Shown: positions 1 to 64,000 of the stretch, in pieces | How positions within the stretch are numbered: the first letter of the stretch is position 1 | How the letters are laid out: each line of letters begins with the position of its first letter | NCBI GenBank assembly: GCA_018667855.1 | Contig: JABIRL010000182.1 | Coordinates: forward strand, 5,503-69,502 | Length of the DNA stretch: 64,000 bases | Source: Rhodospirillaceae bacterium | GTDB lineage: Bacteria; Pseudomonadota; Alphaproteobacteria; GCA-2731375 | Direction: 5' to 3' | The notes under the pieces: generated by a model | What the model was told of the DNA's origin: nothing | The model's input: the letters and a program-made list of their open reading frames with translations, nothing else | The model's database searches: none | Program-made: the position numbers and the translations under genes

Positions 1-727
1 GAATTTCACGCCCATGACCCTGCTGCCCGGCCTGTTGCAGAACCTGCGCGGCTATCCCGATGGCATTATCGGTCTTTTGCTCGGCGTACGTGGCCTGGGG
101 ACCTTGCTTGGTTTTACCGTGCTGTTCTTCGGCAACAAATATGATCCTCGTATTTGGCTGATCTGCGGCTTCGGACTGCAGGGACTTTCCGGTTGGATGA
201 TGGTGCAGTTCGATATCAACGTCACCACATGGGACGTTGCCCATGCCTCTTTCCTGCAGGGCCTGGGCACCGGATTCCTTTGGGTGCCCCTGACTCTGGT
301 GACCTTCAATACACTGCCGCAAAGATTTTTTCCCGAAGGTTCGTCGATATTCCACTTACTGCGCAATATCGGCTCGTCCGTACATATTTCCATTTCCGTG
401 GCCCTGGTTCTGCACAGCTCCAAAATCAACTATGGCCACCTGGCGGAATCGGTGACGCCCTACGCCAAAGCCTGGCAGGTACCGACGAATGCGGGAGTCT
501 GGAACCTGGACTCGGTCGAGACCCTGGCGCGGATCGGCGGTGAGGTTCAACGTCAGGGGCTGATGATCGGCTATATCAACGCGTTCTATTTCTATACTCT
601 GACCGCCGTCGCGGCCCTGCCCCTGATCTTGATGGTGCGCATGAAAAAGACCAGCCCGCCGCCCGCACCCAAAGTCGAGCCGCCGAAACCGGCCGTCCGG
701 CCCGTGAAAGGCCCTCAAACTCGATAG
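1..727 (+). CDS. MFS-type drug-efflux transporter (EmrB/QacA-like), C-terminal part; the 5' end lies outside the window
   Basis: The ORF runs to the window edge. The protein is hydrophobic and multi-TM, with conserved GFLWVPLTLVTFNTLPQ and LLRNIGSSVHISI segments typical of the 14-TM MFS C-terminal half. Pro/Lys-rich tail. Confidence 0.55.
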   Translation, partial: NFTPMTLLPGLLQNLRGYPDGIIGLLLGVRGLGTLLGFTVLFFGNKYDPRIWLICGFGLQGLSGWMMVQFDINVTTWDVAHASFLQGLGTGFLWVPLTLVTFNTLPQRFFPEGSSIFHLLRNIGSSVHISISVALVLHSSKINYGHLAESVTPYAKAWQVPTNAGVWNLDSVETLARIGGEVQRQGLMIGYINAFYFYTLTAVAALPLILMVRMKKTSPPPAPKVEPPKPAVRPVKGPQTR

Positions 728-2571
728 ACCTTCAGAGCCTCCCGCCGGCCGCGTATTTCTTGTGGTCCCAGATCCTCCGCCCCATCGAGACCGGCAGCTT
801 CTTGGGTCGCCTGGGACAGCAGAATAGTTACCGCCGAATTCGGATCGGCCAAGGTATGACCCAGCTCCTCCAGGCGATGGGATGTATTCACGCTGTCACC
901 GACGATGGTGTAGTTCATGCGTTGCGGTGCGCCGATATTGCCGACGATGACCGGGCCCGTATGAATGCCGATGCGCAGGGCGAGCGGGCCGCCGTCCCGG
1001 TCTCCGTTGCCGGCTTCAACCGCCTTGCGAATAGCCAACGCGGCACGGCAGGCGCGGGCGGCATGGTCGGGCTGGTCTTCCGGCGCACCCCAGAATGCCA
1101 TGACGGAATCACCGATGAATTTATCGATAGTGCCGTCCTCCGCCTCGATGCAGGCGCCGACCTCGGCGAAATGGTCATTCAAAAGGTTAGCCGCCTGTTC
1201 CACGTCCATTTGTTCCGTCGCGGCGGTGAAACCGACAATATCGGTAAACAGCACCGTTACCTGACGCTGTTCCGAGCGGTCCAACACCCCTTCGCCCTGG
1301 CGCATCAGGCGGCGTACCAGGCTGCGCGGCACGTAGGTCTCGAACCAGCGCAACGAGGGGATCATATTGTTGAAGGCCATGCCGGCATCATTCATCTCCT
1401 TGATGCGGCTGGTCGGCAGGTCGGTAAATCCGTCCAGGGATAAATTCCGCACCCGGCCGGCGGCCCGGGCCAGCTCCTTCAGCGGCTGGGCGATATGATT
1501 GCTTAAGATCCAGGCCAGTACCAAGGACAGCACCAATGCGACCGTGCCGGCGATGCCGGCCAGCAAAACCCGCTTGAACTCGGTTTCCACATCATCGTTC
1601 CGAAAATAGACGCCGATCTCCCACGGCACCTCACCGAACCAGTTCAACCGCCTTGCGATCAGGGGGTAGGCCTCGCCGTCCGCCGTGCCGACGATTTGGA
1701 TGCCCATGTCCCGCGACATCCGGCCGCCGTATTCCGGCCCCAATTCGGGGTTCAGATAGGCCGCGAGAACGGTGTCGCCGAAATCCTTGACCAGAGGCAG
1801 TGGTTTCTCCGGCGAGGCGCCCTCGAACCCCTTGGCCAAGCGGCGGTGCGCCAGGACGAAACGGTGGTCATAGAGCACGAAGACCTCGCCTTCCATGGCC
1901 AGGTTTTCTTCCGCCAGCATGGCCGATAGCTGCGATATGGTGACCGAGGCCACCAATAGACCGGCAAATTCACCCTCTGCCCAAACCGCGCGGCGCACGT
2001 TTAGCAGGGTCAGGGCGATATCGGGCGGGCGCAGGACCTTGCCCCAATGGGCCCGATGACGGGCTTTTGACTGGACGATTTGACGTACGATTTCCGGTGA
2101 ATGGTCATAGGCCACGGCCTCGAGCTTGGCGCCGTCATCGTCCCGCGTGACCAATTGGCCGCGCCCGGTTTCATCCAGGAAAACCAAGGCGCCGACTTGC
2201 GGCATAGCCGCCAGGGAAGATGACAACGCCTGGGACAAATCATCTGCGTCCGCTAGGTCGATCTGTCCATTTTCCATACGCCGGCCGATGAATTCAACGG
2301 CCATTTCCGCCGGCCTCAAACGCTGCTCAATCGCCGATTGGACGTCATCCAGCACGGCTTCGGCCAGTTTACGAGTCAATGAGACAGTATTTTCCCGTGC
2401 GCTCCACAAACCCAGCAGCAAGACGACGGCGACCGCGGCCAGGACCAGACCGCCAAAGCCGACCATCAGTGCCGTTCGCATGCCGAAACGCAAACGGCTG
2501 CCGGCGCGTCCGGACTTTGTTTCTTCCACGGCGCCTCGCCTTATCTCAATCGCGTCAGAGACAATGTGCAA
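715..2571 (-). CDS. Membrane-bound class III adenylate/guanylate cyclase with an N-terminal TM, periplasmic sensor domain and HAMP-like linker
   Basis: C-terminal cyclase homology domain: FTDIVGFTAATE ... FIGDSVMAFWGAP ... IGIHTGPVIVGNIG. N-terminal TM helix followed by a ~300-aa extracytoplasmic domain and a second TM. Start codon uncertain (2571 or 2481). Confidence 0.75.
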   Translation of the reverse strand: MHIVSDAIEIRRGAVEETKSGRAGSRLRFGMRTALMVGFGGLVLAAVAVVLLLGLWSARENTVSLTRKLAEAVLDDVQSAIEQRLRPAEMAVEFIGRRMENGQIDLADADDLSQALSSSLAAMPQVGALVFLDETGRGQLVTRDDDGAKLEAVAYDHSPEIVRQIVQSKARHRAHWGKVLRPPDIALTLLNVRRAVWAEGEFAGLLVASVTISQLSAMLAEENLAMEGEVFVLYDHRFVLAHRRLAKGFEGASPEKPLPLVKDFGDTVLAAYLNPELGPEYGGRMSRDMGIQIVGTADGEAYPLIARRLNWFGEVPWEIGVYFRNDDVETEFKRVLLAGIAGTVALVLSLVLAWILSNHIAQPLKELARAAGRVRNLSLDGFTDLPTSRIKEMNDAGMAFNNMIPSLRWFETYVPRSLVRRLMRQGEGVLDRSEQRQVTVLFTDIVGFTAATEQMDVEQAANLLNDHFAEVGACIEAEDGTIDKFIGDSVMAFWGAPEDQPDHAARACRAALAIRKAVEAGNGDRDGGPLALRIGIHTGPVIVGNIGAPQRMNYTIVGDSVNTSHRLEELGHTLADPNSAVTILLSQATQEAAGLDGAEDLGPQEIRGRREALKVYRV

Positions 2572-2638
2572 GCTTATGGCGTCTTCGTCCAGCGGCTAAT
2601 CAATAATGGAATTGCCGATGAATTCAGTGCCTTAGAAT

Positions 2639-2684
2639 AGATCAAACCGCACAAAATTGATTCCAATTTTTTGCGGTTTGATCT
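2639..2684. repeat. Long imperfect hairpin with perfect 13-bp outer arms (agatcaaaccgca / tgcggtttgatct) and an inner A/T stem. Sits between the TerB-like gene stop and the cyclase start.
   Basis: Read directly from the sequence. No clean U-run follows on either strand, so it may be a terminator of the upstream minus-strand gene or a 5' regulatory structure for the cyclase. Confidence 0.4.
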
Positions 2685-2696
2685 ACGGCGGACGTC

Positions 2697-3113
2697 CTAC
2701 AACGTCGTGTGACGGGCACGGACGCCGCGTTCTATGGCGGCGGCGGTCAGGCGGTCGAGATCCAGGCTATCGCGCAGTTGTTGCAGCAGGCGCAGTTCTT
2801 CCTGCTCCACATGCAGATCGGCGGCGGCAATTTCACAGGCGATGGCATAGGCGGTTTCGCTCAACCTGGCCGGCAGGGAAGCTATGATCAGATCCAGCAC
2901 CTGGTCCAGGCCGCCCTGCTCACCCAGTTTGGCGGCGCATTCTTCGGCCAGGGGCACCAGCTCTTCCTCGTCGAAGTCCAGGAATACGGGCAGGTTGCGG
3001 ACCTGTTCGCCAATCCGCTTCAGCTCCCGGTCGGTCATGTTGTTGTCGGCGGCGGAAATCAGCACCATGATGTAAATCAGGGCACTGTGCGGATTTAACA
3101 GATCGTCGTTCAT
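2697..3113 (-). CDS. TerB-like (tellurite-resistance / DjlA-N-terminal-like) domain protein
   Basis: 138 aa, acidic, all-helical composition with the pattern IYIMVLISAADNNMTDRELKRI ... AIACEIAAADLHVEQEELRLL typical of TerB-family proteins. AGGAGA RBS 8 nt upstream. Confidence 0.5.
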   Translation of the reverse strand: MNDDLLNPHSALIYIMVLISAADNNMTDRELKRIGEQVRNLPVFLDFDEEELVPLAEECAAKLGEQGGLDQVLDLIIASLPARLSETAYAIACEIAAADLHVEQEELRLLQQLRDSLDLDRLTAAAIERGVRARHTTL

Positions 3114-3205
3114 GGCGTTCTCCTGCGGACACTGTCGTTTCTTCCGGGCGCGGCGAAAATAGGCGAGGTGCCGGGCTATCGCAAGCTTTGTTCAAGGTGC
3201 TTTGT

Positions 3206-4717
3206 TCAAGGTGCCGCGGCAATCGTTTCGGACAGCCGTTTGGCGCCTGCCATGATGGCGTCTTCATCATGGGCGGCATAACCCAGCATCAGTCCCTGGC
3301 GCATGGGTTTGCCCACGAACGAGGTGCTGAGCGGCATAGTCATGACGCCGTCGCCATTCGCCGCCCGTGAAACCCGGATGTCATCCATCGGCTGCTTGAG
3401 CGCGGGGCCCGGCCAGGCAATCAAGTGCATGCCGGCCTCATCCGCCTGGATATCCAGCAAACCATCAAGGTGTTGCTTGGCGCCGGCCAACAAAGCGTCC
3501 TGACGGGCGCCGTAGAGGCGGCGCATGCGGCGCACATGGGCCGCGAAATGGCCGTCATCGATGAAACTCGCCAGCACCGGCTGGGCCAGCATGGCGGCAT
3601 GGTCATCCAGCACCCGCCGGGCGGAAATGAAGGCGTCCACCAGATCGGGCGGCACCACCAGATAACCCAGGCGCAGGCTTGGAAACAGGACCTTGGAAAA
3701 ACTGCCCACATAGATCACCCGCCCCGTGGGGTCCAGGCCCTGCAACGCTGCCAGTGGCCGGCCCGCGTAGCGGTATTCGCTGTCGTAGTCGTCTTCCAAT
3801 ATCCAGGCCTGGCGGCGGCGGGCCCATTCGATCAGGGCGATCCGCCGGCGTAGGCTCATCACCACGCCCAGGGGGTGTTGGTGGGATGGCGCAACGCAGA
3901 CCATGCGGGCCAGGGGCGCCCGGGCCTCGCCGGCGGCGATGTCCAGGCCTTCCTCGTCCACCGGGGTCAGGGCAATACGCAGGCCGGCCGCGGTCAAGGC
4001 GCCGCGGATGCCGCCATAGCCGGGTTCCTCCATCATGGCCTGGTCGCCATGGTCCAGCAGAACCTGACTGGCCAGATTGATGGCCTGCTGAGCACCGCTG
4101 ACCACGATGATCTGGCCAGGGTCGCAACGCACCCCGCGCATGGCGCCCAAATAGGCCGCGATGGCGGATTTCAAGGGCGGATAGCCCCCCGGATCCAGGC
4201 TGATCGCCAATTCCCGCCCGGGCCGGCGCCAAAACCGGGTCAGTAATCTGGCCCATATGTCGAAGGGAAAGGCGGAAATATCCGGACCTGGGGAAAACGC
4301 CGCGCCGTTGCTGGCCGTGGGCCGACTGATCGCCGCCAGATCCCGACCGCGCCGGGACAGGCCATAGTGGCGCGCCACATCGTCCTGTTGCCGCGCCGCA
4401 TCATGGCCGTGGTGCAGAAAGCGTGGGGGCCGTGGCCGCTCCGGCCCCGTGTCGGGCAATTCAGCGGCAACATAGGTGCCGTCACCCTGGCGGGTTTCCA
4501 CATAGCCCTCCGCCAATAGCTGTTGCAGGGCGGTCGCGACCGTGTTGCGCGAGAGGGACATGTCCTGGGCCAGCACCCGGTTCGCAGGCAACCGGCTGCC
4601 GGCAGCCAGGCGCCCATCCAGGATCATCTGGCGCAAACCGGCATATAACTGCCGATAAAGCGGCCCTTTGCCGTCTCTGTCCAGATCCAAGGCCACCAGA
4701 TTTCCGCCGCCGGGCAT
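3206..4717 (-). CDS. MocR/GntR-family transcriptional regulator (N-terminal wHTH fused to a PLP-dependent aminotransferase-like domain)
   Basis: N-terminus LYRQLYAGLRQMILDGRLAAGSRLPANRVLAQDMSLSRNTVATALQQLLAEGYVETRQGDGTYV is a GntR HTH. The C-terminal 350 aa are aminotransferase class I/II-like, with a lysine in SFSKVLFPSLRLGYLV. ATG at 4717 has a GAAGGA RBS; the upstream GTG is also possible. Confidence 0.8.
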   Translation of the reverse strand: MPGGGNLVALDLDRDGKGPLYRQLYAGLRQMILDGRLAAGSRLPANRVLAQDMSLSRNTVATALQQLLAEGYVETRQGDGTYVAAELPDTGPERPRPPRFLHHGHDAARQQDDVARHYGLSRRGRDLAAISRPTASNGAAFSPGPDISAFPFDIWARLLTRFWRRPGRELAISLDPGGYPPLKSAIAAYLGAMRGVRCDPGQIIVVSGAQQAINLASQVLLDHGDQAMMEEPGYGGIRGALTAAGLRIALTPVDEEGLDIAAGEARAPLARMVCVAPSHQHPLGVVMSLRRRIALIEWARRRQAWILEDDYDSEYRYAGRPLAALQGLDPTGRVIYVGSFSKVLFPSLRLGYLVVPPDLVDAFISARRVLDDHAAMLAQPVLASFIDDGHFAAHVRRMRRLYGARQDALLAGAKQHLDGLLDIQADEAGMHLIAWPGPALKQPMDDIRVSRAANGDGVMTMPLSTSFVGKPMRQGLMLGYAAHDEDAIMAGAKRLSETIAAAP

Positions 4718-4737
4718 GGCAATATCCTTCACGAATC

Positions 4738-4787
4738 AATTGGCCCTATTAAACTATCATTAATTGGCCTTTGACATGAGCCAATTC
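4738..4787. promoter_or_regulatory. Candidate operator in the divergent MocR/glyoxalase promoter region
   Basis: AATTGGCC at 4738-4745 and again at 4762-4769 (direct repeat, 24-bp spacing), plus an inverted copy AGCCAATT at 4780-4787. MocR regulators bind direct/inverted repeats of this size. A strong GAGGAGGA RBS for the glyoxalase gene follows. Confidence 0.3.
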
Positions 4788-4825
4788 AGACCTCATGTTC
4801 CAAAACAGCTTCTGAGGAGGAAAAC

Positions 4826-5260
4826 ATGAAACTTGCGACGGAGACACCATGGATGCCAGCCCCCGAATATGGGCGCGGCTTGCGGGGACTGGGTGTCAAT
4901 CTGGTGGTTCGCGACGTGCCCGCCGCCTTGAAATTTCAGAGCGAGGTTCTTGAAGCGGAAATTATTCACAGCGACCGGGATTTTGCCGCCCTGCGAGGCT
5001 TTGGCGGCGAATGGATGCTGCACGCCGATCACACCTACAGCGATCACCCCCTGAAGGGCAGTTTAAGCGGCGATCTCGCCCGCGGCATCGGCGCGGAATT
5101 GCGTCTTTACGGCCGCGATCCGGACCAGGCGGAGGCCAAGGCCCGGGAGCTGGGTTACGAAGTGCTGGCCGGCGCCCTGGACAAGCCCCACGGCCTGCGC
5201 GAGGCCTATATCATGGATCAGGACGGTTATTTGTGGGTGCCCGGCGTACCCCTGGGCTGA
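4826..5260 (+). CDS. Glyoxalase/bleomycin-resistance/dioxygenase (VOC) family protein
   Basis: 144 aa with the VOC fold pattern (GLRGLGVNLVVRDVPAALKFQSEVL ... AYIMDQDGYLWVPG). Strong SD GAGGAGGAAAAC precedes the ATG. Confidence 0.65.
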   Translation: MKLATETPWMPAPEYGRGLRGLGVNLVVRDVPAALKFQSEVLEAEIIHSDRDFAALRGFGGEWMLHADHTYSDHPLKGSLSGDLARGIGAELRLYGRDPDQAEAKARELGYEVLAGALDKPHGLREAYIMDQDGYLWVPGVPLG

Positions 5261-5277
5261 GATCTATCCGGCCATCG

Positions 5278-6303
5278 TCATGTTGTAAGCGCCATGTTGT
5301 AGGCCTTGGCCGCCGCGCCGGCGAACAGATCCTGCTTTTCCGATGCCGAGGCGCCGGCCGCCAGACGCTTGAAGGCATTCCAGCAGACCTGATAGCTGCA
5401 CCAGCGTTTTTGCACCGGAAAATTAGATTCGAACATGGACCGCGATGGGCCGAAAGCTTCGATGCAGGTTTCGATCCAGGGCCGCCAGGCCGCCGCCACC
5501 TCTTCCGATCCGGGCGGCAAATCGCGGTCGCCGTCGAAGCCGGGCATGCGGATGGGCAAGGCGCCCAACTTGATATAGACATTCTGCCGTTCGGCGACCT
5601 TTTGGATGCGGCCGCGCCAGTCTTCAAAGACTTCCTCCGTCTTGCCCCTGTAGGGTCCACCCAGAATAGGGCTGCCCACATGGTTGAGGATGATCCGCAG
5701 GTTCGGCAAGGCATCGGCCAGTTCACCGACCTCGTCCAGCTGCGGGTGGTAGAGCCAGCTGTCCAGAGAAAGGTTCTTGGCCGCCAAAACAGCCGCCGCC
5801 GCCCTGACCCGATCATCCACCAGCATGCCTTCGCCGGGCACCACATTATTGATACGTTCGTCCCCGTCCCAGCCGGTGGAATAACGAACACCGTGGAAAC
5901 GGCCGCCCGAGGCTTCCATATGTTTTTCCAGCAAAGGCGCGACATCGGCGCCCAGGGTCATGTCCACGTTGCCGAACATCACGTCGCAGGCCCGGGTGGG
6001 GCCGAACTGGCCGCCGGCGCTCATGGCGGCCTGGCCGCGCACGAACTCCGCTTCGCCCAGGGATCGTTCCGCATCAGCTCCGTCCTGGCGGTACATGGAA
6101 TGGCATTCCGCGAACACCGTGGCGGCGATATTGTGGCCACTGGCCAGATCCACCGCCAACTCCGGCATCATGTAGGTGTAGCCGTTGCGCAGCCACAGAT
6201 GATGGTGCGGGTCGATGATCGCCAGGTCCGGCTCCAGGATCGCCTCGTCAATCTTGCCGAGCCAGTCATCGTCCGGGGCTGTCTGACCCATGTTCGCGGC
6301 CAT
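5278..6303 (-). CDS. Amidohydrolase-2 family metal-dependent hydrolase (LigI / ACMSD-like)
   Basis: IIDPHHHLW motif near the N-terminus. His/Asp metal ligands are spaced as in the amidohydrolase_2 TIM-barrel family. GGGAGAG RBS. Confidence 0.7.
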   Translation of the reverse strand: MAANMGQTAPDDDWLGKIDEAILEPDLAIIDPHHHLWLRNGYTYMMPELAVDLASGHNIAATVFAECHSMYRQDGADAERSLGEAEFVRGQAAMSAGGQFGPTRACDVMFGNVDMTLGADVAPLLEKHMEASGGRFHGVRYSTGWDGDERINNVVPGEGMLVDDRVRAAAAVLAAKNLSLDSWLYHPQLDEVGELADALPNLRIILNHVGSPILGGPYRGKTEEVFEDWRGRIQKVAERQNVYIKLGALPIRMPGFDGDRDLPPGSEEVAAAWRPWIETCIEAFGPSRSMFESNFPVQKRWCSYQVCWNAFKRLAAGASASEKQDLFAGAAAKAYNMALTT

Positions 6304-6324
6304 ATTGCTCTCCCTATTAGTGGT

Positions 6325-7398
6325 CTAGGTCTGCCCGATACCACCGCGCACGGCGCCCGCTGCCACGTTGCGCCACAGAACCTCATGATCGGCAGGCAGG
6401 GCGCGGCTGTTTGGCATGGCCAGCCACAGACGATGCAGCAAACGGCGTTGGTCCGCGTTGGCATCGAGGTGATCCTCGTAGGCCGTGCGCGCGTGATAGA
6501 TCACATGGTTGTTGATGAACTGCATGTCACCCGGTTGCATGGTCATCTCGAAGCAAAGCTCGTCCGCCAACTCGGCCAGTAAATCCAGGGCCCGCCAATG
6601 GTGATCCTCCATGCGCGGCACATCCAGCATTTCCTGTGCCGCCTCCACATAGGTTCGGGAATAATGGGAGGTAAACCGGCCCTTAAGCTGGCCGAATACA
6701 GGCAGGGCGTAGCTTAACAATTCGCCGCCGCGTTCTTCGCCCAAACGGGCCCGGTGCAGAGGTTCGTACATAAGCGCCGCCAGCTCGGGGTCGCGGCGCA
6801 GCATTTCGTTGTGCACGGTGACGGAGGAGGCGATGCGACTGACCCCACCGGCTTTCGCCTGGCGAACACACAACAGCGCCACCACATCCGTGCGGTCCGT
6901 GTGAAAACGCAAAATCCCATTTGATAGCGTGCGCGCCTTGGACGATTGGAATTTTTCGCCGTCCCGCGTGGTTAGCTTATGCCCTTCAAGGCTATCCGTA
7001 TCCACGGCCTCATCCTGGATATCCCGCATCAGCTGGGCGTGGAAGTCCTGAAAAACCGGTTGGCCCAGATTAAGCCCAATGCCGTACCAGACGTGGCGCA
7101 GGCCATCGCCGAATTCCGCCACCGGCAGACCGGACACATTGGCCAGGCCGCTGCCGTTTTCCAGCTCGTCCGCCATCTCGGCGAATTTGTCGGCGAGACC
7201 GGGCAGGGGGAAATCGAACTTCGTCATTTTGTCCCAGGCCAGACCGCTTTGGCGGACATGGTCCAGGGCGCCATGAATTTCAGCGATATCATCCCGGGAC
7301 AAGGCGAACCGCCAGCGCGGATCCTGTTCCATTGCCTTGCCGTGCCAAGCGCAGGCGCCGTTGATTTCGCTGGGATCATGGGTCATGGCTAAATCCAA
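6325..7398 (-). CDS. TauD/TfdA-like Fe(II)/2-oxoglutarate-dependent dioxygenase
   Basis: 357 aa. HTD ... H facial triad (ILRFHTDRTD ... NHVIYHART) and overall similarity to the clavaminate-synthase-like / TauD fold. Start could be 7398 or 7386 (MTHDP). Confidence 0.55.
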   Translation of the reverse strand: MDLAMTHDPSEINGACAWHGKAMEQDPRWRFALSRDDIAEIHGALDHVRQSGLAWDKMTKFDFPLPGLADKFAEMADELENGSGLANVSGLPVAEFGDGLRHVWYGIGLNLGQPVFQDFHAQLMRDIQDEAVDTDSLEGHKLTTRDGEKFQSSKARTLSNGILRFHTDRTDVVALLCVRQAKAGGVSRIASSVTVHNEMLRRDPELAALMYEPLHRARLGEERGGELLSYALPVFGQLKGRFTSHYSRTYVEAAQEMLDVPRMEDHHWRALDLLAELADELCFEMTMQPGDMQFINNHVIYHARTAYEDHLDANADQRRLLHRLWLAMPNSRALPADHEVLWRNVAAGAVRGGIGQT

Positions 7399-7883
7399 TA
7401 TTGCAGAACGTAATCGAAGGGACCTTCGGCATTGACGATATCCACCCGCTGCAGGCGAATGCGGTAGCCGTCCGGGGAGTTTACCAGATCATGGCGATAT
7501 TTGCCGGCGAAGAAGCGCTGTTCATCGTTGCGGTACTCGGCCACATAGAATTTTGACCGCACGACAATATCGCCCGAGGCGGCATCCTCCGTTTCAACGA
7601 TCACATTGGAGACTACATGCCCCGTGCGGTTGGGCGGATACTGCGACCAGGCGTTGGGGTGGTTGACCCGCCCGATGCGCACCCGCATCAGATAATGATC
7701 CTCGTAAAAGATATTCGCCTGGCCCTCGCCCTCCGTCTGCTCGGGCGATGCGGGCATCCAGTAGTGTCCCTCCGGCGTGAACAGGTTTAGCCAGTCGTCC
7801 CACATGCGCTCGTCCAGGATTTCCGCCTGGCGATAGAGGAACTGCTCAACCCGGCGCTGGGTTTCCAGGCTGACTTCGCTCAT
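7389..7883 (-). CDS. Aromatic-ring-hydroxylating dioxygenase, small (beta) subunit
   Basis: NTF2-like beta-subunit signature (MSEVSLETQRRVEQFLYRQAEILDERMWDDWLNLFTPEGHYWMP ...). ATGA overlap with the alpha-subunit stop at 7880-7883. The longer ORF-track N-terminus looks like an over-extension. Confidence 0.8.
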   Translation of the reverse strand: MSEVSLETQRRVEQFLYRQAEILDERMWDDWLNLFTPEGHYWMPASPEQTEGEGQANIFYEDHYLMRVRIGRVNHPNAWSQYPPNRTGHVVSNVIVETEDAASGDIVVRSKFYVAEYRNDEQRFFAGKYRHDLVNSPDGYRIRLQRVDIVNAEGPFDYVLQYWI

Positions 7884-9202
7884 GCCCCGTCCTCCGCCGC
7901 CATATAGTCGCGCCAGGCTTCGAACTGGTTGCGCATGGGCAGTTCCGAAAACCCGATGTTGGAGGTGGCGACACCGTCCTCGACCCGGTCCTGGCCGGCG
8001 TTGCGGTGGAAACTGACCCAATCGCCGCCCTCGCTCTCCAGCCCCACCTGGCATTTCCAGAAGTTGTACAGATCATCCGCGTTGATCATCGTGGAAGGTG
8101 AATTGACCAGATAGAAATAGTCCAGGGCCCGGCGATAGATCGGCTCCGGCGCGCCTTTCAGGCGAAAATGCCAGATCTCGGTCAGGGTTTTGTTGGCCGC
8201 CAGGGGGCGTACGGCGCGCAACTGCTGCAGGGGCGACTGGATCGACAGGCAGGGATAGACCAGAAGATGATGGATATTGACGTCCAGAATTTCCTCCGTC
8301 CGTTCGGGTCCGTAATGTTTTCGCATGACCTCTTCGTATTCCAGGGTATCGGGATCCGAGGGGCGCAGACCCATATAGCCCTGCAAAACGCAATGGCCGT
8401 GCGGGTGGCCAACCACGTCCAGGGCGCCCCATTTGTCCAGATCCATGGCGAAGGCCGAGATGTAGTGATAGGACAGCGGCGGGGGCTTGCCCGTCTCGGC
8501 CTCCATCTCCTGTTCGACCTTTTGGGCGGCCAGGCCGGTGGAGGTGTGGGTGATGGAGGGATGCACCGCGTCCAGCTGGTTCTCCAAAAAGATCTTCCAG
8601 TTTGATTTCTGGATCATGCGGAAACAGGTTGGCACCACCTCCACCTCGCCCTCGGGCGCCCGGTCGCACATATCATCAATCCCGGCGATGGCGGTACCCA
8701 GCCAATCCTTCAGGTCCGGACCGTCGGCCGCCAAAGAGGCAAAGACGAAACCGCGATAGACCTCCTTGCGGGCCACGGGCTTCATATGGCTATCGGGGTC
8801 GTCCAGGCTGAAGCGGGTGTTGTCATAGCCGCTTTGGATGGGAATATGGCGCACCTTGCCATCCATCTTGAACTGCCAGGAATGATAGCTGCAGGTAAAG
8901 GCCGCGCCCGTATTGCCGGAGCGCTGGTTGCACAACAACGCGCCCCGATGTGGGCAGCGGTTATAGAGCACGTGGATGGAACGATCCGGATGCCGGGCCA
9001 TGATCACCGGCTGCTTGCCGATCACCGTGGTGGCGTAATCGCCCGCATTGGGGACCTGGGATTCATGGCCCACATAGATCCAGGATTTGTGAAAGATCTG
9101 GCGGATTTCCCGCTCAAAAATCTCCTCGTCCGCATAACAGGCCCGATGCACCCGGTCCGGCTCTACCAAGGCATCAATATCAAACCCATTCCCGCCGGCC
9201 AT
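7880..9202 (-). CDS. Rieske non-heme iron aromatic-ring-hydroxylating dioxygenase, large (alpha) subunit
   Basis: Rieske motif CPHRGALLC ... CSYHSWQF, followed by the mononuclear-Fe catalytic domain (DAVHPSITH ...). GGGGAGG RBS. Confidence 0.85.
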   Translation of the reverse strand: MAGGNGFDIDALVEPDRVHRACYADEEIFEREIRQIFHKSWIYVGHESQVPNAGDYATTVIGKQPVIMARHPDRSIHVLYNRCPHRGALLCNQRSGNTGAAFTCSYHSWQFKMDGKVRHIPIQSGYDNTRFSLDDPDSHMKPVARKEVYRGFVFASLAADGPDLKDWLGTAIAGIDDMCDRAPEGEVEVVPTCFRMIQKSNWKIFLENQLDAVHPSITHTSTGLAAQKVEQEMEAETGKPPPLSYHYISAFAMDLDKWGALDVVGHPHGHCVLQGYMGLRPSDPDTLEYEEVMRKHYGPERTEEILDVNIHHLLVYPCLSIQSPLQQLRAVRPLAANKTLTEIWHFRLKGAPEPIYRRALDYFYLVNSPSTMINADDLYNFWKCQVGLESEGGDWVSFHRNAGQDRVEDGVATSNIGFSELPMRNQFEAWRDYMAAEDGA

Positions 9203-9287
9203 GGCCGCGCCTCCCCGATTTTTTCATTGCCGGAGTGTAACTTGGATGAGGGCGGGGTTTCCAGGCTCTAATCAAGCCGGGTCGAAT

Positions 9288-9587
9288 TTAATAGCCCTGG
9301 AAAACCATATCCAGGGTATTGGTGATAACGGCGAAATCCTCTACGAGGCAGACTGCCGGGTCATTCAATATTGATGCCGGAACGGAAACTAGGAACTGCG
9401 TCAACATGACGACCTGCATGCCGTCAATCTCAAACAAAGGGTTGAGGCGTTGGGCGGGCTTCGGCGCCTCATCGATGGGAAAGAGCGGCACAAAGACCCG
9501 CGTGTTGAAGCCGTCTAGCAAATCCGCTTGGACATCCATCAGATAGCCCGAGGCACCCGGGTTTGGGTAGACATCGTATTTCGCAAT
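9288..9587 (-). CDS. ccdB: CcdB-family toxin (gyrase poison) of a type II TA pair
   Basis: Aligns along its length with F-plasmid CcdB (KYDVYPNPGASGYLMDVQADLLD vs [23 protein letters not shown]; C-terminal MVFQGY vs LMFWGI). The homologous N-terminus extends upstream of the first ATG, to an ATT codon that overlaps the ccdA stop (TAATT). Confidence 0.6.
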   Translation of the reverse strand: MAKYDVYPNPGASGYLMDVQADLLDGFNTRVFVPLFPIDEAPKPAQRLNPLFEIDGMQVVMLTQFLVSVPASILNDPAVCLVEDFAVITNTLDMVFQGY

Positions 9588-9811
9588 TAGAAACGGCGAT
9601 ATCGTTCGAGCGGCAGGCCCCGGCCTTCAACCCCCCTGTCTTCAACCCATTGATTGCAGCTTTCCAACGCGCCGGCATTTTCCGCCTTCCAGATCTCGCG
9701 CCGGGTCCGGGCAATTTCAAGCCGCAAACCCGCTTCAGCTAAAAGCAAATTGTCCTGAGACAGGTTCGTCGGTTTCCTGGGAGATTTTGTCACGGTTACC
9801 CGTTCCTTCAC
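9587..9811 (-). CDS. ccdA: CcdA-family antitoxin
   Basis: MKERVTVT ... ARTRREIWKAENAGAL matches the CcdA pattern MKQRITVT ... ARRLRAERWKAENQEG. 74 aa, lies immediately upstream of ccdB. Confidence 0.7.
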   Translation of the reverse strand: MKERVTVTKSPRKPTNLSQDNLLLAEAGLRLEIARTRREIWKAENAGALESCNQWVEDRGVEGRGLPLERYRRF

Positions 9812-9856
9812 AAATTATATGCGCATACCTATGTAAAGCATTCTCAACTACCCGCT

Positions 9857-10243
9857 TTACCGTAAATAGCTCGACCGAAACTGAATGCCCCAATGGCCGT
9901 CCTGACGGGTGGCGATCCAGAGGGTGTCGAACTTGTTGTAGACGGTGTCGTCTTCGTGGCAGCGGTCAATCTCCAGTCTCAGGTGGACTTTATCGGGGCC
10001 GCTCTGGATGATTTCGATGACGTTGGTGTTGGTGTGGTGCCAGCCCTCCGCCTCCAGCTGCGCCTTGTTTACTTTGCAACGCACTAAGAACGCCTCGGCG
10101 CTGTCGTAGGTCACGAATTTTCCAACGGCCAAGCGCACATGGGGATAATTCAAGGACGCCGCCAGGGCCGCGTGATCCTGGGCGTTGAAAGCCAAAAGGA
10201 ATGCTTGCGCGGCGGCAACGGCGGCGCCTTCGGCTGCTTTGTT
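9857..10243 (-). CDS. NTF2-like / SnoaL-like domain hypothetical protein
   Basis: About 128 aa from MNKAAEG. Composition and length fit an NTF2-like alpha+beta cone. No catalytic motif recognised. Confidence 0.4.
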   Translation of the reverse strand, partial: NKAAEGAAVAAAQAFLLAFNAQDHAALAASLNYPHVRLAVGKFVTYDSAEAFLVRCKVNKAQLEAEGWHHTNTNVIEIIQSGPDKVHLRLEIDRCHEDDTVYNKFDTLWIATRQDGHWGIQFRSSYLR

Positions 10244-10302
10244 CATGTTCGGGTTCCAGTTCTGTAAGTCAAAAAATCCAGTTTCGCGATGCCAGGGTTC
10301 AT

Positions 10303-11511
10303 TCAGCCCCTGCGCCACGACAATACGCGCACCGCCATGGCGCCGCCGAATACCACGACGCCAAGGGAGGCGAAGGCCCAGCCCCAGCTTGTGGCGTCCT
10401 GGCCGCCACCCGTGAGATCGAGGATGGCGCCGACCAGGACGGGGCCGACCAGGCCGCCGGCCGCAGCAGCCGCGCCGAAGGCGGCGACGGTGTTGCCGGC
10501 CTGGCCCGGCGTGGCGGCGTTGATGGCGCCGGCGTTCAGCACACCGGAATCCGCCAGCACGAAACAGTTATGCAACAGCACCAGGCCGGCCAGCAGCCAC
10601 AGGGACCAGGCGGCGGAAAAGCCCACGAACGCGGCCGCCACGGCGGATGTCGCCATGACCAGAAAAGCGGCCCTGGCGTAGCCGATGCGGTGGCCCAGCT
10701 CGCCCCCGGCCATTGAAGTGGGCACACCGATCAGGATCAACAAGGTGGCCACCAGGGGCACATTGAAATTCCCCATAAAACTACCGGCGATATCACCCCG
10801 GGTGGCCACGGCCCAGGTCAGAAAGGTCACGGTCCAGGCGCGTACGCCCAACAGCTCGAAATTGTGGGTGAAGGAGGCAATGACATAACCCAGGGTGATG
10901 CGGTTCCCCAGAACCGGGCGGAAGTCCGGGATGATCTTCAGTCGCCCGCCCGCATTGGCCGGACGCACCGGGGAGAGGAGAAACAGGATCAGCCCGGCGG
11001 CGAGCAGATTGGTGCAGGCCGGCAGGGTAAAGGCCCACCGCCAGCCGAAAACCTCCGTGATTTCCGCCGCGATGACCAGGGAGAACGAGGAGCAGATGGC
11101 GAAGGAGGAAACATAGATGGAGGTGGCCCGGCCCTTGTTTTCGCTCGTCATGCGATCGGCGATGGCCTTGACCCCGGGCATGAAGGTCCAGGCCAGGCCC
11201 AGGCCCTGCAGGGTGCGAAACACCATGGCGCCCCAGAAGCCATCAACAAGGCCCATGCCGCCATATCCTAGAACATTGATGACGGCGCCCATGATCAGCA
11301 TGCGGCGGGCATCGATGCGGTCGGTGATGCCGACGAAGGAAACCCCGATCAGATAGGTCAGATACGGGATGCCGGCAATCCATCCGGCCTCGGTATTGCT
11401 CAACGACCAGATGTCCTTGAACAGCGGCAACAGGGCGGGCACCGCGTGCATGCCAAACAGGGTCAAGCCCAGAAAAGAACACATCAGAACGATCAACCGG
11501 GCCATGGGCAT
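10303..11511 (-). CDS. MFS transporter (12 TM)
   Basis: Twelve hydrophobic segments, with a G-x-x-x-D-R/K-x-G-R-like loop (GITDRIDARRM). Start chosen at MPMARLIV with a GGAG RBS; the upstream part of the ORF is probably not coding. Confidence 0.7.
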   Translation of the reverse strand: MPMARLIVLMCSFLGLTLFGMHAVPALLPLFKDIWSLSNTEAGWIAGIPYLTYLIGVSFVGITDRIDARRMLIMGAVINVLGYGGMGLVDGFWGAMVFRTLQGLGLAWTFMPGVKAIADRMTSENKGRATSIYVSSFAICSSFSLVIAAEITEVFGWRWAFTLPACTNLLAAGLILFLLSPVRPANAGGRLKIIPDFRPVLGNRITLGYVIASFTHNFELLGVRAWTVTFLTWAVATRGDIAGSFMGNFNVPLVATLLILIGVPTSMAGGELGHRIGYARAAFLVMATSAVAAAFVGFSAAWSLWLLAGLVLLHNCFVLADSGVLNAGAINAATPGQAGNTVAAFGAAAAAGGLVGPVLVGAILDLTGGGQDATSWGWAFASLGVVVFGGAMAVRVLSWRRG

Positions 11512-11746
11512 TCTGCTGTTCACTCCGACCCAGCCGTGAAACGGGGATGTGGATATCGTTGATTTTCTGTCACGAACCGGCGCCGGTGCCGGCATCGGCG
11601 CACTATAATCAAAGCGCAGAATATCCGATAGTCGGCGGTCAAAGAACATTGACCCGGCCGGCTCAAACTGTGTCACACTATGGGCCTTGCGACATACGCG
11701 GGTACAAGTTCAACTGATTGACGGCCAATAGATGGGGAATGACCAG

Positions 11747-13099
11747 ATGACGGAAGCAGTGACCCTTGAACACTTCATGGACGGCGTCATAAAGCGCAAT
11801 CCGGGACAGCCTGAATTCCATCAGGCGGTGCACGAGGTCGCGGGCACGGTTCTGCCCTATATCGACGACAACCCCATATACCGTGAAATGCAGATCCTGG
11901 AACGCATGACGGAGCCGGACCGTGTCGTCTCCTTCCGTGTCTGCTGGGAAGATGACGAGGGCAATATCCGGGTCAATCGCGGCTGGCGGGTACAGTTCAA
12001 CAATTCCATCGGTCCCTACAAGGGCGGCTGCCGCTTTCACCCCACGGTCAATGAAAGCGTGCTGAAATTCCTCGGTTTCGAGCAGCAGTTCAAGAATTCC
12101 CTGACCGGCCTGCCCATGGGTGGCGGCAAGGGCGGGGCCAATTTCAACCCCAAGGGAAAAACCAACAATGAAGTGATGCGTTTTTGTCAGTCCTTCATGA
12201 CCGAATTGTGCCGTCATATCGGCCCCAACACCGATGTACCCGCCGGCGACATCGGCGTTGGCGCGCGCGAGATCGGCTATATGTTCGGGCAATACAAACG
12301 CCTGACCAACAAGTTCGAGGGCGTCCTGACCGGCAAGGGCCTGGAATTCGGCGGCTCGCTTATCAGGACCGAGGCGACCGGTTACGGCGCGGTCTATTTC
12401 CTGCAATGCATGACCGACAAGATCGGCGCTTCCCTTGATGGTGCCACGGTGGTGATTTCAGGGTCCGGTAATGTGGCCACGTTCGCGGCGGAAAAGGTCC
12501 GCCATTTGGGCGGCAAGGTGCTGACCCTGTCGGATTCGGGCGGTTACATCCATGACCCCGATGGCATCGACGAGGGAAAGCTCGAGTGGATCAAGGAACT
12601 GAAGAATGTACGCCGAGGCCGCATTTCCGAGTATGTGGATCAGTTTCCAGGCGCCACCTTCCATGAGGGGCGGCCCTGGGGCGTCCCCTGCGACTACGCC
12701 ATTCCTTGCGCCACCCAGAATGAAATCAGCGAGGACGAGGCCAAACTGCTGGTCAAGAACGGCTGCAAGGGCATTTCCGAAGGCGCCAACATGCCCACCG
12801 TGGTCGAGGGCATCAATGTATTCCAGGACGCCGGTATTCTATATGGCCCGTCCAAGGCCGCGAACGCAGGCGGTGTCGCCGTATCGGGCATGGAAATGAG
12901 CCAGAATTCAGCCCGTATATCGTGGAGCGAGGACGAATTGCAGAAGCTGCTGTTGAGCACTATGCAAAATATCCACAGCAGTTGTTATCAATACGGCGAA
13001 GGCAAGGGCGTCAACGGCAGTTGCGATTATTTGATGGGCGCCAACGTGGCCGGCTTCGTCAAGATCGCCGATGCCATGCTGGCCTACGGCGTACAGTAG
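11747..13099 (+). CDS. gdhA: NADP-specific glutamate dehydrogenase
   Basis: Collinear with E. coli GdhA across the whole length (KGGCRFHP, GLPMGGGKGGANFNPKGK, VPAGDIGVGAREIGYMFGQYKRL, GSGNVATFAAEK). Confidence 0.9.
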   Translation: MTEAVTLEHFMDGVIKRNPGQPEFHQAVHEVAGTVLPYIDDNPIYREMQILERMTEPDRVVSFRVCWEDDEGNIRVNRGWRVQFNNSIGPYKGGCRFHPTVNESVLKFLGFEQQFKNSLTGLPMGGGKGGANFNPKGKTNNEVMRFCQSFMTELCRHIGPNTDVPAGDIGVGAREIGYMFGQYKRLTNKFEGVLTGKGLEFGGSLIRTEATGYGAVYFLQCMTDKIGASLDGATVVISGSGNVATFAAEKVRHLGGKVLTLSDSGGYIHDPDGIDEGKLEWIKELKNVRRGRISEYVDQFPGATFHEGRPWGVPCDYAIPCATQNEISEDEAKLLVKNGCKGISEGANMPTVVEGINVFQDAGILYGPSKAANAGGVAVSGMEMSQNSARISWSEDELQKLLLSTMQNIHSSCYQYGEGKGVNGSCDYLMGANVAGFVKIADAMLAYGVQ

Positions 13100-13119
13100 G
13101 CGAACCGATAAGTTTCATC

Positions 13120-13146
13120 GGCCCGCCCCTGAAATCGGGGGCGGGC
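13120..13146. terminator. Bidirectional intrinsic terminator between convergent gdhA and the LLM oxidoreductase gene
   Basis: Perfect 10-bp GC stem ggcccgcccc / ggggcgggcc with a 7-nt loop, followed by gttcttgtt on the + strand. Confidence 0.55.
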
Positions 13147-13154
13147 CGTTCTTG

Positions 13155-14069
13155 TTACAGCTGGCCTTGCAGATAATCCAGGGTCCGGGCCTTGGCGCCG
13201 GGTTCGGTGTCCAGCAGAACCGAAATCATTTCCGTGGCGCCCGCATCACCGATCTTGGCAATGGCTTCATCCAGCGCCGCTTCGTCGCCGACCAGGGCGA
13301 TATCACCGGGGCTCGCCGCGCCCTCCCGATCCATCATGGCGCGGTAGGACGGCAATTGGCCGTAAACCTGCAGAATTTGGTTCACCTTTTCCCTGGTCCC
13401 GTCGGGATCGTCGGTCAAGACCACGGGAAAGCCGGCAATGACCCGTGGCGCCGGGCGCCCGGCGGAGGCCGCCGCATCGCGTATGGCCGGCACCACATGC
13501 TGGGCGATCGTGCGGGCGCCCGTCATCCACAGACAGGTGCCGTCCGAATGGCGGCCGGCCAGCTCCAGCATCATGGGCCCAAGGGCTGCGATGATCAGGG
13601 GCACCGGGTTGGCTGCATCCTTGACACCCAGAGCATACTTGCTGCAGTATATATCACCCTTGTAGGCGGCGTCTTCGCCCGCCAGCAGTGGCGCCAGTAT
13701 CTCCAGATATTCCTCCATGGTCTTGGCCGGCTTGGCATAGGACAGACCCAGGGCATCCTCGATCACCACCTTGTGGGACAGCCCGATACCCAGGGTGAAG
13801 CGGCCCCGCGCCAGGGCCGAGGCGGTCAAGGCCTGCTGCGCCAGCGCGGACGGATGGCGCGGCTGGACCGGCGTCACCGCCGTCCCAACTTCCAACGTCG
13901 TGGTTTCGCGCCCCGCCATGGCCATGGCCGTAACGGCGTCATGGCCCCGCGTATTGGCCAGCCAGAACGAGGCGAAACCGCGCGCTTCCACGTCCCTAGC
14001 CTGGGCTATGAAACTATCAATCGTCGCGTCCGGATCGGGTACGGCCCCGGTCATAATGCCAAATTTCAT
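13155..14069 (-). CDS. LLM-class (luciferase-like) flavin/F420-dependent oxidoreductase
   Basis: MKFGIMTG ... FASFWLANTRGHDA ... GRFTLGIGLSHKVVIEDALGLSY is the TIM-barrel LLM family pattern. Confidence 0.8.
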   Translation of the reverse strand: MKFGIMTGAVPDPDATIDSFIAQARDVEARGFASFWLANTRGHDAVTAMAMAGRETTTLEVGTAVTPVQPRHPSALAQQALTASALARGRFTLGIGLSHKVVIEDALGLSYAKPAKTMEEYLEILAPLLAGEDAAYKGDIYCSKYALGVKDAANPVPLIIAALGPMMLELAGRHSDGTCLWMTGARTIAQHVVPAIRDAAASAGRPAPRVIAGFPVVLTDDPDGTREKVNQILQVYGQLPSYRAMMDREGAASPGDIALVGDEAALDEAIAKIGDAGATEMISVLLDTEPGAKARTLDYLQGQL

Positions 14070-14114
14070 GAAGTGAATTCCTATCTGTCTGAAAAAAAAT
14101 GCCGGGTCCGCATA

Positions 14115-14564
14115 TTAGGGCCGGCGTCTGAGAAGCTGGATGGAGCGCATGGTCATGGCGATTTCGTCATTCTGGTCGCGCAACTGCCAATCCAGACCGA
14201 CGATGCCGCGATCCGGTTTGGAGGCGGAAGGGCGGCTGTCGGTGACGGTCACCTCCACATGGATGGTATCGCCGGGCCTGACGGGCCGGACCCAGCGCAA
14301 ATCGTCGATGCCGGGAGAGCCGAGAGACGCCTCCTCCGCCCAAGGCTGGGTCAGCAAGAACAGGCGAAACGAATACGTGCCCAGCATCCAGCCCGAGGCG
14401 ATCAGGCCGCCGTACATATGTTCTTCTGCCGCCACCTTGTCCATGTGAAAGGGTTGCGGGTCGAACTGAAAGGCCCAGTTGATGATCTCCGCCTCGGTCA
14501 GGGTTTTGCCGGGCGAGATGATTTTCTCGCCCACCTTGACATCTTCATACCATCGATCGGTCAT
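14115..14564 (-). CDS. MaoC-like (R)-specific enoyl-CoA hydratase/dehydratase, hotdog fold
   Basis: MTDRWYEDVKVGEKIISPGKTLTEAEIINWAFQFDPQPFHMDKVAAEE is the MaoC dehydratase N-terminal signature. GGAG RBS. Confidence 0.75.
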   Translation of the reverse strand: MTDRWYEDVKVGEKIISPGKTLTEAEIINWAFQFDPQPFHMDKVAAEEHMYGGLIASGWMLGTYSFRLFLLTQPWAEEASLGSPGIDDLRWVRPVRPGDTIHVEVTVTDSRPSASKPDRGIVGLDWQLRDQNDEIAMTMRSIQLLRRRP

Positions 14565-14703
14565 TCTTGGTCTCCCCACGCAAAACAGCATCCCAATGCA
14601 ATAGCGAAACTCCGCCCGGTTTGCTATCCGTTACTGGCTGCAAATCCCACCGGCTGTGTTAAATTGCCCGGCCAAGCGTTCGAAGCCCCCTCAGGAGTTA
14701 TCC

Positions 14704-16244
14704 ATGCATCCCGGAATTCATGCCGCCGAAACGCCGGACAAGGCGGCCTATATCATGGCCAACAGCGGTCAGATCGTTACCTACAGCGAACTGGACGAGG
14801 CTTCGAACCAGGGCGCGCATCTGTTTCGCGGCCTGGGCCTGGAATTGGGCGACAACATCGCGATCTATATGGAGAACAACACCGCCTATCTGCAGGTCTG
14901 CTGGGCGGCGCATCGGGCGGGGTTGTACTACACCTGCATTTCATCCTACCTGACGGCCGAGGAAGTGGCCTTCATCGTTGGCGATTGCGGCGCCAGGGTT
15001 TTATCACCTCCCAGGCGAAGGCGGAGGTCGCCGCCGAACTGTTCGATTTGATGCCCAATGTGGAAGCAAATATCATGGTGGGCGGGGTGATCCCGGGCTA
15101 CCAATCCTATGAAGCGGCCGTCGCCGAACAGCCAATTGCACCCATTTCAGACGAATTTGAAGGCGCTGACATGCTGTATTCGTCGGGCACCACCGGCCGT
15201 CCCAAGGGCATCAAGAAACCCATTACGGGCGAACCCCTTGGCACGCCCAGCGGTCCCGTCGACATAATCGGCGCGCTATATGGGGTGAGCGGGACATCGG
15301 TCTATCTTTCACCGGCGCCGCTTTATCATTCAGCACCGCTGCGCTTCAACATGGGCGTCCTGCGCAAGGGCGGCACCACCGTCGTGATGGAGCGCTTTGA
15401 TCCCGAAGGCGCCCTGGCCCTGATCGAGCGGCATAAAATCAGCCACAGCCAATGGGTGCCCACCATGTTCGTGCGCATGTTGAAATTGCCCGAGGCCGTG
15501 CGCGGCAAATACGATCTGTCCAGCCTGGAAGTGGTCATCCATGCCGCCGCCCCCTGCCCGGTTCAAACCAAGCACGACATGATCAAGTGGTGGGGCCCGG
15601 TGCTGTACGAATATTATGCCGGTACCGAAGGTAACGGATTTTGTTCCATCAAGTCCGACGAATGGCTGACCTATCCAGGCTCGGTCGGCCGGGCCTTGGT
15701 CGGCGTGGTGCATATCATGGACGATGATGGCGTCGAACAGCCCGTGGGCAGTCCCGGTACGATCTATTTTTCCGATGCGCCGGAATTCACCTATCACAAC
15801 GACCCCGAACGAACAGCCGAGTCCCGCAACGACCGCGGCTGGTCGACCCTGGGCGATGTGGGCTATCTGAACGAGGACGGCTATCTGTTTCTAACCGACC
15901 GCAAGTCCTTCATGATTATTTCCGGCGGCGTCAACATCTACCCCCAGGAAATCGAGAACCTGCTGGTCAGCCATCCGAAAATTCTGGACGTGGCCGTGGT
16001 CGGTGTCCCGGACCCGGAATTCGGCGAAGCGGTCAAGGCCGTGGTTCAGGCCATTGACCCGAAACAGGCGGGCCCGGACCTGGAGGCGGAGATCCTGGGC
16101 TATTGCCGGGAGCATCTATCGGCCATTAAATGTCCCCGCAGCGTGGATTTCGAGGCGCAACTGCCCCGCCACGAAAACGGCAAGCTGTACAAGCGCCTGA
16201 TCAAGGACCGTTATTGGGGCCGCCACGACACACGAATTGTATAA
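14704..16244 (+). pseudogene. AMP-dependent acyl-CoA synthetase/ligase (FadD-like), interrupted by a single-nucleotide frameshift at ~15000-15003
   Basis: The N-terminal 100 aa (MHPGIHAAETPDKAAYIMANSGQIVTYSELDEASNQGAHLFRGLGLELGDNIAIYMENN ... VGDCGARV) are in frame 1. The rest (ITSQAKAEV ... MLYSSGTTGRPKGIKKPI ... YYAGTEGNG ... FLTDRKSFMIISGGVNIYP ... end) is in frame 0. The join is at gggtttta, where 5 T's would restore one frame. AGGAG RBS before 14704. The 1057-aa ORF 13071..16244 in the track is an artefact built on this second frame. Confidence 0.7.
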
Positions 16245-16280
16245 AATACACAGTTGAAGAATTAGGGATTGGAGGAAGAC

Positions 16281-17936
16281 ATGCGCGGACGACAGGTATT
16301 CATGGACAGTTTGGTGGCCCACGGCGTGGACCGCATCTTCGGCAATCCGGGCACCACGGAAAGCCCGCTGCTGGACAGCCTGCAGAGCTATCCCCAGATC
16401 GAGTATGTGGTCGCACTGCATGAAGGCATCGCGGTGGGCGCGGCCAGCTTCTACGCCCAGGCCAACGGCAAGACGCCGGTGGTCAATCTGCACGTGGCGC
16501 CGGGCCTGGGCAACGGCATCGGCATGATGTACAGCGCCCTGAAAGCCAATTCCCCGATGGTGGTCACCGCCGGCCAGCAGGACACCCGCCTGCGCCTGCG
16601 CGAGCCGATCCTGGGCCATGATCTGGCGGCAATGGCGGCACCGGTGGTGAAATGGAGCGTCCAGGTGGAGCGGGCCGACGAGATGGCCGCCATCATGCAA
16701 CGGGCCTTCAAGATCGCCAATGAAGCCCCTGCCGGCCCTGTGTTCGTTGCCCTGCCGATCAATGTCATGGAGCAGGAAACCGAGAATGGCGCCGCCGCAT
16801 CCGTTGAAATGTACACGGCACCACGCCCGGACCCGGACGGCGTGGCGGCAATCACGAAACAGATACTGGCGGCGACGAAGCCGATCATCGTGGTCAGTGA
16901 TGACGTGGCCCGATCCGGCGCCACGGATGATTTGGTGGCGCTGTCGGAGGCCATGGGCGCCGGCGTCTGGTTCGAGGCCATCCGCCACCATGCGGCCTTT
17001 CCAAACCGCCATCCCAACGCAAAGGGTATTTTACCTGTCGACGCCGCCGCCATTCGCAATTCCCTGGGTGATGCGGATCTGGTGCTGCTAATTGGCGGGC
17101 CGTTTTTCGAGGAAGTCTGGTTCACCCCCGGCGCCCCGTTCCCGGATGGCGCGGCAGTGGTGCAGATCGAGGAATCGGCGGCGCGCCTGGCCTACAATCA
17201 TCCGCTCACCGGCGGCCTGGTCGGCGATTTGCCCAGTGCCTTGAAAGCGTTGAGCGCCGGCTTGACCGGCGGCGAATATGCCGCCGCCGCCGCCGCCAGA
17301 AACGAAGACCTGGCAGCCCAAAGCACGGAGGCCGAGGCTGCCTATCAGGCCCGCGGCCAGCGCGCCTGGGACCGCTCCCCTATGTCCATGCCCCGCGTCA
17401 TGGCCGAAATTAATGCCGGCACGCCGGATAATGCCGTGGTGGTGGAGGAAGCCATCACGGCCGGTCTGGATCTTGCCCGCGCTTTTAACTTCGCCAAACC
17501 AGGCGACTTTTATTCCGGCCGAGGCGGCGGCATCGGCCAGGGCCTGGCGGGCGCCATCGGCGCTAAACTGGCCCATCCAGACCGCCCCTTGCTGACGGTT
17601 TCGGGCGATGGCTCGGCCATGTATTCGATCCAGGCCCTGTGGTCAGCCGCGCATCACGAGCTGGACATCGTTTACGTCATATTGGTGAACCGGGAATACC
17701 GCATCCTGAAACATAATCTGGACACCTATCGCCAGCGCTTCGATGCCAATTCGAACCAGGATTACCCGCAAATGGACCTGGACACCCCGGCCTTGGACTT
17801 TGTCACCATAGCCAAGGGCATGGGAATTGATGGCTGTGCGGTCAGCGACCCGTCCGAAGTCGCACCAGCGGTCAAGGCCGCTTTCGAGGCTGCCGGCCCG
17901 CGCCTGATCGCGATTAACATCGAGGGCAAGCGTTAG
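16281..17936 (+). CDS. Thiamine-diphosphate-dependent enzyme, benzoylformate decarboxylase / acetolactate-synthase-like
   Basis: N-terminal Pyr domain (FGNPGTTESPLLDSL ... ALHEGIAVGAA), central domain, and C-terminal PP-binding motif GDGSAMYSIQALWSAAHH ... NREY. GGAGGA RBS before the ATG at 16281. Confidence 0.75.
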   Translation: MRGRQVFMDSLVAHGVDRIFGNPGTTESPLLDSLQSYPQIEYVVALHEGIAVGAASFYAQANGKTPVVNLHVAPGLGNGIGMMYSALKANSPMVVTAGQQDTRLRLREPILGHDLAAMAAPVVKWSVQVERADEMAAIMQRAFKIANEAPAGPVFVALPINVMEQETENGAAASVEMYTAPRPDPDGVAAITKQILAATKPIIVVSDDVARSGATDDLVALSEAMGAGVWFEAIRHHAAFPNRHPNAKGILPVDAAAIRNSLGDADLVLLIGGPFFEEVWFTPGAPFPDGAAVVQIEESAARLAYNHPLTGGLVGDLPSALKALSAGLTGGEYAAAAAARNEDLAAQSTEAEAAYQARGQRAWDRSPMSMPRVMAEINAGTPDNAVVVEEAITAGLDLARAFNFAKPGDFYSGRGGGIGQGLAGAIGAKLAHPDRPLLTVSGDGSAMYSIQALWSAAHHELDIVYVILVNREYRILKHNLDTYRQRFDANSNQDYPQMDLDTPALDFVTIAKGMGIDGCAVSDPSEVAPAVKAAFEAAGPRLIAINIEGKR

Positions 17937-18039
17937 GGAAGACGGAGGCCTCGAAACCCAGGCCGCGACGGCGGCCCGGCGCTGATGCGCCGCCCCGGTG
18001 GAGCGGTGCGTGTCCGCGCACCGGCGTGAACGACAATAG

Positions 18040-19065
18040 CTAAATCTGATCGCGCCTGGCGGACCAGATAAAGCCGTCGTACCAAAAGTGCATCAGGGAA
18101 ACTACGAGGAAGGCGGAGGTAATCCAGGCGCTGTCTTCGTGATATAGGCCCGCGACGACACCATAGGCCAGTCCGACACCAAGCAGCAGCGCCAGGGCGG
18201 CTCCGGTCGCGCCGGCCCGACCCTCGCGCCCTGCCAACCGAACAAGGGTTTTCCGCTCGGACCACCAGATCAGGGCGAAGTACTGCCAGGCATGGAAAAA
18301 ATTCATGATGAAGAAGGCCATGCCGAACGGGTTGAAGCCCCAGGCATAAATTGAACAGACGCCGGTCAGAAACAACAGCACGACCTTTTGGTACGAGATC
18401 CGATGCCCGGCCCGGGCCAGTCGCCAATAGGCGTACAGATAATAGATCAGGAAGGGAATGCCGGTGCCGATCACCAGCCAGCTCAGGATACCGCTGTTGA
18501 ATTCCACGTAGGCCGGAATTTCCGTAAAGAAGAAGGAGCCCACATCCTTGAACTCCTCGAAATCGTTGACATGATCCATCAACGTGGCGCCCGCGGCGAT
18601 GGGCCCGGCGTAGAGGTAGAAATTGAGGATGATATCCAACCGGCGTCCGACCCGCGGATCGTTACCCGCCAGCTTGTCGTAGATGCGGCCCAAACCGAAT
18701 GTTTGCAGGCTGGAATGATAAACGTCCCAGAACGTCGCCAACACCGATCCGATCACCAGGGCCCAGGCGGAATACCCCATCGCCACCAGAGCCAGCAAAG
18801 GCACGACGGTAAATCGAAATGGATACAGCTGGAATATCGCGGCGTTGCCGTGGGAGCGGAAGATGACGATGAACAGATGCGCCATGATGAAGATGGAGAT
18901 GAAAATCTCTAGCCAGTTTTCACCCTCGTATACTTCCTCGCCATTCAACGGTGTTTGTGACAGCGCCAGACCCAGGACCAGGGCGAACAGCGGTGAAAGG
19001 ATGAAGAAAACCAGATCATAGGATGGCGAAACCAGATACCGGGAGGCAAAGCGTTCCGTCTGCAT
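18040..19065 (-). CDS. Uncharacterised polytopic inner-membrane protein (about 9-10 TM, His/Trp-rich loops)
   Basis: 341 aa and very hydrophobic. Conserved-looking HAWQYF and HFWYDGFIW segments. No family assigned from sequence alone. Confidence 0.45.
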   Translation of the reverse strand: MQTERFASRYLVSPSYDLVFFILSPLFALVLGLALSQTPLNGEEVYEGENWLEIFISIFIMAHLFIVIFRSHGNAAIFQLYPFRFTVVPLLALVAMGYSAWALVIGSVLATFWDVYHSSLQTFGLGRIYDKLAGNDPRVGRRLDIILNFYLYAGPIAAGATLMDHVNDFEEFKDVGSFFFTEIPAYVEFNSGILSWLVIGTGIPFLIYYLYAYWRLARAGHRISYQKVVLLFLTGVCSIYAWGFNPFGMAFFIMNFFHAWQYFALIWWSERKTLVRLAGREGRAGATGAALALLLGVGLAYGVVAGLYHEDSAWITSAFLVVSLMHFWYDGFIWSARRDQI

Positions 19066-19079
19066 GGCGAACCCCGACC

Positions 19080-19775
19080 CTATTCCACAACAACGCGCAG
19101 TTCACCGAAGGTCTCTTGCAGATAGCCCAGCAAGGCAACAAAGAATACGGCGAGGCCCGACAATTCCATGGTTTCCTGCACAATGTTGAGCATGCCATAG
19201 ACCGGATCGGTGCCGTAAATGGAAACCCAGTGATTGACAAAAAATTCCGTGCCCAAGGCACCGCCCACATAGACCACGGCCGCCAACACGAATAGCCGCC
19301 TTGTTGGTGCCGACAACGCGCCCAGGAAGCGCCAATAGGCCACTGCCAGCACGGCCACGATGGCGCAAGCCGGAATGACCCAGGCGTAATACAGCATGCC
19401 GCCAAGGTCAAAAGTGTGGCGCAGGGGGCGATTGATCAATTCATGCAGCTGCACTGTTTCATCAATGGAGATGTAGACGAAGATCAGGGCCAGGGCGAGC
19501 CAATGACCCCGGTAGGCACCCTTTCCGGGCGGCGTCGCCAGGACAATGGCGGTCAGCAGACCCGCACAGGCCAACAATAGCGCCGAGGCATACCAATTGG
19601 GGATGTTGCATTCCATGACCATATTGAACAGGCGCACCAAGGTATCGCGTTTTGAAAAGTCAAACAGGTGATCCGCCACTTCGCTGGCAAAACCCAACAG
19701 CGCCAGGCTCGGTGTCACGATGAGGAACCACAACTTTATCCTTGCGAGCGGGATGGCGATGCGCGCCTGGCTCAT
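19080..19775 (-). CDS. Uncharacterised membrane protein (about 6 TM)
   Basis: 231 aa and hydrophobic. 15-nt gap to the downstream membrane-protein gene and 63 nt from the TadG-like gene stop on the same strand. Confidence 0.45.
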   Translation of the reverse strand: MSQARIAIPLARIKLWFLIVTPSLALLGFASEVADHLFDFSKRDTLVRLFNMVMECNIPNWYASALLLACAGLLTAIVLATPPGKGAYRGHWLALALIFVYISIDETVQLHELINRPLRHTFDLGGMLYYAWVIPACAIVAVLAVAYWRFLGALSAPTRRLFVLAAVVYVGGALGTEFFVNHWVSIYGTDPVYGMLNIVQETMELSGLAVFFVALLGYLQETFGELRVVVE

Positions 19776-19838
19776 GGCAACCTCGTGTGCTGAATAAATT
19801 TCAATTTGAACTGCAAACCCGACGGCCGGCGCGGTCGG

Positions 19839-21314
19839 CTATTGGACCAGGTGGGAGCTGGATGTAATCAGGATCGGCGTCGTGCCGGCGCTGTCACAGG
19901 ACGAATTCAGTGTGGAATTGCCGGTAAAATCAATGGTCTGGGCGATGACCTGCGTGCAGGTGGAACCGCCCGTGGTATTGCCGCCCGTGAACTCGATCGC
20001 TTCGTTGGGAAAATACAGCGCACCCGTGAAGTTGGTGGTGGAACCACCATTGAATTTGTTCTTTGTGGTCGAGGCCGCATCTTTATCCTGATAAAACACC
20101 ACGCCCGAATAATCACCGCTGGTCGGTGCCGCCAGAGTGACGATGGCGCCGCCATTGATGGTGACGGAACCCGGTGAATCGCCGTCACTGTCGGTCAAAA
20201 TGATGGTAACACCGGTACCTCCATCCACCTCCTTCAGGGTCGCGCCGCCATTGACCGAGAAATTGCCGTCGTCAATGACATAGGTGCCCGATCCCAATTC
20301 AACCGTACCGCCGGTAATTTCAAATTTACCGCAATAGGTGCCGGCGGAGAGTGTGTCGGTGCCGGAGGTATTCTTGTAATTCGTATCAATACAATTGCCT
20401 ACCGTCGGATCGGGCAAACCGCTGTACGGATCGGCGGTCGCCGAGGTGCCGGTCTCGGCCGCGCCGCAGGTCAGGTCGAACTCCGGCGATGCCGCGTCGG
20501 TACCGCCGACGATGCTGGCGCAATTTGCGTCCAGCGTGGCGCTGCCGCCCACTTCAAGGGCATCATCGTCATCGGAATTGGCGGCGACATCGCAACTATT
20601 GAAGGCCACGACGGCATTACCGCCAACGTCGATGGCGCCCTTGGCCGATGAACTGAGCGCCAGGGCGCAGGCGGTGCCGCCGCTGCCCGAACTGGTCGCC
20701 ACGGCGATGGTCTCTATATCGATGGAACTGAAACTGACAATGCCGCCGAAGGTCAAATCAAACGCATTGCCGTTGGATGCTGTTTTGCGAACCGTCACCC
20801 GGGCTGCGTTGACCGGCGTGCCGTTGGCGGTGAAAGCCCGGGTGTCTTCGTCCCAGTTTCCAACCTCCACATCCGCCGACACCAGGACATCACCATGGTC
20901 GGCCGCCGGTAGGTTCAATTCGGTGATGGCCAGGGCCCGGGATTCAGCCTCATCAGAGTCACTGGCGACCGAGGCCGCCGCCAAGGCGGCGGCATCCGCC
21001 TCCCCGCGCATCTGGGCCTGGGCCGAAAGAATGAAACCGACATCCACGGCCAGGCCGGCCAGCGCCAGCAACGGCATCACCAGCAATGCAAAGACCAGCG
21101 CCACGGCGCCGCCGCCTTCTTGACCAAATCGGCCTATCTTTCGCCACCACAAGGCGTTGGCGGCTTTTCCGCCGGCTGTTATCTGTCGTTTCACAATCAT
21201 CTGATCCATCCAAGGTTTTGACGCTTGTCCGTCCCTTAGCCCCCAGACATCAAAGAAGCCCAAATTTCGCGGTCGCACAATAATTCGTACATAGCCGCCA
21301 CGGCCCGACTGCAA
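19839..21314 (-). CDS. TadG-like (Flp-pilus-assembly TadE/G-domain) large pseudopilin-like protein
   Basis: The N-terminal segment GGGAVALVFALLVMPLLALAGLAVDVGF is the TadE/TadG N-terminal helix. The remainder is Gly/Thr/Ser/Asp-rich beta-rich sequence. Real start is probably internal (MIVKRQ ... or later). Confidence 0.55.
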   Translation of the reverse strand: MQSGRGGYVRIIVRPRNLGFFDVWGLRDGQASKPWMDQMIVKRQITAGGKAANALWWRKIGRFGQEGGGAVALVFALLVMPLLALAGLAVDVGFILSAQAQMRGEADAAALAAASVASDSDEAESRALAITELNLPAADHGDVLVSADVEVGNWDEDTRAFTANGTPVNAARVTVRKTASNGNAFDLTFGGIVSFSSIDIETIAVATSSGSGGTACALALSSSAKGAIDVGGNAVVAFNSCDVAANSDDDDALEVGGSATLDANCASIVGGTDAASPEFDLTCGAAETGTSATADPYSGLPDPTVGNCIDTNYKNTSGTDTLSAGTYCGKFEITGGTVELGSGTYVIDDGNFSVNGGATLKEVDGGTGVTIILTDSDGDSPGSVTINGGAIVTLAAPTSGDYSGVVFYQDKDAASTTKNKFNGGSTTNFTGALYFPNEAIEFTGGNTTGGSTCTQVIAQTIDFTGNSTLNSSCDSAGTTPILITSSSHLVQ

Positions 21315-21872
21315 CTATTTCTTACTGCTTTTCTTCTTGCTGTTATCCGAGGATTTCTTGCTGGTACACGATCCTTTCTTCTTTCCGCAGCTGGTGTTGT
21401 TTTCGCTTGATTCCTCTAGATACATACTCGCCGTCACCGACATGGTCTGATCTCCGACAAGTTCATCGGGATAGGCGTTGACCAACGCGGCATCCGCCAT
21501 GGGCGTAGATATTGATACCGTGATCGTGGCCGCGGATGTTCCCAGCCCGTCGGTGGCGGCGGTGACTGTAAACGTGCCCTTGGCATTGCCATCCGACAAA
21601 AGGGTCTCAGCCAAAGTTACGGTTTCTTCCGTGGACAGGGCCGCGCCCGTGACATAACCGCGGGCCGCCTCCCTAGCCGCATAAAACATCACATGGCGGG
21701 AGAACATGATGGAGGCGAATTCGACGATGCCGAAAAGAACGATCAGCATGATCGGGAAAATCAACGCGAATTCAATGGCGATGGCGCCGCGTTTATTGCC
21801 CCGTCGTCGGATAAACAGGCGTCTTTTGGATTTTTCCGTCATCCGGTCGGCCATCCCCATTTGAGCATCCAA
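21315..21872 (-). CDS. TadE-like pilus-assembly protein with a Lys/Ser-rich C-terminal tail
   Basis: GAIAIEFALIFPIMLIVLFGIVEFASIMF is the TadE N-terminal motif. The C-terminus is SCGKKKGSCTSKKSSDNSKKKSSKK. Confidence 0.65.
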   Translation of the reverse strand: MDAQMGMADRMTEKSKRRLFIRRRGNKRGAIAIEFALIFPIMLIVLFGIVEFASIMFSRHVMFYAAREAARGYVTGAALSTEETVTLAETLLSDGNAKGTFTVTAATDGLGTSAATITVSISTPMADAALVNAYPDELVGDQTMSVTASMYLEESSENNTSCGKKKGSCTSKKSSDNSKKKSSKK

Positions 21873-21961
21873 CTTATGAAACTATTCTAGCGTTAAGGAA
21901 CCCTTATGACAATTTCGATGCGGTTTGCTTCAACAAGTTTTGAAACCACCCGTAAATACGC

Positions 21962-22525
21962 TCAGGAGTTCGGCAGCGTTGTGTGAGACAGCCGGGTGGT
22001 ATCGAAACTTGGCAAATCCAATTGGCTTGGCAGTCCGGGAAGGTAGCGCACCGCCACGAAATTATAGGCCAGGCCGGTGACCTCGACCGTAATCAGAGGC
22101 GTTATCGTCTCGCCCGTACCGCTGATATCCAAACCGCTGTCCGTGTAGGTGACAATGACGTTGGCGGCGGTAATACGGGACGATACCTCCCTCATTGCCG
22201 ATACCACGGCATCGAAGGTGGCGGAATTATCCACCGTGACGCCATTGCAAGACACACCGCCCGAACCGCTGCAAGGTACCGGCGTCGATGCCAATTCGGC
22301 CAGATCGATAATCGGGTCCTCGGTCAGGGCCGTGCGCAGGCCGCGCCGGGTGGCCTCGGAAATCTTGTGGTAATCAAACATGATCAGCCCACCCTCCAGC
22401 GCGCCAAGCGTGAGGAGGAGGAGCGCCGGAAGGATCAGTCCGAATTCCACCGCCGTGGTGCCTTTGCGGCATTTGCGCCATCCCCCGGCGATCCGTTTCA
22501 GCTGTTTTATTCTGTCCCAAGCCAT
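21962..22525 (-). CDS. TadE-like pilus-assembly protein
   Basis: GTTAVEFGLILPALLLLTLGALEGGLIMF N-terminal TadE motif. Confidence 0.65.
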   Translation of the reverse strand: MAWDRIKQLKRIAGGWRKCRKGTTAVEFGLILPALLLLTLGALEGGLIMFDYHKISEATRRGLRTALTEDPIIDLAELASTPVPCSGSGGVSCNGVTVDNSATFDAVVSAMREVSSRITAANVIVTYTDSGLDISGTGETITPLITVEVTGLAYNFVAVRYLPGLPSQLDLPSFDTTRLSHTTLPNS

Positions 22526-22528
22526 GGA

Positions 22529-23029
22529 TCAATCTCCCACATAGGCCTGTTCATGGGCGGCATTCATGGTAATCGACATGAAGCCATAGGTATGTAGAAG
22601 CCCGCTGAACAGGGCCTTGTACGGCACCGACGCCACGACTTTTATGACCTCGTAGCTATTGCCGCCGGCGCTGTATGTTGATGTGGTTACCGCCAGGCTC
22701 GACGCGCCGTCGGACCAGCCCGGAACCACAAAATCGCCCGAGCCGTCCGCCGTGCCGGTCTTCACCAAATTTTCGATCGTGGCTTGCGAACCACCCGACA
22801 GCGGCAGGCTGGAGCGGGCCGCCAACATAGCGCCAACCCGTAGACTTTTGTCCAACTCGTTGGATTGATTGATGTAGTAGCCAAAATCAATGATGCCCAC
22901 CATGACCAGCGCCAGCAACGGCGCGAACAGGGCGAATTCCACCGCCGCGATGGCACGGCGACATTTCAACGCCGCGACCGCGTTGCCCGAAACCTTAGTC
23001 AATAAGCTGAACATTGACATGTACGTCAT
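22529..23029 (-). CDS. TadE-like pilus-assembly protein
   Basis: AIAAVEFALFAPLLALVMVGIIDFGYYINQ N-terminal TadE motif. Overlaps the upstream gene's stop by ~35 nt, so the start may be internal. Confidence 0.6.
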   Translation of the reverse strand: MTYMSMFSLLTKVSGNAVAALKCRRAIAAVEFALFAPLLALVMVGIIDFGYYINQSNELDKSLRVGAMLAARSSLPLSGGSQATIENLVKTGTADGSGDFVVPGWSDGASSLAVTTSTYSAGGNSYEVIKVVASVPYKALFSGLLHTYGFMSITMNAAHEQAYVGD

Positions 23030-24383
23030 CCGAATACTGTTGCAACAAGGGTCCGATAACTTCCGTGTAGGTATCCGCCAGGGTACCCGCGACTTCCTCG
23101 GTCAGGAAAACTTCCACGTAGCGGCCATAGGTCGGATAGTCGCCGCTGCCCTGTACGCCAAGCGCGGTACAATTCAATACGGCGATTTTCATGACCCGCC
23201 GTTTGATTTCCGATGAGGCCGTGGACGAAGGCACCCCCGCCGCCGGAATGGAAGCTCCGGACGGCGTCACGGTGGTATAGGTGCCGGGCTTGGTAATGCC
23301 GTCCGTGGGATAAATGGTTTTGTTGTCATACCGGTAAAACGTTTCACCCAGTTCATACAGAAACACCTGGTAACGGGTGTAGTTGACCAGATCGGCGGGT
23401 TCGGTTTCGCCGGAATGATTGGTCGACCAATAGGACACCGGGTCCCAATCACCGTTGCCGATGATGGTGCTGCCGGACATGTCGGAATCCCGGCCATAGC
23501 CCATGATATTTTGGGATGGATATTTCGGGTTCTTGGTACCGGAATCCATGCGCGCATTGATGCCGTTGATGGCCTGCTGGGTTTGCGAGCCGGGCGATGT
23601 GGTGACGATGGAGGTGTAACAAAGGCCCGGATCGTTAGCCAGGGCATCACCAACGCTGGCCGCACCGCAATTACCCGATGATGGGCACAGAAGGCCGAAA
23701 TTGCCCGGCGCCAGGGTGCCCCCGCCCGGGCCGGTCTTGGTCAATAACTGGCGGCCGGCATTGTCGGCATCCAGCAGATCGTCGCTAGGGTTGCCGCCCT
23801 CGGCCGGATTGCAGGCCATAAAGGGTGGAGCGGCGCAGACAATGGGCTCGATACCCGCCCGTGCCGTACCTTCGAGGGTAAATTGATCCGCCACCACGCC
23901 GCTGGCAATGGTCTCCAGCACCGGCGCCAGGAATATGGAAATTGTCCGGGGGACCAAGGTCACCGCGACCATAACGGCTTCATCATCGACCGTCGTGACC
24001 AGCGGCGTCGGGTCGGTATCGTCGTAAAACACTATGCTTTGCACGGTGAAGGCGCCGGATGGATCGGTCAGGGAGGTGGTATTGGTAATGGCGTTGGAAG
24101 CCGCCGCGGTGCCCCGGTTGATGGCGCCGGACTGGCCGTCAAGCTGTGCGGCGGCCGACAGGGCCGCGGAATCGGCAGCGTTTTGCATTTGCGAGCGAAG
24201 CACCACGACCCGGCCGATATCCAGGGCCAAGACACCGCCCGAAAGCGCCAGGGTTCCGGCGAAAGCGACATAAATAGCCGTCGCGCCGCTGCGGTCCTTC
24301 ATCATGGATGTCAGTGCCGACCAAATGCGCGCCACATATCCTTGACGTGGTTTCCTGCCCGGTATTACCTCGGCCCTCGTCAT
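22995..24383 (-). CDS. TadG-like pilus-assembly protein (large pseudopilin)
   Basis: N-terminal GATAIYVAFAGTLALSGGVLALDIGRVVVLRSQMQNAADSAALSAA matches the TadG family N-terminus. 462 aa, Gly/Thr/Ser-rich. Confidence 0.6.
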   Translation of the reverse strand: MTRAEVIPGRKPRQGYVARIWSALTSMMKDRSGATAIYVAFAGTLALSGGVLALDIGRVVVLRSQMQNAADSAALSAAAQLDGQSGAINRGTAAASNAITNTTSLTDPSGAFTVQSIVFYDDTDPTPLVTTVDDEAVMVAVTLVPRTISIFLAPVLETIASGVVADQFTLEGTARAGIEPIVCAAPPFMACNPAEGGNPSDDLLDADNAGRQLLTKTGPGGGTLAPGNFGLLCPSSGNCGAASVGDALANDPGLCYTSIVTTSPGSQTQQAINGINARMDSGTKNPKYPSQNIMGYGRDSDMSGSTIIGNGDWDPVSYWSTNHSGETEPADLVNYTRYQVFLYELGETFYRYDNKTIYPTDGITKPGTYTTVTPSGASIPAAGVPSSTASSEIKRRVMKIAVLNCTALGVQGSGDYPTYGRYVEVFLTEEVAGTLADTYTEVIGPLLQQYSDDVHVNVQLID

Positions 24384-24479
24384 GATTGTCGGTTCTCCAT
24401 GCTGGTCGACGCAGCATTACAGACGGCTGCACGAATAGACATGTATTTGCATGGCGCTCTTCGCAAGTGACACCGATCA

Positions 24480-24636
24480 CAAGGCACGCAAAATAGCCAC
24501 GCGAAGATGAATTATTCCATACCTTAAATTAAAATATTCTGAATATTCCAAAATAATTTGGAATTATTTTATTTTGTGGTTGATATTTTATTAATATCGA
24601 ACCGGAGAAAAACAACACTCTCCGTATACAGTTGAT
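24480..24636. promoter_or_regulatory. Strongly AT-rich island (promoter/regulatory region of the Tad-like operon) with a near-perfect palindrome TTCCAAAATAATTTGGAA (24546-24563) and an aatattc direct repeat
   Basis: About 75% A+T in a 62% GC genome. Lies directly upstream of the first gene of the minus-strand Tad-like operon. Confidence 0.4.
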
Positions 24637-25794
24637 TTACAAAGTATTCAAACCAGCTTCAATGCGGTCCATGGCTTCGGAGAGTTGCGCTTCCGACTTT
24701 GCGAAACACAGGCGCAGGAAACCTTCATTATCCGGTCCAAATGCCGAGCCCGGCGCCAATCCAACGCGATGTTCGCGCACCAATTGCTTGGCAAACGCCA
24801 AATCGTCCTTCAGCCCGTCGATTTTGGGAAAGGCATAGAAGGCAGCCTTGGGCGCCGCCAGGGTTACGCGGTCATGCCCGCCAAGACGCTGGTGCACGAT
24901 GTCCCGGGCGCGGCGGCAGCGTTCAACACCCATGGCCACGAAATCCTCGCCATCCCGCAAGGCAACCGCGGCGGCATGCTGTACGAAGGAGGTGGAACCT
25001 GTGTTGTTGATACCGGACAGATCGCCCATTTTATCGCCCAGGTCGGCCGGATGTACCAGCCAGCCGCAACGCCACCCCGTCATGCACCAGGCCTTGGACA
25101 TGGAATGCACCACGTAGAGAGCGTCATCAGGCTCGGCGATGGACAAAAACGACGGCGCCACCGCCCGGTCATAAACGATACGGTGATAGACTTCGTCCGC
25201 AATGATCCAGATGCCCCGTTGGCGGCAGAAATCCAATACCGCTTGTTGCTGTTCCGGCTCCATCAGCCAGCCGGTGGGGTTGGAGGGTGAGGCGATGAAG
25301 ATGGCCTTGGTCCGTTCGTCACAGGCATCGAACAGCTTGTCCAGATCCAACCGCCAGCCAGTCTCGGTCAGGTCCAGGCGAACATGGCGGCTTTCCCCGC
25401 CCATGGTTTGCGTGCAGTAGAAAATGTTCGGCCAGATGGGCGAGATCATCACCACATTGTCGCCGTTGTTCACAAGAGTTTCCGTCGCGATCATGATCGC
25501 CGTCATGCCCGAACCGGTCACGGTGATCCGCTCCCCATCCAGCTCGATGCCGAATTGCGCCTGGGTATAGTCCAGAATGGCCTGGCGCAGTTCTGGGATA
25601 CCGCGCTTGTTCACATAGCGGGTCTGTCCCGACTGCATGGCATCGATCGCTGCCTGGCGGATAAAATCCGGTGTATCCAGGTCCGGTTCGCCGAACCACA
25701 ACGGAATGACATCCGGATCGCCGATGGCGATACGCGAGACCTCGCCAATGCGCTGGGTTTGCATGTCTGAAATGGCGGTGCGGACAGTGGGCAT
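24637..25794 (-). CDS. Pyridoxal-phosphate-dependent aminotransferase, class I/II (aspartate/aromatic aminotransferase-like)
   Basis: Fold-type I pattern, with VVHSMSKAWCMTGWRCGW around the PLP lysine. AAGGA RBS before MPTVRT. Confidence 0.8.
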   Translation of the reverse strand: MPTVRTAISDMQTQRIGEVSRIAIGDPDVIPLWFGEPDLDTPDFIRQAAIDAMQSGQTRYVNKRGIPELRQAILDYTQAQFGIELDGERITVTGSGMTAIMIATETLVNNGDNVVMISPIWPNIFYCTQTMGGESRHVRLDLTETGWRLDLDKLFDACDERTKAIFIASPSNPTGWLMEPEQQQAVLDFCRQRGIWIIADEVYHRIVYDRAVAPSFLSIAEPDDALYVVHSMSKAWCMTGWRCGWLVHPADLGDKMGDLSGINNTGSTSFVQHAAAVALRDGEDFVAMGVERCRRARDIVHQRLGGHDRVTLAAPKAAFYAFPKIDGLKDDLAFAKQLVREHRVGLAPGSAFGPDNEGFLRLCFAKSEAQLSEAMDRIEAGLNTL

Positions 25795-25895
25795 GATGGG
25801 TTCCTTCGGACAAACCTGATCGATGCAGCTTTTAGGACGGAAGACGCCCGAGAGCAACCGCTCCCGGGCGCCTTTTGGATCGGACCTTGCTGGAC

Positions 25896-26735
25896 CTAAT
25901 TTCCGGTAAAGTTGGGCGCGCGGCGTTCAACGAAATGCGCGACGCCTTCCTTGAAGTCCTCGGATTCAAAACTGGCCGGCATTTCGCTGTTGGCCAGCAG
26001 CACGGAATGTTCCAGGGAATTCAACATGGCCTGATAGATCTGCCGCTTCATTACCCGAATGGACCGTGGCGAGGCCAATGTGGCCATTTCCGTGGCATAG
26101 GCGCGAACGTCATCCATGAAGCTTTCCATGGGGTAGACCTTGCTGACCAAACCCATCTCTTTAGCCTCAGCGGCGGTGAATTTTCGCGCCGAAAGAGTGA
26201 TGTCCAGGGCGTTGGCCGGGCCGATCAGGGTCGGCAGCATCCAGGAAATACCATGCTCGGCGATCAGGCCGCGGCGGGAAAAAGCGGTGGAGAACACCGC
26301 CGCGTCGGAGGCGAAACGCACATCGCAATAAAGCGACATGATCAGGCCCAGACCAGCCGCCGGACCGTTGATGGCGGCAATGATCGGCTTCGGCACCGTG
26401 GGAAAATAAGTGTAACGCAGGCTGAAATCGTTCGAGAGCGACAGACCGCCGGGAATGGCGTTATCGACTGCCCGGACACTGTCCGAGGTGGGGCCGCCGC
26501 TGGAGGCGCCCTGCTGGATGCTGTTCAAATTGTTCATATCCGCGCCGGAGCAAAAGCCCCGCCCGGCGCCGGTCAGAATGATCGCACCAACCGCATCGTC
26601 GCCCGAAGCCTCTATCAGGGCGGCGCGGACCTCTGTCTCCATCACGCCGGTCCAGGCATTCAGCTTGTCCGGTCGGTTCAGGGTGATGGTGGCGATCTTG
26701 TCGGAGACGTCATAGAGAATTTCGCTGTAGGCCAT
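25896..26735 (-). CDS. Enoyl-CoA hydratase/isomerase (crotonase) family protein
   Basis: ITLNRPDKLNAW ... ILTGAGRGFCSGADM crotonase oxyanion-hole motifs. Confidence 0.8.
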   Translation of the reverse strand: MAYSEILYDVSDKIATITLNRPDKLNAWTGVMETEVRAALIEASGDDAVGAIILTGAGRGFCSGADMNNLNSIQQGASSGGPTSDSVRAVDNAIPGGLSLSNDFSLRYTYFPTVPKPIIAAINGPAAGLGLIMSLYCDVRFASDAAVFSTAFSRRGLIAEHGISWMLPTLIGPANALDITLSARKFTAAEAKEMGLVSKVYPMESFMDDVRAYATEMATLASPRSIRVMKRQIYQAMLNSLEHSVLLANSEMPASFESEDFKEGVAHFVERRAPNFTGN

Positions 26736-26890
26736 GGTTTTATCCTTTGTAGGCTCGAATACTGGCTCGAATGCTGGCTCGATCTGGCGCCAGTTTAAAC
26801 CGATGGGCGGCAAATGCGAATCGTGATGTGATACCACCGCCGTTACCGGTTAAACTGATAACCATCGGATAAGGTCATGAGAAGCAGATC

Positions 26891-27301
26891 ATGTCGGAAC
26901 TGGACGCCGTATTGTTCGCCAACGAGGCCTTTTACCGGGCCTTCGCGGATCGGGATATGGACATCATGGCAGAGGCCTGGGCCGAAGATGCGGCAGTCAG
27001 CTGTATCCATCCCGGCTGGGGCCTGCTGGAGGGGCGGGACGAGGTCCTGCTAAGCTGGCAGGCGATCCTGGACAATCCTGGTTCACCGGCCATTCAGTGC
27101 CTCGCCGCCCGCGCCCATATGCTAGGCGAAATGGCTTACGTGATCTGTTTTGAGGAGATCCAGGGCAATTACCTGATCGCCACCAATATTTTCGTCCATG
27201 AAGGCAAGCGGTGGCGTCTGGTCCACCATCAAGCCGGCGCCACGGCTGAAAAACCGCCCGCCGACCCGGATGACGAAGGCGAAAGCGGCCTGATCAATTA
27301 A
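26891..27301 (+). CDS. SnoaL-like / NTF2-like (ketosteroid-isomerase-like) domain protein
   Basis: 136 aa. Pattern VLFANEAFYRAFADRDMDIMAEAWAED ... matches DUF4440 / SnoaL-like proteins. Confidence 0.5.
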   Translation: MSELDAVLFANEAFYRAFADRDMDIMAEAWAEDAAVSCIHPGWGLLEGRDEVLLSWQAILDNPGSPAIQCLAARAHMLGEMAYVICFEEIQGNYLIATNIFVHEGKRWRLVHHQAGATAEKPPADPDDEGESGLIN

Positions 27302-27310
27302 GCAGGCGTT

Positions 27311-28177
27311 CTACCTCGCATCCTCGAACACCGCCAGCAAGCGCGTCTCGACGCTGCGGCGGGGCAGGGAATCTTCCGCCGAGCCGGGAATATCGAAGGA
27401 TGTATGCGGGCAATAGATGGCTTGGTCAGGTTGCTGGTTCAATTGCGTGAAGACCAGGACTTCCCAGGTTTCCATTTGGGGAAAGTACCACCACTTGTGG
27501 GCCGGGTTGTGCACGGGGGCCGAGACCAGGCTATCGTTGCCCCGGCCGGTATAGAAATAACCGATCACGTCGTCTTCGGGCAGGGATTCCCAGTCGATTA
27601 TGGCCAGGGGATTGTTCTGTACCTGATGGTCGAACGGCTGCCAGGTGTTGTACCAGGCGTAGGTCCAGTTATCTTGCGGGCTCAAACCTTCGCGGGCCAG
27701 CAACTCGGCGGTCATATCGCCCAGACGGGCCATGTTGTAGTCGCAGTGGACAAACCGGGAATAGCCGTCGTTGAAATCAATGGGTTTCTCGGTGCGGATC
27801 AGATGGCTGCGGGTGATGGCCCGGCTGGCCCCGGTTACCCGGCAGATCAGATCTTCCATCTCGCCATGATATGTCGCGGCCACTTCGTCCGGATCACGAA
27901 AATTACCGACCTGTGAGTGATTTTCGGACAGGGTGAAGCCATTGCGTTTCAAATTCAAATCGTCCGCCGCCAGGCGCGGGCGGGCGTCATGCATGATGGC
28001 GTCCTGAAATGAGGTATTGGCGCGGCGGGTCTCGCGGGAGCCGATGCGCGGCGTTTCATCCCGTCCTTTCCATTCAGCGTTCACATAACGCACCTTGGCC
28101 TCTGTCGTGTATGGCGAAACCTGCGCTGCCTGTTCACTCACGATGTCATCCCCCCTGCCTGTATGTTTCCATGCCAT
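27311..28177 (-). CDS. Hypothetical protein, possibly CmcJ/NvfI-family oxidoreductase-like
   Basis: About 288 aa, soluble, with an FVHCDYN motif. Family assignment is tentative. The 5' end overlaps the tetR stop by 40 nt, so the real start may be internal. Confidence 0.3.
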   Translation of the reverse strand: MAWKHTGRGDDIVSEQAAQVSPYTTEAKVRYVNAEWKGRDETPRIGSRETRRANTSFQDAIMHDARPRLAADDLNLKRNGFTLSENHSQVGNFRDPDEVAATYHGEMEDLICRVTGASRAITRSHLIRTEKPIDFNDGYSRFVHCDYNMARLGDMTAELLAREGLSPQDNWTYAWYNTWQPFDHQVQNNPLAIIDWESLPEDDVIGYFYTGRGNDSLVSAPVHNPAHKWWYFPQMETWEVLVFTQLNQQPDQAIYCPHTSFDIPGSAEDSLPRRSVETRLLAVFEDAR

Positions 28178-28773
28178 TCTACCATATTCAGTGCCAGATC
28201 CCCATAACGTTCCCCAAGCAGCTCAGCCGAGAGGGGGCCATCGGCGCGATACCAAGCGGCCACGGCAGTACACATGGTCATGATGGCCAGCACGGTCTCG
28301 TCGCGATGGGTACAATGAAAGGCGCCCTCGGCCATGCCCGCGCCCACCACGGCGCGAAAAATTCCGCCGATTTCGTCCCGCAGAGCCACCGCCCGAGCGC
28401 GGTCCTTTTCGCCCAGGCTGCGCAGTTCGGTGTTGCCCACGAATGATTCCGCCTGGCTCGCCGTATGCAGGGCGACATGGGCCCGCACCATCGCCGCCAA
28501 TTGCGCCGCCGGGTCAGACCCCGCCGACGCTCGGGCCGACGTAAGCGACACCAGCAAATCTTCCGTGACCTGAAAGATCAAAGCGCGCAGCAGGTCCGCC
28601 TTGGACGGGAAGTAGTAATAGGCATGGCTGATCGCGGTGCCGGCGCGGGCCGCGATATTGCGCATGGAGGTACCGTGGAAGCCCTGTTCGAAAAAGGCTT
28701 CCAAGGCCGCCTGCAACACTACTTCTCGGGTCCGCTCGGGGGCATCGTTGGCGGCCGCCGCGCCGTGAGCCAT
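28138..28773 (-). CDS. TetR/AcrR-family transcriptional regulator
   Basis: N-terminal HTH: REVVLQAALEAFFEQGFHGTSMRNIAARAGTAISHAYYYFPSKADLL. Confidence 0.8.
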   Translation of the reverse strand: MAHGAAAANDAPERTREVVLQAALEAFFEQGFHGTSMRNIAARAGTAISHAYYYFPSKADLLRALIFQVTEDLLVSLTSARASAGSDPAAQLAAMVRAHVALHTASQAESFVGNTELRSLGEKDRARAVALRDEIGGIFRAVVGAGMAEGAFHCTHRDETVLAIMTMCTAVAAWYRADGPLSAELLGERYGDLALNMVEWHGNIQAGGMTS

Positions 28774-28782
28774 GACCGCTGC

Positions 28783-30513
28783 CTATTCCGCCGCTTCCGT
28801 TTGGGCTTGCGGCAGGCCGGTGCCGAAACGCAGCAGGCGGCCCGAATAGGTCTCTGTCTGCTGATCATCCTTGATCGTCACCTCACCATTGACCAGGACA
28901 TAGCGATAGCCCTTGGCCCGCTGCACCCGGCGCCATTCGCCCGCCGGCATGTCGTGCACGATCTCGTCGGGCAGCACTTCCAGGTTTTCATAGTCATAGA
29001 CGATGATGTCCGCCGGCGCGCCCTTGGACAGGGTACCGCGGCCCTGGAAACCGCCGAATTGCGCCGGCAGGGCGGAAAGCCGCCAGTGGGCCTCTTCCAG
29101 GGATATCATGTTGTTTTCACGCACGATCTTGACGATTGTTTCGGTTGGGTAACGGCCAGCGGTGAGGAATTTGGTATGCGCGCCACCGTCCGATACACCA
29201 AACAAAACATAAGGATCGTCGACAATTTCCTTGAGGTGTTCCAGGCTGCCATTGGGCGGCGCGGCAAAGAAATCGGTCTTCAGATCCTCTTCCACCGCCA
29301 TGTCCAGCATCACATCCACCGGATGCTTGCCGGTTTTTTCCCCTACCAGGGCCAAGGTGTGATCCAGCCATTGCTGGTTTTTTTCCAATTGCGGGCCGAC
29401 GATGACGATTTCCGGTAAGGGACCGATGGCGGTGCGGGGCATTTTTTCCTTCAATACCTCGCGGCGGGCGGGATCGGCCAGCTTGGCCTTGCGTTCCTCC
29501 AGCGTGCCGGTGGTAGCTTCACACCAGGCTTCGATGTCGTCGAACAGGTTCCAGTTTTCGAACGTGAAGGTGAAACCGGCGTCCGTGGTCAGCCCCTGGG
29601 CGACCACGCGGATACCCCGGTCGCGGCAAGATTCGAGCCATTTCAGGGTGGCGCGATGGATTTCCGGCTTGTGGTCAAAGGCCTGGACCACGTTCATGAT
29701 GATCGGCCGGCCGGAAATCTCGGCCATTTCCTCGTAGAATTTCCGATCCTTCTCGTTGTCGCCGGAAACCAGCAGCATCTGCATGAAGCCTTCGTTGCGC
29801 CGGCGCAGCACCTTAGCGAATTCGCGGCAGGTATCGTCGTGCATGACGTCCGTGGGCATGGGCGTGCCGTCATAGTCCCGCTGCACCGCCGCCGGGCCCG
29901 TGGGCAGCATGCGCTGTGCCGACCAACCGCAGGCACCGGCATCCATGGCCTCGTTCAACAACCGTACCAGCTCGGCATGTTCCTCATCCGTGGGCTTGCG
30001 GCCCGCCTTGGCATCCTCCAACCCCATGACCCAGACCAGGAACGGTGAAATGGGCACATAAGGCAGCACGTTCATGGCCTTGGGCGCGCGATCGACACTA
30101 TCCAGGAATTCGGGAAAGGTGACCCAGTCCCACGGCATGCCCGCCTGCATGGAGGCCAGGGGAATGGCTTCCACCCGGGTCATGGACAACATGGAACGGT
30201 CGCGTTCCTCCGGCCGCACGGGGGCGAAGCCAAAGCCGCAGTTGCAAATCACCACCGAAGTAATGCCGTGCCAGCCCGAAATGGTGCAGTAAGGGTCCCA
30301 GAACAGCTGGGCATCGTAATGGGTGTGCAGATCGACAAAGCCGGGCGCCACCACAAGGCCATGGGCATCGATCACTTCGTCACCGTCGGCACCGTCTATG
30401 TGGCCGATTTCGGCGATCACGCCATCCTTGATGCCGATATCGCCGCGAAAGCGCGGCAGCCGCGTTCCATCGATGATCATGCCGTTCTTGATTACGCGGT
30501 CGTAGCGGGCCAT
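28783..30513 (-). CDS. N-acyl-D-amino-acid deacylase (D-aminoacylase) family amidohydrolase
   Basis: VIKNGMIIDGT ... APGFVDLHTHYD ... ICNCGFGFAP, with a long inserted domain typical of D-aminoacylases. Confidence 0.8.
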   Translation of the reverse strand: MARYDRVIKNGMIIDGTRLPRFRGDIGIKDGVIAEIGHIDGADGDEVIDAHGLVVAPGFVDLHTHYDAQLFWDPYCTISGWHGITSVVICNCGFGFAPVRPEERDRSMLSMTRVEAIPLASMQAGMPWDWVTFPEFLDSVDRAPKAMNVLPYVPISPFLVWVMGLEDAKAGRKPTDEEHAELVRLLNEAMDAGACGWSAQRMLPTGPAAVQRDYDGTPMPTDVMHDDTCREFAKVLRRRNEGFMQMLLVSGDNEKDRKFYEEMAEISGRPIIMNVVQAFDHKPEIHRATLKWLESCRDRGIRVVAQGLTTDAGFTFTFENWNLFDDIEAWCEATTGTLEERKAKLADPARREVLKEKMPRTAIGPLPEIVIVGPQLEKNQQWLDHTLALVGEKTGKHPVDVMLDMAVEEDLKTDFFAAPPNGSLEHLKEIVDDPYVLFGVSDGGAHTKFLTAGRYPTETIVKIVRENNMISLEEAHWRLSALPAQFGGFQGRGTLSKGAPADIIVYDYENLEVLPDEIVHDMPAGEWRRVQRAKGYRYVLVNGEVTIKDDQQTETYSGRLLRFGTGLPQAQTEAAE

Positions 30514-30537
30514 GGCTTAGTCCTCATAAGGCTGAAA

Positions 30538-30555
30538 TTTGAACGAATGTTCAAA
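30538..30555. promoter_or_regulatory. Palindrome TTTGAAC-gaat-GTTCAAA upstream of the D-aminoacylase-tetR operon (candidate TetR operator)
   Basis: 7-bp perfect inverted arms, 25 nt upstream of the D-aminoacylase start codon. Confidence 0.35.
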
Positions 30556-30605
30556 CAATTGAGGAACGCTGTCAAGGTGACAACAGCGCCGGGCGCCCCG
30601 CACAG

Positions 30606-31793
30606 TCAATCATATGGCCGCAATAGATCCCGGCTGATGACCACGTTCTGAATTTCCGTGGTGCCGTCGATGTAGTTAGCCATCTTGGCGCAGGCCAGAT
30701 GGCGGGCCAGGGGGTATTCATGCTTGTAACCATTGGCGCCCATGGCCTGCATACATTCGGCCACGCCTTTCTGGGCCGCGCGGGTGGCGAATTTCTTAGC
30801 ATGGGCGGCGGGAATGGCCGCCGGCCCGCCGGCATCGATAACGGCGATCGCGTCGTAGGCCATCAGGCGGCTGGCATGCAGGTCCGTGGCGACGTCGGCC
30901 AATTGCCATTGCAGACCCTGAAAATCGGCGAGGCGCTGACCGAAGGCCTGGCGGCCGGCGCAATAGGCCAGAGCCACGTCCAGGCTGTTGGCCATGATGC
31001 CGCAGCACATGGCGGCCACATTGGCGCGGGCCAGATCGATGCCGGCCATGGCGCCCTTGAAGCCCTCGCCCGGCGGCAGCAGCACGGCGTCATCGGCGAC
31101 CCGCACATCCTCGAAACGGAAACCTCCAACGCCCAGGACGTGGGCCCCCATCATACTGTAGGTCGCCTCGCGAATGACGCCGGGCTGCTCCGCCTCGATC
31201 AGGAAGGTGGCGATACCGCGCCAGCCCTTGGCGGCATCGGTCTGGGCATAGACGCTCAACAGACCGGCCGTCGCGGCATTCGAGACCCAGGCCTTGGCAC
31301 CGTTGATGACCCAGCCGTCATTGTCTCGCCGGGCCGTGGTGGTCATGTTGGCGGCGTCCGAGCCGCCCTGCGGCTCGGTCAATAAAAACGCGCCCAGGCA
31401 ATCACCAGACAGCATGGCCGGCAGATAGCGTTCCCGCTGGGCCGGGGTGCCGGCCGTTGCGATGGCGTTCATGAAGTTGTTATGCACGATCATGGCGAAC
31501 GCGTAGGCCATGTCCGCCTTGGCCAACTCCTCCATGACATGGGCCATGGCGGTCTTGGACAGACCGCCGCCGCCAAGATCCGTGGACAACAGCATGCCGC
31601 ACAAGCCGGCCTCGGCCGCCGCATGGACGCCATCCGTCGGCAGTGCCCTGTTTTCTTCCCAAGCGGCGGCATTGGGCGCGATATAATTGGCGGCGAAATT
31701 CGCGGCAGCCTTAATCATTGGGTGTGATGCGGGATCTTGGTCAGAATTGGAGGGGCGTTCCATGTTACTCTCCACTATGATTTCCGTGGCCAT
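30606..31793 (-). CDS. Acyl-CoA dehydrogenase
   Basis: ACAD N-terminal, middle and C-terminal domains (GGLSKTAMAHVMEELAKADMAYAFA ... GAFLLTEPQGGSDAANMTTTA ... YAGRQAFGQRLADFQGLQWQLADVATD). Confidence 0.85.
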   Translation of the reverse strand: MATEIIVESNMERPSNSDQDPASHPMIKAAANFAANYIAPNAAAWEENRALPTDGVHAAAEAGLCGMLLSTDLGGGGLSKTAMAHVMEELAKADMAYAFAMIVHNNFMNAIATAGTPAQRERYLPAMLSGDCLGAFLLTEPQGGSDAANMTTTARRDNDGWVINGAKAWVSNAATAGLLSVYAQTDAAKGWRGIATFLIEAEQPGVIREATYSMMGAHVLGVGGFRFEDVRVADDAVLLPPGEGFKGAMAGIDLARANVAAMCCGIMANSLDVALAYCAGRQAFGQRLADFQGLQWQLADVATDLHASRLMAYDAIAVIDAGGPAAIPAAHAKKFATRAAQKGVAECMQAMGANGYKHEYPLARHLACAKMANYIDGTTEIQNVVISRDLLRPYD

Positions 31794-31825
31794 ATTCGGC
31801 TAAGGCGTAAGGACAAACAAGCAGC

Positions 31826-32500
31826 ATGCTATTGGCCATCGAAGGTATTGACGGCGCCGGCAAGGGAACTCTGTGTGGAGAGTTATTGGCCCTGGCGGAG
31901 GCAGCCGGCGTTCGGGCGGCGGCGCTGTCTTTCCCCCGTTACGAGGAAACCCGTTTTTCCGAACTGGTGGGCGCCTACCTGCGCGGCGACATGGGCGCCA
32001 TTGATCAGGTTCCCGTTCGCTACGCCGCCCTGTTGTTCGGCGGCGACCGCTTTGAAAGCCGCGGTAAACTGATGACGTTGATCGCCGATCATGACCTGAT
32101 CATCCTGGATCGCTATGTTTCCTCCAACATCGCTTACAACGCCGCCAAGCTTTCCGGAGTTGCGCGGGCCGAGCTGATCGCCTGGATCGAACAACTGGAA
32201 TTTGGCTTGTTCGATCTGCCCCGCCCGGATCTAACCTTACTGTTGGCGACCTCCACCCAGCTGGCGGACCGATTGGTCGGCGAAAAGGATGCCCGCAGCT
32301 ACACCGAACAGACCCGCGATATGCACGAAGCCGACCGTGACTATCTGACCATCGTCACGGAAGTCTATGGCGATCTGGCCAGGTCGGGCGGCCAGGCCTG
32401 GCTGACCGTTGATCCCCTGGACGACAACGGCAAACTGCGGCCGCCGTCGGATATTGCGGCGGCGATCTGGGCGGATGCCAGATTTTCCGAACTAAGGTAG
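31826..32500 (+). CDS. Thymidylate (dTMP) kinase family P-loop kinase, likely a paralogue
   Basis: LAIEGIDGAGKGT P-loop, LDRYVSSNIAY (DRY motif) and a lid region, at Tmk-like length. Confidence 0.55.
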   Translation: MLLAIEGIDGAGKGTLCGELLALAEAAGVRAAALSFPRYEETRFSELVGAYLRGDMGAIDQVPVRYAALLFGGDRFESRGKLMTLIADHDLIILDRYVSSNIAYNAAKLSGVARAELIAWIEQLEFGLFDLPRPDLTLLLATSTQLADRLVGEKDARSYTEQTRDMHEADRDYLTIVTEVYGDLARSGGQAWLTVDPLDDNGKLRPPSDIAAAIWADARFSELR

Positions 32501-32833
32501 TTCCAGACGCACCACCAGGGCGGCGGAGGCGATCACCGCCACGTCACCCAAGGCTTCATCGGGCACGTCCAGGCCGCCCTTCACCACATTCACGGTGACG
32601 GTACCGTAAGGCAGAGCCGCCTGTACCGCCGCCTTGTCCACCGCGTCGGGTTTCTGTACGCCGATGGTGACGTCCACATACATACCGTCGGCGCCGACGC
32701 CCAGGGTCCGCAGCATGGTCAGCGAGGAATGGTGCAGGGCATCATCGACGGCCCGACGGGCGGCCTTGGTATAATCACCGCCGTGCAGATCGTTGCCGGC
32801 ACCCATTTCCAAAATAACGCGTTTCTTGGTCAT
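32492..32833 (-). CDS. Small conserved hypothetical protein, possibly Lin0512-type family; tandem paralogue A
   Basis: 113 aa, MTKKRVILEMGAGNDLHGGDYTKAARRAVDDALHHSSL ... About 45% identical to the next gene. Confidence 0.4.
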   Translation of the reverse strand: MTKKRVILEMGAGNDLHGGDYTKAARRAVDDALHHSSLTMLRTLGVGADGMYVDVTIGVQKPDAVDKAAVQAALPYGTVTVNVVKGGLDVPDEALGDVAVIASAALVVRLELP

Positions 32834-32845
32834 GATGAACTCTCC

Positions 32846-33187
32846 CTACGCCACATCCAGATACACAACGGCGGCGGCGTGGGCCATGATCGTTCCATCC
32901 GTGCCGGCCTCATTGGGTATTTGCAAACCGCCTTCTACGACCTCCACCGTGCCGGTACCGTGGGGCAGCACGGCGAGCACTTGCTCCTTGTCCACCTGAT
33001 CCGGTTGCGGGACGCCGATGGTCACGGCCACCTGCATGGAATCCACATCCAGGTCCAGGGCGTGGGCCACGGTCAGGGAATTGTGCCATAGCGCATCCCG
33101 CAGGGCGCGGACCGCCGCTTTGGTCGAATCCGTGCCACGAATATCGGTACCCATGCCGATCTCCAGCACCATACGTTTCATTGTCAT
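32846..33187 (-). CDS. Small conserved hypothetical protein; tandem paralogue B
   Basis: MTMKRMVLEIGMGTDIRGTDSTKAAVRALRDALWHNSL ... with the same architecture as paralogue A. Confidence 0.4.
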   Translation of the reverse strand: MTMKRMVLEIGMGTDIRGTDSTKAAVRALRDALWHNSLTVAHALDLDVDSMQVAVTIGVPQPDQVDKEQVLAVLPHGTGTVEVVEGGLQIPNEAGTDGTIMAHAAAVVYLDVA

Positions 33188-33278
33188 GTTAAAATCGTCT
33201 CCCGTGAAATCTATCTGCATATGCATTAGTGTTTCGTGTCGGGGAAGTCCAGGCCGGCGTCGGAAACGGAGAGGAAGC

Positions 33279-34094
33279 ATGGCTGATCTGAGAATATTTT
33301 CTTACATGCCGAACCCGCGTATCTGGAAGGCGACCATCGCTGCCCGCCTTTGCGGTGTCGAGCTGGACCTGCGCGGCGCCAAACCAGGGCAATTGGCAGA
33401 CTGGCTGTGGGATTTCGACGCCCGCCCGCTGACAGCGGAAGACCGGGCCAAGCAGGGTGATTTGGCGCGGCAAAGCCGAACCGGATTTTCGGGACAGCTG
33501 TTCAAGACCGATGCCTTCCTGGCGGCGCATCCCTTCGGCACGGTGCCGGCGGCCTTCAGCCCGGATGGCGAGGTCGGCATATTCGAATCCAACAGCATCG
33601 CCCGCACCGTGGCACGGCTGCGCCGCCATGGCCCCGACCTTTATGGCGATGATCCCTATGCCGCCGCCCGCATCGACAGCTTCCTTGATGTCAGTCTGGT
33701 GTTCGCGCGGGATGGCCAAGTTTATCTGCTGTCCCTGAACAACGGTTCCGTGGATGAGGGTATTCACGGCAACGCGGCGGCGGCCTATGAAACATACATG
33801 AACGGGATGGAGGCTGCCCTTTCGCCGGATCACGCCTATTTAGTAGGTGATGATCTGACCCTGGCGGATATCGTCTTCGTGGCGGAACTATGCTCCTTCG
33901 CCCGGGAAGCGGCACATCTGGAGCGCCTGGCGGAGCGAAACCTGCCGACGATATTCAAGTTCGATGCACCCGCATCTCACCCACGGGCCATGGCCCATTT
34001 CGAAAGACTTTGCCAACATCCCGCATTCGTGCCGGACATCGAGCCATTTATGGAAAAGTTAGAGGCGCGGCGACTGAAATCCGCAACCGGCTAG
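33279..34094 (+). CDS. Glutathione S-transferase-like protein
   Basis: 271 aa from MADLRIF, with a thioredoxin-like N-domain and helical C-domain pattern. GGAGAGGAAG RBS. Confidence 0.55.
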   Translation: MADLRIFSYMPNPRIWKATIAARLCGVELDLRGAKPGQLADWLWDFDARPLTAEDRAKQGDLARQSRTGFSGQLFKTDAFLAAHPFGTVPAAFSPDGEVGIFESNSIARTVARLRRHGPDLYGDDPYAAARIDSFLDVSLVFARDGQVYLLSLNNGSVDEGIHGNAAAAYETYMNGMEAALSPDHAYLVGDDLTLADIVFVAELCSFAREAAHLERLAERNLPTIFKFDAPASHPRAMAHFERLCQHPAFVPDIEPFMEKLEARRLKSATG

Positions 34095-34098
34095 GCGC

Positions 34099-34374
34099 CT
34101 AATGCCGTGCCTGGGTGGGCGGCGTTTCGTCGGCCAGCTCCAGATCATCCTCGGCCGTCATGGCGCCGGCGGATGCGGCGGCGAGAATTTCCCCGGCCGT
34201 GGCGCCAGACGAGGTCGCGGCATAGGCGGCGAATTCAAGCAAGGTGAGGGCCAGACATTTAGGACAAATGTTTTCCCGCGCCATGACTGTCATCAAGCCA
34301 TTGCCAACCGCATCGTCGATCAGACCGCGGATTTCCTCTTCGTATTCGTCGGCATGTTTGAAGTCATCATCCAT
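34099..34374 (-). CDS. Small acidic hypothetical protein
   Basis: 91 aa, Asp/Glu-rich, with a CPKC pair. No family recognised. Confidence 0.3.
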   Translation of the reverse strand: MDDDFKHADEYEEEIRGLIDDAVGNGLMTVMARENICPKCLALTLLEFAAYAATSSGATAGEILAAASAGAMTAEDDLELADETPPTQARH

Positions 34375-34547
34375 ATTCGCCTCAACACCGTTTAGAGCAA
34401 CCCGCGGTCAATTGGCTTCAATTGACTGCGGATAAGTTGCTCTATCTCAAAGGTTTTAGCGCATGGCCGCGCGTTCAATTGTACCCGACATGCGCTAGAT
34501 CGGAATGAATTCCGATTTGCCGTCCTTCATAGGCCCAAACGAAACCA

Positions 34548-34573
34548 GCCGAAACCGATTTCTCGGCTTCGGC
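34548..34573 (-). terminator. Possible terminator hairpin downstream of the cytochrome/beta-barrel operon
   Basis: gccgaa ... ttcggc inverted repeat with a nested ccga/tcgg stem, 30 nt past the barrel-gene stop. The U-tract is weak. Confidence 0.3.
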
Positions 34574-34600
34574 CAACTTCACAATTTTGGAACTTGTTTT

Positions 34601-36124
34601 CTAAAACTGAACCATAATTTCAGCCCGCGCGCCGGAGCCATTATCCCGGCTTTCCAGATATGAGACAAAGGCATCAAGTTGCAGTTGCACATGCTGACCA
34701 ATGGCTTGTTGGAATTGTACGGTCAGGGCCGCGGCATCGGTACCGACGCCATCGTCTTCGAACAGGTTGCGGGTATTGTCCTTCAAACCGGCCAGCTCGA
34801 TCACCAGATTACGCCGGTGGTTGTCCCAAAACGCCTGATAGCCAATGGCGATGCCGGCGGCCTGGGTGTTGAAGCTGCTCAACTCGGACAAATGGTTGCC
34901 CAGGCTGGGCGATGCGAACGAGATCCCCAAGGGCGCCAACGGGCCGCCCACCACCGGTTCCCGGCTGACCTGGGTGTAGCGGTCAAAGCCATAGAAGGGA
35001 TTGACGTACACCACGTCGTCCGAAGAATGAGGCGTCCACGAAATCTCGGCCGAGACCAGAACGCCATCGGCCACCAGGGCCGTGTCCGTATCCCGGGCAA
35101 AGGATGCATTGATCCGATAGGCGGTATTGAAACTGGCCGACCGGCTCCACGGCGTCCAGGCCCGTTGCGAGGCGGACAGCCCGGCCCAGAAGCCGTCGCC
35201 GCCCGTGGTGTCATCACTGTCGTCATCGACCGCGATAAAATCCAGGCCCCATGTGGTGGTCGGGTCATCCGCCTGCAGGAACAGACCATACAGGCCGCCC
35301 GGCCGGTTCAACCGTTGCCGGTTCGACGGGCCGCCCCGATCGATCGAGCCCCAGGCATAAACGCCGGTAGCCCGGATATTGGAAAACCCCGGCGCATGCA
35401 TATTGTTGCGCACGATGCCAACCGAATCCAAAAAGTCATTGATCATGATGCCTTCTTGGAAATGGATCCGCTGCCGCCCGAAGGCGTAGCCGAAATCAAT
35501 GAATTTGGTACCCTTGGGATCCAGAATCGGGAACATGGATCCGAAGTCGCCGTCACAAAACGCCGTGCGCACGAAGGTGCCGGCCTCCGAACGCCCGCCT
35601 TCCTCGGCCTGGTGGGATTCCCAGCTATATCGCGTGAAGTTAGTGAAACGGTTCTTATCCAACGGCGCCACGCCAATGATACATTTGTCGGAAGTGGTCA
35701 AATTCAGGTTGGCGAAGATGTCCAGCCGGGTCGCTAATTCGGTGTTCCGCCCCACGGGACCCACGGATTCATAAGTCTGCATGGCCACGCGCCAGGTGCC
35801 AAAGCCCCACAGACAAGGGGTCCAGACCGCGCCGGTCGGTAATTTCACGCCCTGGGGAAGATTGCCGTTGCCAAGGAATTTGCAGCCCAATTCCAAAATC
35901 AACTCCGGCCGGTCAGGCGGAATGACGTAAGGCACCGGTTTGTCAGACAACCGCGGCACCGGCGTTGTTTCGCCCAAGGGGTACAATCCCCCCAGCAGTC
36001 CCTTGGCGTGAGCCGTTGGGGCCGCGCCAAAAGTCAACACGACCGCCGCAGTTAGGAACGCGGCTTGAACATAGTTTCGGATCCGGCCATGCCGTCCAAG
36101 TCGCTCTTTTTTCATCGGTGCCAT
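34601..36124 (-). CDS. Outer-membrane beta-barrel protein (porin-like), co-operonic with the multiheme cytochrome
   Basis: Sec signal peptide (AAFLTAAVVLTFGAAPTAHA). About 480 aa of alternating amphipathic beta-strand pattern rich in Gly/Tyr/Asn/Asp/Thr. C-terminal ... RAEIMVQF ends in an aromatic residue as in OMP barrels. GGAGAGG RBS before MAPMKK. Confidence 0.5.
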   Translation of the reverse strand: MAPMKKERLGRHGRIRNYVQAAFLTAAVVLTFGAAPTAHAKGLLGGLYPLGETTPVPRLSDKPVPYVIPPDRPELILELGCKFLGNGNLPQGVKLPTGAVWTPCLWGFGTWRVAMQTYESVGPVGRNTELATRLDIFANLNLTTSDKCIIGVAPLDKNRFTNFTRYSWESHQAEEGGRSEAGTFVRTAFCDGDFGSMFPILDPKGTKFIDFGYAFGRQRIHFQEGIMINDFLDSVGIVRNNMHAPGFSNIRATGVYAWGSIDRGGPSNRQRLNRPGGLYGLFLQADDPTTTWGLDFIAVDDDSDDTTGGDGFWAGLSASQRAWTPWSRSASFNTAYRINASFARDTDTALVADGVLVSAEISWTPHSSDDVVYVNPFYGFDRYTQVSREPVVGGPLAPLGISFASPSLGNHLSELSSFNTQAAGIAIGYQAFWDNHRRNLVIELAGLKDNTRNLFEDDGVGTDAAALTVQFQQAIGQHVQLQLDAFVSYLESRDNGSGARAEIMVQF

Positions 36125-36217
36125 CTTTAGCTCGCCTCTCCGATTCGCCGATCTGTATTTCGCATATCTATTCGCCATTCCCGCTTGAGGGCCAATTCGA
36201 CCTGTCCGCCTTGCCGC

Positions 36218-38281
36218 TTACTTGACATCGATGGATATGGTTTCCTCGTAAAGCACCTCACGGCCCGCGACCACCGCGTTGGCCGCCGCGCGCGGGCTGA
36301 TGCCGTAATCAAAACCGACCACCTGGATGGTGCTGATCAGATTGATGGGAAACATCTGTGCCAATAATTCGACCTTGGCTTTGTATGGTCCCTTGCCCGT
36401 CAGCGCGCTGCCCGGAATTTCGTATTTTGCGATACGATGACCAAGCGGCTCGATACCTTTTCGGTGGTTTCTCTCGACCGTGGATTCGCCCGTCAAAACC
36501 AATGACAACCGCGTCGGCCGCAGGAAAGGCAGCGCAGTTGTCGAATAGGGAATGGTCACCGTCCGTTCCCGCTCGCCCCCGCGCACGCTTTGCACCAGGA
36601 AGCGCGATTGCAAGTTGAACAACTGGGTATCCAGCGGCAATTCGCCGGCATGCACGAATGCCGATTCATTGTCGCGGACGTCACCATTGGCATCGGTATC
36701 GCCGGACTGGAATACCACCTTGCCATCCGCATCCATCACGGTGATCCGGATCCAGACCAGGCGTTCGCCGGTAAAGCCCGTCGGGGTATTATGCCCGGTC
36801 GTGATATTGGAAACCTTGGCCTGAATATCGATGCCGTTTCCGTTCGCCCTGGTCGCCTTGACGTCGCTCATGAAATAACCGTTGCGCAAAACTTCCAGAC
36901 GCAGCGTGCGTACGTAAGCCAGACGCTTCAGCTGATAGTCAATAATTTCCCGGCCATCATACCGGGCATCGATGGATTCCCATGCCTTTGGGAATTTCAT
37001 GCCGGCAGGCACATTATCCTCGAACTTATCTGTGCCCCAGCCGGCCGCCACATCAAAGGTCAACCATTCCGACAAGGTCGCGAGTTGTTGCGCCTCCGCA
37101 TTGTGGGGAAAGATGCCGGGGGGCAGCAGTGAATAATCGGGGCCGGCCATGATGTGATTGGTCAGCTTCCGCGATTTGGTGGGAACACCGCCCACGACCG
37201 CCGCCGGACCTTCATGATAGCCCGAAACGATGCCCTGCACCTTGCCCATGTGGCAATCCTGGCAGGTTATCCCTTCCGCCGCCGCAGGCGAGTCCCGATA
37301 TTCGCTGAAGGCTTCTTCCAGACGGAAGCCGTTCAATAACGTCACATCGTGGCAGGTGCCGCAGAAAGTGGAAGATGAAATTTCCTTGAATTCAATGGCC
37401 TCCGTATGGATCTTACGGCCCGGCTCATCCGCCTTGGTGACCACCCGGTATTCATTTCGATTGGCCAGGACGCGTTTCAATTCCTTGTCGCCGGCGGGAC
37501 CATAGACGGGCTGCAGCAAATCGCCCTCGACCAGGGCCACCCGGCCGGACGCCTTATTATAGATATTCGCCACTCTGTGGCAGACGATGCATGTGATGCC
37601 TTCACGCGACGTGGGATGGCGTTCCAGATTGGAAACCCCAACCGGTTCTTCCATGTTCATACCAACCTGATTATGACAGCGGATGCAAAAATCGCCGTTG
37701 GTGCCGTTCACATTCAGGTTGATGAAATTTTGCAAAGCCATATAGGCCGGGCTCAATTGCGCATATGAATGTTGCGAAACCGCCCATTCCTCGAAATGGC
37801 GGGGATGACATGTGCCGCAGGTTGTCGCGGAAGGATATCGGCTCTCGGCAAACAAAGCGGCATGCTCCTTGCCGGCCTTGGTCAACGGCTTGCCGGTTGC
37901 CTCTGTTTCCTTTTTCTCTTCGTCGTCGTCGTCGTCATCCTTCAGCAGATTGTCGTCGTCGTCATCATCATCGTCATCCTTCCCCAACAGATCGTCATCG
38001 TCCTTTTTCTTGGCCTGCGCCAAGAGCAGTGGTTGGGACATCGCCGGCGCGGCCCCAATGATGTCAGTGGAGATGTCAGTGGAGATGTTGGCGGAGATCT
38101 CGGCGGCTCCGATTACGAGGGGCGATGCCATGCCCGCACCCGCCGCCGAAGCCGTGTTCAAAGACAGGGGCGTGAACAATAGTCCGCCCAGCACCACGCC
38201 GAGCGCCGCAGCGCCCCCGCTAATGCTGAATAACTCGCCATGGATTTCAATTTTCCGCGTCATGGTCATTCGCCCCATCAC
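36218..38281 (-). CDS. Pentaheme c-type cytochrome with an N-terminal signal/anchor, a poly-Asp/Lys low-complexity linker and a ~330-aa non-heme C-terminal domain
   Basis: Five CxxCH motifs (CGTCH, CIRCH, CIVCH, CGTCH, CQDCH) within about 200 aa. Acidic tract KKKDDDDLLGKDDDDDDDDDNLLKDDDDDDEEKKE. Hydrophobic N-terminal segment. Confidence 0.75.
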   Translation of the reverse strand: MMGRMTMTRKIEIHGELFSISGGAAALGVVLGGLLFTPLSLNTASAAGAGMASPLVIGAAEISANISTDISTDIIGAAPAMSQPLLLAQAKKKDDDDLLGKDDDDDDDDDNLLKDDDDDDEEKKETEATGKPLTKAGKEHAALFAESRYPSATTCGTCHPRHFEEWAVSQHSYAQLSPAYMALQNFINLNVNGTNGDFCIRCHNQVGMNMEEPVGVSNLERHPTSREGITCIVCHRVANIYNKASGRVALVEGDLLQPVYGPAGDKELKRVLANRNEYRVVTKADEPGRKIHTEAIEFKEISSSTFCGTCHDVTLLNGFRLEEAFSEYRDSPAAAEGITCQDCHMGKVQGIVSGYHEGPAAVVGGVPTKSRKLTNHIMAGPDYSLLPPGIFPHNAEAQQLATLSEWLTFDVAAGWGTDKFEDNVPAGMKFPKAWESIDARYDGREIIDYQLKRLAYVRTLRLEVLRNGYFMSDVKATRANGNGIDIQAKVSNITTGHNTPTGFTGERLVWIRITVMDADGKVVFQSGDTDANGDVRDNESAFVHAGELPLDTQLFNLQSRFLVQSVRGGERERTVTIPYSTTALPFLRPTRLSLVLTGESTVERNHRKGIEPLGHRIAKYEIPGSALTGKGPYKAKVELLAQMFPINLISTIQVVGFDYGISPRAAANAVVAGREVLYEETISIDVK

Positions 38282-38567
38282 TATCTATCTAATGCGTCAG
38301 TCTGGCCAAGTTCCGGGTTTATATTACCCCATCTAAAAGGCACAGAAACCAGCCAGCCAATACGCCATCCAACATATCGTTGCGGCGAAAATCGCCACGA
38401 CCGGTGTCGGCTACATACTTGGCCAGCCCGCAACTTGACTGACATTCGTCGCGACATGTTAGCCCAATTTCACAAAACAAACAAAATTGATGCTGATTTA
38501 CCACGACGACCTCACCCATAGTAGCAAAAATGTGACATATTGTTGTTTCTTCTACCAGCGTTAGATT

Positions 38568-39857
38568 TTGCGGAGAGACGAAATCATGAAGCCAGCCAAT
38601 GAGCTAACGGCAAGTGAAGCGCGGGCGGCGTTGGATCAGGGTCGCCTTGATGCATCCGAACTGCTGAACGCCTGTCTGGCCCGGATCCAAGCCCGTGACG
38701 ACGCCGTGGGCGCCTGGTGCCATTTACCCGACCACTCAGCCGACCATGGCGCCACCGCGATACAGGAAACCCAGTCCGGGCCGTTGTCGGGATTGCCGGT
38801 CGGCATCAAGGACATCATCGATACGGTTGATATGCCAACGACTTATGGCAGTGCCGCCTATGGCGACCACCAGCCCGACATCGATGCCGCATGTGTGGCT
38901 CTGGTGCGGGCGGCGGGCGGCATTGTGATGGGTAAAACGGTCAGTACGGAGTTCGCTTATTTTCAACCCGGCAAAACAAGCAATCCGCATAATGCGGCCC
39001 ATACACCGGGCGGGTCTTCGTCCGGTTCGGCGGCGGCGGTGGCGGATTTCATGGTGCCATTCGCCTTTGGCACGCAGACCGGCGGATCGGTCATTCGCCC
39101 GGCGACCTATTGCGGCGTGGTCGGCTACAAGGCGAGTTATGGCGCGTTGCCGTTGTATGGCGTCAAGGCATTGTCCCATGATCTGGATACCCTGGGTTGG
39201 TTCTGCCGGGAAGTGGCGGATATCCATCTCATGCGGGCAGCCCTGGTCAACGCGCCCCTCGCGCCCGAAACAGCGGACGCAAAACCCCGGGTCGGCCTTT
39301 GCCGCACCCATGAATGGTATCAGGCCGATCAGGACAGCCGGGCGGCGGTCCTTGGCGCCGCGAAATGTCTGGAGAAGGCCGGCGCGGAGGTGGTTGATGT
39401 GGACCTGCCGACACCGATTGACCGTTTGCTTGAGCAGCAGAAAATAGTCATGGCGCAAAACGCAGCCCGCGATCTGGCATTTGAATACAATCACCATCGC
39501 GATCTATTGAGCTCCCATATCATTGCCTTGATTGAAGCGGGGATGGCGGTTGATTTCGCGACCTATCAGGCCGCCCTGCTCGACGCCGCGGAGGGCCGGC
39601 ACAAGCTGCAATCGGTCTTCAGAGAGGTGGATGTCCTGTTATGCCCCTCTGCCCCGGGCGAGGCGCCGGAAGGTCTGGGTGGAACGGGCGATCCGGTCTT
39701 CAACCGCGTTTGGACGTTACTGGGCAACCCTTGCGTCAATCTGCCGGGTCATCTTGGTGGCAAGGGTCTGCCCGTGGGCGTACAGGCGGTAGGCGCGTTG
39801 GGTCAGGACGAAAAACTGCTGGCCCATTGTCATTGGATGGAACGGCGGATCGTCTAG
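38568..39857 (+). CDS. Amidase-signature family amidase
   Basis: GGSSSGSAAAVA amidase signature, with the Ser-cisSer-Lys catalytic pattern (GKTVSTEFAY ... TPGGSSSGS). Confidence 0.85.
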   Translation: MRRDEIMKPANELTASEARAALDQGRLDASELLNACLARIQARDDAVGAWCHLPDHSADHGATAIQETQSGPLSGLPVGIKDIIDTVDMPTTYGSAAYGDHQPDIDAACVALVRAAGGIVMGKTVSTEFAYFQPGKTSNPHNAAHTPGGSSSGSAAAVADFMVPFAFGTQTGGSVIRPATYCGVVGYKASYGALPLYGVKALSHDLDTLGWFCREVADIHLMRAALVNAPLAPETADAKPRVGLCRTHEWYQADQDSRAAVLGAAKCLEKAGAEVVDVDLPTPIDRLLEQQKIVMAQNAARDLAFEYNHHRDLLSSHIIALIEAGMAVDFATYQAALLDAAEGRHKLQSVFREVDVLLCPSAPGEAPEGLGGTGDPVFNRVWTLLGNPCVNLPGHLGGKGLPVGVQAVGALGQDEKLLAHCHWMERRIV

Positions 39858-40335
39858 GCGGATCATGTAATGGGCAAGCCCGTTGCCGGCGGATAAGGTT
39901 TCGGCGAATTTTTGTGTGCGACCGGTCCTTGATCAGGGTTGATTCGTTTTTGCTTCTGGGATAATCATGACCATAAGGAAGCAAGATGGTCGACCAGAAC
40001 GGACGCCCAGAAAGGCCGCAAAGCGGCCGAAAATTGTCGTTAGAACAATTTCTTGACGCCGGAACTTCAGCAGAACCGCCAATATCGTGTAATCGAACTA
40101 ATCCGACTTTGTTCCGGCTGGGACGAAAAACAACAAGACGGCAATAAAATTGGTTACAATAGGACCATCTAACGCGACAATAACACACGGTGTGTTAACA
40201 AGTCGTGAAGATGAAATACGAGTTAATTCGTAGACGGCGTTATCGAATTGGTCCCGGCCAAGTGTGGGTCAGGCCCGTGTGAAGAAAAAAATATATCGGC
40301 CCCGGATATTCGGCGAGCCGGTTGTGGGTGTAGGG

Positions 40336-40359
40336 GGACCGGTGGGCGATCACCGGTCC
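40336..40359. promoter_or_regulatory. Perfect 9-bp inverted repeat GGACCGGTG-n6-CACCGGTCC, 10 nt upstream of the Bax-like gene start
   Basis: Read directly. No U-tract follows, so it looks more like an operator than a terminator. Confidence 0.3.
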
Positions 40360-40369
40360 GAATTAGGCG

Positions 40370-41413
40370 TTGACGATGAAGAAGCTAAGACAGGGTGTCA
40401 TGGCCCCGGCGTTGGCGATAATTTGCCTTGCCGCCGGAGCGACCGGCACTTCCACGGCAGATGCCGAGGAAATCGGCCTTGGCGGTTTAGATTCCATGAT
40501 GCGCGGCGTCGGCGTCATGCCGGCTCTCGAGGCTATTTTTGCCGCCAATTCACGGTCGCCAATCGTCCCGAGGTTTCGACCAATTCGCTTGGCGACTTTA
40601 AAGACGCAGCCGGAACAAAACGCACGATTGAGTTCGCCGCGCAGGTTTGGGCGGCGGGCTTTGCTGGATCTGTCCCTTTCACAATTGCGCCAAGGCAAGA
40701 CGGCGGTGCCGCCGGTTTTTTTGAGTCAGTTTCCCAGCAATTTGACGACATCCAAATCGCCGCGGCAGCGCAAGGCGATATTTATCAAAACCGTGCTGCC
40801 GCTGGTCCTGCGCGCTAATCATGAAGTGCGGATGGAACGCCAGCGGATGCTGTCCCTGATTTTGCAGACCAGCGATGAAAGCGGATTGACGCCGGCGCAG
40901 CAGGCTTTCCTGGATCAACTCGCGGAACAATACGAAGTGCCCGGCACGGATCTGACGGAATTGCAAAGACGGGTTGATGTCATCCCGGCGTCCCTGGCCT
41001 TAGCCCAGGGGGCGGAAGAATCAGGCTGGGGCACCTCTCGTTTTGCCCGGCTGGGGAACGCGGTATTCGGCCAGCGGACCTTTCGCAAGGGCGCCGGCCT
41101 GGTCCCCCTGCGGCGAGAGCAGGGCAAACGCCACGAGGTCAAGGCCTTCAATAGTCTGTATACCTCTGTTCGAGCCTACGTCTGGAACCTGAATACCCAC
41201 TTCGCCTACGGTAAATTCCGCAAACAGCGGGCGGCGTTCCGCAACGGGGGGCAGCCGTTGGATGGATATGCCCTGACGGGGACGCTGAATCGCTATTCCG
41301 AACGGGGCCAAAAATACATCAAAACCATTCGGATCATCATGCGCGCCAATCGCCTGCATGACTTCGACGATGTGGAATTATTGCCGGAACCCGGTAACGG
41401 ACAGCCGTCTTAG
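40370..41413 (+). CDS. Bax-like secreted protein with a mannosyl-glycoprotein endo-beta-N-acetylglucosaminidase (FlgJ-type glucosaminidase) domain
   Basis: Signal peptide MTMKKLRQGVMAPALAIICLAAGATG. ALAQGAEESGWGTSRFARLGNAVFG matches the glucosaminidase active-site region of E. coli Bax/FlgJ. Confidence 0.6.
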   Translation: MTMKKLRQGVMAPALAIICLAAGATGTSTADAEEIGLGGLDSMMRGVGVMPALEAIFAANSRSPIVPRFRPIRLATLKTQPEQNARLSSPRRFGRRALLDLSLSQLRQGKTAVPPVFLSQFPSNLTTSKSPRQRKAIFIKTVLPLVLRANHEVRMERQRMLSLILQTSDESGLTPAQQAFLDQLAEQYEVPGTDLTELQRRVDVIPASLALAQGAEESGWGTSRFARLGNAVFGQRTFRKGAGLVPLRREQGKRHEVKAFNSLYTSVRAYVWNLNTHFAYGKFRKQRAAFRNGGQPLDGYALTGTLNRYSERGQKYIKTIRIIMRANRLHDFDDVELLPEPGNGQPS

Positions 41414-41472
41414 ATAAAACAGGCGAAAAGCGAAATTATTTTTCGGCTGATAACTTCACTTGGTCAAAACTG

Positions 41473-42503
41473 TCAGCGCTTCGGAACATAGAATTGCATG
41501 CCGAACCAGCGCCAGCGGTTGCCCGCCGCCCGTAGTGTGCAATTGATTCTGCTGCGGCCGACGGCAAAGGGCTTGTCCAACCGCACTTCAAAGCGCCGTT
41601 TGCCCAATCGTTCCAGTTGCGCCGCGTTCGGTTGATTGGAGGCAAAACAGGCAAGATTATCCAGCGCGCCGATACCTTCGACGACCGTAAAACCGAAATC
41701 CGGCGGATTATTGCCACGGATCACCGTATCCACCGGCAGTACATCGCTGACAGGCAAGGGCAGGCCGTTGCCGGCCAGCCGGAAGCGCTCGACCCCGCCG
41801 AATTTCTCGTTCAGCGCAAATCGCGGCAGGGCGAACAGGTCATCGCCATTGTGAGCGACGCCGGAATGCTGACCAAATGCGGCGACGAAGCCGGCGGCTC
41901 TCGCCGCCTCTTTCTCCCGGGCGCCAAATTCACCGAACGGATAGGCCAGCAACTCCGGCGCAAAGCCCAGTTCGGCCCGAAATCTGGCGTTTGAACGGGA
42001 AAATTCCTCATCCAGCCGCGCCTGGTCCACCTCGGGCAGATGGGGGTGGCTGCCGGTTTGGCTGCCGATACCCACGCCGGCCGCGACCAGGGCCCGAAGT
42101 TGCGACCAACTCATATAACCGGGCCGGCGGGCATCGATGGCATCGGTTGCCACAAACAATGTAAAGGGCAGGCCGGCCTTTTTCAGCAGCGGCCAGGCCC
42201 GGTTATGCAGGGAAAGAAAAGCATCATCGATGGTCAGGGCAATGGCACGGTCGGGCAAACTTTCCTGGCGTCGAAAGGCGGAAATAATATCCCGCAGGGG
42301 CATGACCTTGTAACCGCCGGTCGAAATTTCGGCCAAGTGGGCTTCAAACTGATCCATTCTGACATTGGTGGACGGGTAATCCGTCTCGCCGAAGCGATGA
42401 TACATAAACACCACCGCCGACGCGATCATATCGCCGGCCAACAGGCTTGGACTCCAGATCAGGGTCGATAGGAACAACGCCAAGGCGAGGCCCGAACGCC
42501 TCA
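41473..42503 (-). CDS. Polysaccharide deacetylase (NodB-homology / carbohydrate esterase 4) family protein, secreted
   Basis: Signal peptide MRRSGLALALFLSTLIWSPSLLAG. NodB motifs: TIDDAF, HPHLP and others. The upstream extension of the ORF looks non-coding. Confidence 0.7.
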
Positions 42504-42584
42504 TTAACCTAGCCAGTTGGATCAATCCCGTCGCGGGTCTATATTTGCCACGCATACATTGCATGATAGATGTGTTTAATGCAC

Positions 42585-42622
42585 TTGGCCAATTTGGCCA
42601 ACCTATCTTACAACCTATCTTA
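42585..42622. promoter_or_regulatory. Repeat cluster in the divergent deacetylase/nitroreductase promoter region
   Basis: Two copies of the self-complementary octamer TTGGCCAA (42585-42592, 42594-42601), followed by two copies of AACCTATCTTA separated by one nt. Confidence 0.3.
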
Positions 42623-42670
42623 ACTGTCATGGTCAGTGCATATTTTGGGGCCGGCGGATTATAGGAGAAG

Positions 42671-43267
42671 ATGATGAGCGGAATCGTCAATGATAAGAGC
42701 TTCGATATTATTTTCCGCGACGGCCGGACCCATTCGGTTTGGCTGGACAAGCCCGTATCCGACATCACCCTGCAGGCCCTGTATGACCTGTTGAGTTTGG
42801 GGCCCACTTCCGCCAATTGCTCACCGGCGCGCTTCTTGTTCTTGCGCAGCGAAGAAGCGAAAGAACGCCTGCGCCCCTGTCTCAGCGCCGGCAATCTGGA
42901 ACAAACCATGACGGCCCCCATCGTCACCATCGTTGGCTACGACTTGGCATTCTGCACCAAATTCGCGACCCTGTGGCCCGGCAATGAGCAGGTTCGCGGC
43001 TGGTTCGAAGGCAATGACGCCAAGCTGCTGGAAACCGCCTTCCGCAACGGCAGTATGCAGGGCGCTTATTTAATTATCGCGGCCCGCGCCCTTGGCTTGG
43101 ATTGCGGCCCGATGTCCGGTTTCGATATAGCGGCGGTCGATCAGGAGTTTTTCCCCGACAGCACCATCCGGACAAATTTCCTATGCAATCTGGGTCACGG
43201 TGACCCCGCCGCCCTGCCCCCGCGCAAACCGCGCCTGGCCTTCGGCGAAGCGGCTGAAGTCATTTAG
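42671..43267 (+). CDS. Nitroreductase-family protein, RutE / malonic-semialdehyde-reductase-like
   Basis: 198 aa. MSGIVNDKSFDIIFRDGRTHSVWLDKPV ... resembles RutE/YdjA-type nitroreductases. [11 protein letters not shown]. Confidence 0.65.
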   Translation: MMSGIVNDKSFDIIFRDGRTHSVWLDKPVSDITLQALYDLLSLGPTSANCSPARFLFLRSEEAKERLRPCLSAGNLEQTMTAPIVTIVGYDLAFCTKFATLWPGNEQVRGWFEGNDAKLLETAFRNGSMQGAYLIIAARALGLDCGPMSGFDIAAVDQEFFPDSTIRTNFLCNLGHGDPAALPPRKPRLAFGEAAEVI

Positions 43268-43287
43268 GCAACGATCTAGCGACGGCG

Positions 43288-43959
43288 ATGCCCATTCTGG
43301 CGTTTGATACTACGCAAGGCGCCTGTTCCGCCGCCATCGCCGATGACGGCAGGCTGTTATCCCAACGGAATGAAGCCATGCAACGGGGCCATGCGGAATA
43401 TCTGCTGCCCATGATCGAAGCGGTCCGGATCCAGGCCGGGATCATATATCAGGACCTGGATTTGATTGCGGTGACGGTAGGGCCGGGCACGTTTACCGGC
43501 GTGCGTGTGGGATTGGCCGCTGCCCGGGCCCTGGCCCTGGTCCACGACATCCCCGTATTAGGCATCGGCACACTGGAGTTGCTGGCGCAACCGGCGGTAA
43601 CAACGACCGATGGCGGCATTATTGCCGCAATCGATGCCAGGCGCGGAGAGCTTTATGTCCAGGCCTTCGACCGTACGGGCCAGCCCGTGACGGAAGCCAC
43701 GGCGGGGCCCGTCCCGAGCTTTGTACCGCCGTCCGGGCTGCTTCCCGGTCTGCTTGTCGGTACGGGAGCCTCCCTTTTGGGTGCGGCATTGCCAAACTGG
43801 CGTATCGAAGGCAGCATCGTCCAGCCCGATGCAGCCGTCCTGGCCCGTGCCGCCGAAGCATGGCGCCATCGGGCCTGCCACCGCCCTCCGTCACCGCTGT
43901 ATCTGCGATCGCCCGACGCCAAATTGCCGGCGCAAGCCGCTAAAGCAAAAACGAAATGA
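43288..43959 (+). CDS. tsaB: tRNA threonylcarbamoyladenosine biosynthesis protein TsaB (YeaZ)
   Basis: ILAFDTTQGACSAAIA ... AVTVGPGTFTGVRVGLAAARALA is the inactive Kae1/YgjD-paralogue signature. Confidence 0.8.
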   Translation: MPILAFDTTQGACSAAIADDGRLLSQRNEAMQRGHAEYLLPMIEAVRIQAGIIYQDLDLIAVTVGPGTFTGVRVGLAAARALALVHDIPVLGIGTLELLAQPAVTTTDGGIIAAIDARRGELYVQAFDRTGQPVTEATAGPVPSFVPPSGLLPGLLVGTGASLLGAALPNWRIEGSIVQPDAAVLARAAEAWRHRACHRPPSPLYLRSPDAKLPAQAAKAKTK

Positions 43960-43960
43960 T

Positions 43961-44431
43961 ATGAAGATTGAAATATTGCCTGCAGATCCCGGCCATTGCG
44001 CCTTGTTGGCGCGGCTGCACGGCTGTTGTTTTTCAACGCCCTGGGCCGAAGAGGCATTCATCCAGATGATGGCCATGCCTGGCGCATTTGCCCTGCTGGC
44101 CGGCCGGACAGAGGGTACGTGCCGGGAACCCATCGGTTTCGCCTTGGCACGAATGGGCGGCGGCGAAGCTGAAATTATCACTCTGGGCGTACTGCCCCTA
44201 TGGCGCGTTAGCGGAATCGGACAGCAGCTGGTGGCGGCCATCGCGGCGCAAGCATCGGCTTGTGGCGTCGAGGCCTTGTTGTTGGAAGTCGCCGAGGACA
44301 ACGCGGCCGCCCTGAAACTTTATCAATCAAATGGCTTCAGTTCCGTGGGGCGGCGCAAGAACTACTATCAAACCGCGGATTCCGGCAGGCATGATGCCAT
44401 CGTCATGCGACGGGCGCTGGTAGCGGATTAA
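43961..44431 (+). CDS. rimI: Ribosomal-protein-alanine N-acetyltransferase (GNAT)
   Basis: GNAT motif ITLGVLPLWRVSGIGQQLV. Conserved position directly after tsaB (1-nt gap). Confidence 0.7.
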   Translation: MKIEILPADPGHCALLARLHGCCFSTPWAEEAFIQMMAMPGAFALLAGRTEGTCREPIGFALARMGGGEAEIITLGVLPLWRVSGIGQQLVAAIAAQASACGVEALLLEVAEDNAAALKLYQSNGFSSVGRRKNYYQTADSGRHDAIVMRRALVAD

Positions 44432-44680
44432 ACTTTTTCAATAATTAAAATCTGCGGCCCATCAACCTCGTTTTCGTTCTCCGGCCCCAAGGATATGATC
44501 CGATGGCCATGTTCGCGTACCGAACGAGGGACGTTCTGCAAAGGTTCGGCACCCTGTAATCTGACGGTAGCTCGATCCCCGGATGACATCTTTTCAATCA
44601 ATAACTTCGTGCGAACAAAGGTCATCGGACAAATTTGGTCTGTTATATCTAAATAATGTTCAAATGATCCGGTTTTCATT
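44428..44680 (-). CDS. TusA-like sulfurtransferase (SirA/YedF/YeeD family)
   Basis: LDITDQICPMTFVRTKLLIEKM carries the CPxP active-site motif of TusA-family proteins. Start is probably MKTGSF. Confidence 0.6.
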
Positions 44681-44822
44681 GTCAAATTCCAAATACTCGA
44701 GATAACGTTCCGGGAATTTTGTTTTCCCATTGCAAAAATATAGAATTATTCCTAAAATAAGTTCGGGAATATAAAATTTGTGCATTTCAAAACATTAGAA
44801 CTTACTTCAAGGAGCCGATTAC

Positions 44823-45245
44823 ATGGCTGAACAAGGCACCGATCTTAGCGAACTATTGACATTGACTGCGGATATAGTTGCATCACATGTTTCAAATAAT
44901 GGTGTTCCGGTCAGTGAACTGCCACAATTGATTCAGCAGGTTTACGCGACATTGGCTGAACTTGGCAAGGAAGCCGCACCGGCGGCGGAAAAACCCCAGC
45001 CGGCAGTGCCGATCCGCAAATCCATAACGCCGGACTATATTATCTGTCTGGAAGACGGCAAGAAACTGAAAATGCTGAAACGGCACCTGAAAACCGCCTA
45101 CGACATGACTCCCGATCAATACCGTGACCGTTGGGGTCTGGCTTCGGACTATCCGATGGTCGCGCCGAATTATGCCGAACAGCGCCGGGATTTGGCCAAG
45201 AAGATTGGTTTGGGAACATCACGAAGCCGCCGCAGCGCGGTTTAG
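44823..45245 (+). CDS. MucR/Ros-family transcriptional regulator; zinc-ligand positions are C-D-H-Y instead of C-C-H-H
   Basis: ITPDYIICLEDGKKLKMLKRHLKTAYDMTPDQYRDRWGLASDYPMVAPNYAEQRRDLAKKIGLG is collinear with Ros/MucR ([31 protein letters not shown]). AT-rich promoter upstream. Confidence 0.8.
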   Translation: MAEQGTDLSELLTLTADIVASHVSNNGVPVSELPQLIQQVYATLAELGKEAAPAAEKPQPAVPIRKSITPDYIICLEDGKKLKMLKRHLKTAYDMTPDQYRDRWGLASDYPMVAPNYAEQRRDLAKKIGLGTSRSRRSAV

Positions 45246-45303
45246 GTATTTAATGGCCGCGAACCTTGGGGTCCCGGGCTCACAGCTTGGAGCATAACAA
45301 CGG

Positions 45304-45762
45304 ATGCTAGCCAAAATCGAACGGCTTTGCATGGAACGCGGTTTGCGCATGACCGGGCAACGCCGCGTGGTGGCCCGGGTACTTTCGGAAGCCGATGATC
45401 ATCCCGACGCCGAGGAAATCTATCGTCGGGGCAGTATGCTGGATGCTAAAATTTCCATCGCCACGGTCTACCGCACCCTGCGTATATTCGAAGAAGCCGG
45501 CATTCTGCAGCGGCTGGAATTCGGCGATGGGCGGGCCCGTTTCGAAATTGCCGAGAGCGAGCATCATGACCATTTGATCGACACCGCCAGCGGTAAGGTC
45601 ATTGAGTTCCAGGATGCCGAGCTAGAAGCTTTGCAAGATAAAATAGCGGCTAATTTAGGCTATCGTCTTATCGGCCATCGAATGGAACTATATGGCGTGC
45701 CATTGCAGGACACATCGCCATCCGACGATAACCTTGAAGACGATAAAAACAACGACCGCTAG
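45304..45762 (+). CDS. Fur-family metalloregulator (Fur/Mur/Irr-like), lacks C-terminal CxxC, has an acidic tail
   Basis: DHPDAEEIY ... ATVYRTLRIFEEAGIL ... HHDHLID match the Fur DNA-binding and metal-site motifs. Confidence 0.8.
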   Translation: MLAKIERLCMERGLRMTGQRRVVARVLSEADDHPDAEEIYRRGSMLDAKISIATVYRTLRIFEEAGILQRLEFGDGRARFEIAESEHHDHLIDTASGKVIEFQDAELEALQDKIAANLGYRLIGHRMELYGVPLQDTSPSDDNLEDDKNNDR

Positions 45763-46134
45763 TACGCATTTCCTATACTGGCCGTTGTCTTTTTCTCCGA
45801 TTAGCGAATTTGTGATATTTCAAACCGACGCCGGGCCAAATATTTCCCGGGGACCGGAATTTTGACTTATCCGGGTGCCGCGGCAAACGACTTGACTGCG
45901 GTCTGACTTCTTGACTATTTGCACCGGATTGATAGTGTTTTCCCCGTGGACATAGTGTGGAGCGCGATAAGGGAATGAACCATAATCGCCAGTGCCGGGA
46001 TTTTATCCCCGCGCGCGAGAGCGACGGCAATAGCAGGCACTTGACGGTACGATCTGCAGGAAGATCGGCAATGAGGTGTCAACCCGCCCATTTGGATTCC
46101 AACCAGGCCAATAATCTGGCCAACAATCCGGACA

Positions 46135-47625
46135 GTGGCGGCGGCGATTGCAAACGCGCATGGTTTCCCTTGCCCCGAATATTCCTTGCCTAAGAAATTT
46201 TTTATCCGCACCTATGGGTGCCAGATGAATGTCTATGATACAGCCCGCATGGCGGATGTGCTGGCACCGCTCGGCTATAGCGCCGCCGACGGGCCGGAGG
46301 ACGCCGATATGGTTATCCTCAATACCTGTCACATTCGCGAAAAGGCGGCCGAAAAAGTCTATTCCGAACTCGGCCGCCTGCGGCAGATGAAAGAGCAGCG
46401 GATGGCCGATGAGCCCGATCGCGCCCCGCCTGTCCTTGCCGTGGCGGGATGCGTGGCCCAGGCCGAAGGTGCGGAAATGCTGGCCAGGGCGCCATTTCTG
46501 GATATCGTGTTCGGACCGCAGACCTATCACCGTCTGCCTGAGATGATCGCCCGGGTAGAGCGGGCGGCCGGCAATAACAAAGGAAAGAGTGGCCGGGGCG
46601 CCGGAATTCTGGATACGGAGTTCCCGGCGGAGGCGAAATTCGATCATCTGCCCAAAGTCAGCCCCGGCGCCCGGGACGGCAAGGGAACAATGGCGGGTTG
46701 CACGGCGTTTTTGACCATTCAGGAAGGTTGCGACAAATTCTGCACCTTCTGTGTCGTACCCTATACACGCGGCGTGGAATTCTCCCGACCCGGTCAGGCG
46801 GTGCTGGAAGAATGCCGGCAACTGGTTTCCAGCGGTGTGCGGGAAGTCACCCTATTGGGCCAGAACGTCAACGCCTATCACGGCACCGGCCCCGACGGAG
46901 ATAACTGGGACCTGGCGGAATTGATTGCCCGGCTGGCCGGGATCGACGGCTTGGCGCGGATTCGTTACACCACCTCCCATCCCCGCGATATCAACGATCG
47001 GCTATTTGACATTCACGGCCACTGCGAAAAGCTGATGCCGTATCTGCATTTACCGGCGCAGTCCGGTTCGGACCGAATTCTGGCGGCCATGAACCGCGGC
47101 TATACGGCGGCTGATTATCAAGCCGCCGTTGCCCGGTTACGCCGAATCCGGCCGGATATTGCCTTATCCGGTGATTTCATCGTGGGATTTCCCGGCGAGA
47201 GCGAGGCTGATTTCGAGGCCACCATGGAACTGGTGCGCGCCGTGAAATACGCCCAAGCCTATTCCTTTAAATACAGCCCCCGTCCGGGCACGCCGGCGGC
47301 GTTGCTGGAAGATCAGGTGCCCGACGAAATGCGGTCCGAGCGATTGCAGCGGCTGCAAGCCCTGTTGGATGACCAGCAGCAGGCCTTCAACCGGCAAATG
47401 GTCGGCAAACGGCTGCCTTTATTGTTGGATCGCGGCGGCCGGCGGCCGGGCCAGTTGGTTGGCCGCAGTCCCTATATGCAGGCCGTGCACCTTGATGCAT
47501 CGGTGGAATTGCTAGGGCGAATGGTCGAAGTGGAAATCACGGCGGCCCACGCCAACAGTCTGGCGGGGCAATTGGTCGAACCTGCCCTCCACCGGAACCC
47601 GCGTCAGTTGGAGCGGGTGAGGTGA
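46135..47625 (+). CDS. miaB: tRNA-2-methylthio-N6-dimethylallyladenosine synthase (radical SAM methylthiotransferase)
   Basis: [16 protein letters not shown] (UPF0004 Cys cluster), [11 protein letters not shown] radical-SAM motif and a C-terminal TRAM domain. Start is a GTG at 46135 or a TTG at 46186. Confidence 0.9.
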
Positions 47626-48743
47626 ATATAGTGACGAAAGGCGGCGAGCCGGCCCTGGTGATCGAATTTGACGACACCCGTTTGCTGGCGCCATTGTTTG
47701 GTGCCCATGATCGTCATCTGGCCCGCATCGAACAACGCCTGGGACTGTCGTTGGTGCCGCGTGGCAATCGGGTCGCCATTCTGGGCGAGGCGGATGCGGC
47801 GGCGGTCGCGCGTGCCGCGTTGGAGGATCTGTATCAACGCCTGAAAGGCGGCTTGGAAGTCACGGCGGCGGATGTCGATGGGGCCGTCCGTATGGCGGAG
47901 GCGCAACCAATCGCGGAGTCGGATGAAGGATCGGAGACCAGCCTGAGCAATCAATCCAGTGATCGGGGCGCCACCGGCGCGCCGAAGTCCCGTGTTTCAA
48001 AGCGGCGGCGAGCCGACGGCAAGGACAGGAACGGCGGCGCCAAACGGCGTACTACGGGTTCGGAAGATACCCTTATCAATACGCAGAAGAAGCTTATTAC
48101 GCCGCGCTCGCCGACCCAGGCGGCCTATGTGGAGGCCATGCGAAAGCATGATCTGGTTTTCGGTCTGGGCCCGGCCGGCACGGGAAAAACTTATCTGGCG
48201 GTCGCGATCGCTGTCTCCATGCTGATGGAGGAAGCGGTCGAGCGTATCATATTGACCCGTCCGGCGGTCGAGGCGGGAGAGCGGTTGGGCTTCCTGCCCG
48301 GCGCCCTGGAGGAAAAGGTCGATCCGTATATGCGGCCCATGTACGATGCCCTATACGACATGATGCCGGGCGATCGTGTATTGCGCCGCCGCGACGCCGG
48401 CGATATCGAGGTGGCGCCCTTGGCCTATATGCGAGGCCGCACCCTTTCCAATGCCTGTATAATTCTCGACGAGGCGCAAAATACCACGCCCATGCAGATG
48501 AAGATGTTTTTGACCCGGATGGGGGAAAACAGCCGCATGGTGGTGACCGGCGACCCCTCGCAAGTGGATCTGCCGGCCGGAAGCCGCTCCGGCCTCAAGG
48601 ATGCGCTGGAAATTCTGGACGGCGTGGACGATATCAAAATGATCCGGTTTACAGCCGATGATGTGGTGCGCCATCCGCTGGTAGCGAGCATCGTGCGGGC
48701 CTATGACCGAAATGACAAACCTTCCACCGACGGAAACGATTGA
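47622..48743 (+). CDS. ybeZ: PhoH-like ATPase (YbeZ)
   Basis: [15 protein letters not shown] Walker A and ILDEAQNTT Walker B region. GTGA overlap with the miaB stop. The N-terminal region carries a basic low-complexity insert. Confidence 0.85.
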
Positions 48744-51139
48744 TGCAAACCGGCGATGATACTCCGCGAACGCCGCAATCACCGCTGACGGCGTCTCCCG
48801 TGGGTCCGGGGGGGTTGGCCGATACGCGGGAAGCCTTGCGTGTCGCGGCCCAAATGGCGCTGGCCGACGGCGGCTGGCGGCGGTGGCGGCCCGTGATCGA
48901 TCTGACGGCCGTGGTTGGCTTCGTATTGCTGATGACATTGTTACTGATCCAACCGGGTGGCGGCAAGGTGCCGCATCCGGATGTGGATACGGTCGCGCAG
49001 ACGACCATCCGTGCCGGCCGCGATGTGCTGGTCGAGGACCGCGCCGCGACCCGCATGCGCCGGGACAAGGCGGCCGCCGCGGTGGCGGAGATTTTTGACT
49101 ATGATTCAGATCTTTACTTCGGACTAGGCGATCACGTCTTTCAAGCCCTGGCCAACATGGGCAGGCTGCGCCAGGCGGAGGGCAAATCGCCAACCGATCG
49201 CCGGGCTGCGTTTCAGGAAGATATGAGTGTAACGGTGAACAGCGGCGTTTTCGCCCTGATTGAAGGATTGGCCGATCCTACCGATGCCGCCTTGGCCATC
49301 AATTTCTTTCTAAATATGGGTCTGGACCGCCAGGTCATCGCCGACCGCGGCGCCCTGCCCAAGGGTGCCGGACTGGAAATCTGGGATTTGGGTCTGGAAC
49401 TGGGATCGCGCCGGGACAGTACCGCCGGCATCATCGATCTGCGCCAATTGCGGCGCCTGATGACGGCCCGGGCGGGCGATGCACCCTATGGCGGGGCCCG
49501 CATCGTGCGCAGCTGGATTCTGGAGGCGGCACAGGAACTTGCACGCCCCAATCTGAAGCCGAACCAAGTGGCCAGCGAAAAACGCCGGCGTGAAGCGATC
49601 GCGGCGGTCGAGCCCATATTCCTGCGTATCAAGGCGGGCGAAGTCATCGTGCGCCGCGGTGACCGGGTCACGGCGGCGGCCTGGCGGCGTCTTGGTATAT
49701 TGAACGAAAGCGCCGGCGGCCGCCGGGTCTGGCGCGAGATGATCGCGGTGGCTGGGCTTTTGACCGGCTTTCTATTGTTGGGCGCGGTGTTTTTCAGCCG
49801 GGCCCGCGTGCCCTTCAGTTTTGGCCGCAAGTCGTCCTACCTTACCTTGGCCATCGTCCTGACGACCACGGCCATCGCTGTCGCGATGTTCTATGCCGGG
49901 CAGGGCTTTGCCGACGGCATGGGTTTTAATCCCGACGCCGCAGCCTATTTCGTACCCTTGGCCTTGGCCACCGTTTTGGTCTCGTTGCTGGTCGATGCCC
50001 GAACATCGCTGTTGGTGGGCGTTGTCATGACCCTGTTCATTGCCTATCGGGTCAACGGCGATTTGTGGTTAGTAACCAATTATATCGTCGGCGTTCTGGT
50101 GGCGGGCATTGCCGCCCGGCGTAGCCGGCGGCGGATCGATTTGCTGCGCATCGGCCTGGCCGTGGCGCTGGCTCAGGCGGCCATGGTGCCGGTTACCGTC
50201 ACCTTGGCGGGCCACGGCATGGGCAGCGAGCATCTGCCCCTTTTGTTGGGCGCGGTCGTCTCCGGCCTGTTGGTGGGCGTCGGCACCCTGGGTTTGCTGC
50301 CGGCCTTTGAATGGCTGTTCGACGAGACCACGGATACCCGGCTGCTGGAATTGGCCTCGGCCGATAATCCGTTGCTGAAGGAACTGGCCCTGAAGGCGCC
50401 GGGCACATATTACCATTCGGCCATGGTTGCCAATCTGGCCGAGGCCGGGGCCGAAGCTGTGGGCGCCAACGGACTGATGTGCCGGGTGATGGCGTTGTAT
50501 CACGATATCGGCAAGTTGCAGCGTCCGGCCTATTTCATGGAAAATCAGCGCGGTTCCGACAACATTCACGAACGCCTGGCGCCCGATGTCTCGGCCCGGG
50601 TCATCCTGCATCATATTCTCGATGGCCTGGAAATGGCGCGGAAGGCCAAACTGGGCCGCCTGATCCTGGAAGGGATCGCCCAGCATCAGGGCACGACTTT
50701 GTTGCGGGTGTTCTACGAGAAGGCGCGGGCACAAGGTTACAACGGCCCGGAGGAGGATTTCCGCTATCCCGGGCCCAAACCGCAACGACGCGAAGCGGGC
50801 ATACTGTTATTGGCCGATTCAATCGAGGCGGCGACCCGCGCCTTGAAGGACCCCTCCGCCGCCAAGGTCGGGGAACGGGTTCGCCAGGTGATCGAAATGC
50901 GGGTCGAAGAAGGTGAATTGGACGACTGTAACCTGACCCTGAGAGATCTGGCGGAAATCGAGGCAACCTTCAACCGAACGCTGACCTTGGGTGTGTTTCA
51001 CAATCGTGTTGATTATCCCCCCATGGCAAACCCCAATGGTTCGCCACCTGAAAGCAAAACAACAGGCGATGCAAAAAGCGATGCAGATGGAGATCATCGT
51101 GTCCACCCCTTGCCGGGCGTGGCTGACCGACCTGCCTGA
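48740..51139 (+). CDS. 7TM-receptor-with-HD-hydrolase (PgpH/YqfF-like) membrane phosphohydrolase
   Basis: Extracellular N-domain, 7 TM helices and a C-terminal HD domain (HSAMVANLAEA ... LYHDIGKL ... ILHHILDGLE). ATGA overlap with ybeZ. Confidence 0.8.
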   Translation: MMQTGDDTPRTPQSPLTASPVGPGGLADTREALRVAAQMALADGGWRRWRPVIDLTAVVGFVLLMTLLLIQPGGGKVPHPDVDTVAQTTIRAGRDVLVEDRAATRMRRDKAAAAVAEIFDYDSDLYFGLGDHVFQALANMGRLRQAEGKSPTDRRAAFQEDMSVTVNSGVFALIEGLADPTDAALAINFFLNMGLDRQVIADRGALPKGAGLEIWDLGLELGSRRDSTAGIIDLRQLRRLMTARAGDAPYGGARIVRSWILEAAQELARPNLKPNQVASEKRRREAIAAVEPIFLRIKAGEVIVRRGDRVTAAAWRRLGILNESAGGRRVWREMIAVAGLLTGFLLLGAVFFSRARVPFSFGRKSSYLTLAIVLTTTAIAVAMFYAGQGFADGMGFNPDAAAYFVPLALATVLVSLLVDARTSLLVGVVMTLFIAYRVNGDLWLVTNYIVGVLVAGIAARRSRRRIDLLRIGLAVALAQAAMVPVTVTLAGHGMGSEHLPLLLGAVVSGLLVGVGTLGLLPAFEWLFDETTDTRLLELASADNPLLKELALKAPGTYYHSAMVANLAEAGAEAVGANGLMCRVMALYHDIGKLQRPAYFMENQRGSDNIHERLAPDVSARVILHHILDGLEMARKAKLGRLILEGIAQHQGTTLLRVFYEKARAQGYNGPEEDFRYPGPKPQRREAGILLLADSIEAATRALKDPSAAKVGERVRQVIEMRVEEGELDDCNLTLRDLAEIEATFNRTLTLGVFHNRVDYPPMANPNGSPPESKTTGDAKSDADGDHRVHPLPGVADRPA

Positions 51140-51596
51140 CGCTGTCGCGATCGGGGAAAGGGTCGTTGGCGCCGCGCTGTCGGATGCGGTCCCGGCGCGG
51201 ACCTTGGTCGAGGTCGGCGTGAGCCTGATGGATGATGCCGCCGTCCGCCGCCTGAACCGTGACTATCGCCAACAGGACAAGGCCACCAATGTCTTGTCAT
51301 TTGTTGGTGATGATATCGATGGACCGCGCCACGACGGCCCCCTATTGCTGGGCGACATTGTGCTGGCCCATGGCGTGCTTCGGGCTGAGGCACAGGCCCA
51401 GGGCAAATCCCTGCATGATCATTTCTGCCATTTGCTGGTCCACGGCACCCTGCATTTGTTGGGCCATGATCATATGAACGAAGGGGACGCAGCGGCGATG
51501 GAAGCGCAGGAAATTGCCATCCTGGCCGGGATCGGCATCGCCGATCCCTATCTGCTTTCCGCCGAACATTCGACGCCGCCCGCCATAGCCGATTAA
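51088..51596 (+). CDS. ybeY: Endoribonuclease YbeY (rRNA maturation factor)
   Basis: H-x3-H-x5-H zinc motif HGTLHLLGHDH, about 169 aa from MEIIV. The ORF track's longer N-terminus overlaps the previous gene. Confidence 0.85.
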
Positions 51597-52588
51597 TGCT
51601 CATCACTGGACCTGACATGAACGAAATCTCCGACCCCAATCAACCCCATGGCCCGCGCGGCGGCGGCGCCAAAACGGAAGCGGAAGGCGGCGGCTTTCTC
51701 AACTGGCTGTCTGGTCTGTTGCGCGGCGGCGGCGATGCGGACCTGCGGGAAAGCATTGAAGAAGTCATCGACGAACACGAGGCCTCACCCAACAGCCTAA
51801 ACCCGGAACAGCGGGAAATGCTGATGAACATCATCAGCTTCGGCGAGTTGGAAGTAGATGACGTCATGGTGCCGCGAACTGATATCGTCGCCCTGGAGGC
51901 CGGCGCCAGCCCGGCCGATGTGGTCAGCACTTTTCGCCAGGCGCATCATTCGCGACTACCCGTCTTCCGCGAAACCCTGGATGACATTGCCGGTTTCGTT
52001 CATATCAAGGACGTGGTTGATCATTGGGGCCGGGACGAAGAACTTTCCCTGGCGCGGATTTTGCGTGAGTTGCTGGTGGTGCCGCCCTCGATGCCGATCC
52101 TGGATCTGTTGGCCCGCATGCGGGCGACCCGCATCCATATGGCTGTGGTGGTGGATGAATACGGGGGCACGGACGGTCTCGTCACGATTGAAGATATCGT
52201 CGAGGAGATTGTCGGCGAAATTGAAGATGAACATGACAAGGACGATGGCCCAACGCTGGAGAAACTTCCCGATGGCAGTATCGACGCCGATGGCCGCGCC
52301 GAGATTGAGGATTTGGAAGAAATTCTGGCCGTTGATCTGTTGCCTGACGAAGCCGACGAGGACATCGATACTCTGGGTGGCCTGGTATTTGCGATGTTGG
52401 GCAGGGTGCCACGGGTCGGCGAAGTGATCAGCCATCCGGTCGGTATCAATTTCGAAATCGTCGATGCTGATTTGCGCCGGGTCAAACGCTTGCTGGTTCG
52501 CCCCGGCGCACCGCTGGCAGCGGATGGGGACGGGAACGGGAACGGGGATGATGAGAACAGCAATCCCGCCTCGGATGCCGGCGGCTGA
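51596..52588 (+). CDS. corC: CorC/HlyC-family protein (two CBS domains + CorC_HlyC transporter-associated domain)
   Basis: The CBS pair (DVMVPRTDIVAL ... ; HMAVVVDEYGGTDGLVTIEDIVEEIVGEIEDE) and C-terminal CorC domain are read from the protein. Has a Gly/Asp/Asn-rich tail. Start could be 51617 (MNEISD). Confidence 0.8.
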   Translation: MLITGPDMNEISDPNQPHGPRGGGAKTEAEGGGFLNWLSGLLRGGGDADLRESIEEVIDEHEASPNSLNPEQREMLMNIISFGELEVDDVMVPRTDIVALEAGASPADVVSTFRQAHHSRLPVFRETLDDIAGFVHIKDVVDHWGRDEELSLARILRELLVVPPSMPILDLLARMRATRIHMAVVVDEYGGTDGLVTIEDIVEEIVGEIEDEHDKDDGPTLEKLPDGSIDADGRAEIEDLEEILAVDLLPDEADEDIDTLGGLVFAMLGRVPRVGEVISHPVGINFEIVDADLRRVKRLLVRPGAPLAADGDGNGNGDDENSNPASDAGG

Positions 52589-52589
52589 T

Positions 52590-52620
52590 AAGCGTCCGGG
52601 CGGCTATCCCGGCTTTCTTA
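52590..52620 (+). terminator. Weak hairpin plus T-rich tract between corC and lnt (possible attenuator)
   Basis: ccggg-cggctat-cccgg followed by ctttctta. Confidence 0.25.
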
Positions 52621-52623
52621 TCA

Positions 52624-54195
52624 ATGTTTAATGCTGCCTTCTGCTTTCGGATTTTGGCCGCCATTGTCTTTGGCGGCCTCGCCGCCCTGGCCCTGGCGCC
52701 ACTCTACCTCTGGCCACTGATGGGCTTGGGCTACGGCGGTCTGTTTTGGCTGGTGACGGGTTCGCGAGGCTGGCGTTCGGCTTTTGCCTTCGGCTGGGGC
52801 TTTGGTCTCGGCTATTTCCTGGTCGGTCTGCACTGGATCGGCCACGCCTTCATGGTCGATGCGGCCCGATTTGCATGGATGATGCCGTTTGCCTTGTTCG
52901 CCCTGGCGGCTGGGCTGGGATTGTTCCCTGGCCTGGCGGCTGCTCTGACACGGCGGTTTTCACCACCGGGTATCGGACGTCTTTTGGCGTTCGCCTTATT
53001 CTGGGGAACCACGGAATGGTTGCGGGGGTCGTTGCTGACCGGGTTTCCCTGGCTTTTGTCGGGCCATGTCTGGGCCGCCAGCATTTCAAGTCTGCAGGCG
53101 GCCGCTTATCTTGGCGCTTCGGGTCTGGGTCTACTGGCGGTCCTGGCCGCGGCCGCCCCGGCCCTGATCCTGACGGCGCCGAGGGGGCGACGTCGGATTG
53201 CGATAGGGGCCAATGCCGTTGTTTTTTTCGTTATTGCCTTGATCCTGATCCTCTCCCATTTGCGTCTTCAGGGAGCAATCGTAACCATGCACCCGGACGT
53301 CAGGCTGCGTCTGGTTCAGGCCGGTATCCCACAAGCGGATAAATGGCGGCCTGAACTGCGCGACCGGCATCTGGCCCGGTATTTGCGGTTAAGCCTAGGC
53401 GACGATGCCACGGGTGACCGGCCCCGTTTCAGTCATCTTATTTGGCCGGAAACCGCGACACCATTTTTTCTGGCCCACGACCCGCTGCGACGGGGCGCCA
53501 TCGCACAATCCCTGCCGGGGGGAACTGTTTTGATCACCGGATCGCCGCACCGCGCTGATACGGGGAACAATGTCCGGAAACTGCACAACAGCATCTTGGC
53601 GCTAACCGACGCCGGCGCGACCACAACGGTCTATAACAAGTCACATTTGGTGCCATTTGGTGAATATCTGCCCCTGCGCGCGGTCCTCAGCCGCCTGGGC
53701 CTTGATAAATTTGCCCATGGTGCCGTGGATTTTTCACCCGGGACAGGAGCAAAGGTCGCAACAGTGGAAAATCTGCCGCCCTTTCGCCCCTTGATTTGTT
53801 ACGAGATCATATTCCCGCGGGAAATTTCAATTCCCGGCGATGGTCCGGAACCGGAATGGTTGTTGAATGTGACCAACGACGCCTGGTTCGGAGAGAATTT
53901 CGGACCCTTGCAGCATCTTGACATCGCGCGCCTGCGGGCAGTCGAATTTGGTCTTCCGGTGGTTCGTGCAGCGAATACGGGCATTTCGGCCATTATCGAC
54001 CCGTTTGGTCGGATTATGCGGCAATTGCCATTAGCTACGGCTGGTGTAATCGATGGTGGTCTGCCAAATGCACTGCCAAAAACGCTGTATGGACGCTTCG
54101 GCGACTGGGTTTTTTCAATCTTTTGTTTGTTGCTCGGGGGGCTATTACTTTTGTCATATTTTTGTTGCAAAAGTCGAGCGGTGGCGAGGCTTTAA
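52624..54195 (+). CDS. lnt: Apolipoprotein N-acyltransferase
   Basis: N-terminal polytopic domain followed by the CN-hydrolase (nitrilase-like) domain (ICYEIIFP catalytic Cys). Conserved position after corC. Confidence 0.85.
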   Translation: MFNAAFCFRILAAIVFGGLAALALAPLYLWPLMGLGYGGLFWLVTGSRGWRSAFAFGWGFGLGYFLVGLHWIGHAFMVDAARFAWMMPFALFALAAGLGLFPGLAAALTRRFSPPGIGRLLAFALFWGTTEWLRGSLLTGFPWLLSGHVWAASISSLQAAAYLGASGLGLLAVLAAAAPALILTAPRGRRRIAIGANAVVFFVIALILILSHLRLQGAIVTMHPDVRLRLVQAGIPQADKWRPELRDRHLARYLRLSLGDDATGDRPRFSHLIWPETATPFFLAHDPLRRGAIAQSLPGGTVLITGSPHRADTGNNVRKLHNSILALTDAGATTTVYNKSHLVPFGEYLPLRAVLSRLGLDKFAHGAVDFSPGTGAKVATVENLPPFRPLICYEIIFPREISIPGDGPEPEWLLNVTNDAWFGENFGPLQHLDIARLRAVEFGLPVVRAANTGISAIIDPFGRIMRQLPLATAGVIDGGLPNALPKTLYGRFGDWVFSIFCLLLGGLLLLSYFCCKSRAVARL

Positions 54196-54321
54196 GCTAC
54201 ACTTGACAGGGCACATTCACTGCTACATACATGTATATGCAACCAACGGGCGGCGTCCATTATAATTTGGCGACCGAGCCTATCAATTGCAGCTTATGAT
54301 TGTGAATAGGGAGTAGTATCA

Positions 54322-54735
54322 GTGACCGCGAATCCGAACCCTGTTGATATCCATGTCGGCTCCCGTGTCCGACTACGCCGCACACTTTTAGGCATGAGCC
54401 AGGAAAAACTTGGCAACGCGCTGGGACTAACCTTCCAACAAGTGCAGAAGTATGAACGGGGCACCAATCGCATCGGCTCCAGCCGCCTGTTTTTGTTGAG
54501 CCGCATATTGGATGTACCGGTATCCTTCTTCTTTGATGATATGGCGCCGGAAGTCGCCGACGGACAGCGTGGTTTCGCCGAAGCGGCGCAAGCCAACTTT
54601 GATCAGGATGACCTGGCCAAGCGCGAAACGCTTGAACTGGTACGCGCCTATTATAAAATCACCGACGCCGGCGTTCGCAAGCGGCTGTTCGATTTGGTTA
54701 AGGCGGTTGGCGGCCAAGTTATCGACGAAAATTAA
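54322..54735 (+). CDS. XRE-family helix-turn-helix transcriptional regulator (conserved alphaproteobacterial gene upstream of metK)
   Basis: LRRTLLGMSQEKLGNALGLTFQQVQKYERGTNRIGSSRLFLLSRIL is an XRE HTH. GTG start. Confidence 0.75.
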   Translation: MTANPNPVDIHVGSRVRLRRTLLGMSQEKLGNALGLTFQQVQKYERGTNRIGSSRLFLLSRILDVPVSFFFDDMAPEVADGQRGFAEAAQANFDQDDLAKRETLELVRAYYKITDAGVRKRLFDLVKAVGGQVIDEN

Positions 54736-54901
54736 GGCGCAAAACAGCCAAATCTCAATGACCGCGGCGCCTGCGTCCTGTCGCCGCACCACTACGCCGT
54801 GACCAAGGCTTGACCCAAGGCAAAAAGCCTGCAACAACCCCGGCAACCGGCGGTATCGTCGGCGACATTGATCAATATTCCTAACTGGCTGGAGGCGCCC
54901 T

Positions 54902-56080
54902 GTGTCGAGCGGCAATTATCTCTTTACATCTGAATCCGTATCGGAAGGGCATCCCGACAAGGTTTGCGACCAAATTTCCGACGCTATCGTTGACATGTTT
55001 CTGACTGCCGATCCCGACGACGCCCGGGTCGCCTGCGAAACCCTGACGACGACCAATCTGATTGTCCTGGCCGGCGAAGTGCGCGGCCCGTCCGAAGTGG
55101 CCAACGACAAGGCGGCCATGGAACAGGCGGCCCGCGATACGGTGCGCCACATCGGCTATGAGCAAGATGGCTTTCATTGGAAAAATGCGGAAGTGCAAGT
55201 GCATCTCCATCCCCAATCCGTTGATATTGCCCAAGGTGTTGACGCCTCGGGCAACAAGGATATCGGCGCCGGCGACCAGGGCATCATGTTCGGTTACGCC
55301 TGTACCGAGACGGATGCGCTCATGCCCGCGCCGATCCATTATTCCCACGCCATTCTGCGCAACATGGCCGATGACCGTCGGGCCGGAAAAACACCGCAAT
55401 TCGGTCCTGATTCGAAAAGTCAGGTTACCTTGCGTTATGTGGACGGCAAACCGGTGGGCGCCACCTCCGTCGTGGTATCAACCCAGCATGCGGCGGATGC
55501 CGAGCGCGGCGAAGTCCGCGAACTGGTGCGTAAATATGTCCTTGATGTCCTACCGGACGGCTGGATGTGCGACGATGATGAATTCTATGTCAATCCGACC
55601 GGCCGCTTCGTCATCGGCGGTCCGGACGGCGATGCCGGTCTGACCGGGCGCAAGATCATTGTCGACACCTACGGCGGCGCCGCACCTCATGGCGGCGGCG
55701 CTTTTTCAGGCAAGGATCCCACGAAAGTTGACCGCTCGGCCGCCTATGCCGCCCGCTACCTGGCCAAGAACATTGTCGGCGCCAAATTGGCGGACCGCTG
55801 TTGCATCCAGCTGGCCTACGCCATCGGCGTGGCCAAGCCGCTGTCCATTTATGTGGATACCTACGGCACGGGTCGCTGCGACGAAGAGGCGCTGATCTCT
55901 TTCCTGTCCAAGAACGTGGATCTGAGCCCGCGGGGCATCCGCAATATGCTGTCCCTTAACCGGGCCATTTATGCCCCCACGGCGGCCTATGGTCATTTCG
56001 GCCAGGAACCGACAGAGGCCGGTCATTTCAGCTGGGAGAAGCTGGATCTGGCCGAGGAGCTAAAGCCGCTTCTTGGCTGA
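54902..56080 (+). CDS. metK: S-adenosylmethionine synthetase
   Basis: [36 protein letters not shown] and [32 protein letters not shown] motifs. GTG start. Confidence 0.95.
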
Positions 56081-56792
56081 ACCTCCTCTCCGCACACTGT
56101 ATGGCCGGCGGCGCGGCAAGCCATTACGGCAGGGACGTCGCGCCGCGTTGGAGCGGCTGTTGCCGCGATTGCAGGTAATTCCGGCTGACTATGCCAATGG
56201 TACGCTTGAACCCCGCGGCCTGTTCGAAACAGCAGTGCGCGGGGTCTGGCTTGAAATCGGCTTTGGCGCCGGCGAACACCTGGCGGCCATGGCCAAGGCC
56301 CACCCCGATGTAGGTTTCATCGGTTGCGAACCCTTCATAAACGGCGTGGCCCGTCTGTTGGTCGAAGTGGAACAGAACGGCCTGGACAACGTGCGCATCG
56401 TTGTGGACGACGCGGGACTGTTGCTGGACTGCCTGGCGACGGACAGTATTGATCGGGCCTTCTTGTTATTCCCCGACCCCTGGCCCAAACGCCGCCATAA
56501 CAAGCGGCGATTTATCGGACCGAATAACATCGCCGCCATGGCCCGGGTTCTGGTGACCGGGGCCCATTGGCGTATGGCGACGGACCATCGGGACTATTGC
56601 CGCTGGATGCTGGACCATATGACCACGGCGCCTGATTTCGGATGGCTGGCGCGCCGCCCCGGCGACTGGCGCATCCGTCCCGAGGACTGGCCACCGACCC
56701 GATATGAAAGCAAGGGCATCGAGGCGGGACGGCCACCGGTTTTCCTCAGCTTTGAACGTCTGTCGCCAAACCAGGTCAAAGATGCTCCTTAA
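56073..56792 (+). CDS. trmB: tRNA (guanine46-N7)-methyltransferase
   Basis: [14 protein letters not shown]-binding motif and [15 protein letters not shown] signature. 8-nt overlap with metK. Confidence 0.85.
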
Positions 56793-56870
56793 GGCTTGCT
56801 TTGCGGCGTCCGGGACCATATATAGTCTCCTAACAAATAGCCTGGCGACCAGCGGGGCGGAAACAAAGGT

Positions 56871-56899
56871 GGGCCAGCGGCCCGCCTTTTGCGTTTTTT
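56871..56899 (+). terminator. Intrinsic terminator after trmB
   Basis: gggcc-agc-ggccc (nested in ggcgg ... ccgcc), followed by gccttttgcgtttttt. Confidence 0.5.
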
Positions 56900-56944
56900 G
56901 GGCAAGTTTTGAGCAAGACCATAGTTCGATAACGAGGGCAAATA

Positions 56945-57466
56945 GTGCCGGTAACAGATAACCAGCTGGGAGAGGTGGAGCGCCTGATCGGACCGTCGGT
57001 CGAGGCGATGGGTTTCCGCCTGGTGCGTCTGGCCCTGATGGGTGAAGACGGGCAGCCGACGTTACAGGTAATGGCTGAGCCATTGGATGAGAGCGAAATG
57101 AACGTTGATCATTGCGCCGATCTCAGCCGGGCCATATCCGCCATTCTGGATGTCGAGGATCCAATCCCCACGGCCTATTCTTTGGAAGTCAGCTCCCCCG
57201 GCGTCGACAGACCGCTGGTTCGGGCGGCGGATTTTGAACGGTTCGCGGGCTATCAGGCCCGCGTCGAAGCTGACGAGCCGATTGACGGCCGCCGCCGCTT
57301 TGTCGGTCGTTTGCTGGGCCTGGACGGGGAACGCGTAAAAGTTTCCGTAACCGACAGCGACGATAGCGTAAAAGAGTTCGCCATTCCTTTCGAGACTATT
57401 GCCCGCGCCAAGTTGGTGCTGACCGATGATTTGATCAAAGATACCTTGAAGAAGAGAAAAAATTGA
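56945..57466 (+). CDS. rimP: Ribosome maturation factor RimP
   Basis: Conserved RimP pattern (AMGFRLVRLALMGEDGQPTLQVMAEPLD ... YSLEVSSPGVDRPL) directly upstream of nusA. GTG start. Confidence 0.85.
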   Translation: MPVTDNQLGEVERLIGPSVEAMGFRLVRLALMGEDGQPTLQVMAEPLDESEMNVDHCADLSRAISAILDVEDPIPTAYSLEVSSPGVDRPLVRAADFERFAGYQARVEADEPIDGRRRFVGRLLGLDGERVKVSVTDSDDSVKEFAIPFETIARAKLVLTDDLIKDTLKKRKN

Positions 57467-59049
57467 TGGCCGATGCACAAACAGTCGTAGGCGCGAACCG
57501 TCTGGAGCTATTGCAAATTGCCGACGCGGTGGCGCGGGAAAAAGCAATCGACGCGGAAATCGTCGTTGAGGCGATGGAGGAGGCAATCCAGAAAGCCGCC
57601 CGCTCCAAATATGGTCAGGAAAACGAAATTCGTGCCGAGATTGACCGCAAGACAGGCAATATCGGTCTGTACCGGCTTTTGGGCGTGGTTGATGAAGTGG
57701 AGAACCCGGCCACGGAAATTCTGCTGTCCGAGGCACTGGGCCGCAACCCCGATGCCCGTGTTGGCGATCTGATCTCGGAAGTTCTGCCGCCCATCGATTT
57801 CGGCCGCATCGCGACGCAGACCGCCAAGCAGGTCATCGTACAAAAGGTCCGCGAGGCCGAACGGGAGCGGCAATACGAAGAATACAAGGACCGCATCGGC
57901 GAAGTGGTCAACGGCGTCGTCAAGCGGGTGGAATACGGCAATGTATTGGTCGATCTGGGCCGGGCCGAGGCCATCGTGCGCCGGGACGAGGCGCTGCCCC
58001 GGGAAAGCCTGCGCCAGGGCGACCGTATCCGGGCCTACATTTATGACGTTCGCTCGGAGCCGAGGGGACCGCAGATTTTTCTCTCCCGCACGCATCCCCA
58101 GTTCATGGCTAAACTGTTCACCCAGGAAGTGCCCGAAATCTATGACGGCATTATCGAAATCAAGGCCGTTGCCCGTGATCCGGGCAGCCGGGCCAAGATT
58201 GCCGTCGTATCCAATGACAGCAGCATAGATCCGGTCGGCGCCTGTGTCGGCATGCGGGGCAGCCGCGTACAGGCCGTGGTCAATGAACTGCAGGGTGAGA
58301 AAATTGACATCATTCAGTGGATCCCCGATCCGGCCGCCTTCCTGGTCAAAGGCCTGGCGCCGGCTGAAGTGGTCAAGGTGGTGATGGATGAAGAAGCCCA
58401 GAAGTTCGAGGTCGTGGTGCCCGACGAGATGTTGAGCCTGGCCATCGGCCGGCGCGGCCAGAACGTTCGACTGGCCTCGCAACTGACCGGCTGGGAAATT
58501 GACATCCTGACGGAGGAAGAGGAATCCGAGCGGCGCCAGGAAGAGCTGCGCCAGCGCAGCGAGCTGTTCATGGAGGCTCTGGTTATCGATGAAATGATGG
58601 CGCAGTTGCTGGCGACCGAAGGTTTCCGCTCGGTCGAGGAAGTCGCCTTCGTCGAGGCAGAGGAACTGGCCAGCCTGGAAGGTTTCGATGAGGACCTGGC
58701 CGCTGCCCTGCAGCAACGCGCCAGCGACTATCTGGACGCCCGGGATGCGGAATATGATCAACAAAGGGTCGATTTGGGCGTGACGGAAGAGTTGGCGGCG
58801 CTGGAGGGTCTGACGCCGGGCATGCTGGTCGCCCTGGGTGAGCAGGACATCAAGGAATTGGATGATTTCGCCGAATTAGCCACCGACGAACTGGTCGATC
58901 CCGGCGATGGTCTGTTGCGGGATTTCGAACTGGACGAGGAAACAGCGGCGGCCATGATCATGGCGGCGCGGGCTCATTGGTTCGAGGACGAAGATCAAGC
59001 CGAAGCCCCGGCTGATGCGGTCGCCGAAGATGGCGAAGCCGAGGCATGA
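57463..59049 (+). CDS. nusA: Transcription termination/antitermination factor NusA
   Basis: N-terminal domain, S1, KH1/KH2 (IAVVSNDSSIDPVGACVGMRGSRVQAV) and C-terminal acidic repeats. Confidence 0.95.
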   Translation: MMADAQTVVGANRLELLQIADAVAREKAIDAEIVVEAMEEAIQKAARSKYGQENEIRAEIDRKTGNIGLYRLLGVVDEVENPATEILLSEALGRNPDARVGDLISEVLPPIDFGRIATQTAKQVIVQKVREAERERQYEEYKDRIGEVVNGVVKRVEYGNVLVDLGRAEAIVRRDEALPRESLRQGDRIRAYIYDVRSEPRGPQIFLSRTHPQFMAKLFTQEVPEIYDGIIEIKAVARDPGSRAKIAVVSNDSSIDPVGACVGMRGSRVQAVVNELQGEKIDIIQWIPDPAAFLVKGLAPAEVVKVVMDEEAQKFEVVVPDEMLSLAIGRRGQNVRLASQLTGWEIDILTEEEESERRQEELRQRSELFMEALVIDEMMAQLLATEGFRSVEEVAFVEAEELASLEGFDEDLAAALQQRASDYLDARDAEYDQQRVDLGVTEELAALEGLTPGMLVALGEQDIKELDDFAELATDELVDPGDGLLRDFELDEETAAAMIMAARAHWFEDEDQAEAPADAVAEDGEAEA

Positions 59050-59086
59050 AGAGATAAGTAGGATTAGTGGGATAACGAACGGCACG

Positions 59087-59737
59087 ATGGGACAATTGGC
59101 AACCTTGGCAAGACCAGGAAAGGCGGCGGATGAAACGCCGGTACGGCGCTGTATCGCCACCGGCGATACGATGCCCGTGGATGGTTTGCTACGGTTCGTG
59201 GTTGGGCCGGAAGGCCAGCTTTGCCCAGATTTGGGCCGGGAATTGCCGGGCCGTGGCATCTGGGTGGGCGGACGCAGGGAATTGGTGGAACGGGCCGTGA
59301 AAAAACGCCTGTTCGCCCGCGCTGCAAGATCCGCCGTTACAGTGGCCGAAGATCTTGCCGAACAGATCGAGGGGCAATTGCAGCGCCGCTGTCTGGCGTT
59401 ACTGGGACTGGCCCGGCGGGCTGGTCAATTGACCGTGGGTTATGAGAAAGTGCGCGCCCTTTTGACTGCCGAACCTTCGGCCATTGCCGTCACGGCTCAT
59501 GATGGCTCTCTGAGAGGGCGTCAGAAACTGTTAAGCGGGCTGCAGGGCGAGGGTGGAGATGATGGTAAGGGCGGGCGCAGGGTCGTTACGCATTTCGCCA
59601 TTGAAGAATTGAGTTTGGCATTGGGCGGTGAAAATGTGGTACATGCTGCCTTGCGGGCCGGCGGCCTGGCAGATCGCTTTATGGGCGAGTGCCGCCGACT
59701 AGAGGATTTCCGCCACGAAACGGCCCGGTTGGCCTGA
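59087..59737 (+). CDS. YlxR (DUF448)-like RNA-binding protein fused or adjacent to an L7Ae-like domain
   Basis: RRCIATGDTMPVDGLLRFV is the YlxR motif. The C-terminal part resembles L7Ae/YlxQ. Conserved nusA-infB interval gene. Confidence 0.6.
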   Translation: MGQLATLARPGKAADETPVRRCIATGDTMPVDGLLRFVVGPEGQLCPDLGRELPGRGIWVGGRRELVERAVKKRLFARAARSAVTVAEDLAEQIEGQLQRRCLALLGLARRAGQLTVGYEKVRALLTAEPSAIAVTAHDGSLRGRQKLLSGLQGEGGDDGKGGRRVVTHFAIEELSLALGGENVVHAALRAGGLADRFMGECRRLEDFRHETARLA

Positions 59738-59838
59738 TGTCAGCCGGGTGATTTGCTGTGTCGGTATGTTGTTATTGGCACATTTGACGGCTTAATTTGA
59801 TTGCGGCGGCTGACAAGTGTTTGGCCGCCTGGAATGAG

Positions 59839-62487
59839 ATGGGACAAGACGACGTGAGTGATTCGGGTAAGAAAAAGACCCTGAGCCTTGGGGGCGGTGA
59901 ACCCCTTCGCCTGAAACAACCTGGCGAAGGCGGCGGTGCGCCGTCACGCGGCGGTATGGGCGGCGGACGCAAGACCGTCAAGGTTGAAGTGCGGCGGCGG
60001 CGGGCGCCTGCCCGCGGGAGCCAAGCGCCCGAGGCCTCGAGCCCGGTCGCCAGCCCTGAACCGGTCAAACAGCCGGCGGCTGCCGCTGAAAAAGTGGTGG
60101 AGGCGAGCGCCGTCACCGAAACCGTGGCTCCGGCCCCGGCCGCACCAGCGCCCCCGGCGACGGCGGACGCGGGGCCGGGACGTACACGTCATGTCTTGAA
60201 AACACTATCGACCGAGGAAAAATCGGCCCGTGCCCGTGCCCTGGAGAATGCCCAGGCGGCGGATCAGGCGGCCCGGGCCAGGGCCGAGGAAAATGCCCTG
60301 CGCCAAGCCAAGGAAGCGGCCCGCGTGGCCACCGAGCGCGAGGCCGCCGAGACCCGGCGTCATGAAGAGGAAGCTCGGAAGAAATCCGAGGATGACTCGC
60401 GCAAAAAGTCCGAGGAAGAAGCCGCCCGCAAATTACAGGAAAACGAAGCCAAGGCAGAGGCAGAGGCCGCCGCTCATGGCGATACGGTGGGCAAGCGTCC
60501 GTCACCGGCGGCCGGTGATGCCGCCGGACGCCGGGTCGAGCGGCGACCCGTGGAGCGCCCGAAACCAACGCCCCGCGCCCGTACGGAGCCGCGGCGCCGG
60601 GCCGGCCGCATCACGGTTACCGAGGCCTTGGCCGATCGCGAAGAACGTGTCCGCAGTCTGACCTCCATTCGCCGGGAGCGGGAGCGGCGCAAACAGCTGG
60701 CCGCGGAAAGCGGCGAAAGCCAGGGCAAGATCCTGCGTGAAGTCGTGGTGCCGGAAACCATCACGGTACAGGAACTGGCCAATCGCATGGCCGAACGGGG
60801 CGTTGATGTCGTGCGCTCGCTCATGGGTCTGGGCGTCATGGCGACGGTTAATCAGACCATTGATGCGGATACGGCGGAACTGGTCGTGGCGGAATTCGGC
60901 CACAGATTGCGGCGGGTTTCTGAATCCGATGTGGAAATCGGTCTGAAGGGCGATGCCGACGACCAAGGCGATCTGCAAGCCCGTGCACCGGTGGTGACCG
61001 TTATGGGTCACGTCGACCACGGCAAGACGTCGCTGCTGGATGCCATTCGCGAGGCGGATGTCGCCGCGGGCGAGGCCGGCGGCATCACCCAACATATCGG
61101 CGCCTATCAGGTCACGACGCCGGCAGGCAGCAAAATCACCTTTATCGACACCCCGGGTCATGCGGCCTTCACCGCCATGCGCGCCCGCGGCGCCCAAGTG
61201 ACCGATCTGGTGGTCCTGGTGGTCGCCGCCGATGACGGCGTCATGCCGCAAACCATCGAGGCCATCAATCATGCCAAGGCGGCGAACGTGCCCCTGATCG
61301 TGGCGGTGAACAAGATGGATTTGCCGGATGCAAATCCGAATAAGGTCAAACAGGAATTGCTGCAGCATGAAGTGATCCCGGAGGAAATGGGCGGCGAGGT
61401 ACAGATCGTCGAGGTTTCCGCCATCAAAAAGCAGAACCTGGACGGACTTGAAGAAGTCATCCAGCTTCAGGCTGAGCTTCTGGAGCTGCAGGCCAACCCC
61501 AACCGCCCCGCCGAGGGTGTGGTGGTCGAAGCGAAGCTGGACCGCGGCCGCGGCGCTGTTGCCACGATTTTGGTGCAGCGCGGCACATTGTCGGTGGGCG
61601 ATATCTTTGTCGCCGGCGGCCAATGGGGCCGGGTGCGGGCCCTGCTGGACAGTCATGGCGACCATGTTGAAAGCGCCGGACCATCCATGCCTGTCGAAGT
61701 CCTTGGCCTGAACGGCGCGCCGGGCGCGGGTGAGGAATTCAACGTGGTCGAGAGCGAAGCCCGGGCCCGGGAAGTTGCCGAATACCGTCAGCGCGTGGAA
61801 CGGGAACGCCGGGCCACGGCCGGTGCGCGGGGCAGTCTGGAAGAAATGTTCTCTAACCTGTCTTCCAGCGAAACCAAGGAATTCCCGCTGTTATTCAAGG
61901 CCGATGTGCGCGGCTCGCTCGAGGCGATCACCTCGGCGGTCGAGAATTTGGGTAACGATGAAGTTTCCGCCAGGGTGCTGCATGGCGGCGTCGGCGGTAT
62001 CACGGAATCCGATATTGATCTGGCCCGTGCCTCGAACGCGGTGGTAATCGGCTTCAATGTGCGGGCCAATCCCCAGGCCAAGGAAATGGCGCGGCAGGAA
62101 AATGTCGATATCCGCTATTATTCCATCATCTATGAATTGGTCGATGATCTGCGCAAGGCCATGAGCGGCCTGTTGGAACCGGAAATCCGCGAAACCGTTA
62201 TCGGCGGGGCCGAAGTATTGGAAGTCTTTTCGATCTCCATACTGGGCAAGATCGCCGGTTGCCGTATCAACAATGGTCTGGCCCGCCGCCAGGCCAAGGT
62301 CCGGTTACTGCGGGACGACGTGGTCATCCATACCGGCAGCATGAAATCCCTGAAACGCTTCAAGGACGATGCCAGCGAAGTGCGCGAGGGCAATGAATGC
62401 GGCGTCGCCCTGGAAAGTTACCAGGATATTCAGGCCGGCGATCAGTTGGAATTCTTCGAGGTCGAGGAAGTCGAACGCTCCCTATAG
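59839..62487 (+). CDS. infB: Translation initiation factor IF-2
   Basis: Long Ala/Glu/Arg-rich N-terminus, G-domain ([26 protein letters not shown]), and C-terminal domains through ... EVEEVERSL. Start taken at MGQDDV; an upstream in-frame ATG exists at 59797. Confidence 0.95.
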
Positions 62488-62526
62488 GGCGCGGCATGCC
62501 GGTCTATTGAGCAGCTAACGAAAGCT

Positions 62527-63024
62527 ATGATCATGGCAAGCCATCGTGATACCGGGCGTCAAGACATTCGCCAGGGGGCGCGGGGTCCATCCCAGCGCCA
62601 GCTGCGTGCCGGCGAATTGATCCGTCATGCTGTGGCGGAAGTTTTGACCCGTGAAGAAATCCATCACGAGGATCTGGCGGGCGTCGCCATCACTGTTACG
62701 GAAGTCAGTCTTAGCCCTGATTTGCGCCAGGCAACCTGCTATATCATGCCCCTTGGCGGCAAGGATGCGGACCAGGTCCTCGCCGCGCTGCACAAGACAG
62801 GGCCATGGTTGAGCGGCCAGGTCGCCCGGCGGGTAGACTTGAAATTCACGCCGCGTTTGCATTTCCGCATAGACGAAAGTTTTGACAACGCTGATCATAT
62901 CCAACAGTTGCTGCGGCGTGACGATGTGGCGCCCGATCTGAGGCCCAACTCTGAAGAGCGGCCCGAAGAGGTGCCGGGAGAAGTGTCCGAAGATATGTCG
63001 GAAGAGGGCGCCGATGGGGCGTAA
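62527..63024 (+). CDS. rbfA: Ribosome-binding factor A, with an acidic C-terminal extension
   Basis: QRQLRAGELIRHAVAEVL ... KH-like RbfA core. About 35 extra acidic C-terminal residues. Confidence 0.85.
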   Translation: MIMASHRDTGRQDIRQGARGPSQRQLRAGELIRHAVAEVLTREEIHHEDLAGVAITVTEVSLSPDLRQATCYIMPLGGKDADQVLAALHKTGPWLSGQVARRVDLKFTPRLHFRIDESFDNADHIQQLLRRDDVAPDLRPNSEERPEEVPGEVSEDMSEEGADGA

Positions 63025-63910
63025 GCGACGTGGCAGGCCCGTCCATGGCTGGTTCATCTTCGATAAGCCATAGGGCATGACCTCCACCCAGGCGGTCGCG
63101 AAAGTACGCCGCGCCTTTGACGCCGCCAAGGCCGGTCATGCGGGCACTTTGGATCCCTTGGCCAGCGGTGTTCTACCCATTGCCATGGGCGAGGCGACCA
63201 AGGTTGTTTCTGCCGCCATGGACGGCGCCAAGGCCTACCGCTTCACTATTCGCTGGGGCGAAGAGCGGGATACGGATGATGCCGAAGGACAGGTGATTGG
63301 GCAAAGCGATAGCCGGCCGGCGGCGGCCCGGATCGAGGCTGCCCTGGCGCAATTCACCGGCGAGATCGAACAGGTTCCGCCCGCATATTCCGCCATCAAG
63401 GTGGACGGGGCCCGGGCCTATGACCTGGCCCGCAGCGGCGAGACGCCCAAATTGGCGGCACGGCTGATCAGGATCGACGAGTTGGCCCTGATTGATTGCC
63501 CCGACCCGGACCATGCGGTGCTGGAAATGATCTGCGGCAAGGGCGCCTATGTGCGCGGTTTGGCCCGTGATCTGGGCCGCCATCTGGGTTGCCTTGGACA
63601 TGTCAGTGAACTGCGCCGGGCAAGGGTCGGACACTTCGACGAAGCAATGGCGATTTCGCTGGATAAACTCGAGGACATGGGGCATAAGGGGGCGCTCGAC
63701 GACCTGCTTTTGCCGGTCGAGGCTGCGCTGGCCGACATCCCGGCGCTGGCCGTGACCGGTCCGGAGGCTGAACGTCTACGTTTTGGACAAGCCATCCGGG
63801 TTCCGCATAGCGTCGAGGGAACCGTATACGCGACGACCGACGGCAGACCGGTAGCACTGGCCAAAATTCATGCTGGAGAAGTCAAACCGGTGCGGGTCTT
63901 TAATCTGTAA
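63014..63910 (+). CDS. truB: tRNA pseudouridine(55) synthase TruB, interrupted by an in-frame TAG at 63071-63073 where a Gln codon is expected
   Basis: The [62 protein letters not shown] translation is collinear with E. coli [64 protein letters not shown]. ATG at 63014 overlaps the rbfA end. An ATG at 63077 immediately follows the TAG. Confidence 0.8.
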
Positions 63911-63956
63911 GATGCGAATAAACACAGTAAGACACTGTTTTAGATAGGAGAATTCG

Positions 63957-64000
63957 ATGTCGATTACGGCTGAACGCAAGACCGAATTGATTGGCGAATA
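63957..64000 (+). CDS. rpsO: 30S ribosomal protein S15, N-terminal fragment (continues past the window)
   Basis: MSITAERKTELIGE is the S15 N-terminus. AGGAGA RBS. Conserved truB-rpsO order. Confidence 0.7.
   Translation, partial: MSITAERKTELIGE

Follow-up and report, generated by a model that had tools for sequence, protein, structure and literature searches.

The window, a 64,000-nucleotide stretch of a 403-kb contig from a marine member of the Rhodospirillaceae, carries on its reverse strand, between positions 18040 and 24383, seven co-directional ORFs (g1-g7; Table 1). Five of these encode proteins with TadE or Tad N-terminal domains, and the remaining two, g6 and g7, encode polytopic membrane proteins. 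The seven co-directional genes described in the initial annotation are upheld by the ORFs themselves and by the JGI and NCBI gene callers, which predict the same set in three assemblies; an aminotransferase gene upstream of the block has the same direction. Short gaps or overlaps had been described throughout the block. This holds for g1/g2, which overlap by 26 nt, and for g5/g6 and g6/g7, which are separated by 63 nt and 14 nt, but not for g3/g4 and g4/g5, where the gaps are about 117-119 nt each. The start of g5 lies about 37-40 codons inside its longest ORF, giving a protein of 453-456 aa.

Table 1. Features of the g1-g7 block and its upstream region (positions in the window)
Feature	Position	Strand	Description
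Upstream intergenic region	24384..24636	-	AT-rich island, sigma70-like site, inverted repeat
g1	22995..24383	-	TadG-like large minor pilin, 462 aa; PF13400 Tad
g2	22529..23020	-	TadE-like small minor pilin, 163 aa (JGI and NCBI); PF07811
g3	21962..22525	-	TadE/TadF-like small minor pilin, 187 aa; PF07811
sigma70-like match in g3/g4 gap	21884..21912	-	TTGTCA-17-TAGAAT, 10/12
g4	21315..21860	-	TadE-like small minor pilin, 175-181 aa; longest ORF to 21872; PF07811
g5	19839..21209	-	TadG-like large minor pilin; PF13400 Tad helix, PF09977 Tad_C and PF23981 DUF7305
g6	19080..19775	-	Integral membrane protein, 231 aa, about 6 TM helices, unnamed family
g7	18040..19065	-	Integral membrane protein, 341 aa, about 10 TM helices, unnamed family

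The Pfam gathering cutoffs for the TadE and Tad models lie at 22.3-22.9 bits, and all five pilin-like proteins exceed the threshold for PF07811 (g2, 39.8 bits; g3, 45.2 bits; g4, 51.1 bits) or PF13400 (g1, 35.6 bits with the cutoff at 22.3, the Tad helix lying at residues 33-80; g5, 32.4 bits), in agreement with the two TadG-like and three TadE-like proteins originally proposed. The two large proteins share only their N-terminal helix: the C-terminal domain of g1 has no family match in Pfam, and neither g1 nor g5 contains a vWA domain recognizable by Pfam. Homologues of g5 carry the JGI name 'Flp pilus assembly protein TadG', and g4 ends in a tail rich in serine and lysine. By reading of the sequences, g2 (RRA/IAAVEFAL), g3 (KG/TTAVEFGL) and g4 (RG/AIAIEFAL) each possess a peptidase-site motif that fits G/A-x4-E/F. 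The AxEFAL motif that had been ascribed to all five pilins is retained for these three but not for g1 (GATAIYVAF) and g5 (GAVALVFAL), which have no Glu in this motif and are without Glu/Phe at +5.

The absence of a Tad core from the window, as first reported, is confirmed over its 64 kb. Pfam scans of the other ORFs to about 54 kb recovered metabolic and housekeeping families only; the genes between 54 and 64 kb, assigned by eye from their translations, are MetK, TrmB, RimP, NusA, IF-2 and TruB; and a six-frame regex scan gave no match to a T2SSE-type Walker A and just one Flp/TadE-like motif, which lies in g3. Comparable orphan sets are common elsewhere: another Rhodospirillaceae contig has a TadG-TadE-TadE trio together with a TadE-x-TadG(VWA) trio and no core within 10 kb, and orphan TadG/E sets are also found without g6 or g7. 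A link to a genuine pilus machine is provided by P0247, which is 50% identical to g5 and is encoded in a tad locus (L092) alongside T2SSF, T2SS-T3SS_pil_N, RcpC-N, TadE, Flp_Fap and Peptidase_A24 domains. Given this homologue and the orphan tadGEF precedents discussed below, the pilin part of the block represents a further case of a known arrangement, and we lean towards viewing g1-g3 and g4-g5 as Tad (type IVc) minor pilin sets encoded away from their pilus machine; the original suggestion of minor pilins acting with a distant tad locus fits this evidence.

Under such a scheme, g1-g5 would insert into the inner membrane via the N-terminal hydrophobic helix, and g2-g4 would be cut at a G/A-x4-E-F site by a TadV/CpaA-type prepilin peptidase encoded elsewhere. 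Each minor pilin set may then form a small complex that primes a Flp filament and occupies the tip. As g1 and g5 have unrelated C-terminal domains, these could provide two alternative tip specificities. We consider it rather improbable that the TadE/TadG-like proteins are not pilus parts at all, but membrane-anchored periplasmic partners of g6-g7 in a pilus-independent envelope function. Such a role would suit the lack of the conserved Glu in g1 and g5, the fact that neither the window nor the 10 kb around each Tad-linked g7 locus has Tad core genes, and the TadG-VWA genes that abut g7 in L012, L020, L026 and L032. Against it stand the close g5 homologue beside an Flp pilin and an A24 peptidase, the full peptidase motif kept in g2-g4, and the pilus-linked phenotypes of orphan tadGEF and cpaL in other Alphaproteobacteria (PMC10934763, PMC12607857).

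Comparison with relatives indicates that the block is composite. In relatives at 75-84% identity, g4-g5-g6-g7 alone is kept, while the flanks differ; the conservation that was to be checked for the seven-gene block is seen for g4-g7, without g1-g3. Orthologues of g4 precede those of g5-g6-g7 in L001, L006, L008 and L009. In L012, which has two trios, the g1-g3 orthologues form a separate unit (g1 orthologue at 14595-15998). These observations, along with the gaps of 117-119 nt that flank g4, render a single seven-gene operon doubtful and make it somewhat the better supposition that three things lie side by side: the g1-g3 trio, the g4-g5 pair and the g6-g7 module. By sequence, g1-g2-g3 is a trio of the tadG-tadE-tadF type, with two small pilins, and g4-g5 is a TadE plus TadG-like pair with one. 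This single small pilin weighs against the reading as minor pilin sets, as do the missing Glu of g1 and g5 and the lack of a Tad machine in the 64 kb of the contig that were covered.

The core of the AT-rich island upstream of g1, at 24524-24643, has a GC content of 23%, the lowest of any 120-nt stretch of the window; the second-lowest stretch, at 44643-44762, has 28%. The island is accompanied by a sigma70-like site (24594-24566) and an inverted repeat (TTCCAAA-TTAT-TTTGGAA, 24546-24563), and the region is the probable promoter/operator of g1-g3. A local GC dip (21825-21944) spans the g3/g4 gap, where the sigma70-like match might mark a separate start of a g4-g7 unit; this is a consensus match only, and such matches are as numerous in the region as in shuffles. 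Within this lineage, g6-g7 probably share a transcript with g4-g5. No Rfam family was found between 17.8 and 24.9 kb at E<=1.

The two membrane proteins are the only really new item at the locus and, in our view, more valuable than the pilin part. Their original description as members of an unrecognised family is sustained: neither g6 nor g7 has a match in Pfam or NCBIfam, and a search of PDB sequences with both profiles returned chance matches only (E of at least 0.2). The structural comparison proposed in the initial annotation likewise matched no known family, with Foldseek against the PDB giving no fold relative of g7 (TM<=0.21). A Pfam search at E<=10 that covered all members of the two alignments (55 for g7, 61 for g6) detected no T2SSF domain (PF00482); for g7 nothing was recurrent, and for g6 the weak matches to DUF4131 (17/61) and Acyl_transf_3 (11/61, best 3e-5) are regarded as reflecting transmembrane composition. 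An identity as an A24 prepilin peptidase was rejected, as neither protein has a PF01478 domain or a FlaK/PilD-like fold. PHROGs and PADLOC returned no relative or family, and a full-text literature search for the g7 motifs retrieved no paper.

Conservation within the two families is dense. In g6, W92, F99, D105, E106, H111, W132, L154, A173, E204 and G207 are invariant, and E55, E112, E177 and E201 nearly so. The g7 family comprises about 1200 sequence clusters from many phyla, with about 50% identity between phyla; an alignment of members from several phyla has a mean column identity of 55% and 55 invariant positions, among them H63, R70, S71, H72, R84, W113, D114, H117, R127, R141, D144, N148, H165, N255, H258, Q261, H326, W328 and D330. 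A putative topology was derived from AF2 helices and loop charge, since a simple hydropathy scan missed polar helices. On this model the invariant His/Asp/Asn/Gln residues of g7 would lie near the cytoplasmic leaflet, and the invariant Asp-Glu...His-Glu cluster of g6 near the periplasmic leaflet. The concentration of invariant His, Asp and Arg residues, taken with the lack of a Pfam or NCBIfam model, a solved fold or a paper on the motifs, points to an unstudied, probably enzymatic membrane complex. From residue conservation, g6-g7 is probably an integral-membrane enzyme made up of two subunits and bearing a metal site, a reading for which the searches above yielded no supporting fold or family match. 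The complex may be open to experiment, as isolates with sequenced genomes are among its carriers: Sorangium sp. So ce1000 has both genes (L078), and Enhygromyxa salina, Haliea sp. E17 and Zooshikella sp. RANM57 have g7. In all, 382 species carry g7.

The genes g6 and g7 form a separate, widely distributed and probably ancient two-gene module. Sampled from the g7 side, g6 adjoins g7 in 24 of 82 loci, in four arrangements that span Alphaproteobacteria, Planctomycetota, Acidobacteriota, Myxococcota, Verrucomicrobiota and Methylococcaceae. From the g6 side, in a scan made with a narrower g6 alignment, g7 is adjacent in 18 of 80 metagenome loci, 26 of the 80 having 1.3 kb on both sides. A fusion protein, P0374, contains both a g6 domain (residues 10-207, 151 bits) and a g7 domain (229-568, 426 bits), though it could be an assembly error since it comes from a long-read contig of 3x coverage, ctg292545 of ERZ25072999. 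Clustering of the genes around g7 revealed no recurrent partner besides g6 and TadE. L023 and L032 alone have a protein of 516-579 aa encoded between the two genes.

Why TadE/TadG genes accompany this module bears on whether it is connected to the pilins at all. One could propose that the pilins serve a distant Tad machine and that g6-g7, as an independent envelope or lipid enzyme unrelated to them, merely lies downstream. This appears to us unlikely, if the most credible of the alternatives. It draws on the roughly 71 of 82 g7 loci without TadE/TadG within 10 kb, on the orphan TadG/E sets that lack g6 and g7, and on distant g6 homologues whose gene surroundings are unrelated, an EPS locus among them. 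However, where TadE/TadG genes are present they always directly adjoin g7 or g6, at no fewer than four separate places in the g7 tree (at least the window clade plus L014, L026, L023 with L032, and L020) and in gene orders that differ between lineages. The same genes turn up at another two metagenome loci (L107 and L113); moreover, in the window's relatives the g4-g7 block is kept while its flanks change, and the gaps on either side of g6 are short.

A functional connection would take a more specific form if g6-g7 were a two-subunit membrane metalloenzyme whose targets at the inner membrane are minor pilins of the Tad type, for instance by offering another route to their maturation or modification or by anchoring the tip complex. 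Such an activity would explain the TadE/TadG genes beside the pair in several unrelated lineages, but we regard it as a long shot. The recurrent place beside Tad minor pilins is in any case a first handle on the role of g6/g7, and a lead that is as yet unexplained. A stand-alone surface or secretion module, with g6 and g7 taking the place of the TadB/TadC platform, had also been raised, and is now close to refuted. In its favor are only the co-directional arrangement and the missing core. The window has no ATPase, secretin or major pilin; g6 and g7 have no T2SSF domain and next to no soluble domains to which an ATPase could dock; and their conservation pattern is enzyme-like rather than platform-like. 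Since the pair is independent and mostly free of pilin genes, and since no Tad-linked g7 locus has a T2SSE ATPase within 10 kb (by Walker motif regex), this proposal is unsupported. Our best explanation, with a probability of about 0.55, is two off-machine Tad minor pilin sets together with a separate g6-g7 membrane module.

Among known systems, the TadB/TadC (T2SSF) platform and the TadV/CpaA (A24) peptidase are, like g6/g7, polytopic proteins of the inner membrane whose genes lie near those of pilins, but g6/g7 share no sequence or fold similarity with them and mostly occur without pilin genes. The pilin part has closer parallels, and offers a useful, if unsurprising, marine Rhodospirillaceae example of exchangeable Tad tip sets encoded off-machine. 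Locus 3 of Bradyrhizobium diazoefficiens USDA 110, also an alphaproteobacterium, is an orphan tadGEF cluster with the order tadG-tadE-tadF, away from the tad/cpa core clusters (PMC10934763). The window adds to this a second TadE plus TadG pair and two conserved membrane protein genes downstream. Similarly, in Caulobacter crescentus the orphan TadG-like cpaL works with the cpa locus; CpaL is of the TadG type although its gene stands apart from the pilus cluster, has a G/A-x4-F/E site and is predicted to lie at the tip with the small minor pilins CpaJ and CpaK (PMC12607857). CpaL has a vWA domain, unlike g1 and g5, a feature it shares with the TadG-like neighbors of g7 in the four loci listed above. 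The Kil Tips of Myxococcus xanthus belong to a different phylum, the second set of the window has just two members, and the part of the Myxococcus report available to us mentions no membrane pair with the Tips (PMC12075869). That organism has several TadE/F/G-like sets (KilL/M/N paralogues), three of its four 'Tip' clusters of minor pilins are encoded at a distance from the kil core, and the large subunit has a variable C-terminal module, much as g1 and g5 have only the N-terminal helix in common.

The seven genes, numbered here g1 (at the 5' end) to g7, are consecutive minus-strand ORFs at 18040-24383, and the same seven are called by both JGI and NCBI in three assemblies of one marine Rhodospirillaceae MAG. 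ORFs, gene calls and Pfam domains thus bear out the seven-gene set described in the initial annotation, with small corrections. The A-x-E-F-A-L motif with its Glu, attributed there to all five pilin-like proteins, is present in g2-g4 but not in g1 or g5, which share only the N-terminal helix; the spacing is not short throughout, as the g3/g4 and g4/g5 gaps each measure ~117-119 nt; and g5 starts later than its longest ORF.

Genes of the seven-gene region and further features observed in the window and in related loci
Feature	Position	Strand	Size	Assignment or context
g1		minus	462 aa	PF13400 Tad, above Pfam threshold
g2		minus	163 aa	PF07811 TadE, above Pfam threshold
g3		minus	187 aa	PF07811 TadE, above Pfam threshold
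g4		minus	175-181 aa	PF07811 TadE, above Pfam threshold
g5		minus	453-456 aa	PF13400 + Tad_C + DUF7305, above Pfam threshold
g6		minus	231 aa	no Pfam or NCBIfam match
g7		minus	341 aa	no Pfam or NCBIfam match
Lowest-GC stretch of window	24524-24643		120 nt	23% GC; AT-rich, intergenic, upstream of g1
Perfect inverted repeat TTCCAAA-TTAT-TTTGGAA	24546-24563		7-nt arms	candidate operator, within AT-rich island 5' of g1
Next-lowest GC stretch	44643-44762			28% GC; second AT-rich island, upstream of Fur gene region
CcdB toxin gene (PF01845) and adjoining CcdA antitoxin gene	9291-9900	minus		amid aromatic-ring dioxygenase genes
Acyl-CoA synthetase (AMP-binding) gene	14656-16244	plus	115 + 419 aa (JGI, two genes)	split across two frames, junction near 15000-15060
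Multihaem cytochrome	34604-38284	minus	688 aa	long poly-Asp/Lys acidic stretch; upstream of 538-aa protein
Two membrane-protein genes of L001	4893-7129	plus	221 and 524 aa	without assignment; membrane-fused spermine-synthase-like
Beta-rich protein of L094	4661-5989	plus		periplasmic or lipoprotein-like; poly-basic C-terminal tail (HRKHRKHRK...)
Conserved protein of L023	4707-6443	minus	516-579 aa (with L032)	no Pfam; C-terminal membrane segment
Conserved protein of L032	7886-9433	minus		48% identity to that of L023

That the window lacks the Tad core, as also stated in the initial annotation, was confirmed by Pfam scans, by-eye reading and a six-frame regex scan. Pfam detected no core gene among the other ORFs up to ~54 kb, which encode metabolic enzymes, regulators and housekeeping proteins (MiaB, PhoH and Lnt among them), and the genes at 54-64 kb (MetK, TrmB, RimP, NusA, IF-2 and TruB) were recognised by eye from their translations. 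No T2SSE-type Walker A turned up in any of the six frames of the window in the regex scan, whose sole Flp/TadE-type hit is the motif of g3. Elsewhere in the window, the split acyl-CoA synthetase gene has a frameshift error or else is a pseudogene, and the 538-aa protein downstream of the multihaem cytochrome, for which Pfam returned nothing at E<=1e-5, is possibly its outer-membrane partner.

In relatives the block is not conserved as a whole, and the single operon initially proposed is doubtful. Four loci with g7 at 75-84% identity (L001, L006, L008 and L009) hold only g4-g7 orthologues, amid flanking genes unlike those in the window, and in L012 the g1-g3 orthologues form their own plus-strand unit, with a second TadE-TadE-TadG(VWA) set convergent with g7. 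These arrangements, along with a sigma70-like match and a GC dip in the g3/g4 gap, lead us to read the region as three units: a TadG and two TadE trio (g1-g3), a TadE and TadG pair (g4-g5), and g6-g7. By itself the sigma70-like match is weak evidence, because promoter-like sites in the region are as numerous as expected from shuffling. In L001, an example from the closest relatives without g1-g3, two further membrane-protein genes precede TadE-TadG-g6-g7.

The new element here is the g6-g7 pair. That its two genes belong together is supported in three ways. A g6 homologue lies near g7 in 24 of 82 loci fetched with g7, a lower bound as many contigs are short; in 18 of these 24 it is within ~350 nt, and the layouts (same strand upstream or downstream, convergent, divergent) span at least six phyla or classes. 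Independently, g7 adjoins g6 in 18 of 80 metagenome loci fetched with g6, all at most 50% identical to the window g6 and only 26 with 1.3 kb on both sides. Finally, a single protein, P0374, carries both domains in the order g6-g7; this fusion needs confirmation, as it comes from a 26-kb long-read contig of 3x coverage. Neighbour-gene clustering recovered no recurrent family beside g7 other than g6 and TadE, and more distant g6 homologues stand alone in varied contexts. The beta-rich L094 protein is encoded just before the fusion gene, and a similar domain lies C-terminal to the g7 domain in protein P0390.

Homologues of g7 occur in 382 GTDB species representatives, from Alphaproteobacteria, Planctomycetota, Myxococcota (including Enhygromyxa salina and Sorangium), Acidobacteriota, Verrucomicrobiota, Bacteroidota and Gammaproteobacteria (Haliea, Zooshikella and a Methylococcaceae MAG), and its profile matched 1200 of 1.84 billion cluster representatives at E<=1e-3 (232 at E<=1e-30). 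In the g7 alignment 55 columns are invariant, including H63, R70, S71, H72, R84, W113, D114, H117, R127, R141, D144, N148, H165, N255, H258, Q261, H326, W328 and D330; in g6, W92, F99, D105, E106, H111, W132, L154, A173, E204 and G207 are invariant and E55, E112, E177 and E201 nearly so. AlphaFold models of both are confident (g7, pLDDT 86 and pTM 0.86; g6, 92 and 0.89). Model helices and loop charges predict about ten TM helices for g7, with both termini inside and the invariant polar residues mostly in the cytoplasmic half, and about six for g6, with an acidic/His cluster facing the periplasm. Neither profile found a sequence relative in the PDB, and the pair has no family name, fold relative or trace in the literature searched. 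We conclude that g6-g7 is broadly conserved and probably an enzymatic two-subunit membrane module; our best guess, from the conservation pattern, is that it may be a metal-dependent membrane enzyme.

By a sensitive search, 11 of the 82 loci have TadE/TadG-like genes no more than 10 kb from g7 (10 when L001 and L006, which are near-identical, are counted as one). These genes always adjoin g7 or g6 directly, and outside the window clade Pfam confirms them as TadE or Tad+VWA. These cases occupy at least four places on a neighbour-joining g7 tree, namely the window clade with L014, L026 (Kiloniellales), L023 with L032 (Planctomycetota) and L020 (Planctomycetota), with differing gene orders, and the g6-derived metagenome set adds two more (L107 and L113). 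An association that recurs in this way is unlikely to have arisen by chance. It is nonetheless a minority pattern: ~71 of the 82 loci have no pilin gene, which argues against a dedicated platform. Since, moreover, neither protein has a T2SSF or A24 signature, the suggestion that the pair replaces the platform is unsupported. No T2SSE ATPase was found near g7 in a scan covering the genome-set loci L001-L096. The conserved 516-579-aa protein of L023 and L032, found in no other locus, has its gene immediately upstream of g6 and divergent from g7. The tendency of the pair to sit beside Tad minor-pilin genes is a still unexplained lead.

JGI annotates g5 homologues as 'Flp pilus assembly protein TadG', and homologues of g5 occur in varied settings. 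One (P0247, 50% identical) lies in a genuine but IS-riddled tad locus with T2SSF, RcpC-N, TadE, Flp_Fap, Peptidase_A24 and PilZ. A second, P0324, adjoins an Flp pilin gene together with another TadG-like gene. A third, P0292, comes from a Rhodospirillaceae contig, where it is part of an orphan TadG-TadE-TadE trio, with a second trio 9 kb off and no core gene found within 10 kb. The consensus peptidase site G/A-x4-F/E, as quoted in the Tad minor-pilin literature, fits g2, g3 and g4. Of the two initial interpretations, the best-supported is accordingly that g1-g5 would be minor pilins serving a distant tad locus, by analogy with known systems. Bradyrhizobium diazoefficiens has extra tadGEF genes apart from its two main clusters, whose loss affects root adhesion (PMC10934763); the Caulobacter orphan TadG-like gene cpaL lies outside the pilus cluster, its product being a predicted partner of CpaJ and CpaK in a tip complex (PMC12607857); and of the four TadE/F/G-like 'Tip' clusters in Myxococcus, whose large subunit has a variable distal domain, three are encoded at a distance from the kil core (PMC12075869). 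The pilin genes of the window show the same arrangement; orphan Tad minor-pilin sets are thus already known, and the window adds another example.

Follow-up and report, generated by a model that had tools for sequence, protein, structure and literature searches.

A probable ptdAB gene pair, encoding a pentaheme cytochrome and an outer-membrane barrel, in a Rhodospirillaceae genome

Described cytochrome and barrel systems

In the MtrCAB, MtoAB and PioAB systems, the gene for a multiheme cytochrome adjoins that for an outer-membrane barrel, and MtrB houses MtrA with 26 strands. Small barrels can join electron transfer as well, as in Cyc2 of Fe(II) oxidizers, a fused monoheme-porin that carries a small monoheme domain and a 16-strand barrel in a single polypeptide. 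In Geobacter sulfurreducens, MccSep, or ExtKL (GSU2937-2936), is encoded in the extHIJKL cluster together with the outer-membrane barrel ExtI, described as having 21 transmembrane segments. This cluster was initially taken for an electron conduit; MccSep/ExtKL reduces polysulfide in the periplasm. The low-potential pentaheme cytochrome c552 (LPC) of Thermochromatium tepidum (5ZE8), ExtKL and the pentaheme cytochromes (PHCs) of cable bacteria are placed in the PHC superfamily, which has been related to the AvECN nanowire (PMC11976967).

The ptdABCDEFG ('penta/tetra/deca-heme') cluster was previously named as a putative porin-cytochrome complex of unassigned function, with PtdA as the pentaheme cytochrome and PtdB as the porin, in marine oxygen-deficient-zone (ODZ) Alphaproteobacteria of the order UBA11136, in Nitrospirales and in others (bioRxiv 10.1101/2023.11.21.568154). 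The same report cited 5ZE8 as a relative of PtdA and noted a COG3303 (NrfA) assignment. Its scaffolds were truncated too early to reveal stand-alone pairs, and in one MAG a third ptd gene was located 3' of ptdB (bioRxiv 10.1101/2023.11.21.568154).

The gene pair and its conservation

The first-pass annotation of the 64-kb stretch of DNA analyzed here (the window) described a 687-aa protein with five clustered CxxCH motifs and a long non-heme C-terminus, followed 39 nt later by a signal-peptide-bearing beta-barrel of about 500 aa ending in VQF. Both ORFs were recovered on the minus strand (Table 1), with the five motifs spanning 190 residues, and the AlphaFold model of the second product folds as a β-barrel ending in ...IMVQF. 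The longest ORF for the barrel has 525 codons (34601..36178), and the public gene call starts at M19 (nt 36124). This call and a GGAGAGG Shine-Dalgarno-like sequence favor M19 as the likely start, which gives a protein of 507 aa and replaces the 39-nt gap with one of 93 nt. The longest ORF for the cytochrome has 687 codons from a GTG start, and the public call begins at M7 and yields 681 aa; the N-terminal residues MGRMTMT(R/Q)K are kept in close relatives, and the true start likely lies within the first seven codons. The protein is 100% identical to P0121, 'cytochrome C [Rhodospirillaceae bacterium]'. The position of a terminator-like hairpin is compatible with the end of a two-gene operon.

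Table 1. Features of the cytochrome-barrel locus, in window coordinates
Feature	Position	Strand	Description and basis
ptdA	36218..38281	-	exported pentaheme c-type cytochrome; ORF scan, CxxCH/Cys count, homology, gene order
PtdA signal peptide	38144..38281	-	aa 1-46; cleavage ...NTASA|AG (A-S-A|A) by sequence reading; without lipobox Cys
PtdA low-complexity N-terminal tether	37865..38143	-	aa 47-139
PLLLAQAKKK, then acidic D-D-L-L repeats, within tether	37916-38032	-	aa 84-122
PtdA five-heme domain	37082..37864	-	aa 140-400; aligns with heme domain of 5ZE8
PtdA CxxCH motifs	37805-37819, 37673-37687, 37577-37591, 37349-37363, 37250-37264	-	motif positions
PtdA C-terminal beta-sandwich-containing domain	36221..37081	-	aa 401-687; DSSP strands; second stretch aligned to Ig-like domain of 5ZE8
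GHNTPTG motif, universal, PtdA C-terminal domain	36776-36796	-	motif statistics
EF-hand-like loop DTDANGDVRDNE, PtdA C-terminal domain	36665-36700	-	motif statistics
ptdA-ptdB spacer	36125..36217	-	93 nt with ptdB start at M19; GGAGAGG ~11 nt 5' of ATG
ptdB	34601..36124	-	outer-membrane beta-barrel, 507 aa from M19; longest ORF reaches 36178
PtdB signal peptide	36005..36124	-	aa 19-58 of 525-aa ORF; ...APTAHA|KG; model helix at residues 12-32
PtdB non-barrel N-terminal extension	35816..36004	-	conserved GLYPLGET...PRLSD.P...PDRP.L.LE.G..FLG...
PtdB barrel proper	34604..35815	-	beta-signal ...EIMVQF at end; DSSP, 19 strand segments of >=5 residues
Terminator-like hairpin	34547..34568	-	~33 nt 3' of ptdB stop; consensus scan; such sites in region not above chance

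Hundreds of homologs of both proteins were found, at 39-93% identity. Among 80 barrel-seeded loci from several phyla, 77 have the cytochrome gene as the immediate 5' neighbor of the barrel gene, in the same orientation, and the remaining three are cut at a contig edge. The same adjacency was seen in 5/5 cytochrome-seeded loci; it spans Alphaproteobacteria, Nitrospinota, Nitrospirota, Omnitrophota and Methylococcales. Taken by itself, the barrel turned up in no fewer than 455 species genomes, among them those of the nitrite oxidizers Nitrospina and Nitrospira. In one protein of 1098 aa, P0478, called identically in two assemblies, cytochrome and barrel are naturally fused, and a search of the junction for a remnant of a signal peptide found none. 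Because hundreds of homologs exist and the pair is syntenic in 77/80 loci, the two genes are, as judged from gene order, a strictly co-conserved cytochrome-plus-barrel module, far beyond chance, and the pairing of cytochrome and barrel noted in the first-pass annotation is upheld.

Elsewhere, homologous pairs are accompanied by PtdC (FNR + 2Fe-2S), PtdD (tetraheme) and PtdE (cNMP + 4Fe-4S), and also by PtdF (membrane protein) and PtdG (decaheme). A tetraheme cytochrome, a decaheme cytochrome and a membrane redox module lie beside the pair in 43 of the 76 loci with both genes clustered, and orthologs with ptdC-G, at 41-77% PtdB identity, occur at L004, L084 and L087. Since this content matches the published PtdA-G one to one, and since 5ZE8 is the relative common to both, the genes here are very probably ptdA and ptdB, the outer-membrane-proximal pair of the Ptd cluster. 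A tblastn search of the 64-kb window with all PtdC-G cluster members found no homologs of PtdC-G. Thus, the ptdAB copy in this genome is a stand-alone variant; a lone pair with no partner cytochrome within 7-10 kb was seen here and at no fewer than four other loci. The first-pass annotation had placed the pair in an accessory neighborhood and had stated that no such conduit was characterized in such an alphaproteobacterial setting. Neither statement survived: one flank of ptdAB is the housekeeping block tsaB-rimI-fur-miaB-phoH-corC-lnt-metK, the GC and GC3 of the pair match those of host genes, and the same pair already bore the name ptdAB and had been put forward as a porin-cytochrome complex (bioRxiv 10.1101/2023.11.21.568154). 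What stands is a cytochrome-plus-barrel module that is joined in most genomes by more multiheme cytochromes and membrane redox proteins.

PtdA and PtdB compared with known proteins

PtdA, a Sec-exported protein of ~60 kDa, starts with a signal peptide and a disordered acidic tether, which are followed by a helical domain with five hemes and by a beta-sandwich at the C-terminus. It has exactly five CxxCH motifs (aa 155, 199, 231, 307 and 340), invariant in a 41-sequence alignment, and exactly 10 cysteines. There are no cysteines outside the heme motifs in this protein or in 61 of 64 homologs. A search of PtdA for a CxxCK motif and an extra Cys found neither, so that no active site was identified, and the gene contains no in-frame UGA. 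With eight conserved histidines outside the motifs, bis-His ligation of all five hemes would be feasible, in the manner of a pure electron carrier. The C-terminal region without hemes (aa ~401-687) is conserved among homologs, and its DSSP strands are the confident part of an AlphaFold2 model that is poor overall (pLDDT 53). Over the same 325 locus pairs, median pairwise identity was 63% for PtdA, 49% for PtdB, 49% for PtdD and 33.5% for PtdG. By this measure PtdA is the most conserved and most constrained Ptd protein, and we counted this in favor of PtdA as the functional end.

Among solved structures, 5ZE8 alone is a significant relative of PtdA, and a distant one (phmmer E 5e-6 with a single sequence; profile E 3.7e-11; Foldseek E 4.8e-5). 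The heme domain and the Ig-like domain both align, in two stretches that include an H..PTG motif, and the five-heme and Ig-like domains together with this homology place PtdA in the LPC/PHC superfamily. Of the heme motifs, only the first three align between the 435-aa LPC and PtdA; the C-terminal domain of PtdA is much larger and includes an EF-hand-like loop, and a long tether extends its N-terminus. MccSep/ExtKL likewise combines a five-heme helical cap with an Ig-like beta-sandwich stem, and its gene, like ptdA, is clustered with that of an outer-membrane barrel. In contrast to PtdA, which has no Cys outside its heme motifs, MccSep has a Cys ligand at heme 2 (C239) and a catalytic Sec/Cys (U325). 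The best NCBIfam match of PtdA was ExtKL (NF040886), at 30.4 bits against a 250-bit cut-off, which fails as membership of MccSep/ExtKL, and rhodanese (ExtH) and ExtJ are absent at ptdAB here.

Other families were rejected. PtdA scored 10.6 against 24.1 bits for Cytochrom_C552 and 16.5 against 375 bits for octaheme_Shew, and matched MccA (E 0.0025) and HAO (E > 0.4) weakly around the first heme motif. With HMM scores below cut-off, no CxxCK and no partner genes (NrfH, NrfB-like) in the 64-kb window, PtdA was not assigned to NrfA, HAO or octaheme reductases. The pair also lacks the decaheme MtrA-type cytochrome and 26-strand barrel of the MtrA/MtrB (MtoAB, PioAB) type, with which ptdAB shares the adjoining of a multiheme cytochrome gene and a barrel gene, and to which full ptd clusters add a decaheme cytochrome. 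A Cyc2-type fusion was dismissed here, as PtdB has four Cys and no CxxCH. P0478 resembles Cyc2 in joining cytochrome and barrel in one chain, and differs from it in that its fused PtdA has ~550 aa and five hemes. These results support the first-pass annotation in that the pair is not of the NrfA, Hao or Mtr type; an ordinary porin, a known reductase or a lack of co-conservation, which it had listed as arguments against its own proposal, was not found.

PtdB is predicted, on its model, to belong to the 18-stranded substrate-channel barrels, and is a sequence orphan within that fold class: 50 members of the PtdB family gave no Pfam match, and identity to OprD/Occ, AlgE, MOMP, ChiP and maltoporin was 6-13%. 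Unlike these proteins, PtdB has a conserved ~60-aa N-terminal extension and an obligate cytochrome partner. The extension contains the densest invariant residues of the protein (11/59), yet it is modeled as coil, at low pLDDT. At least 90% of homologs end with F, and the predicted strands contain seventeen invariant charged residues.

Possible functions of PtdA and PtdB

The means by which PtdA is retained appears to vary. An LAQ[AS]K + [DE][DE]LL pattern was found in 61 of 90 non-lipoprotein PtdA homologs; Nitrospinaceae PtdA has a lipobox in place of the LAQ/DDLL linker, and the fused P0478 has neither. Depending on the lineage, what keeps PtdA close to PtdB would thus be a lipid anchor, an acidic linker of the DDLL type or fusion. 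In P0478, PtdA joins PtdB at the conserved N-terminal extension, and two PtdB homologs, P0361 and P0365, have SPOR (peptidoglycan-binding) domains at the N-terminus that score above the Pfam cut-off. The SPOR domains therefore point to a periplasmic location of the PtdB N-terminus, the point of fusion, and PtdA probably sits on the periplasmic side.

With slightly less than even confidence, we favor the reading that PtdA works in the periplasm as a pentaheme redox protein and docks beneath PtdB, which would be its dedicated solute channel. PtdA would remain in the periplasm, at the inner mouth of PtdB, by way of its anchor, tether or fusion, and would swap electrons with a small solute or metal chelate entering through the charged lumen; the solute, not the cytochrome, would cross the outer membrane. 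In full clusters, electrons might pass from cytoplasmic NAD(P)H through PtdC/E/F and the periplasmic cytochromes PtdG/D to PtdA, and a chain fed by NAD(P)H would therefore run in the reductive direction. In the present genome, which has only ptdAB at this locus, general periplasmic carriers may supply the electrons. A channel is preferred to a sheath because MtrB uses 26 strands for MtrA and because of the seventeen invariant charged strand residues of PtdB. By analogy, MccSep/ExtKL beside the barrel ExtI may serve as a precedent for a channel-fed redox protein. Running against a channel-fed protein are the ~14 further hemes of PtdD and PtdG, which are typical of extracellular electron transfer systems, and the potential for bis-His ligation of all five hemes, with no CxxCK and no extra Cys. 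Cyc2, as a small barrel engaged in electron transfer, and the autotransporter-like layout of the fusion also count against it.

It is possible that the pair is instead a true porin-cytochrome conduit, as the first-pass annotation suggested and the ptd authors proposed (bioRxiv 10.1101/2023.11.21.568154), with PtdA, PtdG or PtdD inserted in PtdB and electrons passing to or from extracellular Fe, Mn or others. This trans-membrane conduit is a reasonable idea and a serious rival, though not a new one, and we consider it rather unlikely. The strict cytochrome-barrel synteny, the natural fusion, the tetraheme, decaheme and membrane redox module in 43/76 loci, and the lipoprotein nature of Nitrospinaceae PtdA, as is often the case for outer-membrane cytochromes, all speak for it. 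On the other hand, PtdB is predicted to fall in an 18-strand substrate-channel class far from MtrB, PtdA is a ~550-aa two-domain globular protein at the periplasmic end of PtdB, lone pairs exist, and ExtHIJKL, formerly classed as a conduit, encodes a periplasmic enzyme.

It is improbable that PtdB is an export or display pore that takes PtdA or its tether to the surface as a surface cytochrome or polymer, in spite of the long disordered N-terminal linker of PtdA and the order of P0478, which recalls the passenger-linker-barrel layout of autotransporters. A heme-loaded, folded cytochrome would hardly pass through an 18-strand barrel, SPOR-bearing homologs indicate that N-terminal additions remain periplasmic, and no conserved secretion-system genes were found near ptdAB loci; the link between the PHC superfamily and archaeal cytochrome nanowires, AvECN, argues in the other direction (PMC11976967). 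Still less credence is due to a divergent NrfA, HAO, MccA, octaheme tetrathionate reductase or MccSep beside a general porin. The COG3303 assignment, the weak MccA/HAO matches and the ExtKL best match would fit such an enzyme, but all family scores are far below cut-offs, CxxCK and any Cys or Sec beyond the heme motifs are missing, the usual partners (NrfH, NrfB) are absent from the window, and PtdB is specific to PtdA. Finally, the idea that an unrelated cytochrome and porin are chance neighbors has practically no likelihood, being refuted by synteny in 77/80 and 5/5 loci across phyla and by gene fusion, and no support for it was found.

Whether PtdAB acts as a wire or as a channel-fed enzyme decides which process is at stake, extracellular metal cycling or the conversion of soluble N, S or halogen compounds. 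The present analysis narrows the experiments needed, pointing to a periplasmic PtdA with three alternative tethers, a barrel of the 18-strand channel class and PtdA as the most constrained component. The two-gene ptdAB can exist without the remaining cluster and offers a minimal unit for expression and assay. It is conceivable, if doubtful, that PtdAB represents a new class of minimal outer-membrane redox module, in which an 18-stranded channel feeds a solute or metal chelate to a docked pentaheme cytochrome and which can run alone or wired to an NAD(P)H-fed cytochrome chain. Speculative candidate substrates are Fe(III)- or Mn(III)-ligand complexes, iodate, and a nitrogen or sulfur oxyanion. 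Such a module would carry out an unassigned marine redox reaction in nitrite oxidizers and oxygen-deficient-zone Alphaproteobacteria.

The gene pair and the ptd cluster

Homologs of both PtdA, the exported pentaheme c-type cytochrome, and PtdB, the outer-membrane β-barrel, are numerous in Alphaproteobacteria, Nitrospinota, Nitrospirota, Omnitrophota and Methylococcales metagenome-assembled genomes, and the coupling of the two is obligate. When the barrel was used as seed, 77 of 80 loci had a cytochrome homolog (52-93% identity) as the immediately preceding gene in the same orientation; in the remaining three, a contig edge is no more than ~250 nt from the barrel. The pair is also adjacent in all five cytochrome-seeded loci, in one of which an IS1595 element splits ptdB, so that the co-conservation expected by the first-pass annotation is borne out. 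Clustering of all ORFs in these loci yielded five further partners: a membrane-anchored FAD/NAD/2Fe-2S reductase (PtdC), a c554-like tetraheme protein (PtdD), a cNMP-binding 4Fe-4S protein (PtdE), a small membrane protein (PtdF) and a multiheme protein of ~700 aa (PtdG). Together with the gene pair, these correspond exactly to ptdABCDEFG, an operon given this name in bioRxiv 10.1101/2023.11.21.568154, which proposes Ptd as a porin-cytochrome system, possibly for extracellular electron transfer; no later work on the cluster was found in the literature available to search. The porin-cytochrome interpretation made earlier from this DNA agrees with that hypothesis and is neither new nor proven. 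What the window adds is a further member, in a stand-alone arrangement, of a named, functionally uncharacterised family.

At least three of ptdC-G adjoin the pair in 43 of the 76 loci in which both genes were clustered. No PtdC-G homolog occurs anywhere in the 64-kb window, and five loci with 7 kb or more of sequence to each side (the window, L001, L006, L018 and L067) carry none of ptdC-G. The PtdE family (P0241-P0360) is far larger than that of PtdB: a search gave 4446 matches at E<=1e-30, among them proteins assigned to Burkholderiaceae, Usitatibacter, Planctomycetes, Poribacteria and Chthoniobacterales. On this basis, some genomes may have the inner module but not ptdAB. Among the best 120 of these 4446 matches, none lies on the Mb-scale contigs bearing stand-alone ptdAB (weak negative evidence), and two 'Rhodospirillaceae' matches belong to MAGs other than GCA_018661265.1. 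Two loci, L007 and L017, carry two ptdAB pairs each.

Both ORFs are present on the minus strand where they had been annotated. The ptdA product is identical to P0121 ('cytochrome C [Rhodospirillaceae bacterium]', assembly GCA_018661265.1), for which the public start is six codons later. It has exactly five CxxCH motifs (aa 155, 199, 231, 307 and 340), exactly ten cysteines and a signal peptide ending ...ASA/AG at aa 46; PtdB has a signal peptide at its front and ends in ...IMVQF, as first described. Because the public call of ptdB (507 aa) and a GGAGAGG preceding an internal ATG favour a start at M19, the spacer between the genes is 93 nt rather than the 39 nt first reported. A terminator-like hairpin ~33 nt past the ptdB stop codon is placed as expected for the end of the operon; in a terminator and promoter scan, site counts were not above chance, and the position of just one hairpin was suggestive. 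No conserved FNR/Crp, NnrR, Fur, Irr or RirA motif was found in the ptdA upstream regions of the window and of nine relatives, the only matches being degenerate patterns or having two mismatches.

The first-pass annotation had placed the pair in an accessory neighbourhood, but its flanks are ordinary chromosome. One flank holds genes for an amidase, a cell-wall enzyme and a nitroreductase, tsaB, rimI, a tusA-like gene and mucR, together with fur, miaB, phoH, a 7TM-HD protein gene, corC, lnt and metK; the other holds a GST-like gene, two Lin0512-family genes, tmk, genes for an acyl-CoA dehydrogenase and an amidohydrolase, and assorted catabolic genes. PtdA is the only cytochrome encoded in the window. 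Recent horizontal transfer was rejected, since GC and GC3 of ptdA and ptdB are inside the host-gene range and the flanks (91-aa ORF, Lin0512, tmk) are syntenic in the closest relatives, L001 and L002. The acidic 91-aa ORF, which has no family match, is conserved solely in these two relatives (78% in L001, 88% in L002). AT skew stays within ~+/-0.08 in all 2-kb windows other than the four tabulated.

Features of the window and of homologous loci (L0xx) discussed in the text
Feature	Location	Strand	Remarks
ptdA ORF	36218-38281	minus	687 aa from GTG codon
LAQ[AS]K/[DE][DE]LL linker	37916-38032	minus	PtdA aa 84-122
GHNTPTG	36776-36796	minus	PtdA aa 496-502
DTDANGDVRDNE	36665-36700	minus	PtdA aa 528-539; matches 12-residue EF-hand Ca2+-loop pattern
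ptdB ORF	34601-36178	minus	longest reading 525 aa
91-aa ORF	34099-34374	minus	just downstream of ptdB, past terminator-like hairpin
Tandem Lin0512-family genes	32492-33280	minus	between GST-like gene and tmk; both in public record
Long ORF	5011-6582	plus	523 aa; no Pfam match at E<=1e-5
Long ORF	18040-19065	minus	341 aa; no Pfam match at E<=1e-5; adjoins TadG-like genes
TadG-like Flp-pilus gene	19839-21314
TadG-like Flp-pilus gene	22995-24383
AT-skew excursion	10001-12000		+0.18
AT-skew excursion	18001-20000		+0.23
AT-skew excursion	52001-54000		-0.19
AT-skew excursion	60001-62000		+0.17
P0478 fusion gene	L088:8001-11297		72% GC organism
P0478 fusion gene	L089:1030-4326		72% GC organism
ptdB split by IS1595 transposase	L082:12183-14870
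ptdA interrupted by transposase	L085:10001-18773		second, intact ptdAB pair adjoins
PtdE query	L004:1815-3593

Fold and conservation of PtdB and PtdA

The reading of the downstream protein as a β-barrel holds, as its AlphaFold model (50-sequence alignment as input) has this fold with a mean pLDDT of 79 and a pTM of 0.75, and the barrel is of the channel type. DSSP gave 19 strand segments, and the strand number predicted from the model is 18-20; in MtrB, 26 strands are required for sheathing the decaheme MtrA (PMC7198977). Seventeen invariant charged residues fall within the predicted strands, implying that a charged lumen is conserved. Conservation is densest in a non-barrel N-terminal extension of ~60 aa, which is coil in the model. 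PtdB was not recognised in sequence searches of Pfam, NCBIfam and the PDB, 0 of 50 family members matched Pfam, and an exhaustive profile search returned family members only, with no link to any known barrel family. The family is compact and a sequence orphan, with 773 representatives at 50% clustering. Extra N-terminal periplasmic domains were seen in several homologs, namely SPOR (P0361, P0365), Calx-beta (P0383) and CarboxypepD_reg (P0427). One predicted protein of 1018 aa, P0451, joins a PtdB-like barrel segment (aa 52-410) to FHA and FAD_binding_6 domains and represents either a fusion of the PtdB-PtdC type or an artefact of gene calling.

PtdA is the most constrained part of Ptd. No component is better conserved: over 325 locus pairs from 26 complete clusters, median identity is 63% for PtdA, as compared to 49% for PtdB and for PtdD and 33.5% for PtdG, the decaheme. 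Pfam and NCBIfam gave generic multiheme matches only. Among solved structures there is a single significant relative, the low-potential pentaheme cytochrome c552 of Thermochromatium tepidum (PDB 5ZE8; phmmer E 5e-6, profile E 3.7e-11, Foldseek E 4.8e-5), whose heme domain and Ig-like domain each align to PtdA, GH..PTG motif included. This motif, which lies in the beta-sandwich domain and reads PHAMPTG in 5ZE8, is found in 118/118 database homologs and 61/62 locus copies, and may represent a heme ligand or functional histidine supplied by the non-heme domain. The AlphaFold model of PtdA (residues 130-687, 41-sequence alignment) reached a pLDDT of just 53 and is therefore not usable for inferring heme ligands or an active site; its single use was to confirm 5ZE8 as the sole significant PDB match. 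All sequences of the 41-sequence alignment share the D-x-D-x-N-G-D..D core of the EF-hand-like segment; the strict pattern occurs in 57/118 homologs and in 1/1075 background ORFs, and 5ZE8 lacks it.

PtdA and MccSep (ExtKL) of Geobacter share one build, in which a five-heme helical cap is combined with an Ig-like stem. Recent work showed that MccSep acts as a polysulfide reductase in the periplasm (bioRxiv 10.1101/2025.11.18.688581), and its cluster, extHIJKL, which includes the barrel ExtI, had earlier been classed as an outer-membrane conduit (PMC6148476). Assignment of PtdA to MccSep was rejected, as a cysteine outside the heme motifs is absent here and in 61/64 homologs, and the ExtKL model scored 30 bits against a cut-off of 250. 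Membership of PtdA in NrfA, HAO or Mtr was likewise considered and rejected, and so was that of PtdAB in Cyc2.

Attachment of PtdA to PtdB

The attachment of PtdA is periplasmic. A natural fusion of the five-heme PtdA core and PtdB, P0478 (1098 aa), was called identically in two assemblies. At its junction, a Pro/Ala/acidic linker with no signal-peptide remnant leads straight into the conserved N-terminal extension of PtdB. The SPOR peptidoglycan-binding domains of P0361 and P0365 occupy the same N-terminal position as PtdA in the fusion; thus, the PtdB N-terminus lies in the periplasm, which is also the side on which the fused PtdA is attached. Because the fusion locus has a tandem PtdD-like octaheme and a PtdG-like decaheme as partners and lacks PtdC, PtdE and PtdF, the Ptd system is modular.

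In unfused PtdA, the N-terminus takes two nearly exclusive forms, as surveyed in L010, L014, L016, L080, L012, L021, L027 and other loci and in P0121-P0240. Nitrospinaceae copies have a canonical lipobox; in the others, a Sec signal precedes a low-complexity linker that carries a conserved LAQ[AS]K motif and one to eight acidic [DE][DE]LL repeats. The fused PtdA has neither. We infer that lipobox, acidic linker and fusion are three alternative ways of holding PtdA at PtdB or the outer membrane. These observations on topology and tethering are new in the present analysis.

Possible roles in electron transfer

Our preferred reading, held tentatively and at a little short of an even chance, is that PtdA is placed beneath PtdB and that electrons pass between it and a metal chelate or small solute crossing the barrel. 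A classical trans-membrane electron conduit is the less likely but still serious rival, and the structural data point away from a sheath of the Mtr type. Three points keep the conduit alive: the PtdA model is poor, some small barrels, that of Cyc2 for example, are able to participate in electron transfer, and no active site was identified in PtdA, as eight conserved non-motif histidines could make every heme bis-His.

If PtdA does exchange electrons with a solute or chelate passing through PtdB, the donor chain in complete clusters would run from NAD(P)H through PtdC/E/F and PtdG/D to PtdA, and such an NAD(P)H-fed chain would imply a reductive role. In the present genome, general periplasmic carriers would be the electron source for PtdA.

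Follow-up and report, generated by a model that had tools for sequence, protein, structure and literature searches.

Does a member of the MucR/Ros family still hold a structural zinc ion when positions that carry Cys and a His-His pair in Agrobacterium Ros are occupied by Asp and Ala-Tyr? This question is raised by an ORF within a stretch of 64,000 nucleotides (64 kb) from an alphaproteobacterium, which was analyzed as a whole and is referred to here as the window. The preliminary description of the ORF predicted a zinc-independent variant of the prokaryotic zinc finger. In our best overall reading, to which we assign a probability of about 0.68, the product would be a core H-NS-like MucR which oligomerizes, binds AT-rich DNA and most likely retains structural zinc. 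The positions of all features discussed are listed in Table 1.

Table 1. Features of the mucR locus, given in positions of the window.
Feature	Position	Strand	Details
TusA-like gene	44428..44679	-	83 aa, divergent, shares the AT-rich intergenic region; Pfam TusA, E = 4.6e-14; 44% GC
AT-rich divergent intergenic region	44680..44822	.	143 bp, 31.5% GC; candidate site for self-binding by MucR
Predicted sigma-70-like promoter	44730..44758	+	-35 TTGCAA (44730-44735), 17-bp spacer, -10 TAAAAT (44753-44758); consensus scan
Ribosome-binding site AAGGAG	44809-44814	+	8 nt 5' of the mucR ATG; read from sequence
mucR/ros-family gene	44823..45245	+	stop codon included; ATG start, 140 aa; ORF list, Pfam, homologs
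N-terminal two-helix oligomerization domain (predicted)	44844..44966	+	approximately residues 8-48; Leu33, Leu36, Ile37 and Val40 conserved
C-terminal DNA-binding domain	44985..45227	+	residues 55-135; by sequence a homolog of the Ros87 prokaryotic zinc-finger fold (beta-beta-beta-alpha-alpha)
Cys75-Leu-Glu-Asp78 codons	45045..45056	+	metal-ligand positions 1 (TGT, 45045) and 2 (GAC, 45054); aligned to Ros87 Cys24/Cys27
His88 to Ala92-Tyr93 codons	45084..45101	+	third ligand (CAC, 45084), Ala92 (GCC, 45096), Tyr93 (TAC, 45099); aligned to Ros87 His37, His41, His42
C-terminal basic arm	45198..45236	+	KKIGLGTSRSRRS; read from sequence
Fur-family regulator gene	45304..45762	+	58 bp 3' of mucR; Pfam FUR, E = 6.3e-39

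The affiliation to the family, which had been proposed from the sequence, was borne out over the full length of the protein. Residues 11-131 align with positions 2-123 of the 123-position Pfam profile ROS_MUCR (PF05443, E = 2.5e-53) with a score of 179.8 bits at a cut-off of 25.4, and more than 8000 homologs were found, the nearest being 96% identical. A phmmer search against the PDB placed residues 55-135 without any gap on positions 4-84 of the Ros87 chain of Agrobacterium tumefaciens (2JSP_A, E = 7.5e-27) with 46 of 81 identical residues (57%), and no solved structure other than Ros87 was matched in this search. AlphaFold2 models of the full-length protein, computed with 45 homologs, and of the domain alone, computed with 99, both had a pLDDT of about 58. 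At this low confidence the helices were reproduced and the strand region with the Cys75/Asp78 hairpin was not resolved, so that the models lend no structural support and are uninformative about the metal geometry; the alignments were shallow because all homologs used were at least 70% identical.

For the comparison of orthologs one genome per GTDB species was scanned, which resulted in 80 syntenic loci (L001-L080). The mucR gene is present in all of them, and most loci keep the order tsaB, rimI, mucR, fur and, further downstream, miaB, with a small, optional tusA-like gene transcribed in the opposite direction between rimI and mucR; in the window this arrangement extends over positions 43288-47625. 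The individual neighbors were detected with different frequency (tsaB in 61 loci, rimI in 70, the tusA-like gene in 31, fur adjoining mucR in 61 and miaB in 62). The genome titles cover several alphaproteobacterial groups, including Azospirillum, Magnetospirillum, Skermanella, Niveispirillum, Roseicella and Dankookia as well as Sphingomonas, Novosphingobium, Croceicoccus, Kordiimonas, Sneathiella and Kiloniellales. The nearest locus derives from an alphaproteobacterial metagenome-assembled genome of the Eastern Tropical North Pacific, in which MucR is 96% identical and the products of the neighboring genes only 53-80%, from which it follows that the window belongs to a related marine alphaproteobacterium that is uncultured. 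Metagenomic contigs with the closest MucR proteins show the same gene order according to their Pfam labels. No second copy of MucR was found within the 64-kb window. In its lineage the gene is the one core mucR, inherited vertically and without the character of an accessory paralog. Its product is the usual chromosomal MucR/Ros protein, a putative DNA silencer and an ordinary representative of a family that has been studied well.

Some features of the neighboring genes may be added. The tusA-like gene, which was called with 83-86 aa in relatives, overlaps the stop of rimI by 4 nt, end to end, and its product gives weak matches to the NCBIfam models YedF and TsuB. In the metagenomic contigs L083 and L088 rimI was called as two ORFs of 87 and 55 aa (positions 2134-2588) instead of one gene of 153 aa, which is probably due to a frameshift or an assembly error of these contigs. 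The gap of 372 bp between fur and miaB (45763-46134) coincides with an AT-rich patch (39% GC in 45725-45824, four AAATA cores in 45812-45961), and in some relatives (L086, L088) an ORF of 61 aa is called in it. A scan of positions 44000-46300 against Rfam up to an E-value of 1 returned no RNA elements.

In the ungapped alignment Cys75, Asp78, His88, Ala92 and Tyr93 stand opposite Cys24, Cys27, His37, His41 and His42 of Ros87, i.e., positions 79, 82, 92, 96 and 97 of full-length Ros. The substitutions originally pointed out, CLEDG for CLECG and HLKTAY for HLTTHH, were thereby reproduced. A fourth His is missing at both position 92 and position 93, and His88 is the sole His of the DNA-binding domain. 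The protein consequently differs from the Cys2His2 site of Ros, which has His at positions 96 and 97, and shares the first three ligands but not the fourth His with the CysAspHis2 site of the Brucella abortus MucR and Ml1-Ml3 type. Its layout is Cys-Asp-His-x-Tyr as in MucR2 and MucR3 of Sinorhizobium meliloti, whose Lys-Tyr was placed opposite Ala-Tyr by tblastn. The Ser which replaces the first Cys in the zinc-free proteins of the Ml4/Ml5 type is not found here, Cys75 being kept.

Cys75, Asp78, His88 and Tyr93 are invariant in all 80 syntenic orthologs. Position 92 is occupied by Ala in 45 of them, by His in 17, by Ser in 12, by Arg in five and by Lys in one, and position 94 is variable, too. 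This comparison disposes of the suspicion that Asp and Ala-Tyr are sequencing or assembly errors or belong to a decaying paralog: the four residues recur in independent assemblies, GAC is two substitutions away from TGC, and the gene presents itself as an intact ORF with ribosome-binding site, conserved promoter and full-length Pfam match which is the sole copy in the window. A sequencing error at the Asp codon is refuted by the orthologs and, as nothing in the data was found to support an error or a pseudogene, we consider this explanation to be practically without a chance. The invariance of the four positions next to the variable positions 92 and 94 rather indicates that the site is under selection.

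Beyond the syntenic orthologs, the same arrangement turned out to be widespread. Among the 120 closest database proteins Cys75 is kept in 119, and 116 combine the Cys and the His with the absence of His at positions 92 and 93. For a wider view, the best 150 representatives of clusters with 50% identity were taken from 7,845 family matches, a sample which leans towards proteins resembling the query. The same state, with no His at the fourth position, is found in 83 of these 150 representatives, and only 13 carry Cys at the second position, all of them with His at position 93 and hence with a true Cys2His2 site. Despite its leaning, this survey is in line with the literature, according to which Asp occupies the second ligand position in the majority of Ros homologs (PMC12948726). 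The designation of the site as non-canonical, as given in the preliminary description, is thus correct only relative to Agrobacterium Ros, since Cys-Asp-His-x-Tyr is the commonest state among the homologs sampled.

The prediction of zinc-independence was derived from Ros homologs of Mesorhizobium loti, and this precedent was misapplied. The zinc-free proteins Ml4 and Ml5 are marked by the exchange of the first Cys for Ser (PMC11662661; PMC12948726). The Asp of the second position ligates zinc in Ml1-Ml3 and demonstrably does so in B. abortus MucR (PMC9779718; PMC11662661). Ml1-Ml3 require zinc, which is bound in a CysAspHis2 site (PMC9779718; PMC5693944), and in the domain of B. abortus MucR zinc is ligated by Cys80, Asp83, His93 and His97, the latter beside Tyr98, with a Kd of approximately 1.2e-8 M (PMC11662661). 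More directly comparable are S. meliloti MucR2 (SMa1705) and MucR3 (SMa0748), which keep Cys-Asp-His and have Lys-Tyr for His-His; the Cys-Asp-His-x-Tyr site was described for them in a Biomolecules paper of 2026 and called “peculiar” (PMC13297338). The DNA-binding domain of MucR2 binds zinc according to NMR, including the 15N shifts of His114, and in an AlphaFold3 model Tyr119 is the fourth ligand, a proposal which still needs proof according to the authors (PMC13297338). For the Lys beside this Tyr a role in shielding the zinc was suggested, and a K118A/Y119A mutant was unfolded (PMC13297338).

Since MucR2, the closest tested relative, is a zinc-bound protein, MucR of the window probably binds zinc as well. 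Furthermore, that Cys, Asp and His are so strictly conserved while the domain contains no other His argues for a metal site which is still in use. On these grounds we consider retention of structural zinc by the DNA-binding domain to be probable, although only three good protein ligands are left and Ala occupies the position of the shielding Lys of MucR2, both of which count against it. Ala, Ser or Arg occur naturally in its place (position 92), which suggests that this Lys is not generally required. The invariance of Tyr93 may reflect packing instead of ligation, because His-Tyr proteins like B. abortus MucR, whose ligand is His97, have this Tyr as well.

Zinc-independence is accordingly the less likely outcome. 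In such a protein hydrogen bonds and hydrophobic packing, including that of Tyr93, would replace the metal as in Ml4 and Ml5; these, too, carry Asp in the second ligand position and are devoid of a fourth His (PMC12948726). It is further known that single substitutions switch members of the family between the zinc-bound and the zinc-free state (PMC9779718), and neither His of the His96/His97 pair of Ros is present in the query, whose domain has His88 as its only His. However, the documented zinc-free proteins begin with Ser at the position where Cys75 is kept in 80 of 80 orthologs and 119 of 120 close homologs, a defunct site would not be expected to retain Cys, Asp and His so strictly, and S. 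meliloti MucR2 binds zinc with the same layout (PMC13297338). The Ser-first representatives of our survey (among them P0216, P0222, P0227, P0228 and P0231), which may or may not include Ml4 and Ml5 themselves, mostly show a deletion of one residue between the third-ligand His and the position of Tyr93 as well as Lys, Arg or Leu at the latter; both changes are missing from the query. Taken together, a zinc-free fold appears unlikely, though it is the most probable of the alternatives weighed here.

Two groups in the survey should be mentioned on their own account. The combination of the deletion with Lys, Arg or Leu in the Ser-first representatives could serve as a signature of zinc-free family members. 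Moreover, the family survey (P0001-P0270) contains a subclass in which His88 is replaced by Tyr and Tyr93 by Phe in about half of the proteins (13 Tyr/Phe versus 12 Tyr/Tyr). Cys and Asp being their only remaining ligands, such proteins are better candidates for a zinc-free state with a kept Cys than the query.

A wider claim can be advanced only tentatively: the core MucR of the Alphaproteobacteria might have had Cys-Asp-His plus Tyr without a fourth His as its ancestral metal site, which would also be its most common one, with zinc held via a Tyr oxygen or by three residues plus water, and the Cys2His2 site of Ros a derived exception in rhizobia. We are rather doubtful that this holds as a whole. 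To our knowledge, either of these two modes of holding zinc would be without structural precedent among zinc fingers.

The gene downstream of mucR brings in a further alternative. The best NCBIfam matches of its product are Fur models, with scores under their cut-offs. A zinc-specific link through this neighbor was rejected, the regulator looking like Fur and not like Zur. Since the gap of 58 bp contains no predicted terminator-like site, mucR and fur may be co-transcribed as an operon. One could then imagine a labile or alternative metal site, e.g., for iron or for weakly bound, exchangeable zinc, through which folding and DNA binding of MucR respond to the metal supply; the adjacency of mucR and fur in 61 of 80 loci, with the short, terminator-free gap found here, would suit this idea. 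Ligand sets of Tyr, His and Asp are typical of iron sites, and the residues present would fit iron on such general bioinorganic grounds. The synteny on which the idea draws may, however, be historical rather than functional as it also includes tsaB, rimI and miaB; the same arrangement occurs in His-Tyr orthologs with an ordinary CysAspHis2 site. In addition, the relatives that bind metal bind zinc tightly (PMC11662661; PMC13297338). We regard a labile site as improbable, far more so than a zinc-free fold.

The AT-rich promoter which had been noticed ahead of the gene was confirmed: the GC content upstream is 26-31.5%, and a predicted sigma-70-like promoter lies inside. Ranked by AT-richness, positions 44715-44814 (26% GC) come second among the 100-bp stretches of the window, which has 60% GC overall, and the stretch ranking third already has 36%. 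For the 100 bp directly preceding the start codon (44723-44822) the value is 29% GC, and only 0.2% of all 100-bp segments are as AT-rich. Within the intergenic region there are 12 T-A steps and three AAATA cores (44691, 44736, 44755). AT-richness at this place is common to the orthologous loci, whose 150 bp upstream of mucR have a mean of 44% GC versus 63% for the whole locus. TTGC and, at the aligned position, a TAnnAT hexamer are shared by the four most closely related sequences that were aligned, that of the window included, and a GAGG/GGAG ribosome-binding core is retained in the closer mucR orthologs.

AAATA is the minimal site of the Ml proteins as well as of B. abortus MucR (PMC5693944). 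B. abortus MucR binds its own promoter (PMC5881533), and self-repression by MucR was reported in rhizobia (PMC7710501); in Caulobacter, mucR1/2 are reported to regulate themselves positively and not negatively (PMC4083442). Because the region upstream is AT-rich and carries a conserved sigma-70-like promoter, binding of MucR to its own promoter and autoregulation of either sign appear plausible from the sequence.

The maximum of AT-richness in the window, measured over 100 bp, is located elsewhere, at 24504-24603. These positions have 20% GC, with seven AAATA/TATTT cores within 150 bp, and lie directly upstream of TadG/TadE/TadE/TadG-like genes of an Flp pilus (19839-24383, minus strand). As Caulobacter MucR1/2 repress the pilA promoter (PMC4083442), this region is a plausible candidate for a promoter silenced by MucR. 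The 10-mer GAATTATTCC, which is common to the two spots richest in AT (at 24509 and 44743), was considered as a specific operator and rejected as a chance event: with at most one mismatch it has six matches, 18 of 100 shuffled sequences reach this number, and it is not conserved in the orthologous promoters.

At the N-terminus, Leu33, Leu36, Ile37 and Val40 are conserved in the 80 orthologs, which corresponds at the sequence level to the oligomerization residues of the family. AlphaFold2 predicted helices at residues 4-24 and 30-48 with moderate confidence. Leu33, Leu36 and Ile37 in the motif ELPQLIQQV presumably match Leu36, Leu39 and Ile40 of B. abortus MucR, as judged by a comparison of the motifs. 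In B. abortus MucR the latter three residues are crucial for oligomerization (PMC11662661). At the opposite end K126, K127, G129, L130 and G131 are invariant in the close homologs. The preconditions of an H-NS-like silencer are hence present, i.e., the basic C-terminal arm, the oligomerization residues and the AT-rich candidate sites at 44680-44822 and 24504-24603, and we infer that the protein is a classical oligomerizing, DNA-bridging, H-NS-like MucR and not a monomer of the MucR2/3 type.

A further residue of the N-terminal region, His22 (codon 44886-44888), is invariant in all 200 close homologs and syntenic orthologs. In the 150 wider representatives its position is occupied by Tyr (72), His (53) or Phe (15) without correlation to residue 92. 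The corresponding Tyr25 of B. abortus MucR is needed for N-terminal packing. His22 was also considered as a substitute for the fourth ligand and rejected, as it co-occurs equally with proteins that have His92.

From these elements the following mode of action can be proposed for MucR of the window, which would be the core, vertically inherited nucleoid-associated regulator of an uncultured marine alphaproteobacterium. Via Leu33, Leu36, Ile37 and Val40 the N-terminal two-helix domain would form higher-order, probably circular, oligomers, and a flexible linker would join it to the C-terminal domain of the Ros87 type. In the latter, Zn(II) would be held by Cys75, Asp78 and His88, and the fourth place would be taken by the phenolate or hydroxyl group of Tyr93 or by water. 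The oligomer is expected to bridge or coat AT-rich DNA and mostly to repress transcription, with its own AT-rich promoter and the region of 20% GC ahead of the Tad pilus genes as likely targets.

For the annotation of the genome these results carry little weight, since the ORF is the expected single-copy mucR. Their value for the field of prokaryotic zinc fingers is modest and lies in the finding that a site termed “peculiar” in 2026 is the commonest form among the homologs sampled. With the Tyr fixed and the preceding residue free to be Ala, His, Ser, Arg or Lys, the Ala-Tyr orthologs represent natural test cases, and those of the culturable genera Azospirillum, Magnetospirillum and Skermanella could reveal whether Tyr ligates zinc and whether the neighboring Lys is needed. 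If the ancestral reading of the Cys-Asp-His-Tyr site were true, the Ala-Tyr variants would show that the shielding Lys of MucR2 is dispensable.

Among the characterized systems, MucR2 and MucR3 of S. meliloti are closest in the metal site: the pSymA-encoded proteins SMa1705 and SMa0748 have 57% and 54% of approximately 125 residues in common with the query (tblastn), and their CLEDGK...KRHL..KY corresponds to CLEDGK...KRHLKTAY. Apart from the Ala before the Tyr, where theirs is Lys, the query differs by Val40 in the oligomerization helix, in place of which the monomeric or weakly oligomeric, non-bridging S. meliloti proteins have Thr (PMC13297338), and by the lack of the N-terminal extension of about 20 residues found in MucR2. 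Moreover, it is encoded by a chromosomal gene of the core synteny, whereas MucR2 and MucR3 are paralogs on the megaplasmid pSymA. With B. abortus MucR, an H-NS-like binder of AT-rich DNA whose zinc-binding domain has been shown, the query, which is known from its sequence, shares the succession of N-terminal oligomerization domain, linker and DNA-binding domain as well as the equivalents of Cys80, Asp83 and His93, and Tyr98 corresponds to Tyr93. The two differ at the fourth ligand, His97 versus Ala92, and in the N-terminal packing core, where Tyr25 is matched by His22. A. tumefaciens Ros, aligned above as Ros87, is set apart by its Cys2His2 site (Cys79, Cys82, His92, His96/97), in which Asp takes the place of the second Cys and Ala-Tyr that of His96-His97 in the query. 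Ml4 and Ml5 of M. loti belong to the same family, bind AT-rich DNA and resemble the query in the Asp and in the missing fourth His; they differ from it at the very first ligand, which is Ser in these proteins and Cys75 in MucR of the window.

Follow-up and report, generated by a model that had tools for sequence, protein, structure and literature searches.

The gene truB, encoding tRNA pseudouridine-55 synthase, is interrupted at its twentieth codon by an in-frame amber codon in the stretch of DNA analysed here (64,000 nt of a contig from a Rhodospirillaceae bacterium, in the following referred to as the window). The lesion is a single T to A change at position 63072, which turned the ancestral TTG (Leu20) into TAG; it is rare among sequences of the same population and occurs in one further contig. 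The feature is probably an ordinary strain-level nonsense SNP, i.e. a knock-out allele of truB in a marine population of Rhodospirillaceae type that has not been cultured. There is nothing novel about features of this kind.

The truB frame opens with an ATG (63014-63016), from which 19 TruB-like codons lead to the TAG (63071-63073), a GGC and a second ATG (63077-63079); the frame that begins at this second ATG comprises 277 codons and ends with TAA at 63908-63910. The original prediction had described an amber codon in truB with an ATG two codons further on, and a truB start that overlaps the stop region of rbfA; both descriptions are borne out by the sequence, ATG 63014 being situated in the last 11 nt of rbfA. 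When the stop is bridged, the resulting protein matches the Pfam families TruB_N (E 6e-50), TruB_C_2 (3e-17) and TruB_C (2e-7), and from residue 4-7 up to the C-terminus it aligns with two structures of E. coli TruB, 1R3F and 1K8W (E 1e-53 and 7e-51). The 19 upstream codons are therefore the true N-terminus of TruB and not a fortuitous match. Motif II (GHAGTLDP, consensus GHxGxLDP), the columns of which are invariant in the homologue alignment, is retained with its catalytic Asp 3' of the stop, and all three TruB Pfam domains are encoded downstream of ATG 63077. The first beta-strand and the D-K-P of motif I are likewise encoded, yet they are split from the rest of TruB by the TAG, so that no single uninterrupted ORF covers the protein.

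Pfam matches and the gene calls on near-identical contigs give the operon order rimP-nusA-ylxR-infB-rbfA-truB-rpsO (Table 1), in agreement with the earlier placement of truB within a nusA-infB-rbfA-truB-rpsO operon. At the place that corresponds to the truncated rpsO of the window, three same-population contigs (L087, L088 and L092) possess an 89-aa Ribosomal_S15 gene. The native truB start is preceded, at a distance of 5 nt, by a Shine-Dalgarno (SD)-like GAGGG, and no promoter-like site was found near truB.

Table 1. Position of truB, its amber codon and the neighbouring operon genes in the window (all coordinates refer to the 64,000 nt stretch).
Feature	Position	Strand	Basis and remarks
rimP, nusA, ylxR	56945..59737	+	Pfam RimP_N/C, NusA_N/KH, YlxR; gene calls
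ylxR	59087-59737	+	Pfam YlxR
infB (IF2), ends in TAG	59839..62487	+	Pfam IF-2, GTP_EFTU, IF2_N; near-identical contigs agree; frame checked
rbfA (ribosome-binding factor A)	62527..63024	+	Pfam RBFA, E 3e-25; stop TAA 63022-63024; last 11 nt overlap the native truB start
truB 5' segment (native ATG, 19 sense codons, amber codon)	63014..63073	+	N-terminus same as in the intact 298-aa TruB of close relatives and same-population contigs
Amber stop TAG, truB codon 20	63071..63073	+	Derived base A at 63072; ancestral codon TTG (Leu)
Remaining truB ORF, 277 codons and TAA	63077..63910	+	Starts at the first in-frame ATG, 3 nt past the stop
rpsO (S15), start only, cut by window end	63958..64000	+	Preceded by AGGAG

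Elsewhere in the window, the minus strand of 19839-24383 harbours a run of ORFs with short N-terminal hydrophobic segments of the TadE/TadG type (e.g. AIAIEFALIFPIMLIVLFG), which, as judged from the predicted proteins, resembles a portion of a Flp/Tad pilus assembly cluster. Also on the minus strand, two small paralogous ORFs of 113 and 144 aa are arranged in tandem (32492-32833 and 32846-33280). The two occupy one reading frame, with a TAG and 12 nt between them, and share the pattern ...E[IM]G[MA]G.D..G.D.TKAA.RA..DAL.H.SL....

The state of the codon in close relatives can be read from environmental sequences. The exact RbfA protein of the window is present on 26 public environmental contigs, 14 of which (L087-L100) formed the DNA comparison set; they are 97.2-99.97% identical to the window, and 12 of them reach at least 99.5%. 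Thirteen carry TTG (Leu) at codon 20, and gene callers predict an intact 298-aa truB from the same ATG in each; a 298-aa truB call is also found on a 403-kb JGI contig, and the intact protein (P0121) has been deposited in NCBI, JGI and ENA as TruB [Rhodospirillaceae bacterium]. Among the matches listed in a scan of the GTDB representatives, the highest identity was 88%. It had been proposed that sister strains with an intact codon would indicate a strain-specific lesion only, and this is the pattern found, the intact codon being TTG and not CAG. The one contig with TAG, L099 (1267 bp), belongs to an assembly record of its own (sample SAMN05224512), and its differences from the window at 62103 and 62240 show that it does not duplicate the window. 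A metagenome-wide scan with the 39-nt context and a free codon matched one contig only, which was already part of the comparison set, and the 85-aa partial product of L099 had no match in the protein collection, so no further TAG-bearing contigs came to light by these two routes.

Apart from the amber codon, the truB of the window is indistinguishable from the intact allele: 63072 is the sole window-specific difference within the gene, and contig L089 differs from the window over 2958 bp at this position alone. The lesion is thus young, as no other window-specific change has accumulated within truB. Several lesions or a relaxed constraint along the gene, as expected of a decaying pseudogene, were not seen.

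The nature of the replaced codon differs from what had been assumed at the outset. The amber codon was thought to stand at a conserved Gln position and to have replaced CAG by a C-to-T change at 63071. The residue that separates DKP from G is in fact variable in the 120 best homologues (L 38, V 20, A 15, Q 8, E 7, R 6, plus further residues), and it is Leu in almost all close relatives; in the ten closest other loci (76-83% DNA identity) the equivalent codon is CTG, CTC or CTT. An origin of the TAG from CAG at a conserved Gln is ruled out by this residue spectrum and by the TTG of the same-population contigs, and the actual change is the T to A at 63072.

These comparisons also bear on a decoding of the TAG by a suppressor tRNA, by codon reassignment or by efficient read-through, any of which would yield a full-length TruB. 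The sole point in favour of this possibility is the otherwise flawless reading frame to either side of the TAG, and we consider such a decoding extremely unlikely. The codon is not conserved, sense codons being present in 13 of the 14 same-population contigs and in all relatives. Moreover, TAG is not avoided as a terminator: in 51 crude gene calls (made with a home-made codon-usage caller, so that some of these ORFs may be wrong) it ends 22 genes, infB included, against 19 for TGA and 10 for TAA, and where neighbouring genes share a frame, a TAG divides them cleanly. A share that makes TAG the commonest stop is high for a bacterium. A search of the window for other internal stops with coding signal on both sides returned none, the top matches being adjacent but separate genes in the same frame, and neither tRNA genes nor Rfam families were found within the window. 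Of the explanations initially offered, a sequence error and a genuine nonsense mutation with restart at ATG 63077 are both compatible with the single-base lesion observed, whereas amber read-through or suppression as a property of the organism finds no support, since TAG is an ordinary stop here and the relatives carry a sense codon.

How such a lesion compares with other variation in the population can be judged from the surrounding 11 kb. A look-up with NusA added five contigs (L102-L106), which match the window over 6-9.6 kb with 99.97-99.99% identity. Of the variable sites between 52.6 and 64 kb, 63072 and 62240 are the only two at which the window departs from the majority base, for which reason its consensus is not generally error-prone. 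The ten variable sites in these 11 kb comprise three synonymous, five missense and two nonsense changes, i.e. seven of the ten alter a protein, two of them to stops, and the truB TAG thereby takes its place among this population's class of rare variants. Three of the protein-changing SNPs (62240, 63072 and 63672) are A/T transversions at second codon positions; the surroundings of the A/T variant sites were inspected for a motif or palindrome in common, and none was seen. A spectrum so rich in protein changes fits very young mutations that have not yet been purged as well as it fits consensus or sequencing errors.

Several of the other variants deserve a description of their own. The second nonsense SNP of the operon occurs in a different assembly, contig L104 (MAG GCA_018661265.1, of the same population), where G to A at the equivalent of window position 59262 changes Trp59 of ylxR from TGG to TAG (W59*) and splits the 216-aa gene (L104:6512-7144) into calls of 52 and 146 aa. 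Position 62240 falls in codon 801 of infB (counted from ATG 59839), which reads ATA (Ile) in the window and in L088, L089, L091 and L100, and AAA (Lys) in the other ten contigs as well as in 88 of the other loci examined. The codon lies within the conserved IF2 motif S-K-[LIV]-G-K-[IV]-A-G-C, so that a conserved residue in an essential gene is here subject to a non-conservative polymorphism. In addition, two otherwise near-identical contigs end in dense clusters of mismatches (43 in L096:3-200 and 23 in L097:1-95, corresponding to about 61807-62001 of the window), which are mostly located at third codon positions of infB and resemble a segment that was derived from a more distant lineage, either by recombination or as a chimera.

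The alternative that carries the most weight against a natural allele is an artefact of sequencing, assembly or consensus calling, in which the organism has TTG and the A at 63072 was miscalled or stems from a chimera. We regard this as rather unlikely. It would account readily for the TTG in 13 of 14 same-population contigs, and the predominance of missense and nonsense changes among the population SNPs, with a ylxR nonsense SNP in another MAG and A/T transversions at second codon positions as three of the protein-changing differences, resembles that of unfiltered errors. Furthermore, all four combinations of the alleles at 62240 and 63072, which are 832 bp apart, are seen among the window and the 14 contigs, the TAG being associated with both 62240 alleles; this implies recombination, recurrent change or a chimeric consensus in mixed-strain assemblies, the last of which would speak for an artefact. 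However, the identical base is present in L099, which comes from another assembly record and differs from the window at two further sites, and two independent random errors at the same site are very unlikely. The window also keeps the majority base across the 11 kb save for the shared 62240 allele, and De Bruijn-graph assemblers require the TAG k-mer to be present in the reads, which likewise counts against an artefact. A real allele is therefore favoured, because the TAG is found in two assembly records, and we infer from these comparisons that the variant is biological rather than an error. Against this biological reading it has to be counted that the window and L099 could share one sample, which would remove their independence.

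If the codon is real and read as a stop, the product has to be considered. Termination at the TAG followed by reinitiation at ATG 63077 could give a working 277-aa TruB, alone or together with the 19-residue peptide, in which case the gene would have been remodelled and not lost. Stop and restart codon are indeed close enough, with a gap of 3 nt between TAG and ATG, and ribosomes should arrive at the TAG, given that the position of the native start suits a coupling to rbfA; the GHAGTLDP motif and the three Pfam domains would all be retained in the restart product. In E. coli reporter pairs, a gap of +2 nt reduced termination-reinitiation by only 5, 20 and 70% in comparison to the native overlap (PMC10666635). 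Nevertheless, an SD sequence is absent from the region about 5-10 nt 5' of ATG 63077 (the upstream sequence reads gttcatcttcgataagccatagggc), and the sole purine-rich match, AGGG, ends 1 nt before the ATG. Of five E. coli pairs from which the SD had been removed, three lost 60-90% of their reinitiation and one lost it altogether (PMC6728339).

More serious for a working restart product is the segment that it would lack. Residues 1-21 include six positions that are invariant in the homologue alignment (M1, G7, G12, W13, D17 and K18) and the nearly invariant P19 and G21. They also contain the predicted first beta-strand (residues 12-17), according to the AlphaFold model (mean pLDDT 83.7) of a homologue that is 91% identical and has the same N-terminus. 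Spedaliere and colleagues are said to have reported in 2000 that Lys19 and Pro20 of motif I are important for the activity or stability of E. coli TruB. A start at the Met of ATG 63077 is seen in none of the 120 best homologues, and the shortest of them (289 aa) still possesses the N-terminal segment; neither the gene-position index nor a collection of 15 billion proteins contains the exact 277-aa product. On the strength of these sequence features a functional restart product appears very improbable, and the 277-aa polypeptide, if made, would be expected from the alignment and the structural model to be null or near-null, amounting to a loss of function.

A rare knock-out allele thus remains the preferred reading, and it would operate as follows. 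Almost all other assemblies of the population have the normal allele, which encodes the standard 298-aa tRNA pseudouridine-55 synthase and is translated in coupling with rbfA. In the variant, ribosomes that begin at ATG 63014 would terminate after 19 codons, and some of them may restart at ATG 63077, with a product that is most likely inactive. As truB is non-essential, such an allele could persist for a while, though it would be costly in competition. In E. coli, truB is non-essential, yet deletion strains are outcompeted by the wild type (PMC11214086), and the viability of laboratory strains that have lost truB explains how an allele of this kind can exist.

A stronger claim would be that the amber allele is a real loss-of-function polymorphism that is maintained in wild marine Rhodospirillaceae and has come to lie on two haplotype backgrounds by recombination or recurrence. 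We consider this quite improbable; if it were true, the loss of TruB, or a restart-derived TruB without beta-strand 1, would be tolerated or conditionally favoured in nature.

For annotation, the locus should be flagged as truB with a single nonsense SNP (Leu20 to amber), neither as a shorter TruB nor as a case of amber recoding, and beyond this it is of little importance. Were reads to confirm an appreciable frequency, it would be a small natural example of a wild population in which the knock-out of an almost universal tRNA modification enzyme segregates, and it would then be relevant to a question of long standing, namely the strength of selection on TruB in nature as opposed to the laboratory. 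As the present case shows, when a metagenome-derived sequence has a stop within a conserved gene, a comparison with contigs of the same population is the best way to resolve it.

The truB of the window can be compared with several known systems. It belongs to the same family as other bacterial TruB proteins, the tRNA pseudouridine-55 synthases (E. coli, PDB 1K8W and 1R3F), with the same domain order TruB_N, TruB_C_2, TruB_C, and it shares with the E. coli enzyme the catalytic Asp of motif II and the place in the operon after rbfA and before rpsO. It differs from the E. coli gene in being broken at codon 20, the uninterrupted ORF lacking strand 1 and the DKP motif. Classic cases of translational restart are known from lacI and T4 rIIB. 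With restart polypeptides and with termination-reinitiation coupling in operons the locus has in common an early stop that is followed within a few nt by an in-frame ATG, such a small distance being favourable to reinitiation (PMC10666635), but in contrast to known restart cases a suitably spaced SD is missing here, and the restart product is a putative one.

Rocha and colleagues reportedly described in 2006 a time-dependent dN/dS among very closely related bacterial genomes. The excess of protein-changing and nonsense polymorphism among very close bacterial genomes is likewise seen in this population, in which seven of ten SNPs at 99.97-99.99% identity between 52.6 and 64 kb change the protein, although the present sequences are metagenome assemblies with ten SNPs only, in which consensus errors could mimic such an excess. 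Finally, the loss of truB has counterparts in the E. coli Keio truB deletion and in the truB disruptant of Thermus thermophilus, which represent the same viable loss of a conserved but non-essential tRNA modification and chaperone enzyme (PMC11214086; PMC3064792). Those deletion and disruption strains were engineered in the laboratory, whereas the amber codon described here would be a putative natural, rare allele.
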